Below, in pieces: positions 1-64,000 of a DNA stretch of 64,000 bases. The notes under the pieces were generated by a model. The model was given only the letters and a program-made list of their open reading frames with translations, was not told the DNA's origin and ran no database searches. Every line of letters starts with the position of its first letter. Position 1 is the stretch's first letter. A program made the translations under genes and the position numbers. Origin of the DNA: Nemertoderma westbladi (Eukaryota; Animalia; Xenacoelomorpha); contig JAUCBJ010005609.1 of NCBI GenBank assembly GCA_032718475.1, positions 22,055-86,054 of the forward strand. Direction: 5' to 3'.

Positions 1-1
1 C

Positions 2-484
2 CGGTACGAAGACGAGAACAGTAGAGAGGGGGGTCGAAGAGAAACTTTCCGACGGAATACACCTATCGATCGAGAATACGGTAGCCGCGGGGAGGATTAT
101 TCGAGAAGAATAAACTTCGATCCCGAACAACACATGCAGACTGTAGGACATACTGTAGGCCTTACTGCACATACTGTAGGCCATACTGAGAGAGGCAATG
201 TAGGCGATAGGATAGCGTGGACAACGGGATTAAACCCGGAAGTCGCGGAATACATACCGGCGGGTAGGCCAGAAGCTGATAGGCCTATACCGGTACCAGC
301 ACAGCAGTATGACTACAGCATGCAGGGACATAACATATACCCAGGGGAGGGGGGAATTATTGCGGATAGGTGCATGGGCCCCAACATATTAACATCAACC
401 CCAGTACCAAACATACTGGTGGGGGGGGGGGGGGGGGGCAGGGTGACATTCCCCCATCACAATATCAACAATATACCCCGATAG
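2..484 (+). CDS. gag: N-terminal part of BEL Gag (frame open from the window start; joins the 370-1836 frame by a frameshift, probably at the G18 run 421-438)
   Basis: Frame 2 has no stop from nt 2 to 481 (RYEDENSREGGRRETF...LNPEVAEYIP...LTSTP); frame 1 has a TAG at 367-369, so the switch lies between 370 and 484. Confidence 0.6.
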   Translation, partial: RYEDENSREGGRRETFRRNTPIDREYGSRGEDYSRRINFDPEQHMQTVGHTVGLTAHTVGHTERGNVGDRIAWTTGLNPEVAEYIPAGRPEADRPIPVPAQQYDYSMQGHNIYPGEGGIIADRCMGPNILTSTPVPNILVGGGGGGRVTFPHHNINNIPR

Positions 485-1836
485 GAGCGAGAACAACGAG
501 ACCCTTGGATGAGAATAGGTCGTGTGACACAGAAATATGGAGGGGGCCGCTACCCCCGATGACATACCCAAGTCAGAGAAAGTCAAGAAATAGGACAGAC
601 GGAACGCACCAGACAGGAGAAACTATACAGCACCCATCGAATCCATTGGAAGCACAGGCGATGGGGATGGCCACGTTGATCGATGCGTTGAAAACGAGGA
701 TCGAGTTACCACCCGTGGAACCATTCAAATTCGATGGGAGTAGGCCGGAAGAATATCTACAGTTTCGGCGCATGTATAGTAACGAAATACTAACAAAAAA
801 CTTGACGCAGGCGGAGTGCCTAAAGTATCTACAAGTGTACACGGGAGGCCCAGCATACGACATCGTGAGGCAATATCAAGGGATAGAGGGCGGCTTCACG
901 ACAGCATGGCGGGCACTGGATAGGGAATACGGGCACCCGGCCAAGATCATCAGGCAGACACTGAGAGGCATAACATCGGGTGGCCTACAGGATAATCCCG
1001 TTAGCATTAAGACGTTCGCTAACAAAGTCGAAAAGGCGCTGATCGTGCTGAAGACGCTAGACGCGCCATACGAGCTCAATGCGTCCAACAACATCACCAC
1101 GATAGCGCAGGCACTACCAAACTGGCTGCGCAACAAGTGGAGAAAAATCGCCTTCTCCACTCGAGATAAGAAGGGTGCGGAACCGGGTTTAGAAGAAATG
1201 TCAAACTTCTTAAACTACGAGGCTGAACTAATAACTGACCCAGTCTATAGCGAAGATAGCCTGGGAAAGGGACCAAAGACAGACTACCATAGACCGAAAC
1301 CAGAGCATAACACATCAAACGCATTACCGAGACTCAGGCAATCATTGCCATATGCAGCGACGCAGGGGACTGCAAGTCCACAGCTAGCCGAGGATAAGAC
1401 AACACCATGGAGCGGACAGGGAAACAATAACAACACGAATAAACATAACCCCAGTACGTCCAGTAGGCTAAATCCAAACAATAAGAATAGTAGGGACTTT
1501 GGTACAAACGCAACTGAGATACGCAATGCACTGTATAAAGAGGGCTACGACCCAAAGAGCAAATGCCAGCTACACGCAAATGCGCTTCATCAAACCATGA
1601 ACTGCAGGTACTGGCAGGCGCTACCTAGGCAGGATCAGATAGATTATGCGTTCAGCAATAAAATCTGCTCGCGATGTGTAATGAGTGGACATAGAGCAAG
1701 GGAGTGCAAGGAGAAGCCGATAAAATTTGGTCAAAGGAGAGGCCAAACGATGGCGACGAGCACAGTAGGAGCGAAGAAGAGAGGAACGGTGCTACTTGGA
1801 GTAGTACCCGTGCGAGTGATTGGGGAAGGCAATTGA
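370..1836 (+). CDS. gag: BEL/Pao Gag (DUF1759-like capsid region plus zinc knuckles) and start of the protease
   Basis: LPPVEPFKFDGSRPEEYLQF, LKYLQVYTGGPA, AWRALDREYG, LPNWLRNKW are typical BEL Gag motifs; knuckles CQLH-x4-H-x4-C and CSRC-x4-H-x4-C; ends in VVPVRV protease strand and an in-frame TGA. Confidence 0.9.
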   Translation: MHGPQHININPSTKHTGGGGGGGQGDIPPSQYQQYTPIGARTTRPLDENRSCDTEIWRGPLPPMTYPSQRKSRNRTDGTHQTGETIQHPSNPLEAQAMGMATLIDALKTRIELPPVEPFKFDGSRPEEYLQFRRMYSNEILTKNLTQAECLKYLQVYTGGPAYDIVRQYQGIEGGFTTAWRALDREYGHPAKIIRQTLRGITSGGLQDNPVSIKTFANKVEKALIVLKTLDAPYELNASNNITTIAQALPNWLRNKWRKIAFSTRDKKGAEPGLEEMSNFLNYEAELITDPVYSEDSLGKGPKTDYHRPKPEHNTSNALPRLRQSLPYAATQGTASPQLAEDKTTPWSGQGNNNNTNKHNPSTSSRLNPNNKNSRDFGTNATEIRNALYKEGYDPKSKCQLHANALHQTMNCRYWQALPRQDQIDYAFSNKICSRCVMSGHRARECKEKPIKFGQRRGQTMATSTVGAKKRGTVLLGVVPVRVIGEGN

Positions 1837-1851
1837 TCAGTAACAACGCTA

Positions 1852-4800
1852 ATGCTGGTTGATAGTGGAGCTGCCTTCACATTAGTCGAGGAATGGGTGG
1901 CCGAGGAGATAGGATTGAGAACGAGGCCAAGCAGGATGGCGGTAACAACCATCTCTAGCAAAGATGAGATCCTGGAGATGAGAACAGGACGGTGCGCAAT
2001 TGCAGCAATGGCACCAGGATGCGACTATGGGGCAACCATCGACCCCATCCAAGTGATAGAGTCAATTAATATTAATGCCAGGCGACCAACCAACATCGAG
2101 GTCGAGCAGTATAAATTCCTGGACGACATTGACTTCTCAATCCCAGACGTGGACGTTAGGAAGGTGTCCATCATAGTAGGCATGGACTGCCCAACGGCCC
2201 ACGAAAGAATGCAAACGGTCTTCGGCGAAGACAAGCAGAGTGACCCGGTGGCCATATTAACACCATTCGGGTGGACGCTGAGTGGTCCAATTAAGAGCAA
2301 GATACCATTTAGGATGTCGGAGACATCAGGATGCATGTTCGCGGGAACAATGCAGGAAATGGGTGACGAGGGAGCAGAGGAGCAGCTTAAAAGACTGCTC
2401 AGACAGGATTTCGAGGGACTGAAAGAAACCGGAGTCGGGACCTCAGTAGAAGACAAGCAGGCTTTACAAAGCGTGGAGGAATCAATGACATGCAATGAGG
2501 GACGGTATACTATAGGAATGGTATGGAAACTACCGAAGATACCGCTGCCCGACAATAGGGGGATGGTACTCACGAGACTCCGCAAACTGAAACAAACACT
2601 AAAACGGAGCCCCGAGAAGAATGAGTACATCCACAGAACAATTAAGAAGTACGTCGAGAAAGGATGGGCCGTGGAGTTACCGGTCGACGAGCCGAACACG
2701 GATAGAACATATTACCTGCCACTGCACGTGGCTTTAGATCCAAAGAAAGGTAAACTAAGGATGGTAGTCGACGCATCGGCAAAGACCGACGGAAAGTGCT
2801 TAAACGACTACCTGTTAGAAGGCCCAAACATATACAATTCGGGCATAGAGGTGTTACTTAGATTTAGAAATGGGAAACACGCCTTCACGTGTGACATAGA
2901 AGGCATGTTCAACCAAGTCTGTGTAACGGAGGAAGATAGCGACAGTCAGCGCTTCTTATGGTATAACGGCGAGGAAGAACCGTCGATAATACCGGCATAT
3001 AAGATGGTAGTACAGAACATGGGGGCCAAGTCGTCTTCATTTACGACGACTATGGCAGTGAGAGACACAGTAAAGGGGAAGGAAGATAGATACAGCAGTA
3101 GGGCCGTCGATATGATTCGACGCGGCTTCTACGTAGACGACGGAATGGAGTCTGGAAATACGGTTAAGGAGATACTGGATACAGGGCGCGAGGTTCGCGA
3201 CATCCTAAAAGGATCCGGCTTTAACCTGACCAAATTCCAATCCAGTTCGGAAGAATTTATCAAAGCCATAGAGGACAGGAAACCAGAATCGACCATGGAT
3301 AATCCCACAACAGCCAAAGGGCAGGACATGGCGATTAAGAGAACGGAGTCCCAGCAGAAGGCATTGGGAATCATGTGGGATAGAGAGACAGACGAACTGA
3401 AGTATCAGCTGAGCCAGGAGGGCGCAGACATCCACACGAAGAGGGGTTATGTATCGTATATAGCAAGGATATACGATCCCCTAGGCCTAGCATCCCCATT
3501 ATTAGTCACGGGGCAACAGATACTCAAGAGAGTATACAAATTGAAAGATGAGTGGGACGTAGAGGTACCAGAGGAAATCAAGAAACAGTGGAGCAAGTGG
3601 ACAGGAGACTTGGAGAAGATGGGAACATACAACATGCCACGGGTGTATTTCCCGGATGGGAACATGACGAATCTGGACCTACACATGTTCTCCGACGCGT
3701 CGTTGGAAGCGTACGGAGCGGCACTCTACTTAGTACAACGAGAGGGGGCTCATAAGCCAAGACTAGCCTTTAGTAAAGCAAAGTCAACGCCACCAGATTC
3801 AGCATCAGTTCCCAAGTTAGAATTAACAGCTGCGAGACTAGGAGTAAGAGCCACAGCCTACCTAGTGGATACTATTCCCAACATAGTGGAGACACACTAC
3901 TGGACGGACTCCATGGTAGTGCTTGGTTGGCTACATAACGAAAGGACGAGATACCTGATATTCGTCGCGAATAGAGTGGACGAAATAAGGGCGAGCACAG
4001 AACTGGAAAGGTGGCACTACTGCCCAACAGACGAGAACCCAGCGGACTTGCTGTCGAGGGGGGTGGAACGCCACACTTTCCTGAAGAAAGAATTATTGTG
4101 GCAACATGGGCCACAATTTCTGAGCGATAAGGAAGCCTGGCCGCCGATGAGGAAGGTGGACCCGGGCTCGGAAGTAATATCAGAAGGAGAAGAGGGAGAT
4201 TCAGAGGGAGAAGAGATATACTCCCAGATGGTGAGGGAGATTAGGGACGTGCAACCAGGATGGGAACTGTGCGATAACCCGACGGATAAACTCCTCAGCT
4301 ACAGTTCTAGTTGGTATAAGACCAAGAAACTAGTGGCGTACTGGAGAGCCTTCGGAAATTTCCTTGCGGGAGTTGGCAAGGACAAGAAGATCAGGACAAC
4401 CATAGATCTGGAAGGAGCGGCCAAGGCAGTGATCCGCTATGAACAACGGAAGAACTACGGCGACGAGGTGGAACGCGTCGGTAACCAACAGCACCTCCGA
4501 CGGGACAGCGAGCTGATTACGCTGTCGCCACAACTCAATGACGACGGGATTCTAGTAATGAATTCTAGGGTGGGATATAACAACAGCATAGTCGTACCAC
4601 CGAAACCCATCATCATTCCTACAGGATCGCCAATAGTCCACCAGATTATATGGGACTCCCACAAATCGATATTACATGGGGGCACCAACCGAACCCTCAC
4701 AGAGATAAGGAGGACCTATTGGGTCAAACAACTGAGGAAGAAGGTAAAAGCGGTAGTGGGGCAGTGCCAGACCTGCCGACGAGCGAAGAAGGAGCGAGCC

Positions 4801-5769
4801 GTACAGGAGATGGCGCCACTACCGGCAAGTAGGGTAAGACAGCACGACCCGCCATTTACGCATTGCGGTGTGGACATGTTCGGGCCGATCAAGATCAAAG
4901 TGATGCGACACACGGAGAAACGCTATGGCATTATCTTCGTATGCAACAATACGCGGGCGGTAGGGATAGAACTCGCCCAAGATGCAACCGCATCAGCGTT
5001 CATTAACGCCTTAGAAAGGTTTAGGGACCGCAAAGGTGGGACGATCGCAGTGATATACAGCGACAACAGCACCAACTTTGTGGGCGCAGAGAGTGAGATG
5101 GCAGAGGCCTTGGACATCTTGGAGGGAGAAGAAGTCAGGGCAGCCATGAGACGACGACAAGTAAAGTGGGAGAGAAGGACGCCGTATGCACCACATACAC
5201 TAGGATGCGTCGAGAGACTGGTGGGCAGTTCAAAGCGTCTAATGACGAAGCTAATGAACACCCACATGGTCACTGAGGACGTCTTACGGACAGTACTTGC
5301 GAAGTGCGAGGGGATCATTAATAGCAGACCGCTATATCCGGAGAATGATGACCCTGAGTCATTAGACGTGCTGACGCCTAGCCATTTCCTGATGGAAAGG
5401 CCAGCGACCATCGATATGCGGGGTGTAGACCCAGATGACATATACTCCCGCCAAAGTTGGAAAGTCGCAAAGGCAATAAGCGCAGAGTATTGGAGGAGGT
5501 GGGTCGAGGAATACCTACCCACGCTCCATAAGCGAAGCAAGTGGAGGAAGCCAAACAGGGAGTTAAGAGTAGGAGATCTCGTAATCGTTACGGATGATAC
5601 TATCATCAACAACCAATGGCGGTTGGCGAGAGTTGTAGGCACCTACTCCGACGAGGACGGAAGAGTCCGATCGGTAGAAGTGCGGATAGGTGGAAAGATA
5701 GGTGCGAAGGACAGGAAAACCTACAGGAGAGCAGTAGGCAAATGCTGTCTGCTAGAAGGGGCACCTTAA
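1852..5769 (+). CDS. pol: BEL/Pao Pol: aspartic protease, reverse transcriptase, RNase H, integrase
   Basis: Protease LVDSGA; RT YYLPLH, LRMVVDAS, CDIEGMFNQV, FYVDD; RNase H FSDAS, PKLEL, WTDS, NPADLLSRG; integrase H-x4-H...CQTC, GVDMFGP, SDNSTNF, ERLV; C-terminal WRRWVEEYL...W...VGDLV tail. Confidence 0.97.
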   Translation: MLVDSGAAFTLVEEWVAEEIGLRTRPSRMAVTTISSKDEILEMRTGRCAIAAMAPGCDYGATIDPIQVIESININARRPTNIEVEQYKFLDDIDFSIPDVDVRKVSIIVGMDCPTAHERMQTVFGEDKQSDPVAILTPFGWTLSGPIKSKIPFRMSETSGCMFAGTMQEMGDEGAEEQLKRLLRQDFEGLKETGVGTSVEDKQALQSVEESMTCNEGRYTIGMVWKLPKIPLPDNRGMVLTRLRKLKQTLKRSPEKNEYIHRTIKKYVEKGWAVELPVDEPNTDRTYYLPLHVALDPKKGKLRMVVDASAKTDGKCLNDYLLEGPNIYNSGIEVLLRFRNGKHAFTCDIEGMFNQVCVTEEDSDSQRFLWYNGEEEPSIIPAYKMVVQNMGAKSSSFTTTMAVRDTVKGKEDRYSSRAVDMIRRGFYVDDGMESGNTVKEILDTGREVRDILKGSGFNLTKFQSSSEEFIKAIEDRKPESTMDNPTTAKGQDMAIKRTESQQKALGIMWDRETDELKYQLSQEGADIHTKRGYVSYIARIYDPLGLASPLLVTGQQILKRVYKLKDEWDVEVPEEIKKQWSKWTGDLEKMGTYNMPRVYFPDGNMTNLDLHMFSDASLEAYGAALYLVQREGAHKPRLAFSKAKSTPPDSASVPKLELTAARLGVRATAYLVDTIPNIVETHYWTDSMVVLGWLHNERTRYLIFVANRVDEIRASTELERWHYCPTDENPADLLSRGVERHTFLKKELLWQHGPQFLSDKEAWPPMRKVDPGSEVISEGEEGDSEGEEIYSQMVREIRDVQPGWELCDNPTDKLLSYSSSWYKTKKLVAYWRAFGNFLAGVGKDKKIRTTIDLEGAAKAVIRYEQRKNYGDEVERVGNQQHLRRDSELITLSPQLNDDGILVMNSRVGYNNSIVVPPKPIIIPTGSPIVHQIIWDSHKSILHGGTNRTLTEIRRTYWVKQLRKKVKAVVGQCQTCRRAKKERAVQEMAPLPASRVRQHDPPFTHCGVDMFGPIKIKVMRHTEKRYGIIFVCNNTRAVGIELAQDATASAFINALERFRDRKGGTIAVIYSDNSTNFVGAESEMAEALDILEGEEVRAAMRRRQVKWERRTPYAPHTLGCVERLVGSSKRLMTKLMNTHMVTEDVLRTVLAKCEGIINSRPLYPENDDPESLDVLTPSHFLMERPATIDMRGVDPDDIYSRQSWKVAKAISAEYWRRWVEEYLPTLHKRSKWRKPNRELRVGDLVIVTDDTIINNQWRLARVVGTYSDEDGRVRSVEVRIGGKIGAKDRKTYRRAVGKCCLLEGAP

Positions 5770-5914
5770 CTTGGAGTTAGAGTTGAGTTTAGTCGTCCAA
5801 GTTTTGGACTGAGGGGGGTGGGATTGAGGGCGAGACGCCCTTCCCACAAACAAAATAGAAAAAATAAAATAAAATAAATAATAGTACATGCTAGGTACGC
5901 AGTTAGTAGGCAGA

Positions 5915-6560
5915 AGTTAGTTAAGAGGTACGTAGTACCTGGTCAGTTAGTTAGTTAGAAGGTACGTAGTACCTAGTCAGTTAGTTAGTTAGAAGGTACG
6001 TAGTACCTAGTTAGTTAGTTAGTTAGAAGGTACGTAGTACCTAGTTAGTTAGAGAGTTAGAGGGTACGTAGTACCGATAATTAGTCAGAGAGTTAGAGGG
6101 TACGTAGTACCGATAGTTAGTTAGAGAGTTAGAGGGTACGTAGTACCGATAATTAGTCAGAGAGTTAGAGGGTACGTAGTACCGATAGTTAGTTAGAGAG
6201 TTAGAGGGTATGTAGTACCGATAGTTAGTTAGAGAGTTAGAGGGTACGTAGTACCGATAGTTAGTTAGAGAGTTAGAGGGTACGTAGTACCGATAGTTAG
6301 TTAGAGAGTTAGAGGGTACGTAGTACCGATAGTTAGTTAGAGAGTTAGAGGGTACGTAGTACTGATAGTTAGTTAGAGAGTTAGAGGGTACGTAGTACCG
6401 ATAGTTAGTCAGAGAGTTAGAGGGTACGTAGTACCGATAGTTAGTTAGAGAGTTAGAGGGTACGTAGTACCGATAGTTAGTTGGAGAGTTAGAGGGTATG
6501 TAAGTACCGTTAGTTAGAAGAGTTAGAGTTAGAGGGTACGTAGTACCGTTTGTTAGAAGA
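5915..6560 (+). repeat. Tandem array of ~18 units (4 x 34 bp, then 36 bp), each containing the hairpin GGTAC-GTA-GTACC
   Basis: GGTAC cores at 5927, 5961, 5995, 6029, 6063, then every 36 bp to 6495, last at 6535; consensus AGTTAGAGGGTACGTAGTACCGATAGTTAGTTAGAG. Confidence 0.95.
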
Positions 6561-7053
6561 GAGAGAGTAAGAGGTAAAAGGAGATATAGATATAGATATT
6601 AGTTAGCAGTTAGTAGCGTTAGTAGCGAGAGGGGGGCATATGAGTACAGCTGGGTAAGTCGTGTGGCCACACGACGCATACTGCTGTACTGCATAGACCC
6701 ACAGAGTAGGCCAGAATGTGGATTAGAGAATAGAATAATCCATAGGCAGTAGTAAGTAGTAGGACAGTAGAATCAAATTAAAATAGATAAATAAATAGAA
6801 TAGGGCTGAAAGTTGTAAAATAGTGGCAACACAAGGGAAGTTATTCTAGAACATAATAAAAGTAACGGACAGAAATTGTAAATTACGCTCATTTACTAGC
6901 TTCAAAATTAATTAGGAATAATTTAGGTTAAAAGGCGCAGTTAAGTAGGAAATAGGCCATTACCGAACCGTACAGAACATCTTAGATACATCACTCATCT
7001 GTATTGCGCCTTGGTAAGGCACCACCTTGCAGGTGAGCGAGTGAACGTTCGGA

Positions 7054-9603
7054 ATGGCGAGTAAGTTAATCAGAAAGAGAAAAGCGGAGTCAGGAGGAAA
7101 GGAGATACTGGTGGATTTCACCGAGAGGCATCCGGAAGAGAAGACGAGAGGATACTACGAGAGGTTGGAAAGGGGTCACGCGGCGCGAGCGCTGCAGGAT
7201 CACTTCAGGGAGATGCACGAACAGCGGCTGGTCGGGACCTACGGGATGCCGTCGCTGGACAACGCGATCTTCCAACACTTCCACTACGTGGTGAAAGGGG
7301 ACGAGGCGAAGTTCGGGATTCCGAAGTACCCGAGGGAATCACCGAGGAAGGACTGGAAGAGATTCATAGAGTCCGTCAACAGAGGAGGATATATGATCCT
7401 GGATGATGAGGGAACCGTGGAAGACGAGGCGGGTTCGAGACGAGGAACAGCGGGGTCAGCCAGGACCATACTCCTACATTTGGCCGCGCCAAATGGGGAC
7501 ATCTTCTTATTCGACCTAGGGACGTATGGGAAGAAGGACGGGCCAAAATTAGACCGGTTACCGAAAGCGGTACAAGTCTTAGTGAGAGAGAAGTCGACGA
7601 CGAAAGTGGGATCGGCGATTCGCGAGGACGCGGAGAGGATCATCGGTCCGGACGCCACCAACCTCCTGGATATGCAGAAAGTCTTTATGGCTATGACGGC
7701 ACCGGATGGGTTGGGGGTAGTCGAAAACACAGGCCAATGCGGGGCGGTGGCGATGGGCCAATTATTGGGGCTCGTATGCCACAAACCGATGGACTGGGGG
7801 AAGTTTAGGGAAGAATACGGAGCAGAACTAGCGAACTCGCTAAAGTGGGGAGCGAGACCGGGAAAGCAGGAGGTATATCAGTTCCGCAGGGGAGCGATAA
7901 AGGTATATCAGAAGCGATATATCCTGCAGGAGGACTGGATGATGATAAGTTTGCTTAACTTATTCATGACCGTGATTATCGAGAGGGAACCAGGGGCATT
8001 TCTGTTATCGGGATCACCCCTAAGCTACAGGAGAGCCTTTAAAGTGGCCTTTGACGGTCTGGTAGACCACCCGGGGCTGAAGGGCGAGTCGGTGTACTAC
8101 AACAGCCGACATCTGGTAGACGGGGAGACAGATACACCGTATCAGAGATGGGAGCAGCTAGAGACGGATAGACGAGAAGCAAAGCGACTGGAAGAAGTCG
8201 CTAGACGGGAGAGGATAGAAGCAGAGGAGAGGGAAGAGGAGGCCAGGACACAGAGTTACGGCTTCGAGGAACAGGCAGGCCTGGACGAGCTTCATTGGAC
8301 TTCATCAGGGAGTTCGGGGGAGTCTCTAGGGCGAGAATTGGGATGGACGGTGGGATCGCCGAAACAGTCGACGTCGGGGTTGCAAACGATGCCCATACCA
8401 GCGGGCGCCGAGGGCGACCAACCGCCAAGGAAGTTAAGGGAGCTAGAGGGATGGAGAGCTACGGGCGGGAGCCAAGGCGGGAAGGGACGTAGTGGATCCA
8501 TCGGGATACCGGGATTGGAGACACTACCAGAAGAGGAGGACGACGACGGCGAGTTCGGAGAGATGCCGCCCATCGAGAGGATAGGCCACTCGGACACAGA
8601 CTGGGTTGGCGGAAGGGTGGTGACGGCCAGTGGGGCGAGGGCCTTCTGGAACAGATCCGGCAAGCGGACCTGGGTGCACGAGGAGCCGGCGATGGATTTC
8701 GCGGGGAGCACCATCAGGTTGGGCGAACAACCGGGGACTGCACCACGGGTAGTATTCGGGGAGACGATGCCCGAGAGGGGTGGAGAGATCGACGTAGATA
8801 GAGAGACCAACGTAGAGAAGTTCGCCTACCAGCGACTCCACAGACCGCGGAGATCACTTGGGACGAAAGACGAGGTGGGACGGGAGACATTGGTACTCGG
8901 CTGCGACTACTGTGGGAGACAGACCCATCGGGAAAGCAGCTGCCTATACCGGTTCCAAAAGGGAACCTTTTGTCTCTACTGCAGAGAACCAAGCCACAGG
9001 ATGGGGGCGTGTCCACGGTTGCATAACCAATGTCCAAAGTGCCACTTTCGGGGACACTACGGACGCGAGTGCGACTGGATGAACGACGAGGAGAAGTTCA
9101 CAAGATTCGAGGAGTGGGCCGACGTCGGGGCCATGACGCGCCAGCGCATGAAGGCCCAGGAGTTCAAGTGGGGTTTCTTCCTTATCAATCAGGAGACTCA
9201 CATGGAAATCATAAAGCGGAGGCTACCGTTTACCTACCAAGAGGTAGCAACGGCGGGGTCGTACGCCGGAGTGATGAACACGCAAAGGTATTTGGACAGG
9301 TGGACGCCAGAGAACCGAAGGGAGTTTAGGGATTTCTTGGCGGAGCACGTACCAAAGGCAATGAAAATGATCCTATGGGACGCCACCAGAGGGAGACAAC
9401 TGGGCCACTCTGAGGGGCCACCGGCGAAGCGATATCGGGCACTAATAACACCAGCGCCCAAGGAGCCAACGACCGGGATCAGCAGGGAGGTGGCGGCGAA
9501 GGTCCGAAAGCAGAAAGCGGATGATGCCAGAGGAACGGTGATAACCAAGAAACGGCCCAGGGAAGAGGACGCCAGGGGGAACTATCCCCAGAGGAACAGA
9601 TAG
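7054..9603 (+). CDS. Retrotransposon ORF3: DEDDy-type 3'-5' exonuclease-like domain plus three CCHC zinc knuckles
   Basis: 849-aa uninterrupted ORF; ExoI ILDDEG (D117/E119), LLHLA...IFLFDL, LPKAVQVLV, ExoII KVGSAIRED (D192), NLLDM, ExoIII QKRYILQED (Y289, E293/D294); knuckles CDYC-x4-H-x4-C, CLYC-x4-H-x4-C, CPKC-x4-H-x4-C at 8902-9072. Confidence 0.8.
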   Translation: MASKLIRKRKAESGGKEILVDFTERHPEEKTRGYYERLERGHAARALQDHFREMHEQRLVGTYGMPSLDNAIFQHFHYVVKGDEAKFGIPKYPRESPRKDWKRFIESVNRGGYMILDDEGTVEDEAGSRRGTAGSARTILLHLAAPNGDIFLFDLGTYGKKDGPKLDRLPKAVQVLVREKSTTKVGSAIREDAERIIGPDATNLLDMQKVFMAMTAPDGLGVVENTGQCGAVAMGQLLGLVCHKPMDWGKFREEYGAELANSLKWGARPGKQEVYQFRRGAIKVYQKRYILQEDWMMISLLNLFMTVIIEREPGAFLLSGSPLSYRRAFKVAFDGLVDHPGLKGESVYYNSRHLVDGETDTPYQRWEQLETDRREAKRLEEVARRERIEAEEREEEARTQSYGFEEQAGLDELHWTSSGSSGESLGRELGWTVGSPKQSTSGLQTMPIPAGAEGDQPPRKLRELEGWRATGGSQGGKGRSGSIGIPGLETLPEEEDDDGEFGEMPPIERIGHSDTDWVGGRVVTASGARAFWNRSGKRTWVHEEPAMDFAGSTIRLGEQPGTAPRVVFGETMPERGGEIDVDRETNVEKFAYQRLHRPRRSLGTKDEVGRETLVLGCDYCGRQTHRESSCLYRFQKGTFCLYCREPSHRMGACPRLHNQCPKCHFRGHYGRECDWMNDEEKFTRFEEWADVGAMTRQRMKAQEFKWGFFLINQETHMEIIKRRLPFTYQEVATAGSYAGVMNTQRYLDRWTPENRREFRDFLAEHVPKAMKMILWDATRGRQLGHSEGPPAKRYRALITPAPKEPTTGISREVAAKVRKQKADDARGTVITKKRPREEDARGNYPQRNR

Positions 9604-10312
9604 GTTCCCAGAGTCGAGGGATAGAGACTGAGACTGGGACGTGGTGCGCCTGGAAGGCGCTGCGTGGGACGTACGAACTATTAAGTACAAATTTAATTAA
9701 TGCAAATAATCATATAAGTGCAATTTGTATGTAAGTATGTAGTAATTAGTAATCTACGAATATATACGCTGGGAGTAAGTACTATAGTCATACAACCTTT
9801 CTCAATTAGCTACTGGGACTGGGGGATAACTGACTATGGCACTATGGACGAGACACCAGACAATTTCACACTTCTTGAGTGCGACGGCACAAGAGGGGGG
9901 GGGGGGGGGAGATTCGTCAGAAGGGATGAGGTAGTCAGAATAGGGTTGAGGGACAGAGTAGTAGGTGCGAAGTGCGAAGAGAGTGCGGACGCAATTCTAG
10001 TGTGGGGGGGGGGAGAATAAGAGACTGAGTAAGGGATGAGGAGGTCCGAGTGTATGAGAGAGTTAGGATGAGAGTGAAGAAGAGATAGGGCGGAAGTGTT
10101 GGGGAAACAAAAGTTGCGTGAGAGGTGAGCGCGATCGGCCCGACATGAGACGCCAGGCACACGGGGTAGCGTTATCATACCCATCGGGGGCGGCCTGGAA
10201 AGCCGGCTCCGAGAGAAAAGAATTCCACCCCACACCCGATACTAGATCGGGATCCAGCGGGATTGTAGCGCACTTTTTGGTTGATGCTATCTTCTTACCG
10301 GGAAGATAGCAT

Positions 10313-10321
10313 GGGGGGGAG
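10313..10321 (+). other. Polypurine tract of element 1
   Basis: GGGGGGGAG immediately followed by TGT; preceded by a perfect 11-bp inverted repeat (10284-10312). Confidence 0.8.
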
Positions 10322-10858
10322 TGTTAGCTTATTCAATCCCGCTAACACCCCATAAAGTTATAAGCCGATAAGCAATATTGGGAGCCACGAGATTGGGTAA
10401 TTAACCAACTCGTGCCATCCCAATGAGAATGGGAAGGAGAAGCACACAATGAGGGTCAGGGGCCAAACCCCTAACCCAGAGAGAATAGGTGGAGTGAACG
10501 GGAACACTCCAAAGGGCGCCAACAAGGGTATCAACCAATCAGAGGGGGGAAAGGCATCGATTAGGTAGAGCAACAAGGCCAACCGTGCAATATAGCCACT
10601 TGGCAGTAATAATACCAATTCAGTTATCTCAGTGCAATACCGGTGCTAGATTAGGTTACATAGTTTTAGATAGGGAAGGACCGGGACTTTAGTTACCGTA
10701 TCCCGCCTTCCGTATACGACAATATATCTATATCTATATCTATACCTGCATATCATATTATATACGACAAACAGCACGAACTCATTTACTCTTTATACAC
10801 GGCGGGGACGCGTGAACTAAAACCGGATAAACCGGGATCCCTCTTGGATCCCGTCACA
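10322..10858 (+). repeat. 3' LTR of element 1 (~537 bp)
   Basis: Starts TGTTAG directly after the PPT; ends ...GTCACA where composition shifts to AT-rich; no 5' LTR in the window to confirm the right end. Confidence 0.65.
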
Positions 10859-11339
10859 CTTGGTACGTAGTCATTTAATAGTTTAATAATTTTACAAATT
10901 AAATTTCGCTGGCCTTCGCACACTACATTGGTTAGTTGATAAGAGTTGGATAAGAACTTTACAAACAAGCATATACAATACAAGGCTAAAATCATGAGGA
11001 AATTATTGTTCCACCATTCAAAGGATAAGGAGTCAAGTGGAAACTTTTTGTTCTGTCCAATAAATTAGTCTGAGTGTAGCCTGGTGTATGTGGAATATTA
11101 TACACAGCTTCAAACTATGACCATTCTGTTGTAATGATCTGATGAATTATAATAGCTGTTGTGATGACAGCTGATAGAGAGCTGTTAGCGAAATGATTAT
11201 TTTGTTCTGTGAGAAAGAGTAGTCGGAGAGGAGTCGAGGTATCAATAGATTAATAATAACAGCTGTTGTCATGAATTCAATTCAATCGCACCAAAGAAGA
11301 AATATGATGAATCATTCTTATATTTGTAAATAAAATGTT

Positions 11340-11550
11340 TAGTTATTGAGATGTTGGGATGTTAAACCGCGATTTAAACAAATCCCTTTAGAAATCTATT
11401 TTATGCATTTTTTATTTAAGGCGCATTCAAAATTTTACCCAAATCGTTAGAGCCGTTTTTGCTCTGGCTCAGTAGTCAGCAGTCCGTAGTCAGCAGTAAT
11501 CAGCAGCCTTTTTTCTCACAGTAACCGAGTCTACGACGTGCTAATAACTA
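11340..11550 (+). mobile_element. 3' fragment of a HINE/DINE-1-like non-autonomous rolling-circle repeat
   Basis: AAATCGTTAGAGCCGTTTT, (AGTAGTCAGC)n-like microsatellite and CAGTAACC...GCTAATAACT end shared with 13430-13952 and 58300-58985. Confidence 0.45.
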
Positions 11551-11629
11551 TACAAATCATTCGGCTTCTCCTCTATCAACAATAACCTACAGTAATAGGA
11601 TATTCGCTTTATTTGATTCTAGCTGTTGT

Positions 11630-12907
11630 ATGTTTCTTATGGCTTTATCAGTATCAATGCAGGAAACTATAAATGTAATAGGCAACACAACGTTTGAGAG
11701 TACGGGCGGTGTAGGACAGGGTAAGCCTTCCAGCTGTCCACTATTTTGTACACACATAGACCCTACGATTACAAAAATGGATCGTTTAGGAAAGGACAGT
11801 TGGCTAGGTTCTCTTCATGGAACATTATTAATGGATGACACATGTGTATTGGCTACCTCCCGAGCAAAGTTAACTGATAAACTTAACATCCTTAAAGATG
11901 TATGCGATGAAATTGGAATGACTTTACATCCTAAAAAGTCGAAATTTCTGACCTCATCCACTCTCGATAGCGACAGAATCCCCATCTTGATAGGGAACAT
12001 CACAATCTCAATTGTATCCTCATATGTCTATTTGGGATCTTTAATATCAATTCACCCTGTAGCGGTTCAAATTGATGACGAAATTAAGATGCGTATTGGT
12101 AACTGCCACAAATTCACTTCATTCCTCGGCAAAAACTGTGACGCTCCCTTTACCGTGAAGAAGTCAGTATGGCAGGCTGCTCTCCAATCTTCGCTATTAT
12201 ACGGATGCGAAACATGGTTATGTAATAACATCAAACCAATTGTTTCAGTGTTTTACAGAACGCTTAAACAACTACTCTCAGTTCGATTAACAACACCAAA
12301 TGATCTCGTCCTTATTGAAACTGGCACTGAACATGTCAAGAGTATTATTAAGAATCGGCAGTTAAAGTTCCTGAGGTCATTGTCCTCACGGCCTGGATAT
12401 AAAGACAGTTATCATAACTACATTATGAACGAAGCTACATCAGTAAACTCACCAATGGGAAAATACGCCAAAGAGCTGTTAGATACGGGTCATGTCATGT
12501 CGGAACTCCAAGCTGCAAAAGATCGAACTCTTACAGCCATAACGACAAGGTGTGTGAATTATGTGGCATACAACCCAACTCAGAAACCCCACGAATTATA
12601 CTCTGATCCTAATGTACCCGAGTGGGAGAGAATCTCATTTTCAAGGATCAGATTGAGTTCCCATCGGCTACCAATGGAGATACTCCGATGGTCTCGGATT
12701 CCGAGAGAGAATCGTAAATGCTTATGTGGTTCTACCCAATCAGATCATCACATATTCTTTGTCTGCCCACTAACCGAAAGTATTCGCTTGGATTTCGACT
12801 TTCCACCACCATCGTCATCCCTATCCAGAGTATTTGATAACCTCGGAACCCGATCCGCATCAATTTGCCATAAAATTATTAAAGTATTAGAGCCCGCACA
12901 AGTATAA
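11630..12907 (+). mobile_element. 5'-truncated non-LTR retrotransposon ORF2 (C-terminal RT and zinc finger; RTE-X-like)
   Basis: GVGQG..S.PLF, LLMDDT, YVYLGS, LLYGCETW, RIRLSSHRL..E..RW..IPRENRKC.C...HIFFVCP. Confidence 0.85.
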
Positions 12908-13429
12908 ATTAATAACAAGGAAGGGATTAAAATAACCGTAAATTAATAATAAATCAAATAATTAAGTATACATCTCATTAAGTATAGCCCATTTCACGAA
13001 CACGAACAAAAACGAGCGTTATGTACATATATTGAATTTTTCTTTTTTTTTTCGCATTTTTGCATTACGAAGCGGCGTATAATTGGACTTAATTTTAAGT
13101 GTGTATTGGTGGAGGGTATTATTGCATTAAACGTATGTTGCCAATGTATCAATGTGTGTGTCTCTATTGGTGAAGGGTTTGAATTACATGCGAGTTTCCA
13201 TCTCAAAAATTATGTCAATAAACAACTAACTAACTAACCTATATAATTATTATTGCTAAAATTCAGCACAGATTCCCTCTCTCTGGGTTGATTTGAGAAG
13301 GTGAATCTCCCATTATTTGAAAAGTGCATTATACTGGAAATGGAAATATCTTGCAATGTCAAGTCTTATTATGCAAGGGATGATGTACAGTAGTATCTAT
13401 ATGGGGTTTGAATGACTGGTAGATGTTTA

Positions 13430-13952
13430 TCCAGATGTTATCAAATTTTAATTACCAGATTTCTAGCATTTGTAATTAACCTACACATTTGCTCAAAATC
13501 ATCCAGCAGAACGACACAGAACAAATTAAAACTAATTTACTTTGGCTTGACTGAATCATGTATTTAATGTTTGCCAAGATATAAGTCATTAACCTCTTCC
13601 AAGGTTTTTAAAAACAACAATTATATTATTATTATAGCAGAGTACATTTCAGTACACTTATTATCCGATTGTCAACATAAGTACTAACTAAACGTCATGC
13701 AGCTCGCATGCCGCTTAACATAGCACAGTGGGTAACCTTGTAGATATTCCCATTTGTTGAACGTTGATGTTTGCTTACAGTCTATTGAAACCGCGATTTC
13801 ACAAGTACCCATGGAAATATATTTTCATGGTTTATGCAGAATTTCAACAAAATCTTTGAGCCGTTTTGCTCAAGATCAGCAATAGTCAGTCAGTCAGTAG
13901 TCATTCAGACTTTTTTCTTACAGTAACCAAGTCTTACGACTTGCTAATAACT
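13430..13952 (+). mobile_element. HINE/DINE-1-like repeat copy
   Basis: Colinear similarity to 58300-58985; (AGTC)n tract; terminal hairpin CAAGTC-TTAC-GACTTG at 13928-13943. Confidence 0.5.
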
Positions 13953-14993
13953 GCTAGATATGAAATTTTGATTTAGTTCTTCCCTAAATCTATGTACTGT
14001 AATATAGTATTTGGATCAAAAATATTTGGATGTCGAATTTAAATAGTTTTAATTATTGTTTTTTTCACCTATTAAATTATGAGCTAGCGTAGAGGAGGTA
14101 GAACTATGTAAATCCAACATTTTCTTAATAAATACTGACTTAATCTTATCTATATGTTATAAATTTTCCAATCTTTTAAAGTTTCCAATGCATTAAACGA
14201 TATGAATAGGAGATACAACCTTTACTGCGATTGGACACTCGTTTTAGTGACACTACAGTGTGCTAATTATTTAGTATAAAAGATTTAAATGTCCGTTTTA
14301 GTAGTGATTAATTTGTAGTTTAATTCGTTAGTTAAATACCGTATTCAAATTTGCCCTGGACCCTGGACACCATGTCCTGGAATATAGTGTCGTAATTCAA
14401 TGACACGGACCCCCTCAAATTTTTATTACAAATCTTGATGAGATTGCATGAAATTTGAAACAGAAATAGTTTCATCTACCTCCTCCTTACTGGGTGAGCC
14501 AGAAGTTTTATTTTCGCTTTCAATCATTCGCTAAAAGCTTTTGAATAAAGTGACTCCATCGATATAGCGCCAGTCGTACTGCAGAAATTCTTCAATGTTA
14601 TGTAATTTGTTGGTAGCAATGGAATGGAAAGCTGACCGTGCAAATATCCCAAATATGTAAAAATATTTGAATTTATATAATATTTGAAGTTATGGGCATT
14701 TGAATGTTGCATATATTTGCTTCCGTGTATTTGATTCTCAATTAAATTATATTTCCTATCTCTCGTTTATTGTTTTGGTTCCTTTAAACCCGCCTCTGTA
14801 ACCCGCTTCTCTACTAACCTGCCTGTAAGTAGGAGCAAGTGTAAGTGTAGGCGTGTGTAAGTATAGGCGTAGTGTTTACCACATGTCTTCAATGCGGAAT
14901 TAGAAATCTTATCTTAATCTTAAAAAAAAGTTAGCAAACCTTTGTCTAATGACAGTTCCTTACTATCATAAACGCCGTATCTAACGTCACTCA

Positions 14994-15293
14994 ATGAAAT
15001 GCGTCAATCATATTGGATTCCTTAAGGACAGGACGAAAATTAGTTTCTCGATGTCTACGAACTGTAAACGAGGTCATATACATACACCTCCTGTACAACC
15101 CATGGTGGCCGCTTTACCAGCATCTCGTTTGACACCAATCAGGTATCCCTTTTGTAATATTGGAATTTATTTTTTTAGTCCTTTATACGTAATTCAGAAC
15201 CGAAAAACACAAGACTTGTTTACTCGTTCCGTGCATATAGAGATTACCCACTTAATGGATACCGATTCCTTCCTAATGGCATTGCCTTGCTAA
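14994..15293 (+). pseudogene. Degenerate BEL/Pao integrase fragment
   Basis: CKR...QPMVAALPASRL...PFCNIGIYFFSPL...TRSVHIEITHLMDTDSFLMAL parallels element 1 QEMAPLPASRV...PFTHCGVDMFGPI...TRAVGIELAQDATASAFINAL. Confidence 0.8.
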
Positions 15294-16439
15294 TTTGAAT
15301 CAGCAGCTGTGATGCCTTATGTGGACATTCAAGATGACCCCCCGAGTTTAATGGGGATATTCTATACTATATGACACCAACTTTGCATTGTCACTAATTG
15401 TACGGCAGTTGATAGGTTGAGCAAAATGCGAGTTGCTAAGTTGCCGAGGTGACTCACCACTGGGAAAGTAGTAGAATTCTACAAACGGGATGATTTTTCA
15501 AAAATGAAAAGGAGGTATGGAAAGGTTGATGTAGATTCAATCTAGGATAAAATCGTGTCTGATCATCAGAGTTATCTGTCATCTGACCAAAATAAAGTTG
15601 CTCCCATTTGGGAGTTAGTGTGGCACCTTCCCTGCCTTATTTAGGTACAGCCAAGAAAGAGGAGCCTTCGGGTGTTTCGTGTCACACACATTTACCGCTT
15701 GCTTGCTTGTTCCTTTTAGTACTTTCCTACCCCAGTTTCTCGATCAGCAAAAGTAACTTTGCCAAATAGCGACCCTAAAAATTGTGTTTTTTGTGAAACA
15801 CACTGCAATGTTTTTGGTTGAGTTTGTCATGTAAATATGATTTTAAAGGCGATATAGTAAATCAACCTACTCTATCTCAAGCTGTGATCTGTGCAAGCTC
15901 AAATATATTTCAAAATATTCTGAGGTCCTAGTGACATTTTCTACACTAGAATGTCCCATCCTGGTGATGTTAGTGGTTGCATTGAATTCACATCTCTTTT
16001 TACTTTGAGGTGGAAATATAGCAACTTTTCAAGCCCATTGGTTGGTGTGCAGCTGGTTAAAGAATAAAGAAAGTAACGATATAGTTGAGGAAAATAAAAT
16101 CCAGGGAACTGTTTCGTTACATTTTTAAGCATTATTAAACTGCGTGTATTAACCAGTGTGTACCATGCTGCTAAGGTCACTGCCAGATAGGAAATAATTC
16201 TAAATGAGTACTTCCGCTTGAGATGGATTTTCAGATAATTTCGCTTGTATGTACAAGATGAATGTATCAAGATAAATTGGATTACGCATTGGGTCACTTT
16301 ATTCATGGTGTATATATGGTACAAGGATGATTGATATAATTAATAGGTTATAGCTAGCGTTGTGAAAAAACATGAATAAAATAAGAAAACAAGACTAAAA
16401 TTGTACCATTATCACTGCATGTGCTCAGGAATGGAAACA

Positions 16440-16640
16440 ATGTCAAAAAACATATGGTTAGGTCCTCCGAGCTAGTTAAAAAACAGGTTCATATTTGCAT
16501 TGTTGTTTTTTGTTTTCACTTAGGATATCCCATGTTTGAGGTGATGTAACTAGGAACTATTTAAATTGAAAGGGTTTAGTAGACGGCATCGGCGGTACAT
16601 TTAAATGGATTGTTATGCGATCGATTCTTTAAAGGATAAA
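16440..16640 (+). pseudogene. Short remnant of a DDE-type DNA transposase (Sola-like motif set)
   Basis: Interrupted translation gives W.GPPS*LKNRFIF and KGLVDGIGGTFK, matching the SDG..xQxKNR / HGKGxxDGxGGxxK pattern. Confidence 0.4.
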
Positions 16641-17119
16641 TAATAATATTCTAAATTATCTTAAACTTGTGTGAGCAGTTTCAGGATTTAAGATTGCTCT
16701 TAAATGCCAGAGGGAGAAAACGGGCTATACACCAAGAAAGACATAAGAAAGAGAGAGAGAGAGAGAGAGCCATTCATAAGAAAGCCATATATCTATGAAA
16801 AATAAAGTTGCGTTTCGGTGCCTGAGACCCAGTATGCGGTAATGTATGTATGAGTCTTCCCCACCTCCCCAACCCCTGGGGAATGATTTATTTCTTTCGT
16901 TTTTAATTATTTTGCCAGGAAGGTAATGATTACTGATAATATATCCAAATATTATTTTAATTCTATATGATTTTAATTCTAATCTCTCCCATTATAAACC
17001 TAGCCAACTGGTGAATTTTGTTTTTCTTTCATATATAAAATAAGAAAATTAAATTGCACTGTATGCAATAAAACATACCATTCTCAGTGCGGTACACATT
17101 AAAATAAATGTGATATACC

Positions 17120-18170
17120 ATATAGAGAAATACCATAATAGCTTAATATGTACTTTCTGTTATGATGAGATTTTCCTAATTAGTTCAGTTCCTGAAAACG
17201 ACACTAACAATTTTCATTCGAATAATATAGATACAGACGAATACTTACTTCCAAAAAATTTTGCTGACATAAATAGTACATTCCAAAATATATAGACCCA
17301 GATCACAATCTATACATCAAATAACACAGACCGCGGTTACTTCTCTCAATCTAAAGTTAATAATCTACCAAAAAAATAAAACTTGTTTTTCAGTATTTAA
17401 TATAAACTGTAGAAGTCTAAATAAAAACCTTGAAGCAACTACCGACTACTTAAATTCACTTGATAGGCAATTTGATATCAGAACTTTTACCGAAACCTTT
17501 TTTTACAACAGATACTAATTAAATAATGAAATGAGTAAACTAGATTTATGGTTAACAGACAACCGGCTATCACTAAATTAAAAAAAAACAGAATTCTTAT
17601 ATTTCACCAAAAAACAGATAACACAGATAAAATAATTAAAATAAAATAAATGAAGTAACACAAACAAGGTCTGTGGATTGTGATAATCAACTGTCATGGA
17701 AAAACCATTGCGCTTACGTACTGAAGAAAATTTCAAAATTGGTGGGCATTTTCTTCAAATGACGTCACGTTCTGCCTCAACAACTTTATTACACACTGAT
17801 CCACCCGTACATTACATATGGAATCATACTGTGGGTTAATTCTTTTCCAAAATATATAAATCCATTTAAAATTAAAGCGAACAAAATAATAATCCGAGCA
17901 ATTACATTTAAGCACTATCGTGAACCAGCACCCCCTATTTAGAGACAACTAAACATACTACACTACTTATATATCAAATGTACTTAATAGAAACTGCAAA
18001 ACTAATGTGGGAAATACATCACAATAGGAAACAAAACTATATAACCCTAAAGTAACACGGCTCAAAAACCTGGAATTCACTGTCAGCAAGATTAAAAAAA
18101 TCTAAATCAAAGAACTCAATAGCAACCATTATAAGATTAAACTTGTCAACGAACTAATTTAATTAACAAA
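17120..18170 (+). pseudogene. Degenerate, internally deleted CR1/L2-group LINE ORF2
   Basis: Broken frames give DPDHNLY, NINCRSLNKN, W..DNRLSLN.KKTEF, DNQLSWKNH, LIHPYITYGIILW, IIRAITF. Confidence 0.7.
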
Positions 18171-19299
18171 TTAATAAAAATTGCATTTATAAACCTTCTC
18201 ATAAAAAATAAAATTAAAAATAAATTAAAACAAAGTAAAACTGATAATTTAAATTATAGTTAAATGAGTTGACTGGCTAACAACCAACCCCACCCCCCCC
18301 TCTCAACCCTTTAATTACCCCCCCCCCCCCCCACTTCAAATTACATATTATAATTCAAAAGTGACTGGCAACACTAGCCAAGTACTGCCGGTCACGTATT
18401 GTCTATACAAAATTAATCAGACTAACATTAAAAGATAATAAAAAGAAAAAATGCTTACTAACAGTAGGTCTACTAGTGTTAGTAAAAATGAAATGGTGAT
18501 GGTGTCCCGTTCTAATCTTAAATAAAACATACGAGCCTTCGTGGCTCAATAGATTGATTAAACCCCCACCCCCCCCCCCCCCCCCCCCCCCCGCCAGTGA
18601 TTTAAGCGCAATCTTAAATCTTGCACATTTCACCTGAAGAGCTAGAGAGAAAAATGAAATTTGAAGAGGGAAACTAAACATGAAAAAATATGGGTGACTT
18701 TAATACAGCTCAACGCATGATATAATATCTCACAAACACTAATGTTAACAATTATTTTAGAAATTGATTAACTAAAATCCAGGCAAACAAGTTATATTGA
18801 ATGTAATCATGTATGTATTTCAACAATATCATATTTATACATTATATATATTGAATATTTTCTAAGCTTCAATTAATATCCGTCTACACACTGTCCAAGA
18901 GTCCAGCAGGGTACTTTTTCATACGAATTTGAGGTCCAGTATCATTTGCTACACCTGAGTGATGTCTCTATTACCATTGAATCATTTCCAGCAAAATTGG
19001 TCAGACTGGAAGCACTGTGTAACTCACTGTCACTCAATGTAAGTTTCCACTTGGGTGATCTTATTAACTATAGTAGTATTCGACATGGAATATCCATGAT
19101 AGTTAGTTAAGGTAAGAAAATTAATCCCGCCTACAAGGGTGGGGCTCATAACATCGGATCGGATAATTATCATGTAAGTGCGAGTCTAAAGATTATTCAT
19201 GATAATTAAGTTATATTAGCACAAATACATTATGAATAAACTTCATGTTTATTAATGTTATTATGTTGTTTTAGAAGTTGCAACTGTAAATGTTATCAT

Positions 19300-20350
19300 T
19301 GACGTGCATTTCCCAAATACTTCTGCATTGAAATTCAGCCTTGCAGGTTAACTGATGGTGTCTGATAGGCTCTACAATCTCAACTTTTGGTTGGTAAAAT
19401 TAATGCTCACAAATTTTCAGCTCAATGGCATTAAATCAGACAAAGTTATAACATGTCAAAATCATAATGACAACAATGACGATTGCAAAAAATTGACCCA
19501 CCCACTAACAGTGTCAGTTCACCAAGTCCCCACCAACTTCATGGATCGACCCACTGACCCACAATAATTGCCTCGAATTTGACCAATTTTGCAGAGATCA
19601 TCCTCCTCCGAAATAATACTACCTTCCTTGGATTCATCGGATTCACTGGCGTCACTATCAATATCTCGAACTCCTAGTGCTTTCCCAGCCATCATACTCA
19701 ATCTTTGGGGTTTGTTAGGATGTTCAGTACAAGGTTTCTTTTTGATTGCTCTAATCTCGGAGGTAGCTAATAAGATGGTTATTCAGAGACTGTTGAACCT
19801 CCTCTTCCATTTGAACTCAGGGCAATTTGCAAAATGCCTGGTCTTATTAAGAGGATATTTACCAAAATTAGCATTCATTGATTCCTGAGTTGTTGTCAGT
19901 AAGAAGTCTGAGAGAGGTCACCTTTACTCATTGAATCACTCACTTAATTATCATGACTACGCCTTGTAACTTTCCTTTGATAGGTATTCATCAAGAATTG
20001 CATATCATACCTCTTGCTCTTAAGTGGGGTAAAAAAGCACACATCAAGTTGCGTCAATATATGTGTTGCATTTGGTGGCAACACAGCAAATGATATGTCA
20101 ATCTCCTCACACTTCTTTACAACCACAGGTTCACCACAAGGTGGATCACCTTCGATCCAGGTTGGGTAAAGACATTAATGCAGTCTTGGAGATAACAAAT
20201 GGTGGAATTATAGTTCCGTCAGCAGCACCACAGCACATAACACTAAATTTTATTTTGGAAGAGTGGGTGATCCATAGGGATACTTCACTCCATGGCAAAA
20301 CATCAACCCATGATGGTTTAGGTCGAAAGCGGCACCGCTTCCATCGCAAT
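19300..20350 (-). pseudogene. pogo/Tc5-type (DDE_1) transposase remnant
   Basis: SVMCCGAADGTIIPPFVI and LPPNATHILTQLDVCFFTPLK are DDE_1 family signatures; an acidic C-terminal tail follows; outer limits approximate. Confidence 0.75.
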
Positions 20351-20664
20351 GACTAGGCACTCCAATGATGGGTCGGACCTATCACACTGACAATCCATCA
20401 TGGAACTCCAGAAGGGAAAGAGTTCGTAGTGGAGATCCGTTAAGGGGAGTGCTGATATCCAACTATCCAATCCTGTTCAATGTTAGAGAACACCTGTTTC
20501 CTACCAACCTTCTGAAATGATACTGGATTGCTTGATGATTCACTTGGATCCAATTTTCAGTACCGTGAAACTGTAGATTTGTCTACACCAGCATTAATGA
20601 TATGTTCCTCTTTGCCATACTGACGGCTTGTTGAAGATCCAAACTGATTGTCAGTAATATGTCA

Positions 20665-20870
20665 TTTTTTAACGTTAAACATACAATATATTTTGACGAT
20701 CCAAATCACTACCGTTTAAAATTAACGTTAATTTGCGTTAATTTTTAACGTTAAAAGGGCGGCCAAACTAACGTTATTTATATGTATTTTTTACGTTAAT
20801 AATTAACGTTGGCATTGTCAGAAAATAACGTATATTAATGCATTATTAACGTTAAATTGTTTGCAGGGGT
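20665..20870. repeat. Cluster of TAACGTTA palindromes (probable MITE end)
   Basis: About seven TAACGT(T) copies within 200 bp, ending in TGTTTGCAGGG. Confidence 0.45.
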
Positions 20871-21399
20871 ACTTGTACTACACTTGTACCCTGTACTGTA
20901 CCTATTCTTACACTCGAATACATTATCCCTGGAAAGGAAGCAGCTAATTGAAAGGTCAAATATGTGCCATTTGTTCTAGCTAGATAAACACAGTAATTGG
21001 CTGATATTAGATTACTTTACGGCTCGGCGGCAATATAGTACTTTTTGAAAGGTCAAATATGTGCTATGTACCAAGTACTGTGTACTGTACCTACATATTC
21101 TTGGTTGAATATACTGTATTTATCAATTAAGATTATTGCGCAGTTACAAACAGCTTTGATTGATATGAACTATTTTGTTCTTGCTAAATCACAAGTGTTT
21201 TTTTCCACTGTTTTCGATTACCAGATATGAATCTCTCTTGATAATGTGTCGGAGATGGGGTAGCTCGAAAATATGTATGTAGCAAAAATGTTTTGACATC
21301 GTGTAAATTTTGCATTTCCCACGCCAAACTTAACCTAAGCCCATTCCCTTACACGTTGAGCCCAGTTAGCCCAACCCCTGCTGCTGGCTGAAGTACCTA

Positions 21400-23700
21400 T
21401 GGTGGTAAGCATGTCATTGTACATGAGTCTTGTAAGCCTGTTGTTAGAAAGAGACAATATCCTAACCCAGAATTTTAACATCGAGAGCTTCCTCCAGAGA
21501 GCCAATGGAAGTACGCCAGATTCTCCATATACTGTAAAGTTGGGTGAGTTCGTTTAATGTCAATTATGTGCTTTAAAAAAACCTAACTGGACTCTCTACT
21601 GCTAGGGTGTCATGGAACCCCCAGATATCCGACCCGTAGTTCAAAATAGGAGGGGAAATTAAGGGCGAAAATGACATGTTTGGGAAACATGCCATGTACT
21701 TATAGAGCGAGAAAAGAGCTTTACCTGCCTTTTGAGCAAGTATACATTGTCCGCATGTGAATTTACCTGTAAAGGAGATTCCAAGATAGTTATACTGAGA
21801 TACTACTTTAACTTTGTTTCCTTTATAGTACCATTCATCACTGCTGGCTACTGCACCACCTTTCCTAAATATTACCACATTTGTCTTCATATATTCGCAA
21901 TATGCACCTTGATTATCAAAAGATTTATCAAGATCAACCCTAGAAGATGAAACCAGAATGAGATCATCCGCATACAGCAGTGAAAATAGTTTAATGTGGG
22001 TTACTAGTGTTATACCTTGCACCCCACCCAGTCGCAACTCTCCCCAGATAGACACTCTCCATGCAAAACATAGTAAGTAGTCATAGACATCTGAATTCTC
22101 ACCAGCCCATTTGACATCCTTTACCACACTAAATATTCTGCCGTGAAACCCAAACAAATCAACTTAACCCACAGAGTACTACGCTCTACACTATCGAATG
22201 CCTTTTGAAAGTCTACAAAACCACTAAACACCTTATCGCCATTCACTAATTATTGGTTTATAAGCCCACTTAAGACAAACAAATGGTCAGTGGTTCTGTA
22301 ACCAAATCTAAAACCAGCTTGAGCATATGTAATTGCATTGAAAGCCTCGGCCCACCATGCAATTCTAGAATTTAAGATGGAAGATAACTTCCCCAAACAA
22401 CTTAAAAGCGAAATACCCCTAAAGTTATTTGTACCCGAACTGTCCTTATTCTTATAAATAGGAGTCACCAGTGCCACTGACCATTGTTTGGGAAAATGAC
22501 CACTAAATATAACAGCATTGAACATGGGCGTAATTAGTGGTACTAAAGCTGATCTTCCCTCAATGAAGAATTCATTTAACAAGAGGTCCTCCCCAGGCGG
22601 GTGCCTTGTGACGTTTTAGCCTATAAATTGCGATATTAACCTTATCCTCTGTGATTGGCTGCAATAACTCATTTTCCATTAGACTTTTACTGTCTTCACA
22701 ATTAATGTAAACTGGAGGGTCTATCCCTACATCTGAAAATTCCAGTGTCATAGAACAAAGATCCTGGAAGTGTTTTTCGAAATCTTCTGCAGTTAGTGTA
22801 GTTGATGGGCTGTTCGATATTTTCCCGAAACATTTTTTAATAGAGTTCAGAATTTCTATGATTCAGTTACATTTAACATTTCTAGACGCATTTAATTTTT
22901 ATCACCGATATTACCCTTGTTAGTCCTACTCTTATTATTGGTCAAATTGTTGTGAATATCCCAGGCCAGTGTGGCACTTGGTAGGCAATGTTTCGTTGGT
23001 AACATGCTGGGCTCATCCACCTTGAATTTCACACAATTCCGTAATAATTTTACGTCCACCAACATTATTAGATCAATATTAGATTTCCCCACAACCGTTT
23101 TCGTAGCTGCATAGTAGGTGAACTTTCCATAAGGGGCGTCCTCTTCAACACATCCATTCATAATTTTCATGCCTGTCGATCAGCATAACTGTAATAAGCG
23201 TCTTCCATATGTGTTAACTACAGTGTCACAATTATTACGCGTCCTCGTTACCCCTCCCCATATAGGTAGTCTGAATCATACTCATAGTCATCTGGGAGAA
23301 TGTCATCAAGGCAGCTTGTGTCGGCCTCATCGTCTTCTATATAGTCTTTTTCTAGTCCTGTTCTAGAGTTGAGATCTCAAATGAGTATAACGTCATGTGT
23401 GTTACCCAATAGTACAATACCCTCCTCAATTTTATCAAAAATTGCAATGGTATCGGCTATCTGGGCTCTCTGTCCATCAGCCCCAACATAAACTGCACAA
23501 ATAAGGATATCTTTAATCAACACCAATTTTTTACCACCTATTTCTAACTAAACTAAGTCCTCATGTTCAGGCGCTTTAAAATGTTGTGTTGAGTTCTCTC
23601 TCAACTGCATAAATATTTTTGAAATAAACAGTTACCCCACCACTAAAGCGCCCAGCACCTGTCGATTTAGCTATCCTGTAACTGTATGTATATATTGTAG
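21400..23700 (-). pseudogene. Degenerate non-LTR retrotransposon ORF2 (endonuclease plus RT; RTE-X-like)
   Basis: NNFRGISLLSCLGKL, QAGFRFGYRTTDHLF, LLYADDLIL, YNYLGI, ILNYGSDIWGF in successive minus-strand frames; endonuclease-like FTY...SNIDL upstream. Confidence 0.85.
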
Positions 23701-25619
23701 GTTGTATACTTAAATACATACAGTGGGCCTAGCTTTCATTTATCTCTTATTAGGATTGCAATTTCATTGTTCAATCTCAAATGAGGGGAAATTCATGGAA
23801 ACTGATTCCATATTAAAGACAGTAGTCAAACTTAAAACTATAAAATCTTTATCCTCATAAAAATTGTTTTAAACAAAAATATAGCGATAATATGTATAAA
23901 AAATAATATCATAATTTCGAGAATCATGTCAAAGTGGAATGCAAAAAATTCTTATAGATTTAGAATCCTTAAAATGTATGAAAAATTTTTATAGATTTTT
24001 GATGGGATGATACAATATTATAAATATTCAATCCAGGTGAATTATACCTAATGAAGTACAGGAATGGTTACAGATCATTATTTTAATTAGTTTTAATTGG
24101 GTTTCTTTATTTATTTGGCTATAGGAACCACTTGAAGTTTATTTTGAATTTGCCTCAAATTAGGCTGAATGACTGCACCAGAGGTTATGCTGCCCAAATA
24201 TGTAAAGTATTAAATTACCTACCATTGTTTCGATCTCCCCGTTTTCGAAAAAGGTGTAGAAGTAAACATTGCAAAGGTTTTTATTTGTATATATTGGGTG
24301 GCAGATGATGATGGCTGCTCATTCAATTGCAGTGCCCTTAACAGTTAACAATATGGCCCGAAGGTTTGCTTTCACTGAGCAGCGGTTAGCAGTGCAAATA
24401 TAGACAGGTATGTGGTTTGTCTGATATGTGCTAACCATTCTGTACAAATCCAACATCTGATACTACTTTAAATGATTCTTCACTTACTAATAGTAACCAT
24501 GTCAACTTAAGATTTTTTATTACCTTTATGATAGTATGGTTGATTAACCAATTATATTGCAATTATTTCCCATTAAGCCATTTTCATTAGTATAGTGTTC
24601 TACATTTGTGTTGTAGTTCCATGACAGGGATGGAAGACAATTGTTCAATAAAGGCAATTCCAAGTAACAAACAACAATTTCCAGCTATACCTACTATAAT
24701 ATCAGCAGCTTATTCAAGCATTTTATCTACACAATGGTTTAGCACAACGGTCAGTATAATATTGAATGTCATTTTCTAAGCTACGTTATAGCAACTTCCT
24801 ATCTTAAAGTGGGTGAAATCAGTTGAGTGGGTCGATAATTGCATTATTTGTCCAATATTTTTATAACTTTACAAAAGTTGCATTTAGGTAATCAACTTAC
24901 ATGAAAAAATTTAGGGACCCGTGGGTCATTGGAACATGCGGTTCCAGGTTTCTGAATATTGGCCCTTCTAAACGCTATAATGTGGACTTATACATACTTA
25001 ACCTGCATTTTGGAAATGACCAACTTATTATATTCCTATTGTGCTCCTGATGTTATGCTCAGCTCATTCGAACCACCATCATCAATTGAGTGGGTTTTGA
25101 CACCATCAAAGCAAAGAGAAGAGTAATTAGTTCTCGAGATATTCCACAGAATGTGTAGGCATGCTAAATACAAAATTAAAAAGTCAAATTCAACATCAAT
25201 TCCGTATTAGCAATTACCTAAAAACAATACTTCCAATGATCTTAATTAATCAAGAATAGGCGGCTTCGCCTATTATAAAAATAAAATTTTGCAACTTTTT
25301 TGAAATTGGTAAAATTCTAGAACTAGAAAATATTAATTTTTGAACAGCGATGTTTGGGGTTTCGAAACATGAATAGGCTGGAAGAGGACATTGAATTAAG
25401 TTGAAAAATAAAAACCCCATCGAATTTGGACCAAGCGTTCCGGAGTTATAGCGGATTGAAAAAAATTTCGAATGTCCGAGCGAATAAACCATTTTGAATG
25501 CCCCAGTGCTACTTCTACTACTAGGATCGGCATGCTCCATTGCAGCTGCATTTTAAGAATGCTGTGCCGGCTTGTCGACAAAATTGCGCCGCCACAACTC
25601 CCTATCACCCATGACATTT

Positions 25620-25960
25620 GCTAGATCATCCGCATCTTCAAGGCCAGTGTCCTTTAAGATGCGTCTCAAGAATGTCATGGGCTGTCCACCATGCATATTC
25701 ACTCCATGCGGCTGCCAAAGCAAAAGATTATGTACTGGCTAGTCCTCACGGCGAAAGCAATGTCCTGGCAAGCGGAGGCGGCTTTGTTCTAGTGTCAAGC
25801 TTGGGGGAAACAATGAGACACCTCCAATGCTATGTAGTGTCTGGTTGGAGATGTGTGCATTGTAATTGACATAGTGAACCCGGCGTAGCATTCTTGTGAA
25901 TGTGCCATCCAGAGATTTAGTGTCCTCAGTGCAGTGAACTGATAAAGAACTGAGAAGACT
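25620..25960 (-). pseudogene. 3' fragment of an RTE LINE
   Basis: SLDGTFTRMLRR...HISN..L...RLRLPGHCFR parallels RIDGCYTRLLRA...HVTN...RLRFSGHCWR of the RTE at 30672/36088. Confidence 0.75.
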
Positions 25961-26176
25961 AATCAATTAACTGAGAAGACTAATCAGCTAATTTTTACAT
26001 TTCAAACTGAAATGTTAGCTTATGGAGAATCATATGAGAGTGAGTAAACAACATACAGCCTTATAATCTTGGCAAGGTAACTCATCTCCACAGTAATGTT
26101 GGCGCAAAGATTTCTAAATACAAATATCAGCCGCTTTCCGTAAATGCATTATAGAGACGCAACACATGCAGCTTGG

Positions 26177-26413
26177 TGTTAGACAGGGGTAATTACCGCG
26201 GTCGAGGGTGGGGTGTGTTTATCAGGGGCTATAAGAGGAAGGTACTGTGGTGTAGTCGCCAAGTATACCGTCTGTAGTGTACGTTCGATTGTCTTGTCGT
26301 AGCGTTGGGGGGTCTCAACTGGTACTACTGGTACCAGCATATAGTCGCACAGATAAAGCACTTTACTATTGCTATAGTTAAATAAATTGTATATTGTAGT
26401 GGCGAATCTAACA
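26177..26413 (+). mobile_element. Probable solo LTR (237 bp)
   Basis: 7-bp inverted termini TGTTAGA...TCTAACA, internal TATAA (~26230) and AATAAA (26381), higher GC than flanks; flanks CTTGG/CTAGC match only 3 of 5. Confidence 0.5.
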
Positions 26414-26959
26414 CTAGCACTGCAGGGGTCACCGAGAAGGGTTTTACTAGCGTTTCTTATTTTCTATTTATTCAGTTTTTACTGAAAGACCGCCCACGAC
26501 TTCAATAAGGATTGACTTTATGCACAATATCACGACTTTCTCATGCATTTGCAATCGATGCAATTTTTACAACGACAAAATGTATTCCTGCGGTTCCGAA
26601 ATACTGAACGCTAAATGTTGAACAAATGTATGCTGAACTATAATAAAAAAATAATAAATAATAAATAATTTATAAATAATAATAAATAATAAATTAATAA
26701 ATGCTGAACATTAAATGTTATTTGTGTTTTATCATTTTAAATATACTAGAAGAGGCTAATTCTGTGTTAAAATGACTGGCCGGCCGGTGTATTGAAATAT
26801 TGGGATTATTAATCTACATACAACATGTCGTAGTATAATATTAGTAAATGTTTTATGATACAGATATGCAGCTTTTGAAATCTGCAACTGCAAGGCAAGG
26901 TCATTAATATATAATTATTACATTTTGATATACAGAACAGAAATCATTACAATAATCTT

Positions 26960-27027
26960 AGTTCATAAAGTTCAAAGTTCAATCAGAAGTGCTATATAAA
27001 TTATTTGAATTAAATGAATCTCATTTT
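26960..27027 (+). promoter_or_regulatory. Core promoter of the Cys-rich gene: AGTTCA DR3+DR1 cluster, TATA box, Inr
   Basis: AGTTCA at 26960, 26969, 26976; TATATAAA 26993-27000; TCATTT at 27021 (A at 27023, 28-30 nt from TATA); ATG at 27112. Confidence 0.55.
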
Positions 27028-27111
27028 TATATTTTGTTAGGTAATCACGATAAGAACCATCGTATTTGGTTAAACTTATAATATTATATTACCGGATAGA
27101 TTTATCCTATA

Positions 27112-27319
27112 ATGAAAATAGAGTTATTAGTTTTGTTTTGGGCATTCGTTTTGTTTACATCATTCCACTTCGTTGTATCTCGCGACTGCAATTTAGGGTC
27201 ATACTATAGAGATTCCTTAGAAAATTGTTTGTCTACAGAAATATGCAAGGCGACCGGAGACCAAGTGCAATGTTTGGCTCAGATGGGGAAACCACACCTC
27301 AAAAAGGAATGTGCTGCTG
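27112..27319 (+). CDS. Exon 1 of a secreted four-repeat Cys-rich protein (signal peptide plus repeat 1)
   Basis: MKIELLVLFWAFVLFTSFHFVVS signal peptide, then DCNLGSYYRDSLENCLSTEIC; donor G/GTTAGT at 27320, phase 1. Confidence 0.75.
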
Positions 27320-28675
27320 GTTAGTTGTGCGTCGTGCTAACATAAAATACCAAAGTCTTAGCCTCCAGGCACTATATACTGACTGTCTGATAGTCAGAGT
27401 GTAAAGCAATTTCAAATGACCTTCATTCTCTTAACTAAAAATGTGGTAGACATGAAAATAAACCCAAACATGTACAGATTCATATAAGATGACTGTCTGA
27501 AGGACAAGTTCAATGATAAGGTAGGGGATATATTTCTGGATGTCAAATGATTGCTTATGTATGAATTACTATTCAATTAAGTAAATGTTCAGCGTTGTAG
27601 CTTTCAACTATAAAAAAGCTCTATTCATGTTGTCACAAAATTCAGTTGGAGGACTTAAAATAGCCAATAATTAGTACAATTGGAAAAATAATATTAAATA
27701 AATAACAAAATAATTATCCAAACATTTGCTTTTTAATTTGAAAATGAACTAATATTTAATGGAAATGTCTGGGATAATTATTAAATAGATTTTTAGCTCT
27801 CTATTATTATATATTATTAAGTAGAAGAACATCACCACAAGGTTGGCGTTCTACTAACTACAGTTTTAGTAACTGCTTTCATAAAGATGGACTAATCTAC
27901 GAGATCGATAGGGGGCGTTAATAAGTTGGGAATGATGGAAAGTTGTTCAACAATTGTGTTGATGACGGATCACTGTTTTGTAGTTCACCATTTTGTATGG
28001 CACTGTGTAGTATATCACTATATATGCCCAGGGCGTGAAGATATTCGCAATCTGGGTGCGTTATGGGCTTCCGTAAGTAATGTATAATATTACATCCTTT
28101 ATGTTATTAAGTGTGAAGTGAAGATGACACCCTATTCCTCATCGCCATTGGGGATGTTAATATACATACAAACGATATCGGCTCTGGTTGGTGTGACCAC
28201 AGTGCTGTCCAAGCTGCAGTGCACCAGTGGTTTTGTGGTGTGGTATGATTCCCATAAAAGGAATTATTCCGTCTACCGTGATTTCTACTTCCTTTTGCCA
28301 TTCTTGCATTCTATAAAACAACATCAATTAACATTATAAATCTATATACTGTAATTACTGTATAATATCTTAAATACATGAATTCAGTGCATGAATTACA
28401 CAGAAAGATAAATGGTGAACAAATTATAAAATAATCCATTTCAGCCCAGTTTATTAAACTTTATACTAATAAATAATTTCATCATTTAATTTATTTAAAA
28501 TAATGTAAGCTGTATTATGTATGTATATATCATGTGCTGTGTATTATGCTAGAAGTAGCAATTATGTAATGTTTCTCCTATTATTATTAGTCGAAATTAG
28601 TCATTAATTTTAAATCACTTGTTAAAGTGTACAAATTCCAATATTTCTAGTTTTTAATAATATTATTTCTTATAG

Positions 28676-28869
28676 ATGAAGTTTATGATAAAGTGCTTAG
28701 GGAATGTGTAGGCATTGATCTGTGTCTCATAGACCCCACTATATCAAAGGAATGTAAAGGGTTATTAAGTTGGCTCTATCAACCTCCATCTGGTAACAAG
28801 GGTTGTGCAAGGGACGAGTTCTACGATCGCCAGTTAGATATGTGCATTAACCATATGATGTGCTTAGAG
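28676..28869 (+). CDS. Exon 2 of the secreted Cys-rich protein
   Basis: Acceptor TTTCTTATAG (phase 1, restores GAT Asp), DEVYDKVLRECVGIDLC...GCARDEFYDRQLDMCINHMMCLE, donor GAG/GTAAGC, phase 0. Confidence 0.8.
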
Positions 28870-30671
28870 GTAAGCTGTCTATTTATATTTTATGTAAGTT
28901 CTAGAACATTTTATTTATTCTAAAAAATCTAGTAGTCTTAAAAACGTAAAATAACAATTTTAAGATGTGCATCAATTGTAGCCTTATATACTTCAAATCG
29001 ATCGACAAGAAAAAATTACATTTTCGGAGAACCCTTCGATTTCACTCTCAGCGTTTCAAAATTGATTGGTTTTGGCTATAATTTGGAATATAGGTGCCTA
29101 ATATGCTATTCTACATGACAGGACAGAAAATTTTATTTTTATTTTATTTAAATTATTATATTTATTTTATTTTTTTAATTATGTATTTAATATTAGTTAA
29201 TGCTAGTTAACAATAAAAAAACTTGGTTCCGCTTAAAACCCTGAGGCTTTATCTAGATCTGATCTAGATGCGGTGATCTAAATCTGCAACAGTTCCCATT
29301 TTCAGATAAAAAAACCTCAGTTACTTTTTTTTGGACCATTTTGGTCACGCTCACGCAAATGATTCATATGCACTGATGAACCACCCAAAATTACCAATCT
29401 AACTGAAATACATAGAAGAATATGAGTGGAAGTGGGAACACATCGGGTTAACGGCCCACATTTGCCAATTTATATGCCATTAAATTAATCGTTTACCGAG
29501 TGTCACGTATGCGACAAAAAATCGGACCACGTAATTGTTTTTTTGTATTTCTGATATCTCCAATTTATTACAAAGCTACGTTTATATGTTCACAGGAATT
29601 ATACAAATCAGGGATATTAATCGTTTAGCACCCGAATTGTAATTTTAATGGCCAAAATAAGACCGTGATCACAATCATAAAATTTGAAATTTGTCGCTTA
29701 ATTGACGATTTTTTTTTATAGCTTTTTCTATAACAAACTGTGGTTGGAGTGTATCACAAGCAGGAGGGGACCGATCATTGGTATTCGGCAATCAAATTAT
29801 CAAAGCCATCCGACCATTTATTCTCGAATGATTTACATTTTTGCATATTTTTAGTCCCGTACGTGACTTGGTCAATATGGTTGGCATTGACCCATTGTAA
29901 TAGGACAAGCAACACTACTCTAGCAATTCTTAACCCATTTTTTGTTATTTTCGCTCCATACCCTATGATATGCCTATGTAATTTCATAAGCTCGATAAAT
30001 TTCAGGCAGTTTTTTTCTATTTCATAATATTATTAATATAATTTTGTGTTTATTCAAAAATATTATTAGGTTATTTACAAATTAAAAAACCACATGGGGG
30101 GGGGGGGGGGGGGTGGGTTGTGCCCCCACCCCCCTTAATGAGTGCACTAAATGTACACAATGCAAAAACACCGCAACTGACAGACTTGAGGTGTTTTGCC
30201 ATTGTGACATTTGTTTTTGCATTGTATCGAATGTATTGACATACAGATTGTACAATGCGAAAACACCGTAAGTACAAAAAATAATCCCGAAGTCAAAATA
30301 TTAATGGAAAGCGAAAAATAATCAAGTGGAAAAATTTCCCACCCCAAATTGCGTAGGGTTATATAGTAAGTAATTAGTAATTTACGGACATTTTAAACCA
30401 ACAATCTTAAAGCAAACAGTATTTTGCGTTTTACTCGAAATTACTTTTCGTGACTTGCGGTTGTTTCCCATTGCACGGCGGATATGGGCGGCATGCAGTA
30501 CGTGTACTAATTTACTGTATAATGTATATTAAGCGTTAGTGAGGCTGAGCCCAACCAATTACTAATATTATTGGCAAAAAGTAGTCCGTTAGCTCAGCAT
30601 GTACAGTAGACATACTGTAGTCATAAAATGATAGTTCTCCTTTAGACTTTATCATATTCTTAATATTAATG

Positions 30672-32428
30672 CCCGATAAAAACCGAACAACCAACAAACG
30701 AAAACATTAACAAGGTTGAGAAAGCTAAGGACGATCTTAAATTTGCCTGCCAGGAGAAGTACATACAGGATAAAACTGAAGCAATTACAACAGCTCACAT
30801 ACAACAACAATCAAGACTTACCTGGCAAACTGTGAATGAGGTATCTGGTCGGAAAAGTTGTGCAAAGGGGCGCCTCAAAGCCGATAGTCCTGAAGAATGT
30901 GTTGGGAAGTGGAAAAATCACTTCAGCAACTTGCTTGGCAGCCACCAAACATCGAGGTCAGCCCTACAAGGAAAATATATGACAAGACACTACCAATAGA
31001 AACAGGGGACTTCACACCTGCCTAACTCCAAAGAAGCATTAAAAGCATGTCCAATAATAAAGCGAGTGGATTAGATGAAATCCCAGTGGAGGTATGGAAA
31101 ACCGGAGTGCTAAACAGACCATTATTGAATGTTTGCAACCGGATGTTAAAAGGGGAAAAGCCACCACCAATTTGGACTAAAGGTCAACTAAAGCCTCTCC
31201 CCAAGAAAGGAGACCTCGCCTTACCAACAAACTATCGTGGGATCTGTCTGCTTGTGGTAGCTGCCAAAATATACAATAAAATGATTCTATATAGGATTAG
31301 AGAAACACATAGAGAAACTACTGCGTAAGAGCGAAAATGGATTTCGACCAAGTAGATCAACAATAGCTCAGATACTTTGCACTACGGAGACTACGGAGAG
31401 GTAAAATGCTTGAAATCCTAAGGAATACCAGAAGTTTGTTGCTGGCATAGGACTGTTATATTGTGACACAGAAGCGCAGGTACTCTCACCAAATGGTGAA
31501 ACTGAGTTTTTCTCAATCCTGGCTGACGTACTGCAAGGTGACACATTAGCACCATTACTATTTGTAATTGTGTTGGATTACGCAATGAGGACGGCCACAA
31601 AGGGTGAAGATCTGGGATTCACATTTCAAGAACGCAGAAGTAGTAGATATCCGGCAACTACAGTCACAGACACAGACTTTTGCGGATGGCATCGCCCTGC
31701 TCTCTAATACGCTAGCAGATGCACAGCATCTACTAAATAAAGTGGAGAGGGCTGCTAAGGAGGTTGGATTGCATATAAATGCTACAAAGACCGAATTCAT
31801 GACCTTTAATGCTGATGGAAACTTGACAACCATTGATAATAATCAACTAAGGAAGGTCGATGACTTCCAGTACCTTGGATCATGGATAGAGAGTAGCAAA
31901 AAGGACATAGAAGTTAGGAAAGCAAAGGCTTATGTAGCTCTTCCAAAAATGGATACCATCTGGAAATCAGATCTCTCCAGGCACCTGAAGACTAAGTTCT
32001 TTCGAGCCACAGTGGAAAGTGTATTTTTATATGGGGGTGAGACCTGGATACTGACTAAATCACTTGAACAACGAATTGATGGTTGCTACACAAGACTACT
32101 AAGGGCATCCCTAAACATCAGCTGGAGACAACACGTGACAAACGCCGAGCTTTATGGTACAATACCACCTGTATCAACCACCCTCCGTGAACGCAGATTA
32201 AGATTCAGTGGGCACTGCTGGCGAAGTAAAGACGAGGTCATACCAGATCTACTTTTCTGGCAACCAACTCATGGAAAGCGTAGTCGTGGACGACCGGCCA
32301 TAACATATATAGATCAACTTGAAAGAGATACTGAACTTGGGAGAAACGAAATTGCGACAACTATGGAGAATCGGGATGCCTGGAAGGATCTCATTTCCAC
32401 TGTCTGAGTTCGCTCGACCTAGTAGTAG
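30672..32428 (+). mobile_element. 5'-truncated RTE-clade LINE, copy 1 (frameshifted RT)
   Basis: KASGLDEIP, NYRGICLL, FQYLGS, LYGGETW, RRLRFSGHCWR, GKRSRGRP; (TAG)n tail; 11-bp TSD TAATATTAATG at 30661 and 32429. Confidence 0.92.
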
Positions 32429-32483
32429 TAATATTAATGAATATGATACAAACTATGAAAACATTGTATTGTATTCCATTGTA

Positions 32484-33191
32484 CAGTACAGGCCACCAGA
32501 AAAAGCAGATTTCATCCAATGTGATCACATGTGAACACATTTGTTCAAGTCATCTGATTGGCAGGTTATGGCAAGTTATCCTCTAGATCACACAGCAGGA
32601 GGCTAACTTGCTGGGACCGACAAAGGCTTTGTGTGTGGTGCGCCTGTATGTCTGATATCAGGTAGATGAGAGAGCCCCCAGGGCGTAACATTGCGGACAT
32701 GGGCTGTATTGGTAGAGAGAGAACTACATACAAGTCCACATGGAGGTTCATGGAGTGTATGGGAGTGGATGGGTATATGTATGGAGGAGCCTAGACCATT
32801 GAATAATTAATTTAGTGCAGGGAGATGTCGCGCCATTAGTCTGACACCGAGAGGGCACAGAGAAACACCAGAAGATGCCTTAACATCTCTAACTATAGGC
32901 CTGCCTACTAGACACTATTAACCGCACACTATAAAGGTAAACAATATCCTTATCGCATTTCCAGCTGCAGTGAGTGACAGTTAGCGGCAAACTACAGAGA
33001 GTTTCCAGGTTACTAAGTGTTCCAAAAGTATTCAATTGTATCCTTTGGCGAAAAAATTTTGGTTGTTGCCAATTCAATTATGTTCAATTATGTTCAATTG
33101 TCCCGTTCAACAACATTGCATTACACTGGTACACATTTGATAAAATGTGTTCACAATTGTACAAATCTGCGTTTTCTGGTGGCCTGTACTG
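32484..33191. mobile_element. Tc1/mariner-type MITE (708 bp)
   Basis: TIR CAGTACAGGCCACCAGAAAA / TTTTCTGGTGGCCTGTACTG, TA on both sides; empty single-TA site in duplication copy 2 at 37981-37982. Confidence 0.92.
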
Positions 33192-34453
33192 TATTTGCTT
33201 ACGTTTCAATTTGCTTGAATTAAAAGAAAATTTATTTTGATGTTTTTTTTTGAAAATTTACATTTATTATAAATTTTGTCAACAATTCGTTGAAATGGAA
33301 ATCCGGCCAAAAATTGAAATCCGGCTGGAACCTGATTTTTTCTCAAAATCCGGCCGGAATTCCGGCCCGGCGGGTTATCCGGCACACCCATAATTATTTG
33401 TATGTATTTAATTTCGCCAACAATTCTTCGATTTATCACACCCAGCGTTTCCAAATTGTTGGTTTTGGCTATTTTGGAAAAAAGTATCTAAGATGCTATT
33501 CTACTTGATAGGTCAGAAAAATTTTATTTTTCGCTATTTAGTATTAGTTAATACTAGTTAACAATAAAAAAAACTTGGTTGCGCTTAAAACCCTAAGGCT
33601 TTTACAGTTTTGAATCTAATCATATAAGTTTTTTATATGATAGATCAAAGATGGGGCAACATATCAATCAGGAGAAATTTTATGAAAATAATTCTGCACC
33701 GCTAGGTGGCGCTGCAAATTTATGCTATTATTTTAGGTTTGTTATAAATAGTATTAAATCTCGTAATTTGATGCAGGATAGCTATGTAGACACCCACAGC
33801 AATTTTTAGACTAATTGGTCAAAAATTGTAGAACAAGTAGGATTTTGAATTTGACAATTTCATAAAAAAAATATTTGGAGATAATCGACATTTCATTATA
33901 CATTGTAATAGTAATTTCAATAGGAATCCCTAAATGGAAAATGTTATAACTTGAAAACTAAAAGAACTATTAAATCGCGGTTCTCAGATTTGGAAACACT
34001 TAAATCGTGCATTATAATAGATCATAAAAAAATTATACATATTTTGGACCATAATGGTGTACCCCCCCCCCCCCCCCCCCCCGTAAACTGTTGGAGCTTT
34101 GGTAGTGCCATAGTGCCAACAGGCTAAAGGAAAATATTAGCAGTGTTACTGTTACACGATTATACAGGTTAGTAAAGGAACATGTTACAAAAACGGATGG
34201 ATGGAACCTTACTCTTAAATAATTCATTTTAAAGGATTATTCCAATAAATTTTTATTAGCGTGGGCGATTACGTTCATTAAAATCGAACAGTCTGAAGTG
34301 TGCTCGGTGTGCACAGTGTGGTCAGTGATTGATTAACACAATCATCTCACATAATTAATTTATCGGATGCATGACTGAAGAAGTGCTGAACGAGGTAAGA
34401 CAGTAATAAGTATTAAGACATTAAGTATTAAGTATTAAGACAATAAGACAGTA

Positions 34454-37400
34454 ATTTCACTCTCAGCGTTTCAAAATTGATTGGTTTTGCTATAATTTGG
34501 AATATAGGTGCCTAAGATGCTATTCTACATGACAGGACAGAAAATTTTATTTTTATTTTATTTAAATTATTATATTTATTTTATTTTTTTAATTATGTAT
34601 TTAATATTAGTTAATGCTAGTTAACAATAAAAAAAACTTGGTTCCGCTTAAAACCCTGAGGCTTTGTCTAGATCTGATCTAGATGCGGTGATCTAAATCT
34701 GCAACAGTTCCCATTTTCAGATAAAAAAACCTCAGTTACTTTTTTTTGGACCATTTTGGTCACGCTCACGCAAATGATTCATATGCACTGATGAACCACC
34801 CAAAATTGCCAATCTAACTGAAATACATAGAAGAATATGAGTGGAAGTGGGAACACATCGGGTTAACGGCCCACATTTGCCAATTTATATGCCATTCAAT
34901 TAATCATTTACCGAGTGTCACATATGCGACAAAAAATCGGACCACGTAATTGTTTTTTTGTATTTCTGATATCTCCAATTTATTACAAAGCTACGTTTAT
35001 ATGTTCACAGGAATTATACAAATCAGGGATATTAATCGTTTAGCACCCGAATTGTAATTTTAATGGCCAAAATAAGACCGTGATCACAATCATAAAATTT
35101 GAAATTTGTCGCTTAATTGACGATTTTTTTTATAGCTTTTTCTATAACAAACTGTGGTTGGAGTGTATCACAAGCAGGAGGGGACCGATCATTGGTATTT
35201 GGCAATCAAATTATCAAAGCCATCCGACCATTTATTATCGAATGATTTACATTTTTGTATATTTTTAGTCCCGTACGTGACTTGGTCAATATGGTTGGCA
35301 TTGACCCATTGTAATAGGACAAGCAACACTACTCTAGCAATTCTTAACCCATTTTTTGTTATTTTCGCTCCATACCCTATGATATGCCTATGTAATTTCA
35401 TAAGCTCGATAAATTTCAGGCGGTTTTTTTCTATTTCATAATATTATTAATATAATTTTGTGTTTATTCAAAAATATTATTAGGTTATTTACAAATTAAA
35501 AAACCACATGGGGGGGGGGGGGGGGGTGGGTTGTGCCCCCACCCCCCTTAATGAGTGCACTAAATGTACACAATGCAAAAACATCGCAACTGACAGACTT
35601 GCGGTGTTTCGCCATTGTGACATTTGTTTTTGCATTTTATCGAATGTATTTACATGCAGGTTGTACATTGTACAATGCGAAAACACCGTAAGTACAAAAA
35701 ATAATCCTGAAGTCAAAATATTAATGGATAGTGAAAAATAATCACGTGGAAAAATTTCCCACCCCAAATTGCGTAGGGTTATATAGTAAGTAATTAGTAA
35801 TTTACGGACATTTTAAACCAACAATCTTAAAGCAAACAGTATTTTGCGTTTTACTCGAAATTACTTTTCGTGACTTGCGGTTGTTTCCCATTGCACGGCG
35901 GATATGGGCGGCATGCAGTACGTGTACTAATTTACTGTATAATGTATATTAAGCGTTAGTGAGGCTGAGCCCAACCAATTACTAATATTATTGGCAAAAA
36001 GTAGTCCGTTAGCTCAACATGTACAGTAGATATACTGTAGTCATAAAATGATCTCCTTTAGACTTTATCATATTCATAATATTAATGCCCGATAAAAACC
36101 GAACAACCAACAACCGAAAACATTAACAAGATTGAGAAAGCTAAGGACGATCTTAAATTGGCCTACAACATCAGCCATGAGAAGTACATACAGGATAAAA
36201 CTGAAGCAATTACAACTGCTCACATACAGCAACAATCAAGACTTACCTGGCAAACTGTAAATGAGGCATCTGGTCGGAAAAGTTGTGCAAAGGGGCGCCT
36301 CAAAGCCGATAGTCCTGAAGAACGTGTTGGGAAGTGGAAAAATCACTTCAGCAACTTGCTTGGGCAGCCACCAAACATCGAGGTCGGCCCTACAAGGAAA
36401 ATATATGACAAGACACTACCAATAGAAACAGGGGACTTCACACCTGCCGAACTCCAAAGAAGCATTAAAAGCATATCCAATAATAAAGCGAGTGGATTAG
36501 ATGAAATCCCAGCGGAGGTATGGAAAACCGGAGTGCTAAACAGACCATTATTGAATGTTTGCAACCGGATGTTAAAAGGGGAAAAGCCACCACCAATTTG
36601 GACTAAAGGTCAACTAAAGCCTCTCCCCAAGAAAGGAGACCTCGTCTTACCAACAAACTATCGTGGGATCTGTCTGCTTGTGGTAGCTGCCAAAATATAC
36701 AATAAAATGATTCTATATAGGATTAGGCCTCACATAGAGAAACTACTGCGTAAGAGCCAAAACGGATTTCGACCAAGTAGATCAACAATAGCTCAGATAC
36801 TTGCACTACGGAGACGATTGAAGGAATTAAGTCAAAGAATCTCCCCGCAGTCATGACTTTTGTGGACTTCAAGAAAGCATTCGACTCCATCCATAGAGGT
36901 AAATGTTTGAAATCCTAAGGAATACCAGAAGTAATTGTTGCTGGCATTGGATTGTTATATTGCGACACAGAAGCGCAGGTACTCTCACCAGATGGTGAAA
37001 CTGAGTTTTTATCAATCCTGGCTGGCGTACTGCAAGGTGACACATTAGCACCATTACTATTTGTAATTGTGCTGGATTACGTAATGAGGACGGCCACAAA
37101 GGGTGAAGATCTGGGATTCACACTTCAAGAACGCAGAAGTAGTAGATATCCGGCAACTACAGTCACAGACACCGACTTTTGTGGATGACATCGCCCTGCT
37201 CTCTAATAAGCTAGCAGATGCACAGCTTCTACTAAATAAAGTGGAGAGGGCTGCTAAGGAGGTTGGATTGCATATAAATGCTACAAAGACCGAATTCATG
37301 ACCTTTAATGTTGATGGAAACTTGACAACCATTGATAATAATCAACTAAGGAAGGTCGATGACTTCCAGTACCTTGGATCATGGATAGAGAGTAGCAAAA

Positions 37401-39161
37401 AGGACATAGAAGTTAGGAAAGCAAAGGCTTATGTAGCTCTATCAAAAATGGATACCATCTGGAAATCAGATCTCTCCATGCACCTGAAGACTAAGTTCTT
37501 TCGAGCCACAGTGGAAAGTGTATTTTTATATGGGGGTGAGACCTGGATACTGACTAAATCACTTGAACAACGAATTGATGGTTGCTACACAAGACTACTA
37601 AGGGCAGCCCTAAACATCAGCTGGAGACAACACATGACAAACGCCGAGCTTTATGGTACAATACCACCTGTATCAACCACCCTCTGTGAACGCAGATTAA
37701 GATTCAGTGGGCACTGCTGGCGAAGTAAAGACGAGGTCATACCAGATCTACTTCTCTGGCAATCAACTCATGGAAAGCGTAGTCGTGGACGACCGGCCAT
37801 AACATATATAGATCAACTTGAAAGGGATACTGAACTTGGGAGAAACGAAATTGCGACAACTATGGAGAATCGGGAAGCCTGGAAGGATCTCATTTCCACT
37901 GTCCGAGTTCGCTCGACCTAGTAGTAGTAATATTAATGAATATGATACAAACTATGAAAACATTGTATTGTATTCCATTGTATTTGCTTTGAAAATTTAC
38001 ATTCATTATAAATTTTGTAAATAATTCGTTGAAATAGAAATCTGGCCAAAAATTGAAATCCGGCCTGAACCTGATTTTTTCTCAAAATCCGGCCGGAATT
38101 CCGGCCCGGCGGGTTATCTGGCACACCCATAATTATTTGTATGTATTTAATTTCGTCAACAATTCTTCGATTTATCACACCCAGCTTTTCCAAATTGTTG
38201 GTTTTGGCTATAATTTGGAAAAAAGTATCTAAGATGCTATTCTACTAGATCACTAGGTCTACTAGGTCAGAAAAATTTTATTTTTCGCTATTTAATATTA
38301 GTTAATACTAGTTAATAATAAAAAAACTTGGTTGCGCTTATAACCTTAAGACTTTTACAGTTTTGAATCTAATCATATAAGTTTTTTTATATGATAGATC
38401 AAAGATGGGGCAACATAACTTTCATGCGAAATTTTGTGAAAATAATTCTGCACCGCTAGGTGGCGCTGCAAATTTATGCTATTATTTTAGGTTTGTTATA
38501 AATAGTATTAAATTTTATTTGATGCAGGATAGCTATGTAGACACCCACAGCAATTTTCAGACTAATTGGTCAAAAATTGTAGAACAAGTAGGATTTTGAA
38601 TTTGACAATTTCATAAAAAAAATATTTGGAGATAATCGACATTTCATTATACATAGTAATAGTAATTTCAATAGGTCTCCCTAAATGGAAAATGTTATAA
38701 CTTGAAAACTAAAAGAAATATTAAATAGCGGTTTTCAGATTTGGAAACACCATTAAATCGTGCATTATAATAGATCATAAAAAATTATACATATTTTGGA
38801 CCATAATGGTGTACCCCCCCCCCCCCCCCCCGTAAACTGTTGGAGCTCTGGTAGTGCCATAGTGCCAACAGGCTAACGGAAAATATTAGGAGTGTTACTG
38901 TTACACGATTATACAGGTTAGTAAAGGAACATGTTACAGAAACGGATGGATGGAACCTTACTCTTAAATAATTCATGTTAAAGTATTATTCCAATAAATT
39001 TTTATTAGCGTGGGCGATTACGTTCATTAAAATCGAACAGTCTGAAGTGTGCTCGGTGTGCACAGTGTGCTCGGTGATTCATTAACACAATCATCTCACA
39101 TAATTAATTTATCGGATGCATGACTGAAGAAGTGCTGAACGAGGTAAGACAGTAATAAGTA
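34454..39161 (+). repeat. Tandem segmental duplication, copy 2
   Basis: Matches 29039-34412 apart from the MITE, small indels and substitutions. Confidence 0.95.
36088..37927 (+). mobile_element. 5'-truncated RTE-clade LINE, copy 2
   Basis: ORF pieces 36158-36856, 36952-37188, 37103-37921 with QNGFRPSRST, GVLQGDTLAPLLF and (A/V)DD; TSD TAATATTAATG at 36077 and 37928. Confidence 0.92.
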
Positions 39162-40908
39162 GGGATTTCTCAAGACAAAAGTTTCTGATGGCATCAGCTG
39201 AGGGCTATGACGTGGGCTGCATCGATCTTTGACTTTGATAAGTGATGATTTGATAAGCCAAGTGGCCATTAATCTCCACACATACGAACTGATCTCGTTA
39301 TCTGGGCGAAAGTTTTCTCAAGGGGTGAAAGTTTGCCAGTTTGTTTTATTTAATGACCTATAATATTATAATAGGCCTACGTGTTTGGGAGGTTGTTAGC
39401 TCCACAACTAATGCGCAACACTCGTCTCCTCTTTAACCAATGTTGCGTTCATCCTGGATAACTGGTCACCACATATATAGCTTACAACAGCATTCCACTA
39501 CTGGTACTATACAACGTCTTCAAGAGATACGTTTTCATTACAACCCTCGTTGCGCTCATCCTAAACACCGGTCAACTAAATATATAGCATATAACATTCA
39601 ACTACCGCTATTGAAAAAAAAATTATCGCCCAATATGGTAAACCATGTGGTTTAGTAGTATAGTCAACACAGACTCGTCTACATTACAACACTCGTTGCA
39701 CTCGCCCTGTACATTTGGTCACCTAATATATACCTTACATTATTATGTGGTTTACTATGTGGTTTATAGGAGTTTACAGGTGGTTTACGAAGTACTTGTC
39801 TTCATTATAAGTCTCGTTGCGCTCGTCCTGTTCTGTTTTAAAATAGTTTAGTTTCCAAAACGCAGACTGACCATCTTTATAAACTATGCAAAGTATCGAA
39901 ACTCTGCGAGTAACTGCTGATCCCATTATGTTCTAGAACCTCTGTAATCTCTGTTGACTAATCTGTCTGAAATTGAAAATGTCGAAGGGAGGTTTCTGAT
40001 TTTAAGATGTGATAGGTGAGTGAATGCGATAAAATCTATCAAAATATACGACAAATGTATATGTTTACAATCCCATTGTCATGGTAATGATAATAATGAC
40101 AAATTTAAATTATGTGAAATGTAAATCTGATTAAAGGCAAGGTTTGGGTGACAACTATTAAACACTATTATTAATGACTTCAATTATTAAATATCAGCTC
40201 TTATATTAAAGTTCAAACACTGAGGCAGAGAGTCAAACTGCCAAAACCTATTTGGCTTGGCCCGTAATGAACTGCATCCGTAGCTTAAGGCTTACATAAA
40301 TTCATATCGCGACCTCACTCTCACACATACTTACCATTTCAACTTCCGATGGTCAAACTTCGTCGCAACAGTTATAATTACCGGTATAGCCAGTATCAGA
40401 GACGCAAATATATCATCCCAACGAATAAATATCTCTTCCCAGCGAATTAACAGTGTTAATTATGAGAAAGGAGCAGGTTACAGTGTCACGATAAGTTAAC
40501 CAAATCAATAACGACAGTCAATAAATAACACAGGTTATGGTTTAATTTTTATGGTAATCAGCTGCTATTTCCGTCGATTCTCTCCCTGGAGAGGGATGAT
40601 AATTTATCTGCGAATTTGATAACATAGCTGCTATGTATAACCAAACACGCCCCGTTTTCTTCATACGGTCATACTGATTTTGGGACTGTCATACAGTTAA
40701 TTTCACAATTCCTGTGGTAAAATATTCAAACTTTGATGATTCCTGGACTGTCAGATAGTCTATTTCCTTTATTTAACAATACAGGGAACTGAGGAAATGT
40801 GGTTTTATAATAAAAATTTTAATAGTTCGGGATTTTATTGTTAATATACTGTATATAATATTAAACCAGGATAAAGTTTATTTACGACCAAAGGAAGGCC
40901 CAAGCTGT

Positions 40909-42092
40909 TACGGCATATCTAATTATGAGCAAAATCCAATATTATTTACTCTTCAATATGAATATGTTATTCTTCAATATCCATATACTATCGATAATAT
41001 TACATCATCATGCAATATTAGTACACGTTAATTCAATATATTGAAAATTCAAAAATAAACAGAAATTCAATCAATATTGTGCAAATGTTGATTCAATAAA
41101 CAACATATTGAATTAATATTCGCAAATATTGAATCAATATGTTGACATGTTGGCAACATTTTATTGAATAAATATTATCAAATCAATATATAGGCCTAGG
41201 CTTTTTTTTTTAAATAAGACATCGCATTTTCCATTTTAATAGACTAAATCTAAATAGTGGTGTAATGCATATTTTATATAATGTGTACATTATTATTGTT
41301 TTATATTATTTTCATGTTGCCTATTATATATAGGCAACAAATTTAATCAATATGCTGGCAACATTTTGAATCAATGCGTTAACAAGATGGTGGCAAATTT
41401 ATAATATCATCTGTTTATCTGACTTGCAGTTTCCCATAGTTTGTTCTGAAGTGACGTCCAGCACTGCGATACAGTTGTCCTACAGTACCGGTACCATCGG
41501 TAGTTGTGTTGATACTGTGTTGTATGGCTTCTGACAACTATTTACGCGGAGGGGCTCGCTGTTAGTGGCTGGGATAGAAGATTATGATGAAGGATTCCAT
41601 CGTACCAACCAAACTGGCTAACATTTATGGGCATCATCCTCTTGTAACCGGTACTGTACACACCCAATACAAAAAATTAATTACATTTTGTGTGTCACTA
41701 CACTGCAATACTGTATTTCAGAATCAGTAAGGCATTCTGTAAGCCAGATACCCCAATGATTATTAAATTTGGTGCCAACATTTCAACATATTGATTCCAT
41801 ATGTTGCTAGCATGTTGACATATTGATTCAATATGTGCCAATATTGAATCAGCATGTGCGAATATTGATCCAAAATGTTTGATTATTGAATCAAATTTTG
41901 CGCTTTATTGAATGAATATCTGTAGATTATTTAATATTCAATATATTTTTAATTAATGCGTAATAATATTGCATGATGATTTAATATTATTGATATTAGA
42001 TTATTACTCGCGATATTGGTGTTGAAGTATAATATATTCATATTGAAGATTAAATATTTAATTTTGAGACAAATCAGATGCCATATGCTGTA
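40909..42092. mobile_element. Foldback-like non-autonomous DNA element with long imperfect inverted arms
   Basis: CTTCAATATGAATAT / ATATTCATATTGAAG, CATCATCATGCAATATTA / TAATATTGCATGATGAT and repeated ATTGAATCAATAT motifs mirrored at both ends. Confidence 0.6.
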
Positions 42093-42677
42093 TCTTTTTA
42101 TTTATATATTAGACATTGTTAGAGGCTGATTACATAATTAATATTAAATTTAATTTCCAGAGAATTTTTATGAGTGAATTGTTTAAGGAACAGTGAAATT
42201 TTTTCATGTTGTTAATGTTCTTTTGGGATATAAACTTACGCCGCCAACATTTAATTCACATGATTAAAAGTATATGAAGAGTTAATTTACATCTATCAAA
42301 AGGAAACAGGAGGGGAACTGGACGTAAATCATCCCATCTTGGCGAATTAATATCTCGTCTCAATGTTCAAATGATAAGGAAATTATAAGGTTACAGTGGC
42401 ACGTTATCCTAACGAAAACAATAAGCGAACAAAGTCATTAGCGTCGGTTACAGTTTTATTTTTGTGACACAGTAAGTCTGTAGAGTGTAGATGGTTGTAT
42501 GACTTGCTTGACTTGTATATTTTATTGCTGGAACAATTTGTTTCAGTATTCATCAGTCGGTGTAACCCAATTTTTCCTAGTTTACAAAGATCGGTAGCTT
42601 CTTATTTAAATATCCATTTGATAAATTCACAAACGCACGCAATTTCATTTAATTATGTAAATGTTTTTGTGTTGCAG

Positions 42678-42860
42678 GAGCCATCGGTTTTCTACAAATG
42701 TAAAAATGTGTTGAAGTCACTTATACCCACAAAACTTCAACCTTTAATGAAAACATGTCAGAAGGGTGAATTCTATAATGTAAAAGCACGATTGTGTATC
42801 AAATACTCAGACTGTCACATCCTTGGAAACAAATTCCCCGAGTGCAGTGATTATTATTAG
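42678..42860 (+). CDS. Exon 3 (last) of the secreted Cys-rich protein
   Basis: Acceptor TTTTTGTGTTGCAG, phase 0; EPSVFYKC completes repeat 3; TCQKGEFYNVKARLCIKYSDC...EC is repeat 4; TAG stop. Confidence 0.75.
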   Translation, partial: EPSVFYKCKNVLKSLIPTKLQPLMKTCQKGEFYNVKARLCIKYSDCHILGNKFPECSDYY

Positions 42861-42913
42861 CAAAGATAAAGAAGATACATCACATTTATTTTACATTTAT
42901 TATTTCACGTGAA

Positions 42914-42919
42914 AATAAA
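42914..42919 (+). terminator. Candidate polyadenylation signal
   Basis: AATAAA 54 nt after the stop codon of exon 3 (weak evidence in AT-rich DNA). Confidence 0.4.
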
Positions 42920-43409
42920 TATTGTTTAATAATAATATTATACTTTACATATAACCGGTGATCAAAATAATTTGATTCTACTTTGAATTTAAATAACTCC
43001 ATTAGTTTTTGATCAAAACATATGGATAGAGTAGATTTTGAAAGCTGTAGTAGTAGTGTTGTTAATAATCATAGTAACGTACGAATACAATTTTTGTGTA
43101 TGTGATTTTTGTTCATAAATTGGCCAATTTGCCAAAAATTATTGTGAACTTGTTAAACAATTGACGAATTTGATTTGCATTTTGATACCATTTTTTCTGA
43201 AGCAATCACATGCAAGAGGGTCGCAGACTACGACATTTTGTCGGAAAAACTAAACCGATTTAGATTTCATTGATATATTTTTGATGGTGGATCTTCATAT
43301 AAATGAAAGATTGCCGGAAAAATCCTGCCAAAATTCAACATTTTATTGACAAAATTTTAAAATAACTACAGAAGAGTAGTATTATTAATTTTGAGAGCCG
43401 TACAATATA

Positions 43410-43719
43410 CAGTACAGACCACCAGAAAACGCAGATTTGTACAAATGTGAACACATTTGATCAAATGTGTACCAGTGTAATGTAATGTTGTTGAACGTGA
43501 CAATTGAACATAGTTGAACGTAATTGAATTGGCAACAACCAACATTTTTCGCCAAAGGATACAATTGAATACTTTTGAAACGCTTAGTAATCTGGAAACT
43601 CTCTGTAGTTTGCCGCGAACTGTCACTCACTGCAGCTTGAAATGCGATACGGATTTTGTTTACCTTTCTAGTGTGCGGTTAATAGTGTCTAGTAGGCCTA
43701 TAGTTGGTGATGTTAAGGC
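43410..43719 (-). mobile_element. Partial inverted copy of the 32484-33191 MITE (one end only)
   Basis: TA + CAGTACAGACCACCAGAAAACGCAGATTTGTAC... is the reverse complement of ~32876-33191. Confidence 0.88.
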
Positions 43720-45551
43720 TAGAGGCGATATGGAGTGGCTAGAGGCGATACCGGGGTGGCTAGTGGCGATCTGGGGGAGGGATCGGATTATCGGTATTGG
43801 ATATTGGATCGGTATTGGATTAACGGTATTGGATTAAGCTGTGGGCCAACAGTAAGGAACGACAATGTTATTTATTAACTTATCTAACCCGAACAATTTA
43901 ATTGTGGAATCTGTTATACGCCAAAATTATGGTTCTGTGAATATTTAAATCGGTAAACAATAACTGATGTATCATCTTATTGGTTTTTTAATTTCTTTTT
44001 GTGAAAATATATTTAATAGAATTAAATTCCGAGGAAGTTTACTTTAAATGCCATTTCTACATCATTACGTATTTCTGGTAGTTAAGTCAAAGCGAAAGTA
44101 GTTTGCGGTAGCTACATTATCTCTTACACGGGGATGGGGGGTGGGGGGGGGGGGGGGGGGGTGGCGATGTATAAATTGAGTCACAAAATTCAGACTTTCA
44201 GTTTCAATAACTATCCCTAATGAGAATTGTGAAAGCCAACGGTTTCAGATTTGTAAACTCCGTTTAATTTTCTGCTTGCAGCAGACACGTTCGGTTCATG
44301 CGACCCATTCGCACAACACATGATAATCGGTTAGGTCAGAGACTACGTACTGTATAATAAATTATTTCTTGGCGAGCCTAGAATATGTTCATTTTGTAAT
44401 ATTCAACTTCTTAAAAAATACGGTACGAATTTATGAAACGGTTGCCGTTGGTATAAATGAGATGCTGGTGCCCGTTGATGGTAATATCATTAAAAATTAA
44501 TAATATCTAGCTCTTGATTGGCCGAAATTTTAAAATATTTATTCTCATAATCATATATATACAGGCATATGTGTATAGTGTACAAAACAAATATTAATAG
44601 ATATTAATCCCCCAAAAAATACCACGCCCCATTTTAATATATCACCCCCCAAACAAAACCCTTTTAGAAATCTTTGATTGCTACATGCGGTGAAGCGGTT
44701 GTGGTTGGGTAACTGGATGGAACAAAAGTGCACCAGAAAAATAATTATTGTAAAAAATAATTATTATAAAATAATTATTGTACACTAACTGGTTAATAAA
44801 GATTAAAGATAGATAATCCACCTCAGGTTCGTAAAGAATGGAAACGTTTGTTCGAAGTTGTAGGTTTTAAATTGTAATGGTAAATGGAAATTTTTAAATG
44901 TGACCAAGCTGATACAAACGTACATTTGCGTTTTTTTATCTTGGAATATAAATGGACTTGGTAGAAAACTTGAGAAGGAATCAGTCAGGGATTTAATACG
45001 GAAATTTGATGTTGTTTCCCGCTTTAATTAATATAACACAACCAGCTAAAAAGACCCTTAATACTTAATTTTATTTTGATCATCCACACACTATGTTACA
45101 GCTGGTGGGCACTAGTATAGTATCTATGCCCCAAGTTAAAACAAACATGATTAATTATATTAATGATTATCGGTTTTTATCATTAGGTTTTTTGTTCTAG
45201 AACAAATATTTGACCCTCTGACTGTAAGATAGTAGCCAGTAATTTTGATTTTGTGTTAGCTAGTGCTTTATATTAGCTAGTGAAAAAAACATTATTGAAA
45301 GATAAAAAAAATATTTGACCAACTTTTTCTTGTGAAAATGTCATTTATTATGACGTTTTTGTTCTAGAACAAATATTTGGCCATCTGAAAAAAAGATGGT
45401 AGCTCGTAATTTTAATTTTAATTTTGTGTTAACTAATATATTTTATTAGCTAGTAAAAAAATTAAAAATGTAATTTAATCCTCAAATATATTTGTCAATA
45501 AGGATAAGAAATAAGAAATAAGCATTAGAATAAGAAATAAGTTATTCTTTA

Positions 45552-46053
45552 GGCCCCCCTCACACGGAGCAATTTGTTTCTGAAACTTGTTGCTGGACCC
45601 CTCACACACAGAAACTTGTTGCTGCAACTTGTTTCCGAAACTTGTTTCTGTGTGTGAGGAGTCCAGCAACAAGTTGCTGCAACTTGTTTCCGCAACTTAT
45701 TTCTGTGTGTGAGGGGTCCAGCAACAAGTTGCTGGAAGTTATATTCCCAGCAACTTTTTTAAAAACCTTTTTTACATCCAATTTTTATATTATAGCTAAT
45801 ATTCGATAAATTGAGTGATTTGACATTATATATATATATGACTGGACATGTTAGCTATTTGTTTTGAAATAATTGTTATTTTCTTGAGCAACAAGTTTCT
45901 GTGTGTGAGGGGGTCCAGCAACAAGTTGCTGAAACAAGTTTCGGAAACAAGTTGCAGAAACAAGTTGCAGCAACTTGTTTCTGTGTGTGAGGGGGTCCAG
46001 CAACAAGTTTCAGAAACAAGTTGCAGAAACAATTTGCTCCGTGTGAGGGGGCC
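45552..46053. mobile_element. PIF/Harbinger-type MITE with internal sub-repeats
   Basis: TTA-GGCCCCCCTCACACGGAGCAA ... TTGCTCCGTGTGAGGGGGCC-TTA (3-bp TTA TSD); internal repeated GAAACTTGTTGCTG / CAGCAACAAGTT motifs. Confidence 0.8.
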
Positions 46054-47629
46054 TTAAGTAATTTGAAATTTATATTATTTATGTAACCATAGCAACAAAA
46101 ATATATAATTATATTATAAAATTGATAATACAAAGCCAAACAACATGTCAAAAATATTTTAATACTAAAAAGGAAAACAAGAAAAAAAAAGAAAAAATTA
46201 GGGCATAGACACTCTAAACTAGTGCCCAGCTGGTGAATGCCTACCACTACCACCACTTCATCCGTTCGTTACTTATAACAAATTCGGCTCCAAAGTAGCC
46301 AAACCCGGAAAGAATACAATAATGGCTAAATTTTGTATCATTCGACGCAGAATTTATCGTAGAATAATGTTATAACGTGCCTCCAGTGCCTCACCTTGAT
46401 GAATTTTTTTATATCTCTTTAAATACATGTAAGTCACAAAAGATAATTTTATGAAAAATGAAAATATTTTAGTATTTTCAGTGTTATTTACAGTGTTATT
46501 TTGCAGTAGAGCACATGATTTTTTATTTTAACATACCATTATTATTCATTGTCCTTCAAGAACAGTTGTGGATTGCGTAATTAGTGATTGCCTAAACTTC
46601 CTGTAAGTCTAATGTTCGAATCCGGGTCGTGCCAGTGCGTAACTAGTATACTTACGCACCCAGCGATTGGCACCTGACTTATTTCTAATGCACGGTGTAA
46701 ATATCAAACATAACATCGTCGCTGATCTGGCAGAAAAGACAAGTGAAAAAATGACATTCTGAGATAATCGACTTTTTATTTCTATCTTTTTAAAAAACAT
46801 ATGAATTACGCTGAATTTAGGAACGTATACTAATTAAATAATTCCCCATACGTGCAATACATTATTTCTTTGTAAAAAAATATATTTAGCTAGTTCTGAG
46901 TTTTTTTTTTAATTCCGAATAAAAATAATCTTAGTTTATATAAATCAATTAACTCGTTCTAAATTTTTTTTTACATACAATAAAAATATTAATATATTTA
47001 GTTAAAATCGAGACACACAAATAATATGAATAGATATATCACCAAGAATATACAAAATACTGAATGAACAATATTTAAATTTAAAACTCTCTCTCTCTCT
47101 CTCTCTCTCTCTTGCTTTGCAAAGTCGCAATAGGGCCAGTGTTTGAAAGACTCGCATAAGTTTGTTCTAGAATGTGCAAACTTATTTTTCAAAGCAAATT
47201 CAATTAAAGCAACTCATACTTAATGAGTAAAACAAAAACCAGGTCCATCCCATCAAAAATTAAAGAATTATTAATGTTTTGTTAATATCATAAAATGATT
47301 TGCAATGCCATTTAATAGCATTACCAAAATGCCCTATGGTTACGAGTTAAAAGGCACAAAAATGTCAAATTTTCAAAATTTTCACTTTTTTTAGGTTTTT
47401 TTGGATTTTTGAACAAGATCCTAAATTGATATACGAAATATACCCCATCAAATAATTACAATTCTAACATTTTGTATTCTAAATCGGTCACTCGCACGGC
47501 TTTTTCAAAAAAATGAGTTGATGTATTACATTATGTCAAAGAAGTTGCGTCTTAAAAAGATTACTTGGTTTGAACGAAATTTTGCAAAAACTATTTTTCG
47601 ATCAGTGACTTAGCAATCATGAATTTTTG

Positions 47630-47930
47630 TGGTGATGATTTATTTTATGTTAAAATAAGAGATCTGGAAATTTTTGTTTACTAATATTGGCAATTTTTTT
47701 TTAATTTTTGCTTTTTTAATTTTGAAAAACTAGCCCTATTGTTACTTGTAATATATATTTATTAATTAGTAAATTATATTACTATTTAAACTTCATAAGT
47801 AATGGTGATGTTTTATTTTATGTTAAAATAAGAGATCTGGAATTTTTTGTTCACTAATATTGGCTATTTTGTTTTTAATTTTGCTTTTTTAATTCCGAAC
47901 AACTAGCCCTATTGTTACTTGTAATATATA
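47630..47930 (+). repeat. Two ~130-bp direct repeats spaced 173 bp apart
   Basis: TGGTGATG..TTATTTTATGTTAAAATAAGAGATCTGGAA...CTAGCCCTATTGTTACTTGTAATATATA at 47630 and 47803. Confidence 0.85.
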
Positions 47931-47933
47931 CTA

Positions 47934-49178
47934 ACACATATACATAACGTTGTTTAGGAGACACATATACATAACGTTGTTTAGGAGACACATATACATA
48001 ACGTTGTTTAGGAGACATAGATACATAATGTTGTTTAGGAGACACATATACATAACGTTGTTTAGGAGACACATATACATAACGTTGTTTAGGAGACACA
48101 TATACATAACGTTGTTTAGGAGACACATATACAAAACGTTGTTTAGGAGACACATATACATAACGTTGTTTAGGAGACACATAGACATAACGTTGTTTAG
48201 GAGACACATATACATAACGTTGTTTAGGAGACACATATACATAACGTTGTTTAGGAGACACATAGACATAACGTTGTTTAGGAGACACATATACATAACG
48301 TTGTTTAGGAGACATAGATACATAATGTTGTTTAGGAGACACATATACATAACGTTGTTTAGGAGACACATATACATAACGTTGTTTAGGAGACACATAG
48401 ACATAACGTTGTTTAGGAGACACATATACATAACGTTGTTTAGGAGACACATATACATAACGTTGTTTAGGAGACATAGATACATAATGTTGTTTAGGAG
48501 ACACATATACATAACGTTGTTTAGGAGACATAGATACATAATGTTGTTTAGGAGACACATATACATAATGTTGTTTAGGAGACACATATACATAACGTTG
48601 TTTAGGAGACACATATACATAACGTTGTTTAGGAGACACATATACATAACGTTGTTTAGGAGACATAGATACATAATGTTGTTTAGGAGACACATATACA
48701 TAACGTTGTTTAGGAGACATAGATACATAATGTTGTTTAGGAGACACATATACATAACGTTGTTTAGGAGACACATATACATAACGTTGTTTAGGAGACA
48801 CATATACATAACGTTGTTTAGGAGACACATATACATAACGTTGTTTAGGAGACACATAGACATAACGTTGTTTAGGAGACACATATACATAACGTTGTTT
48901 AGGAGACATAGATACATAATGTTGTTTAGGAGACACATATACATAACGTTGTTTAGGAGACACATATACATAACGTTGTTTAGGAGACACATAGACATAA
49001 CGTTGTTTAGGAGACACATATACATAACGTTGTTTAGGTGACACATATACATAACGTTGTTTAGGAGACACATATACATAACGTTGTTTAGGAGACACAT
49101 AGACATAACGTTGTTTAGGAGACACATATACATAACGTTGTTTAGGAGACACATATACGTAACGTTATTTAGGAGACA
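47934..49178. repeat. 27-bp minisatellite, ~46 copies
   Basis: Unit ACACATATACATAACGTTGTTTAGGAG with recurrent variants. Confidence 0.98.
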
Positions 49179-51139
49179 GACATATGCGTCAGATTATCTT
49201 CTCGTTTTGTATATGGCCTACTGGTAATTTATGTGCCCTGCACTATTTATATAATTGTATATGAAGGGAGGGCTTGGTTTTACCAGCGGCTTTCAATGTC
49301 CTAATATTAATTTGTCCAATAATGTGTGTTATAGACCGTAACCAGTGCCCATCATTTGGGAGTATATGTCATCCAAGGTTTTGTGGACTCTGCAGGAACG
49401 CGATCTAAAGGAGGAGGACCCCTCAGCTTCCATGCAATATAATGAAATCACTTTGTATTACGGGGTTTTTAAATCGGATAATCGGAATTGTGACTGGACA
49501 ACGACAGGATTTTCCATAAATGACGTCACTTAACGTCACGTCATTACGTCAATACTTACAATTTGTCAAATAATATTTCGAATCTCACTATAAAACAGTT
49601 ATAATAAAGCGTACCCGATCGATCCCTTTGCCAGCATGACGTCATGTATGGATTCTTTTGAAACAATGATATTCATCACATAGGATTAGGATCATATTTC
49701 TTACACCCACCCCACATGCATTCTTAGATAAGTTATATTCCGTTGGCAGAGTTTGAAAACGAATCAGTTGTGGTGAATTATGACAGCAATCATTATTATG
49801 ACATTATAATCACTATTAATAGTATTATGCAAACAAATCATTCTGATTGATTAACAATTATTAAATTGCATTTAATTAAAAATATATTCGAAAAAATGAC
49901 GACCGAACGACGATGAGCGATATTCATTATTCTGCCCTCATTGAGTTGGTAGGTTTATAGACGACAGTAGCGAGTGTTTAAATTCCAACGAGTACAAAAC
50001 ACAATACACCAAGGCAGAATATCTGAATTTCGCTCTTTCTGAATTGCCAATTGGAAATGTATGATAGAAAGAAACAAATGTACTTGTTCAGCTGTTCATT
50101 GGAAATTTGAATCATTGCTACACGAAATAGAAGAAAAGGATTATTGTAATATTTCGTTTTATTCCATATCGTAACATCCAATCTTTTAACACCCTATCTC
50201 GTATAATCATGCCTCCCCCCATCTCGTAGCACGTAATGCATTATTGTCAAAAAATTTGCAAAATAAACTTGGTCTCTAATCCGATCTATAGACTCTTGGG
50301 TGTTCACAACGGCATTAGGACATAGAACAGCAGATTGGCAATAATAATATGCTACAAGCTTACAATAATAAATACAAAAGGGTGAGTACAAAACAAATAC
50401 ACAAGACCCAAAAGACTTAAGACCTGTACGAAACACATGTGATAACTTTCGTTTATTGTTTTGGTTCTCCCAACTATGACTATGTAACCTGCTCCTTTAC
50501 TAACCTGATCCTTTAAATGCCAATGAGACCTAACGCTCTTCGGGACCTAACGCTACTTTACCTCTTAGTTTTGTACGTCCTTGGTCTTCGTTTTGTACTG
50601 ACCAAGATACAACAGTAGAAAACCAGCTTTTTCTACCGCGCTGGGGTCAAAAGGGTCTAGATCCCTGTCCTGCTACAACGTTACTAATTTCAGCAACTGT
50701 ATCATAGTCCTATTTGCCTTTAACACTTTGCGTACCAACATCACACGTATTGTCACGACACGTACTCGTGTTCATAATTCATGATAATGCTCATAATGCC
50801 GCCTTTAAATACTGTAATTATAACTTAACCCCCATGGCAGCAAAGTGCCACCTTTACATATATATATAATATTATCCTGATCCCCAGGGTAGCAGTGTTT
50901 CGCCTTTATATAATTATAATATATTAATATATATTATTAATTATAATATAATATAATATATTATAATATATATTACGTAACTAACGGTCAACAGTCAAAT
51001 TATTCATAAACCACAATATTACTTACAAAATAATAAACTATCTTAATTCAATTTAATACGATGCAGAGAGGTTCCAACCACGAAGACTATAACAGTCTAC
51101 AGTACGAAACCAAGACTTCTCCATTTGGCTGAATATATA

Positions 51140-51480
51140 TATATATACCTTGCCTGTTTTGGCAAGTATGTAAGTATGCCTTGCCTGTTTTGGCAAGTAT
51201 ATAAATATACCTTGCCTGTTTTGGCAAGTATGTAAATACACCTTGCCTGTTTTGGCAAGTATATAAATACACCTTGCCTGTTTTCGCTAGTATATATATA
51301 TACCTTGCCTGTTTTGGCAAGTATGTAAATGTGCCTTGCCTGTTTTGGCAAGTATATAAATACACCTTGCCTGTTTTGGCGAGTATATAAATACACCTTG
51401 CCTGTTTTGGCAAGTATATAAATACACCTTGCCTGTTTTGGCAAGTATTTAAATATGTATTGCCTGTTCTGGTAAGTATT
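51140..51480. repeat. 31-bp minisatellite, ~11 copies, each with an inverted repeat
   Basis: Unit ATACACCTTGCCTGTTTTGGCAAGTATATAA; CTTGCC recurs every 31 bp from 51149. Confidence 0.95.
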
Positions 51481-51829
51481 TGAATTTGATAGAGTATATT
51501 ATAAATATGATGGAAACTTCCTGTAAGTTTCACGTGTAAGACAAATGTTGAATAAATTATAAAACAAAATATTATTTTATGGTCTTTTCCCTGGAGCAAA
51601 GAGTAGTAACGCAGGAGGAGTAAACGAAATGTAATATGTCCTCTACTTAAAGTAATTGAATTGCCGTACTACTGTAATGAGAATTTCAAAGATTTTTGAG
51701 TCAAATTTTAATAATATCTCGAAACAGGAAATGTCTACAAGGTAGGCCTACATCCTAAATTTGCATAGAGGATAAAACAAGCAGGAAACGAGCTGTATCA
51801 ACAAATCAGGCTGATAATATAACAAGTAT

Positions 51830-52050
51830 TATCAAGTCAAGTCAAGTTTGTCAAGTCAAGTGATGTCAAGTCAGTATGTCAAGTCGTATGGCGCCAAGTC
51901 AAACTACTATCAAGTCACGTGATGTCAATCAAGGCATTAATTATGAAGTGATGTCGAGTCCAATGATGTCAAGTCAAGTGTCATAAAACCAAGTGATATC
52001 AAGTCAAATAATTTAAATTGATAAAAAGTGTTGTAAAGTCAAGTGAAGTC
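51830..52050. repeat. Degenerate (GTCAA)n microsatellite
   Basis: Repeated GTCAAGTCAA / GATGTCAAGTC. Confidence 0.8.
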
Positions 52051-52396
52051 ATATACCACCATGATAAATGACCATGATGTCTGTCACGGTTTTCTAATTA
52101 TTGAAATGGCTTCCGTCAATTTGTTTCACCCACTGCATCGTACCCATCTTGTGAAATTCCACCATAAGAGGCAGGCAAAGAATCGCAAGTTTTCTTTGTT
52201 TTAGCTTTTCCAAGGCTCGTCATTGTTAAAATTGATTTCTAATATTAAGGGGACCATTATCTGATATTCATGATTCTGTATATAAAACAAGATTTTTCAC
52301 AATTTCTCAATTTTGACATTTTCCACTGTCAATTTTTTTATTTTTGTCCAAAAAGTTTGAGTCTACTCTATATTTAGCATCTCTAAATATATATAT

Positions 52397-52737
52397 ATAG
52401 CTGCAAACTCAAAATATTATAAGTAAAAAATGTCAAACTGAAAAATGTTGTGTTTGGTTTGATAATTCTGAAGGTATACGGGTTTTCGATGTCGCTGAAC
52501 AGGATGACACTAGTTATAAATATTTCTGGTATGTGCATGTGCAAATCCCATTTTGGTGCCATTCAAGTGCCCCAAAACGAAAACTACAAGTAGCACAAAA
52601 TTATAAAGTGTTAAATTTTAACTTTGGTTATAAATATCTATACTGGTTTTCAAAGTCGCTGATTACTACGATATAACTCGTAAAAAATCATTCGTGCTAA
52701 CGCAACTATCATTTTTGCTGCTTGTCTGGTGGGACGG
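52397..52737 (+). repeat. Dispersed repeat, copy A (partner at 54727-55062)
   Basis: ATAGCTGCAAACTCAAAATATTATAAGTAAAAAATGTCAAACT...TTGTCTGGTGGGACG shared. Confidence 0.8.
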
Positions 52738-53184
52738 ATAAATACGGATACTAGAAATATCCCAGGTATCGAAAGTATTAATTGCTATTGGTAAAGGTAA
52801 AATAGGAGTCCATAAGGGAAAAACATTTTCCGATATTGATATTGAATTAAGTGATGTTTTATCAGATGATGGTTATCAGATGACACGTTATGCCTTTCTG
52901 ACTGAAAATTCTGAAATTGACTTTCTCACATTGCGAAGTTCTATTTATCCTTCGCAGCTAATTAATTAGCCATAGCCATTCCTGGCAAATCTGAAATACG
53001 AATAAGGCTAAATATTAGGCTGATTAAGAGAACAAGAGTTCGTGCTCTTCTATTTAATTTATAGAATTACTATTTATTGTATTTTAGGTGGTAGCAGCAG
53101 CGGGGGACTGATACCTCCAGGTAAATTATAAATATCACGCGTAATTATATCCGTAGCTGTTCCCATAGTTGGTAGGTGCTAAAA

Positions 53185-53782
53185 TGCACAACGAGCAACA
53201 ATGACCAACAGCGAGCAACAATGAGCAACAATGAGCAGCAATGAGCAATAACAAGCAATAATAAAGTACAAGAACGAGCAACAATGAGCAACAACGAACA
53301 ACTACGAGCAACAATGAGCAATAACAAGCAATAATAAAGTACAAGAACGAACAACAATGAGCAACAACGAGCAACAAGAAGCAATAATAAAGTACAAGAA
53401 CGAGCAACAATGAGCAACAACGAACAACAATGAGCAACAACGAACAACAATGAGCAACTACGAGCAACAATGAGCAATAACAAGCAATAATAAAGTACAA
53501 GAACGAGCAACAATGAGCAACAACGAACAACAATGAGCAACAACGAACAACAATGAGCAACAACGAGCAACAATGAGCAATAACAAGCAATAATAAAGTA
53601 CAAGAACGAGCAACAATGAGCAACAACGAACAACTACGAGCAACAATGAGCAACAACAAGCAATAATAAAGTACAAGAACGAGCAACAATGAGCAACAAT
53701 GAGCAACAACGAACAACAACGAGCAACAATGAGCAATAACAAGCAATAATAAAGTACAAGAACGAGCAACAATGAGCAACGT
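53185..53782. repeat. Compound repeat of 10-bp ACAA(T/C)GAGCA units interspersed with ATAACAAGCAATAATAAAGTACAAGAACGAGCA
   Basis: Directly visible tandem structure. Confidence 0.95.
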
Positions 53783-53796
53783 AATGCAATGTAATG

Positions 53797-54248
53797 ATAT
53801 AATGAGTTAAGTGCCGTTATATAGCCCGTTGGAATATCGTTATATAGCCAGTAGGAAAGTCGTTATATAATGAGTTAAATGCCGTTATATAGTCCGTTGG
53901 AATATCGTTATATAGCCAGTAAGGAAAGTCGTTTTATAATGAGTTACGTGCCGTTATATAGTCCGTTGGAATATCGTTATATAGCCAGTAGGAAAGTCGT
54001 TTTATAATGAGTTACGTGCCGTTATATAGTCCGTTGGAATATCGTTATATAGCCAGTAGGAAAGTCGTTATATAATGAGTTAAGTGCCGTTATATAGTCC
54101 GTTGGAATATCGTTATATAGCCAGTAGAAAAGTCGTTATATAATGAGTTAAGTGCCGTTATATAGTCCGTTGGAATATCGTTATATAGCCAGTAGAAAAG
54201 TCGTTATATAATGAGTTAAGTGCCGTTATATAGTCCATTGGAAAATCG
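53797..54248. repeat. 68-bp tandem repeat (~6.6 copies) built from three CGTTATATA sub-repeats
   Basis: AATGAGTT at 53801, 53869, 53938, 54006, 54074, 54142, 54210. Confidence 0.95.
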
Positions 54249-54726
54249 TGTTTCATATTAATTGGATCACAAGGGCGTTTATTTTTGGTAAAATAGTTGC
54301 CTGTCAGATTATTTTTGAGTATAATGGTAATAACAATAATATATTACTAACTACTACACTATAACAATTAGATGTTGAGACTCTAGTACAACTGGGCCCG
54401 GATATTTCCATTCATACAGTATAGTGCAACCCTTGTCTTTCTGTTTTGAAACACTTAACTTGTTTTTCAGTAATCGAGATTATATAATTAGTTAAAATTG
54501 TAATTAAATATTTCTTATATATTCGGCGAACTCCTGATAAGTGTGTGGGTGGAGGGTCACATTAACAACGCGACTCATATCACCGCCTGCCGTTTTTCCA
54601 TTCATCGCATTATGTGCTGTATTTCCCGTACATACATTCGCCTCATTGCTTGATATATGCAAAAGCGTAAAATAAAATATAAAAAAGCGTTAAAAGATTA
54701 TACTACACTACTACTCTATATACTAA

Positions 54727-55062
54727 TAGCTGCAAACTCAAAATATTATAAGTAAAAAAATGTCAAACTAAAAAATGTTGTGTTTGGTTTGATAATTCTG
54801 AAGGTATACGGATTTTCGATGTCGCTGATCACGATGAAACTAGTTACAAATATTTCTGGTAAAGCAAACCCATTTTTCGTGCCATTCTGGTGCCCCAGAA
54901 CGAAAAGTACAAATAGCACAAAATTATAAACTGTTTAATTTTGCCTTGGGTTTGGTAATTCTGAAGCTGTACCGATTTTCAAGGTCGCTGATCACGATAC
55001 AACTCGTTAATAATAATTTGTGGTAACGCAACAATCATTTTTGGTGCTTGTCTGGTGGGACG
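54727..55062 (+). repeat. Dispersed repeat, copy B (partner at 52397-52737)
   Basis: Colinear similarity to 52397-52737. Confidence 0.8.
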
Positions 55063-58000
55063 AAAAATACAAGTTAGCGTAAAATTTAAAACGCCAAAAT
55101 TCGATTTCTTCGAAATTTTGGTTGGATACTGTAATAACGATATTTTTGAGTGTCATGTTCGTGATCAGCATCCCAAAAAACCTATATGGTCATCAAATTA
55201 TTTGGTTTTATTAAGGATTAATAAATCTTGTTTGTAATGCAAAAAATTAATTCAAAATCGAAATACGGCCCTCGCACAGCACAATATATATGAGATCATA
55301 TGTATATGAGATCATCCACTGTGTTCATCCGTGGGAGTTAGTGTGGAGTCCAGTCCCCCTTGCCTTGTACGTAAAACAAGAGAAGGAAGCAAGAGAAAGA
55401 GTTCCCTTAATGTTGCCTCCAGTGCTTCATATTCACAGATAAATTTACATTACCCCGAATTATTATGAACCCGAATTTGTGGGGCAAAGGGCCTTCCTAT
55501 TTACATCAGAAATCAATATCGCCGTAGTCCGGCTGCCCCATCCATTGCATTAGCTACACTACTGTCTGGCCAGCAGACATATATTCGCCTTCAAGCTCGA
55601 TATATTGCCTTCTCTAACAATGGCATCGCCGTTCACTCCATGTAAACAATTAATGTTTCTACAACTCGTGTTATAAATTCCATGAGATAATTTTAATCAA
55701 TATTGATGGTGTCATTTGTTTGATGTTAGCACAACTACAGTATTACATGTTAGCAGAACTCTAGTCAATGATTTTTGAATGTTCAAGAAGAGGACGCTAA
55801 AGGGATACAAGATTTTTTTCCCTCACATTTCAGGTATTGCAAAGTGGCACTTGTGCTAACATTACAAAGAGTACATGGGGACCCAATCAAAACGTCGGAC
55901 ACATGTTCCTGATCAAATGTCATCGGATCAAATGTCATCCGATCTTCCGCCGCATAGAGGAGTCGATCGATTCGGATACAACCGACGTTAGACACGCCGA
56001 CTTTATTCCGTCTTTCATGTGAGTCGGAAGTCCTGTAAAACTTTCGTCGAAGGACGAGTTGAGTAACTTCCGCAGAAGAACCGCGGCCATCAGCAGAAGT
56101 TCGTTGGAAGCTTTCTCAGCCAAGGCAACTTCCGTTAAACAAATTAGTTTTGATTTTCCATCGATACCTTCGTATTGTTCCTCGGCTTTTTTTCTGAAAT
56201 CTTGATACATTCTGCGAAATTGTTGACCAGTTCCATCACTTTATTGTTTTGCCAAAAATGGTTGAAGTGTTCAAAATTCATTCGACAAGTATAGATTGTT
56301 TAATATATTAGGATTAATATTACCCATTTCATTAGCTAGCTTCGCCTCCCTGGGTCTGAATGTTCGACGATAACTCCTTGCGAGTCAATCTACATCAGGG
56401 AGAGTCTGCTCGGCAGTTGGTCTCATCGTTAGAGAATGGTATATATATAAGGTATAGGCTATAAGGTATAGACTCCGTTTGTAACCTATCCACAATTCTT
56501 GTTATTTTCGGCTTTCAGAAATGTTCCATAAACCAGAAAATATGCTACCACCTTTCATGTATACCAAAAGGAGATGTGGTACAGGAGTCCTTCAGGTGCA
56601 TTTAAATATATGGAGACTATAGTTTGAATGGGTGAGAGACCTTTCTGTTAGATCCTCCAACCTATAACGAAGGATATCATGAATCGTGATCTTCTCGTCA
56701 TCATTAAGTTTTGTATCAAGGTCATTGTCCTTTGGCAGGTTGGGCATTGTTGGCCGCTCATCCCTATAGTTTAGGAATAACAGCCCATGATGCCAGAACA
56801 TCTGGTTTTAAAGGTTTATACGGTGTATCATTCTGCGCAATATCAAATCCACTGGGTTGTCATCGGTGGGGCAGTGATACAACATTTCAAGATTAATGTT
56901 TGCTCAGATCTTACGCACTCTGTTCGCCATAAAATTGGGGAGCGTTTGTCCTCATTATGGAGTTATCCAAAGATGACGGTTGAATCCATCTAGCAATGTA
57001 TCTGCTTTATTTCCTGAATGGTATCCACTATAAAGATATAAGCTCGAACAGCGGCGGCAGGGGATGCGGCCTAGCCTGCGTTCTCGGGGAAGTTCGGAGG
57101 CGGCTGCAGTTCGCGCTCCTCCGCTCAAACTCCCTTTGTCTGCGTGGTGGCCGGCTACTGTGGAGGGCGCTGGGCTTTGGGGATGGTGCGGGTCTGAGGG
57201 GCAATGACCTCGCAAACCGATATTAATCCCCAATGCAGCATTTTTAATTGTATTGTTTATATTTTAAATTGTATTATTCTGATAGATGGGGGGAATTTGG
57301 TGCAGTTTTATATTTGTTTGATTAATTAATTATTATATATTATCATCCGTTTCAGTATATTAATTGGCTAACTGGTAAAATTGTTTTTCAGTCACAATTG
57401 CACCTCTATAATGTGAATGTGAGTGGTTCCTTAGTATAACTTACAAAACTGAACGCATACAAAAAATCAGCAATCAGCATCCATCGCATTGGATTGGGCT
57501 CTACTTTAGAATTAATTCTGAAGAAATTATATGTCCCGTATGCATACTGCGACATATGAGTAAAATACTTCATTAGAATTCGACTTGAGAATTATATAGA
57601 TTGAAGTTTTTAATTCCATATTAATTATTAAACTCTTTATAAATCTTTCACTGGTTTTTTTCTTAGATTTTATAACTTTTTAAATTACGAAGTGCAGTGG
57701 ACGGAGTGAATTAATATTCCTTACAGTTCCAACATAATAGAAACAAAGCGGACAAATGGCTACAAAACCATTAAAAACTGAACTTTCTCTAACATGGAGA
57801 GGCTTACTTGCTAAATTAATTATAATCTGATGAATATCAGAACTATATGTCACCGGATTTGTTCACGGCCTGTCTGTCCGCCTACCTGCACGCACACGAC
57901 TTTGCTTCTTCCACCTCCTTTAAATTTGGATAAAATCTAATCATATCTAACCAGCATTAGGTACAGGTTTTATAGTTTATGCTGGAAAAGGGTAGTTCAA

Positions 58001-58299
58001 AATCAACTCTTCTATATAATGTATTTTTCTAGCCTGTGATTAGTCAACAGATTGTGCATTGCGTCAATGCATTTGAGCTTTTAGTTCATGAACAAGCTCA
58101 TAGCTAGCTACTTATTTTTCTATTGTTTTTCAATAACAAAAAAGGACTTCACTAGCAAGAGCTATCATCAGCTGTGGTAATATTAATATGTGAGTAATTG
58201 AATCATCAGCTAAGTATGAATAGGATATAGTGACTGAAAAAACACAACTTTACTAAACTTCACAGTAAGTATCTATGTAAGGGTTGAGCGACTGGGAAA

Positions 58300-58985
58300 T
58301 GTTTCCAAATGTTAACAGATTTTAATTACCATATTTCTAGAAGAATTAACCTACATAAATGCTCAAATTCATTCAGCAGAACGGCACAGTAGGTAAATTA
58401 AAACTAATTTACTCTGGGTTGACTGAATCATGTATTTAATGTTTGCCAAAATTAAGTCATTAACCTCCTTCTCCTGAAAGGTTGTTAATTACAACAATTT
58501 TGGTTCCCGATACTCAACAGAAGTACTCTTTGTAACTAAAATTCATTCAGCTGTCCTGCCACTTACATAGCACAGTGAACCTTGTAGATATTCCCATTGG
58601 ATTCACTGGGAAGAGCTATCAGCTGTGGTAATATTGACTGGGATATAATGACTGAAAAAACACAACTTTACTAAACTTGGCAAGTAATGTACTTCTCTGC
58701 GGTTTGGTCCTATTCCATTAAATAGCATTCATTACTAGGCCCTCACTAATATTTTTTCATGAGCACACCAGTTGTTGTTTCTATTATTGAGTTTATTGCA
58801 ATTTTCGTGTTATGGGGCTATTTTTCGAAATAAAACAAGTTGAGATGTTTCAATTTAAACCGTAATTGTACCCATAGAAATATATTTTCTATGATTCGTG
58901 CAAAATTTCATCAAAATCGTTAGAGCCGTTTTTGCTCTAGGTCAGTAGCATTTTTTTCTTACAGTAATCAAGTCTTGCTAATTAC
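58300..58985 (+). mobile_element. HINE/DINE-1-like repeat copy
   Basis: Shares AAATTAAAACTAATTTACT...GACTGAATCATGTATTTAATGTTTGCCAA, ACCTTGTAGATATTCCCATT and TTTTTTCTTACAGTAA with 13430-13952; contains AAATTTCATCAAAATCGTTAGAGCCG. Confidence 0.5.
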
Positions 58986-60331
58986 CTCGGGATCTCGACT
59001 TATTACCTCGTAATCCCGACTTAGTAGTATCTCGGGATCCCAACTTATGTAGAGAACAAAATTGGCTAGATGTCCCTTTAGGGGCTCCGTAACAATCCGA
59101 ATAGGAAATGAAGTCCAGATTGAATACATCGACCCGTTGGTTGTTGCAGACTATAACAAACCCGATTACCTCAATGCGCTAATGAACTTAATACTGACTG
59201 ACATTCAATCAATCAAACGAAGATTTTTATATTATCCATTTCTTCCAAATGAACTGAACTTTTAGGTTATATGAGTCTCTCATGTTATTTAACTACGTTA
59301 TTTGTAGCCTTTCAATAGTATTAATTAATTAAATTATTTATAATTTTTTGTAATTTTATATTAATTTAAACATATGAATAAATTATGTTCGCGCTTTTAG
59401 ACCTTTAGCAGTTTAACCCGCTAATTTTAGGTGTCTTCTAGTTTATAAATCGACTTTAGCCTATAACAAGTATTTGTTGCATATAAGATATAAAGTTACA
59501 TTAGCCAAAGCCAGCCTATGCGCGACCATTCACCCACGGTTAAGGGAGACTGGATTCGGAGGCTCTGGCCTTATTGCGGTGTAGACTTACTGTATTATTC
59601 GATTGCTCGTTACTATAATATCTCTGACAAATATTATTTACTTTCGGGAAATATTAACAGTTCCTTTAGGACGTGGCGCTCTAAGTATGTAAACAGAGTT
59701 ATGACTTACACTAAACACAACGGGATGGCTAATGATTTTCGTATAAAGCGCATTCTTTAGGAAATGCTTTGTTATCTGTCACACTCATGCACACTACCGC
59801 ACACTGCTGCACACTGATCTGCCGACCTTCACTAAATTTGATCATATATAAGGAGAATAACAACCGACACATGTAGGGATTATGAAATAGCATTCAATTC
59901 ACTCCAAAACCGCTATAATGTAAGTCGCAGTTGCTACAGGTAACCGGTCTCTCTAACCTTCAGTATATCAAGAAGATTGGGGTTTTATGATTATTTATCG
60001 ATATTCTCCAAATATAACAACATATCCATCAACTTCTAACAATTAATAACCGACAGTAAATAGCAGTGCCGAACAACGCGAACAGGAGGCCGAACAACAT
60101 AGACGAGAGGCCGAACAACATAGACGAGAGGACGAACGGCAGGCCGAACAACGCAAACGAGAGGACGAACGGCAGGCCGAACAACATAAACGAGAGGCCG
60201 AACAACATAGACGAGAGGACGAACGGCAGGCCGAACAACGCAAACGAGAGGCCGAACAACGCAAACAGGAGGCCGAACAACGCGGACGAGAGGCCGAACG
60301 AGAGATCGAACAACGTAAATGGGAAGCAGAA

Positions 60332-63300
60332 ATGCGTAAACAACACGCCGAGGCCCAAGCAATTCTCATCCACAAAAAGAATGCGGATATTGCAAAACTC
60401 GCGGAATACGAAGCCGCACTTATAGAACGAGATATTCAACTCTACGAGGACTGGGAAAGGGATATAGATCAGGAATATGAACCAATCCCGGTACCGGAAT
60501 TAGAAAAGTCATTTATACCGACAGCGGCGAAACTTCCGAAACCCGAGATCCCGCCTACCAAACAGTCTACGCTATCGGCACAAGCACCGGTGTTCCATCC
60601 ACCACCGGCTACGCTAAAGAATGAGGAACCTTATTTCCCATCCAACACCACGACAGCGAGTGTTCCCAAGTACGAGCCTGAAAGGGACTCGGAACGGGAC
60701 GCCACTCCTCGATCCAACAACCCGTTTACATCCACACCACAAACCCGTAGTCGCGTCATCATTAAAACTCCACCTACCATTGATCCATCGAGTATGGGAG
60801 AGAGTGCCAATAACTATAACCCTCCAAACCACTCCAGTTCGGACAACATCGGCATTATCCGGGCATTGGAAAACCGCCTCTCCATGCCCAAGATGGAGAT
60901 CCGCACCTTCGAAGGAGATCCCGTCGATTACCTCAGATTCAAGAAACGGTTCTTTGCGCAGATTGGATCAACGGACATAGCCGATGCACAGAAACTGGTA
61001 TATTTATCGCAATACCTGGGTGACAAACCACGCCGAATCATCGCTTGTTTTGAGGGAGGTTCTCATGAAGCATACTACGACGCATGGAAAACTCTAGACA
61101 AAAGATACGGAAATACCGGGACTATAATTAATAAAACTCTAGAGAAACTGATACAAGACGCGGGATCACTAGGGGACCCACAGAACCTCCAGGAATTTTC
61201 AGATTCCATGAAGGATGCCTACTACACTCTGAAACCCTTAAATAAGGAGGACCAGGTGAACAACATTCTAAACCTCCGACAGATCGCCCGGAAGTTCCCC
61301 GGATGGCTGCAAAGTAAGTGGGCCTATAAATGCGTAGATCTCCGGCACAGACATCCAGATCGAGATCCCAGCTTCCTCGAAATGTCGGCATTCCTGGACG
61401 ATATCTCCGAAGCCATGAATGACTCGATGTTCTCGAAACAGAGTCTCGCCAAGTTGGACGCAATGGAGAGCAATTACCAGAGCAGGGCACCCACTCCAAA
61501 CCCAAGATTCCGCCCTACTCCTGTGAGTGCGATGGCCATCAGTATGGCTGAGGACTCGGATGACGAGGATTACGAGGAACCGACCTTAGCAGAAGAATGG
61601 GCATGCTACCTAGCGAATTGGGCACCCGAAAGGGAAGGCACCACAGCCTCCCCTATATGTCTCTTCTGCGGAGAGAAACATAAGTTGGAATTCTGCGGAA
61701 AGTTCCAGTTTGCTGAACTCGTCCCACGCTTCGAGGCGATGATGAAACACCGAGGATGCTTCCGGTGTCTTGGAACAGGTCACTACGTTCGGGATTGCGA
61801 CCAAAGGTCGTGTTGTGCGGTTTGTAACGACCTACGTCATCACACGCTCCTCCACATCCCCGCGAACTTCGACTTCACTACCCTCCCCTTTCGGATCGAA
61901 GCCAAGCGAAGAGGAGAAACGAACCACGTTTCCAAAGGAACCCGGATTACCCAACGGAGAGAAACCAATCCGTTTAAAATCTCCACCGATAAACCACAAG
62001 TAACCAACATTTCAGCCACGATTAATCTTATAAATCGCCGCTACATGGTCTTCGCAAAGGTAATCCCGGTAAGGATTCAGGGAGTCGGCAAATCCCTGAC
62101 GACGCTCGCGTTCCTTGATAACGGGTCTGACGGAACCATCATCGACCGGGATTTCCTCGAGCAACTCGGCCTAGAATATGAACCTTGTAAACGGCCCATA
62201 CAAACCATCACCGATAACAGAGAGGTAGAGTCTGGGGAGGTGCAACTCCAAATGGAAGGAGTAATGAAGGGCTACGAGACGGTCAAGCTAACCATCAAGA
62301 ACGCCTTGGTACACACAGACCTCCGAGTGCGGTTCCGACAATCAGCCGAGTACGCCCCCCTCATACAATTGGACCGAGACGATGTAGATCTGAGGTGTCC
62401 GCAGTTGGACGTAAACCGCATCACCCTACTGATCGGACTTGATACACCGGAATTACACATACCTACCGGAGATGTCGCCCGATCCATAAAGAAAGATGAC
62501 GGCTTTTACGCTGAACGAACCATAATGGGATGGACCCTCTGCGGCATCAAGGAAGAAACTACTGACACCTATACATATCTTCCTAAATGTCAGAATAAAG
62601 AAAATGTAACATCCGTGGGATATTGCTCAGCTACAGACCTCGATGAGGATTTATTTCTCGAAACCGAGAGAACCCAGCGGGAGATGACCGGATGCTTTAA
62701 TGTGGAGACCCGAGAGTTTGCCGAGAAGGACGAGAATCCGTCCGAGGAAGATCAATATTGTACCAACATTTTTGATCAGGCCACGTTCAAAGACGGACAT
62801 TGGCGCGTGCCCATGCTTTGGTGGCTAATAAGGTTGTTGATGATAATAATGATGTTGATAACATTGACACCATTAATGGGAGAGCACGGACTAATCTGCC
62901 GTAATACCCGGATGGCGAACGCCTCAGTTGAGTCCCTCACTCCTAACCACCTACTGGGGAGACCCAAAACCCACGTTCTCCCGGAGACCATGTTCCCGGA
63001 TCCCAACGAGATCGCGAGACATACAAACTGGAAGAAGGCCCAAGCGTTGGCAGCGCATTGGTGGAGAATCTGGGCCCAGGAGTACCTCATAACCCTCCGG
63101 ACCAGGAGGAAATGGAACAACACCTACCGGAACGTCGCAGTTGGCGACATGGTACTAGTTAAAGAAGATCTCAAAGACCGCGTTCACTGGCCTGTGGCGC
63201 GGGTCGTGACCATACACCCAAGCAAAGACGGACTTGCGAGGACTGTGACGATACGAACGGCAAAGGGCCACTACCAACGCCCTATCCAGAGGCTGTGCCT

Positions 63301-63397
63301 TCTTGAAGGCAATGATAGCGGTGACTCTACGAGAGGTGATAAGTTCCCTACTCAAGATCCTGCTGCGGACATTGGTGACAATTACAAACCCGTGTAA
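60332..63397 (+). CDS. BEL Gag-protease fused in frame to the integrase C-terminal tail (RT, RNase H and integrase core missing); frame open from 60050
   Basis: MPKMEIRTFEGDPVDYLRFKKRF, three knuckles (CLFC..., CFRC..., CAVC...HHTLLH), FLDNGSDGT, GHWRVPMLW, then LTPNHLL...WWRIWAQEYL...VGDMVLV...RPIQRLCLL. Confidence 0.9.
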   Translation: MRKQHAEAQAILIHKKNADIAKLAEYEAALIERDIQLYEDWERDIDQEYEPIPVPELEKSFIPTAAKLPKPEIPPTKQSTLSAQAPVFHPPPATLKNEEPYFPSNTTTASVPKYEPERDSERDATPRSNNPFTSTPQTRSRVIIKTPPTIDPSSMGESANNYNPPNHSSSDNIGIIRALENRLSMPKMEIRTFEGDPVDYLRFKKRFFAQIGSTDIADAQKLVYLSQYLGDKPRRIIACFEGGSHEAYYDAWKTLDKRYGNTGTIINKTLEKLIQDAGSLGDPQNLQEFSDSMKDAYYTLKPLNKEDQVNNILNLRQIARKFPGWLQSKWAYKCVDLRHRHPDRDPSFLEMSAFLDDISEAMNDSMFSKQSLAKLDAMESNYQSRAPTPNPRFRPTPVSAMAISMAEDSDDEDYEEPTLAEEWACYLANWAPEREGTTASPICLFCGEKHKLEFCGKFQFAELVPRFEAMMKHRGCFRCLGTGHYVRDCDQRSCCAVCNDLRHHTLLHIPANFDFTTLPFRIEAKRRGETNHVSKGTRITQRRETNPFKISTDKPQVTNISATINLINRRYMVFAKVIPVRIQGVGKSLTTLAFLDNGSDGTIIDRDFLEQLGLEYEPCKRPIQTITDNREVESGEVQLQMEGVMKGYETVKLTIKNALVHTDLRVRFRQSAEYAPLIQLDRDDVDLRCPQLDVNRITLLIGLDTPELHIPTGDVARSIKKDDGFYAERTIMGWTLCGIKEETTDTYTYLPKCQNKENVTSVGYCSATDLDEDLFLETERTQREMTGCFNVETREFAEKDENPSEEDQYCTNIFDQATFKDGHWRVPMLWWLIRLLMIIMMLITLTPLMGEHGLICRNTRMANASVESLTPNHLLGRPKTHVLPETMFPDPNEIARHTNWKKAQALAAHWWRIWAQEYLITLRTRRKWNNTYRNVAVGDMVLVKEDLKDRVHWPVARVVTIHPSKDGLARTVTIRTAKGHYQRPIQRLCLLEGNDSGDSTRGDKFPTQDPAADIGDNYKPV

Positions 63398-63674
63398 CCC
63401 TTCTCATCATGTTGACAAACTCTTTTAAACTGTGATTTACTCGACAATGAATTATGGACCCCCCTTAAACCAACTGTAACCACGCAATGGTATTTGTGTT
63501 TCCTCGTGTGTTATGTGGAGTCCAGCGTCACCCTGCAGATGTTTCGACTGACGCAGGGTCGTTTATGTTTTGTTTACCCTGATTTTGGTCATCAGGACCT
63601 ACGATATTGGATTATTGGAAATGGAAAAGATTTGAAGTGGAATTCATTGTATTCATTGCAGTATGTTATGTTGT

Positions 63675-64000
63675 CCGTTGCGTGCGCAGTTCGGGGCGTA
63701 GGCGGTGTAACGAGTCCAGCTGTAGATCCCGGATTGCCGCGCAACACCCCCTCTATCCCGTTATTCTGGTGGGTCCATGGTGCATCCACATGACTTCGAC
63801 GATAGAGGGTTTTATGTTCTCAGTCGCGTTATTCTGGTGGGACCGTTGCGTGGATTTTGGGGCGTAGGCGGTGTAACGAGTCCAGCTGTAGATCCCAGAA
63901 TGTTGCGTAACCCCATCCCACATGACTTCGTCGACTGAGCTTTATGTTGTTGGGAGTGTTATTCTGGTGGGTCCATGGTGCATCCACGTGACTTCACTCC
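63675..64000 (+). repeat. Modular repeats in the 3' region of element 2
   Basis: 38-bp GGGGCGTAGGCGGTGTAACGAGTCCAGCTGTAGATCCC at 63693 and 63859; TTATTCTGGTGGG at 63761, 63829, 63959; CCAC(A/G)TGACTTC three times. Confidence 0.85.

Follow-up and report, generated by a model that had tools for sequence, protein, structure and literature searches.

The window analysed in this study, a stretch of 64,000 nucleotides from Nemertoderma westbladi, contains a BEL/Pao retrotransposon with a third open reading frame, ORF3 (7054..9603; all features of the element are on the plus strand). ORF3 is very probably a conserved accessory gene of BEL/Pao elements, and its product is predicted to combine a DEDDy exonuclease fold with a triple zinc knuckle. 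The fusion of a nuclease and knuckles is a family and not an isolated case. As to its mode of action, the sequence probably favors a reading in which binding comes first.

The element was assigned to the BEL/Pao class (Belpaoviridae) on the basis of a DUF1759 gag, a Peptidase_A17 RT/RNase H region and an integrase that follows the RT and ends in DUF5641, and these matches upstream of ORF3 bear out the context proposed in an earlier sequence-only reading of this DNA. The gag region (1..1836; DUF1759, E 2.2e-11) runs off the start of the window and was followed by three-frame translation, which revealed a frame change at a G run (421-438) and an in-frame stop (1834-1836) in the gag-pol of the window copy. 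The pol region (1852..5769) encodes protease, RT and RNase H as well as integrase, and gave Pfam matches to Peptidase_A17 (E 1.5e-39), DUF5641 (E 4.6e-24) and Integrase_H2C2 (E 1.9e-12), together with weak matches to RVT_1 and rve. A non-coding spacer of 1,284 nt (5770..7053) lies between pol and ORF3; it carries stops in all three frames, 46-54 in each, and a 36-bp tandem array (5919-6563, 18.1 copies) whose length differs among element copies, with joints across the array in contigs of sequencing runs X1 and X2. Thus, the earlier placement of ORF3 between pol and the LTR held with respect to the LTR-like end at 10858, but ORF3 is not adjacent to pol. The likely 3' LTR (9880..10858) includes a G run at 9895-9909. 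Its right end, 10858, is supported as the right end of the element by flanks that differ beyond this position in 6 contigs of sequencing run X6; its left edge was placed by a terminal inverted repeat matching at 7 of 8 positions and is uncertain, since no purine tract precedes 9880. The polypurine tract (PPT) has an uncertain position, not directly before the inferred LTR start, and of the two element ends only the 3' end is inside the window.

The element is multi-copy, and the whole stretch or part of it was present in 6 of the 7 sequencing runs listed. In four runs, gag, pol, spacer, ORF3 and LTR are represented by contigs with 85-100% likeness, and some of these bridge the array; no single contig of these four runs spans pol to ORF3 or the whole element. 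Internally deleted family copies without much of ORF3 were also observed, with joints at 7360-9217 and 9066-9626 (contigs of X6 and X1/X2). Elsewhere in the window, a second, unrelated BEL ORF of 1,021 aa (60332-63397) has gag, protease and DUF5641 matches without an RT or Peptidase_A17 match; it is an internally deleted element keeping one open frame, and 21/33-bp repeats precede it at 60058-60348. Furthermore, the window holds a duplication with a spacing of about 5.4 kb (29215-31735 and 34630-37234; 95-99% identity) with RT fragments inside, further RT pieces at 11630-12907 and 21573-22157, and, at 47772-49150, 40943-42056 and 45544-46062, a 27-bp satellite (47 copies, with spurious ORFs) and two nested inverted-repeat MITE-like elements.

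ORF3 is unbroken over its 849 codons, as had been described, and several other features read from the letters alone were found again: the three CX2CX4HX4C knuckles start at aa 617, 640 and 660, the basic patches KLIRKRK, PPAKRYR and KKRPR are present, and the charged helix with its linker appears in the AlphaFold2 model as a helix at aa 362-401 followed by a low-confidence linker to aa 611 (8137..8886), a region of low conservation. The knuckles (aa 617-673) continue into a conserved helical extension to about aa 731 (8902..9246). In the family alignment of 32 sequences, the knuckle region is the best-conserved part and holds all 11 invariant columns (aa 617-668), and conservation is low at both termini of the protein. 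Neither an HRDC nor a helicase domain was detected in ORF3. The earlier statement that ORF3 shares the composition of gag-pol was right for purine (0.631 versus 0.609 in gag and pol, and 0.494 in flanking DNA at 13-30 kb) but not for G+C, which is higher (0.568 versus 0.50). The highest 19-residue hydropathy is 1.32, in agreement with the previous remark that no transmembrane segment is obvious; by hydropathy and with a basic N-terminus, ORF3 lacks envelope features, and an env identity was rejected for want of a transmembrane segment. A second gag was likewise rejected, given that the BEL gag lies upstream and that the knuckles come after the nuclease domain.

The predicted DEDDy (here D-E-D-E) 3'-5' exonuclease domain occupies aa 91-317 (7324..8004) and was delineated by a family profile, PDB profile matches, AlphaFold2, Foldseek and VIA-align. 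Pfam recognized no family in the full ORF3 or in the exonuclease part, including DNA_pol_A_exo1 (PF01612); among 68 homologues scanned, PF01612 gave a single match, at 23.3 bits against a cut-off of 23.6. Similarly, a single-sequence PDB search with ORF3 returned nothing significant, and single-sequence structure prediction reached a pLDDT of only 33. A family profile of 31 homologues, when compared with PDB sequences, matched EXD2 (3.7e-12), Trypanosoma brucei RNase D (2.1e-8, strongest over the knuckles), WRN (1.8e-5) and Egalitarian (2.9e-4). AlphaFold2 with a 32-sequence alignment yielded a block with pLDDT mostly 70-94 over aa 101-340, for which Foldseek found 50 matches at E <= 0.001, the top PDB entries being RNase D, Egalitarian, Rrp6, Nibbler and EXD2. 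In VIA-align, the Nibbler EXO domain ranked highest, with 210 residues aligned at Z 14.5 and rmsd 3.6; WRN and RNase D both reached Z 13.2, and the list also contained DNA-acting enzymes, namely WRN, Pol I proofreading domains and diDNases. The expectation of a DEDD fold of the RNase D/WRN/EXD/Nibbler group was thus supported: the DnaQ-like fold is present in the predicted model, and the DEDDy residues are present in the sequence. ESM Atlas gave leads only, at 0.94-0.95 to eukaryote clusters, at 0.94 to a cluster in which 34% of the members carry PF01612, and at 0.86 or less for the knuckle domain.

Profile alignment placed the predicted catalytic codons at 7402 (D117), 7408 (E119), 7627 (D192), 7918 (Y289) and 7930 (E293), and these residues are kept in 20, 20, 20, 26 and 24 (D or E) of 30 homologues, respectively. 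The Exo motifs named in the sequence-only reading are accordingly in place, except that D294, offered there as an ExoIII acid, was rejected as catalytic: its position is not conserved and its commonest residue is A (12 of 30), whereas E293 is D or E in 24 of 30.

The search among 1.84 billion representatives gave 69 matches at E <= 0.001, mostly via the knuckle region, of which P0039, P0040 and P0070 were dropped as spurious or gag-type before domains were counted. An iterated profile built without the query, from seed sequences chosen by likeness to the query, detected the N-terminal domain in 30 of the 66 homologues and matched ORF3 at aa 91-317, scoring it at 92 bits compared with 1.6 or less for 200 shuffles and the reversed sequence. 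Of the 32 homologues with at least 500 aa, 29 have both domains, and the family comprises about 30 clusters at 50% identity. All four acidic residues are kept in 17 of the 26 homologues that cover every position, which suggested that catalysis matters in most of the family. In P0002, which scored best among the homologues, the exonuclease motif is degenerate and the knuckles form two clusters, at aa 302-322 and aa 497-517. No homologue emerged from word-index protein searches, and the cluster annotation of the 30 homologues held no informative names.

The association of ORF3 with BEL pol, for which a check in relatives had been suggested earlier, was seen in a scan of metagenome contigs with a four-sequence query alignment. 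The scan gave 22 loci, from five accession prefixes only and possibly from one campaign, and in 14 of them a BEL pol lies directly upstream on the same strand; of the remaining eight, six offer no more than about 1 kb of upstream sequence, and the other two match only partially, in the knuckles, and lack pol. Peptidase_A17 was identified in all six gag-pol ORFs tested among the relatives. The 14 pol-linked loci correspond to about 11 distinct elements, and the pol of these elements shares only 27-30% identity with that of the window. Moreover, in three of four circularly permuted contigs, a purine tract, a TG...CA repeat and a primer-binding site lie between ORF3 and the gag that comes after it. 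The start of the primer-binding site, common to three relatives (approximately L002:5746-5757, L008:4578-4589 and L014:7621-7632), presumably resembles a tRNA-Lys site. Across 11 sequences, two of which (L019 and L020) are almost the same, distances in pol track those in the exonuclease (Mantel r 0.74, p 0.0004); with the window left out, r is 0.58 (p 0.005), and four supported groups are common to the pol and exonuclease trees. The linkage was observed for the window, with its intact catalytic set, and for a subclade of ORF3s without the catalytic motif; the other intact homologues lie outside this sampling, because the query alignment was drawn mostly from that dead subclade; no locus for other full-length homologues or close relatives of the window domain was found in viral_contigs, metagenome_contigs (with P0055 as query) or genome_contigs.

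The D-x-E motif is kept in none of the 15 fetched ORF3s that were aligned, a count that partly reflects sampling, since three of the four queries came from the dead subclade. These ORF3s are nevertheless under purifying selection. The pair L015/L018 had a dN of 0.057 and a dS of 0.465, synonymous changes outnumbered non-synonymous ones in L006/L007 (14 versus 7) and L008/L009 (21 versus 6), and deeper pairs had dN of 0.23-0.48 and dS of about 0.9-1.3. In the window's own family, the best 40 of 1,320 rows included 18 ORF3 variants, 13 of which were synonymous (neutral share 0.30, binomial p 0.0003), and all 10 variants in the exonuclease domain were synonymous. This set is a best-supported subset with 10 variants inside one 79-nt stretch, and it is therefore supportive and not a formal dN/dS. 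Together with the relatives' pairs, it supports the purifying selection for which a test of dN/dS below 1 had been suggested. Three outcomes had been set beforehand as contrary to the original proposal, namely no DEDD fold, absence or neutral decay of the ORF in other copies, and an ORF belonging to a separate insertion, and none of these tests went against it.

The persistence of motif-dead ORF3s under purifying selection suggests that binding may matter more than cutting. The loss of the catalytic motif in a conserved, BEL-linked subclade also weakens degradation as a family-wide job. The sequence-only reading had proposed an element-encoded anti-silencing factor that degrades or sequesters small RNAs; on these sequence data, the sequestering or binding version would survive the loss of the motif, and the degradation-only version is weakened.

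The route by which ORF3 is expressed may differ between the window lineage and the dead subclade. In 7 loci of five lineages, the frame of ORF3 is open up to the single TGA stop of pol. In all six lineages aligned (L001:6696-6722, L002:1851-1877, L004:6643-6669, L007:6547-6573, L009:6736-6762 and L013:3412-3438), this TGA has C as its next base, and an invariant TCGGA lies 19 nt past the stop. Five of the six have ORF3 in an open frame behind the stop; L013 has the TCGGA too, but its ORF3 is out of frame. In trials for four lineages, shuffled DNA remained open over stretches of this kind in 3-13% of cases. Readthrough of the pol stop is thus possible in the dead subclade, a splice or promoter signal being the alternative. 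The window lineage cannot use this route because of its 1,284-nt spacer with stops in all frames, and its ORF3 would depend on a message that is separate or spliced. In the window, a TCGGA also occurs immediately before the ORF3 start codon and a few bases after an in-frame stop (7042-7056), which may be chance.

On the binding-first reading, ORF3 would grip single-stranded RNA near the 3' end. By analogy with the trypanosome RNase D, TbRND, in which knuckles bind RNA and a DEDD site cuts, the knuckles of ORF3 would hold the RNA body and its nuclease pocket would take the 3' end, so that binding to single-stranded RNA ends is likely. Judging from the dead subclade, binding would be the shared core job, and the window lineage likely also trims. 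ORF3 may then shield element transcripts from host RNA silencing or surveillance, the target being the least certain step of this mechanism. Protection from host silencing is a tentative purpose, with the balance tipped slightly against it, but it is preferred to the other roles considered below. Counted in its favor are fold neighbours from Foldseek and VIA-align, which include Nibbler, Exd1 and Rrp6. Nibbler and Exd1 have small-RNA roles and Rrp6 has an exosome role, but function does not follow from a common fold, and DNA-acting enzymes appear in this list as well. The fuller proposal, that an old BEL/Pao lineage carries a counter-defence mimic of small-RNA trimming or surveillance enzymes, split into cutting and dead decoy forms with one dead subclade made as a readthrough Gag-Pol-ORF3 fusion, is rather doubtful as a whole.

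Several features of ORF3 would also suit a transport or packaging adaptor for the element's genomic RNA, which, like Egalitarian, would bind an RNA signal and aid export, localisation or packaging. The top Foldseek matches include Egalitarian-BicD-RNA complexes, one of which contains the I-factor localisation signal; dead yet conserved forms fit such a role, the knuckles resemble nucleocapsid and Lin28 knuckles by profile match, and the 7 loci with ORF3 in frame behind the single pol stop could put ORF3 in the particle. However, the Nibbler, NrnC-type, WRN and RNase D folds score at least as high as Egalitarian (Z 12.4, rmsd 5.6), the catalytic set is retained by most homologues, and the window copy has no readthrough route from pol. 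An adaptor role is accordingly considered unlikely. The complete D-E-D-Y-E set of the window and the four acidic residues in 17 of 26 homologues point to an active nuclease, which might serve replication by trimming primers, RNA ends or cDNA overhangs, or by proofreading reverse transcription, as would befit a fold common to WRN and Pol I proofreading domains and a possible fusion to Pol via readthrough in one subclade. That subclade, however, is the very one without the catalytic motif, and gag and pol ordinarily suffice for BEL replication, so that a replicative nuclease appears improbable. The view of ORF3 as a passenger, that is, a gene captured from the host or a fragment of a separate insertion with no role for the BEL element, could draw on the missing pol-to-ORF3 contig in four runs, a G+C above that of gag-pol and the internally deleted copies (joints 7360-9217 and 9066-9626), but it is largely refuted and very improbable in the face of identical position and strand in 14 loci (about 11 elements with pol about 30% identical to the window's), the location of ORF3 inside the PPT-LTR-PBS unit in three of four permuted contigs, co-divergence with pol, purifying selection, and contigs that join both sides of the tandem array.

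BEL/Pao elements are generally portrayed as consisting of gag-pol and, occasionally, an env. In the literature covered, from which subscription journals and Repbase fell outside, neither an exonuclease ORF3 nor a nuclease-plus-knuckle layout was found in BEL/Pao. ORF3 would thus be a conserved third BEL/Pao gene of a non-env kind, invisible to Pfam.

The closest precedent comes from bdelloid rotifers, whose LTR retrotransposons Juno and Vesta carry a DEDDy ORF3 that also occurs in Terminons. This case was mentioned in the sequence-only reading and is indeed reported (Rodriguez et al. 2017, PMC5408684) and cited in turn by PMC6338049 and PMC5718144. As in the present element, a non-envelope ORF3 with an RNase D-like DEDDy domain follows pol, and its function is experimentally unproven there also (PMC5408684). 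The rotifer families named in the consulted part of that report are Juno, Vesta, TelKA and Mag, with no BEL/Pao among them, and the rotifer motif is DEED as opposed to D-E-D-E in ORF3 of the window (PMC5408684). Compared by description, the same part gives no triple-knuckle domain for the rotifer ORF3s, just a Cys-His-Cys motif in Vesta2/5, and no clear link of the DEDDy ORF3 to copy number; it states that all rotifer ORF3s keep the invariant residues, whereas in BEL a whole subclade is dead (PMC5408684).

Among cellular proteins, the layout of ORF3 is most like that of TbRND (PDB 7C42-7C4C), in which CCHC knuckles come after a DEDD exonuclease and grip the RNA upstream of the end being cut, the knuckles binding RNA and the DEDD site cutting the 3' end (PMC7797062). 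TbRND is the top Foldseek match of the ORF3 domain (E 5e-6), at 16% identity. It is, however, a cellular guide-RNA trimmer of about 350 aa, described with four knuckles and a 28-aa linker (PMC7797062), whereas ORF3 has three knuckles and a helical extension about 300 aa away from the exonuclease, and the common layout may be convergent. Nibbler/Mut-7, the WRN exonuclease, Exd1, Egalitarian and Rrp6 share the fold at Z 12-14.5 by VIA-align, and EXD2, at Z 8.6, is the best sequence-profile match, over ExoI-ExoII. These cellular DEDD relatives (Nibbler, EXD2, WRN, Exd1, Egalitarian and Rrp6) are 10-18% identical to ORF3, and no single donor can be named. With regard to expression, the single in-frame stop between pol and ORF3 in 7 fetched loci is like that of SIRE1, whose env-like ORF is expressed by stop-codon suppression (as cited in PMC2829016); SIRE1 is a plant Ty1/copia element with an env-like gene, and the window element has instead its 1,284-nt spacer. 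The natural intact and dead versions of ORF3 in BEL/Pao constitute a pair with which to ask whether retrotransposon DEDD nucleases cut or bind, a question that dates from the rotifer report and bears on whether animal LTR elements encode suppressors of piRNA silencing.
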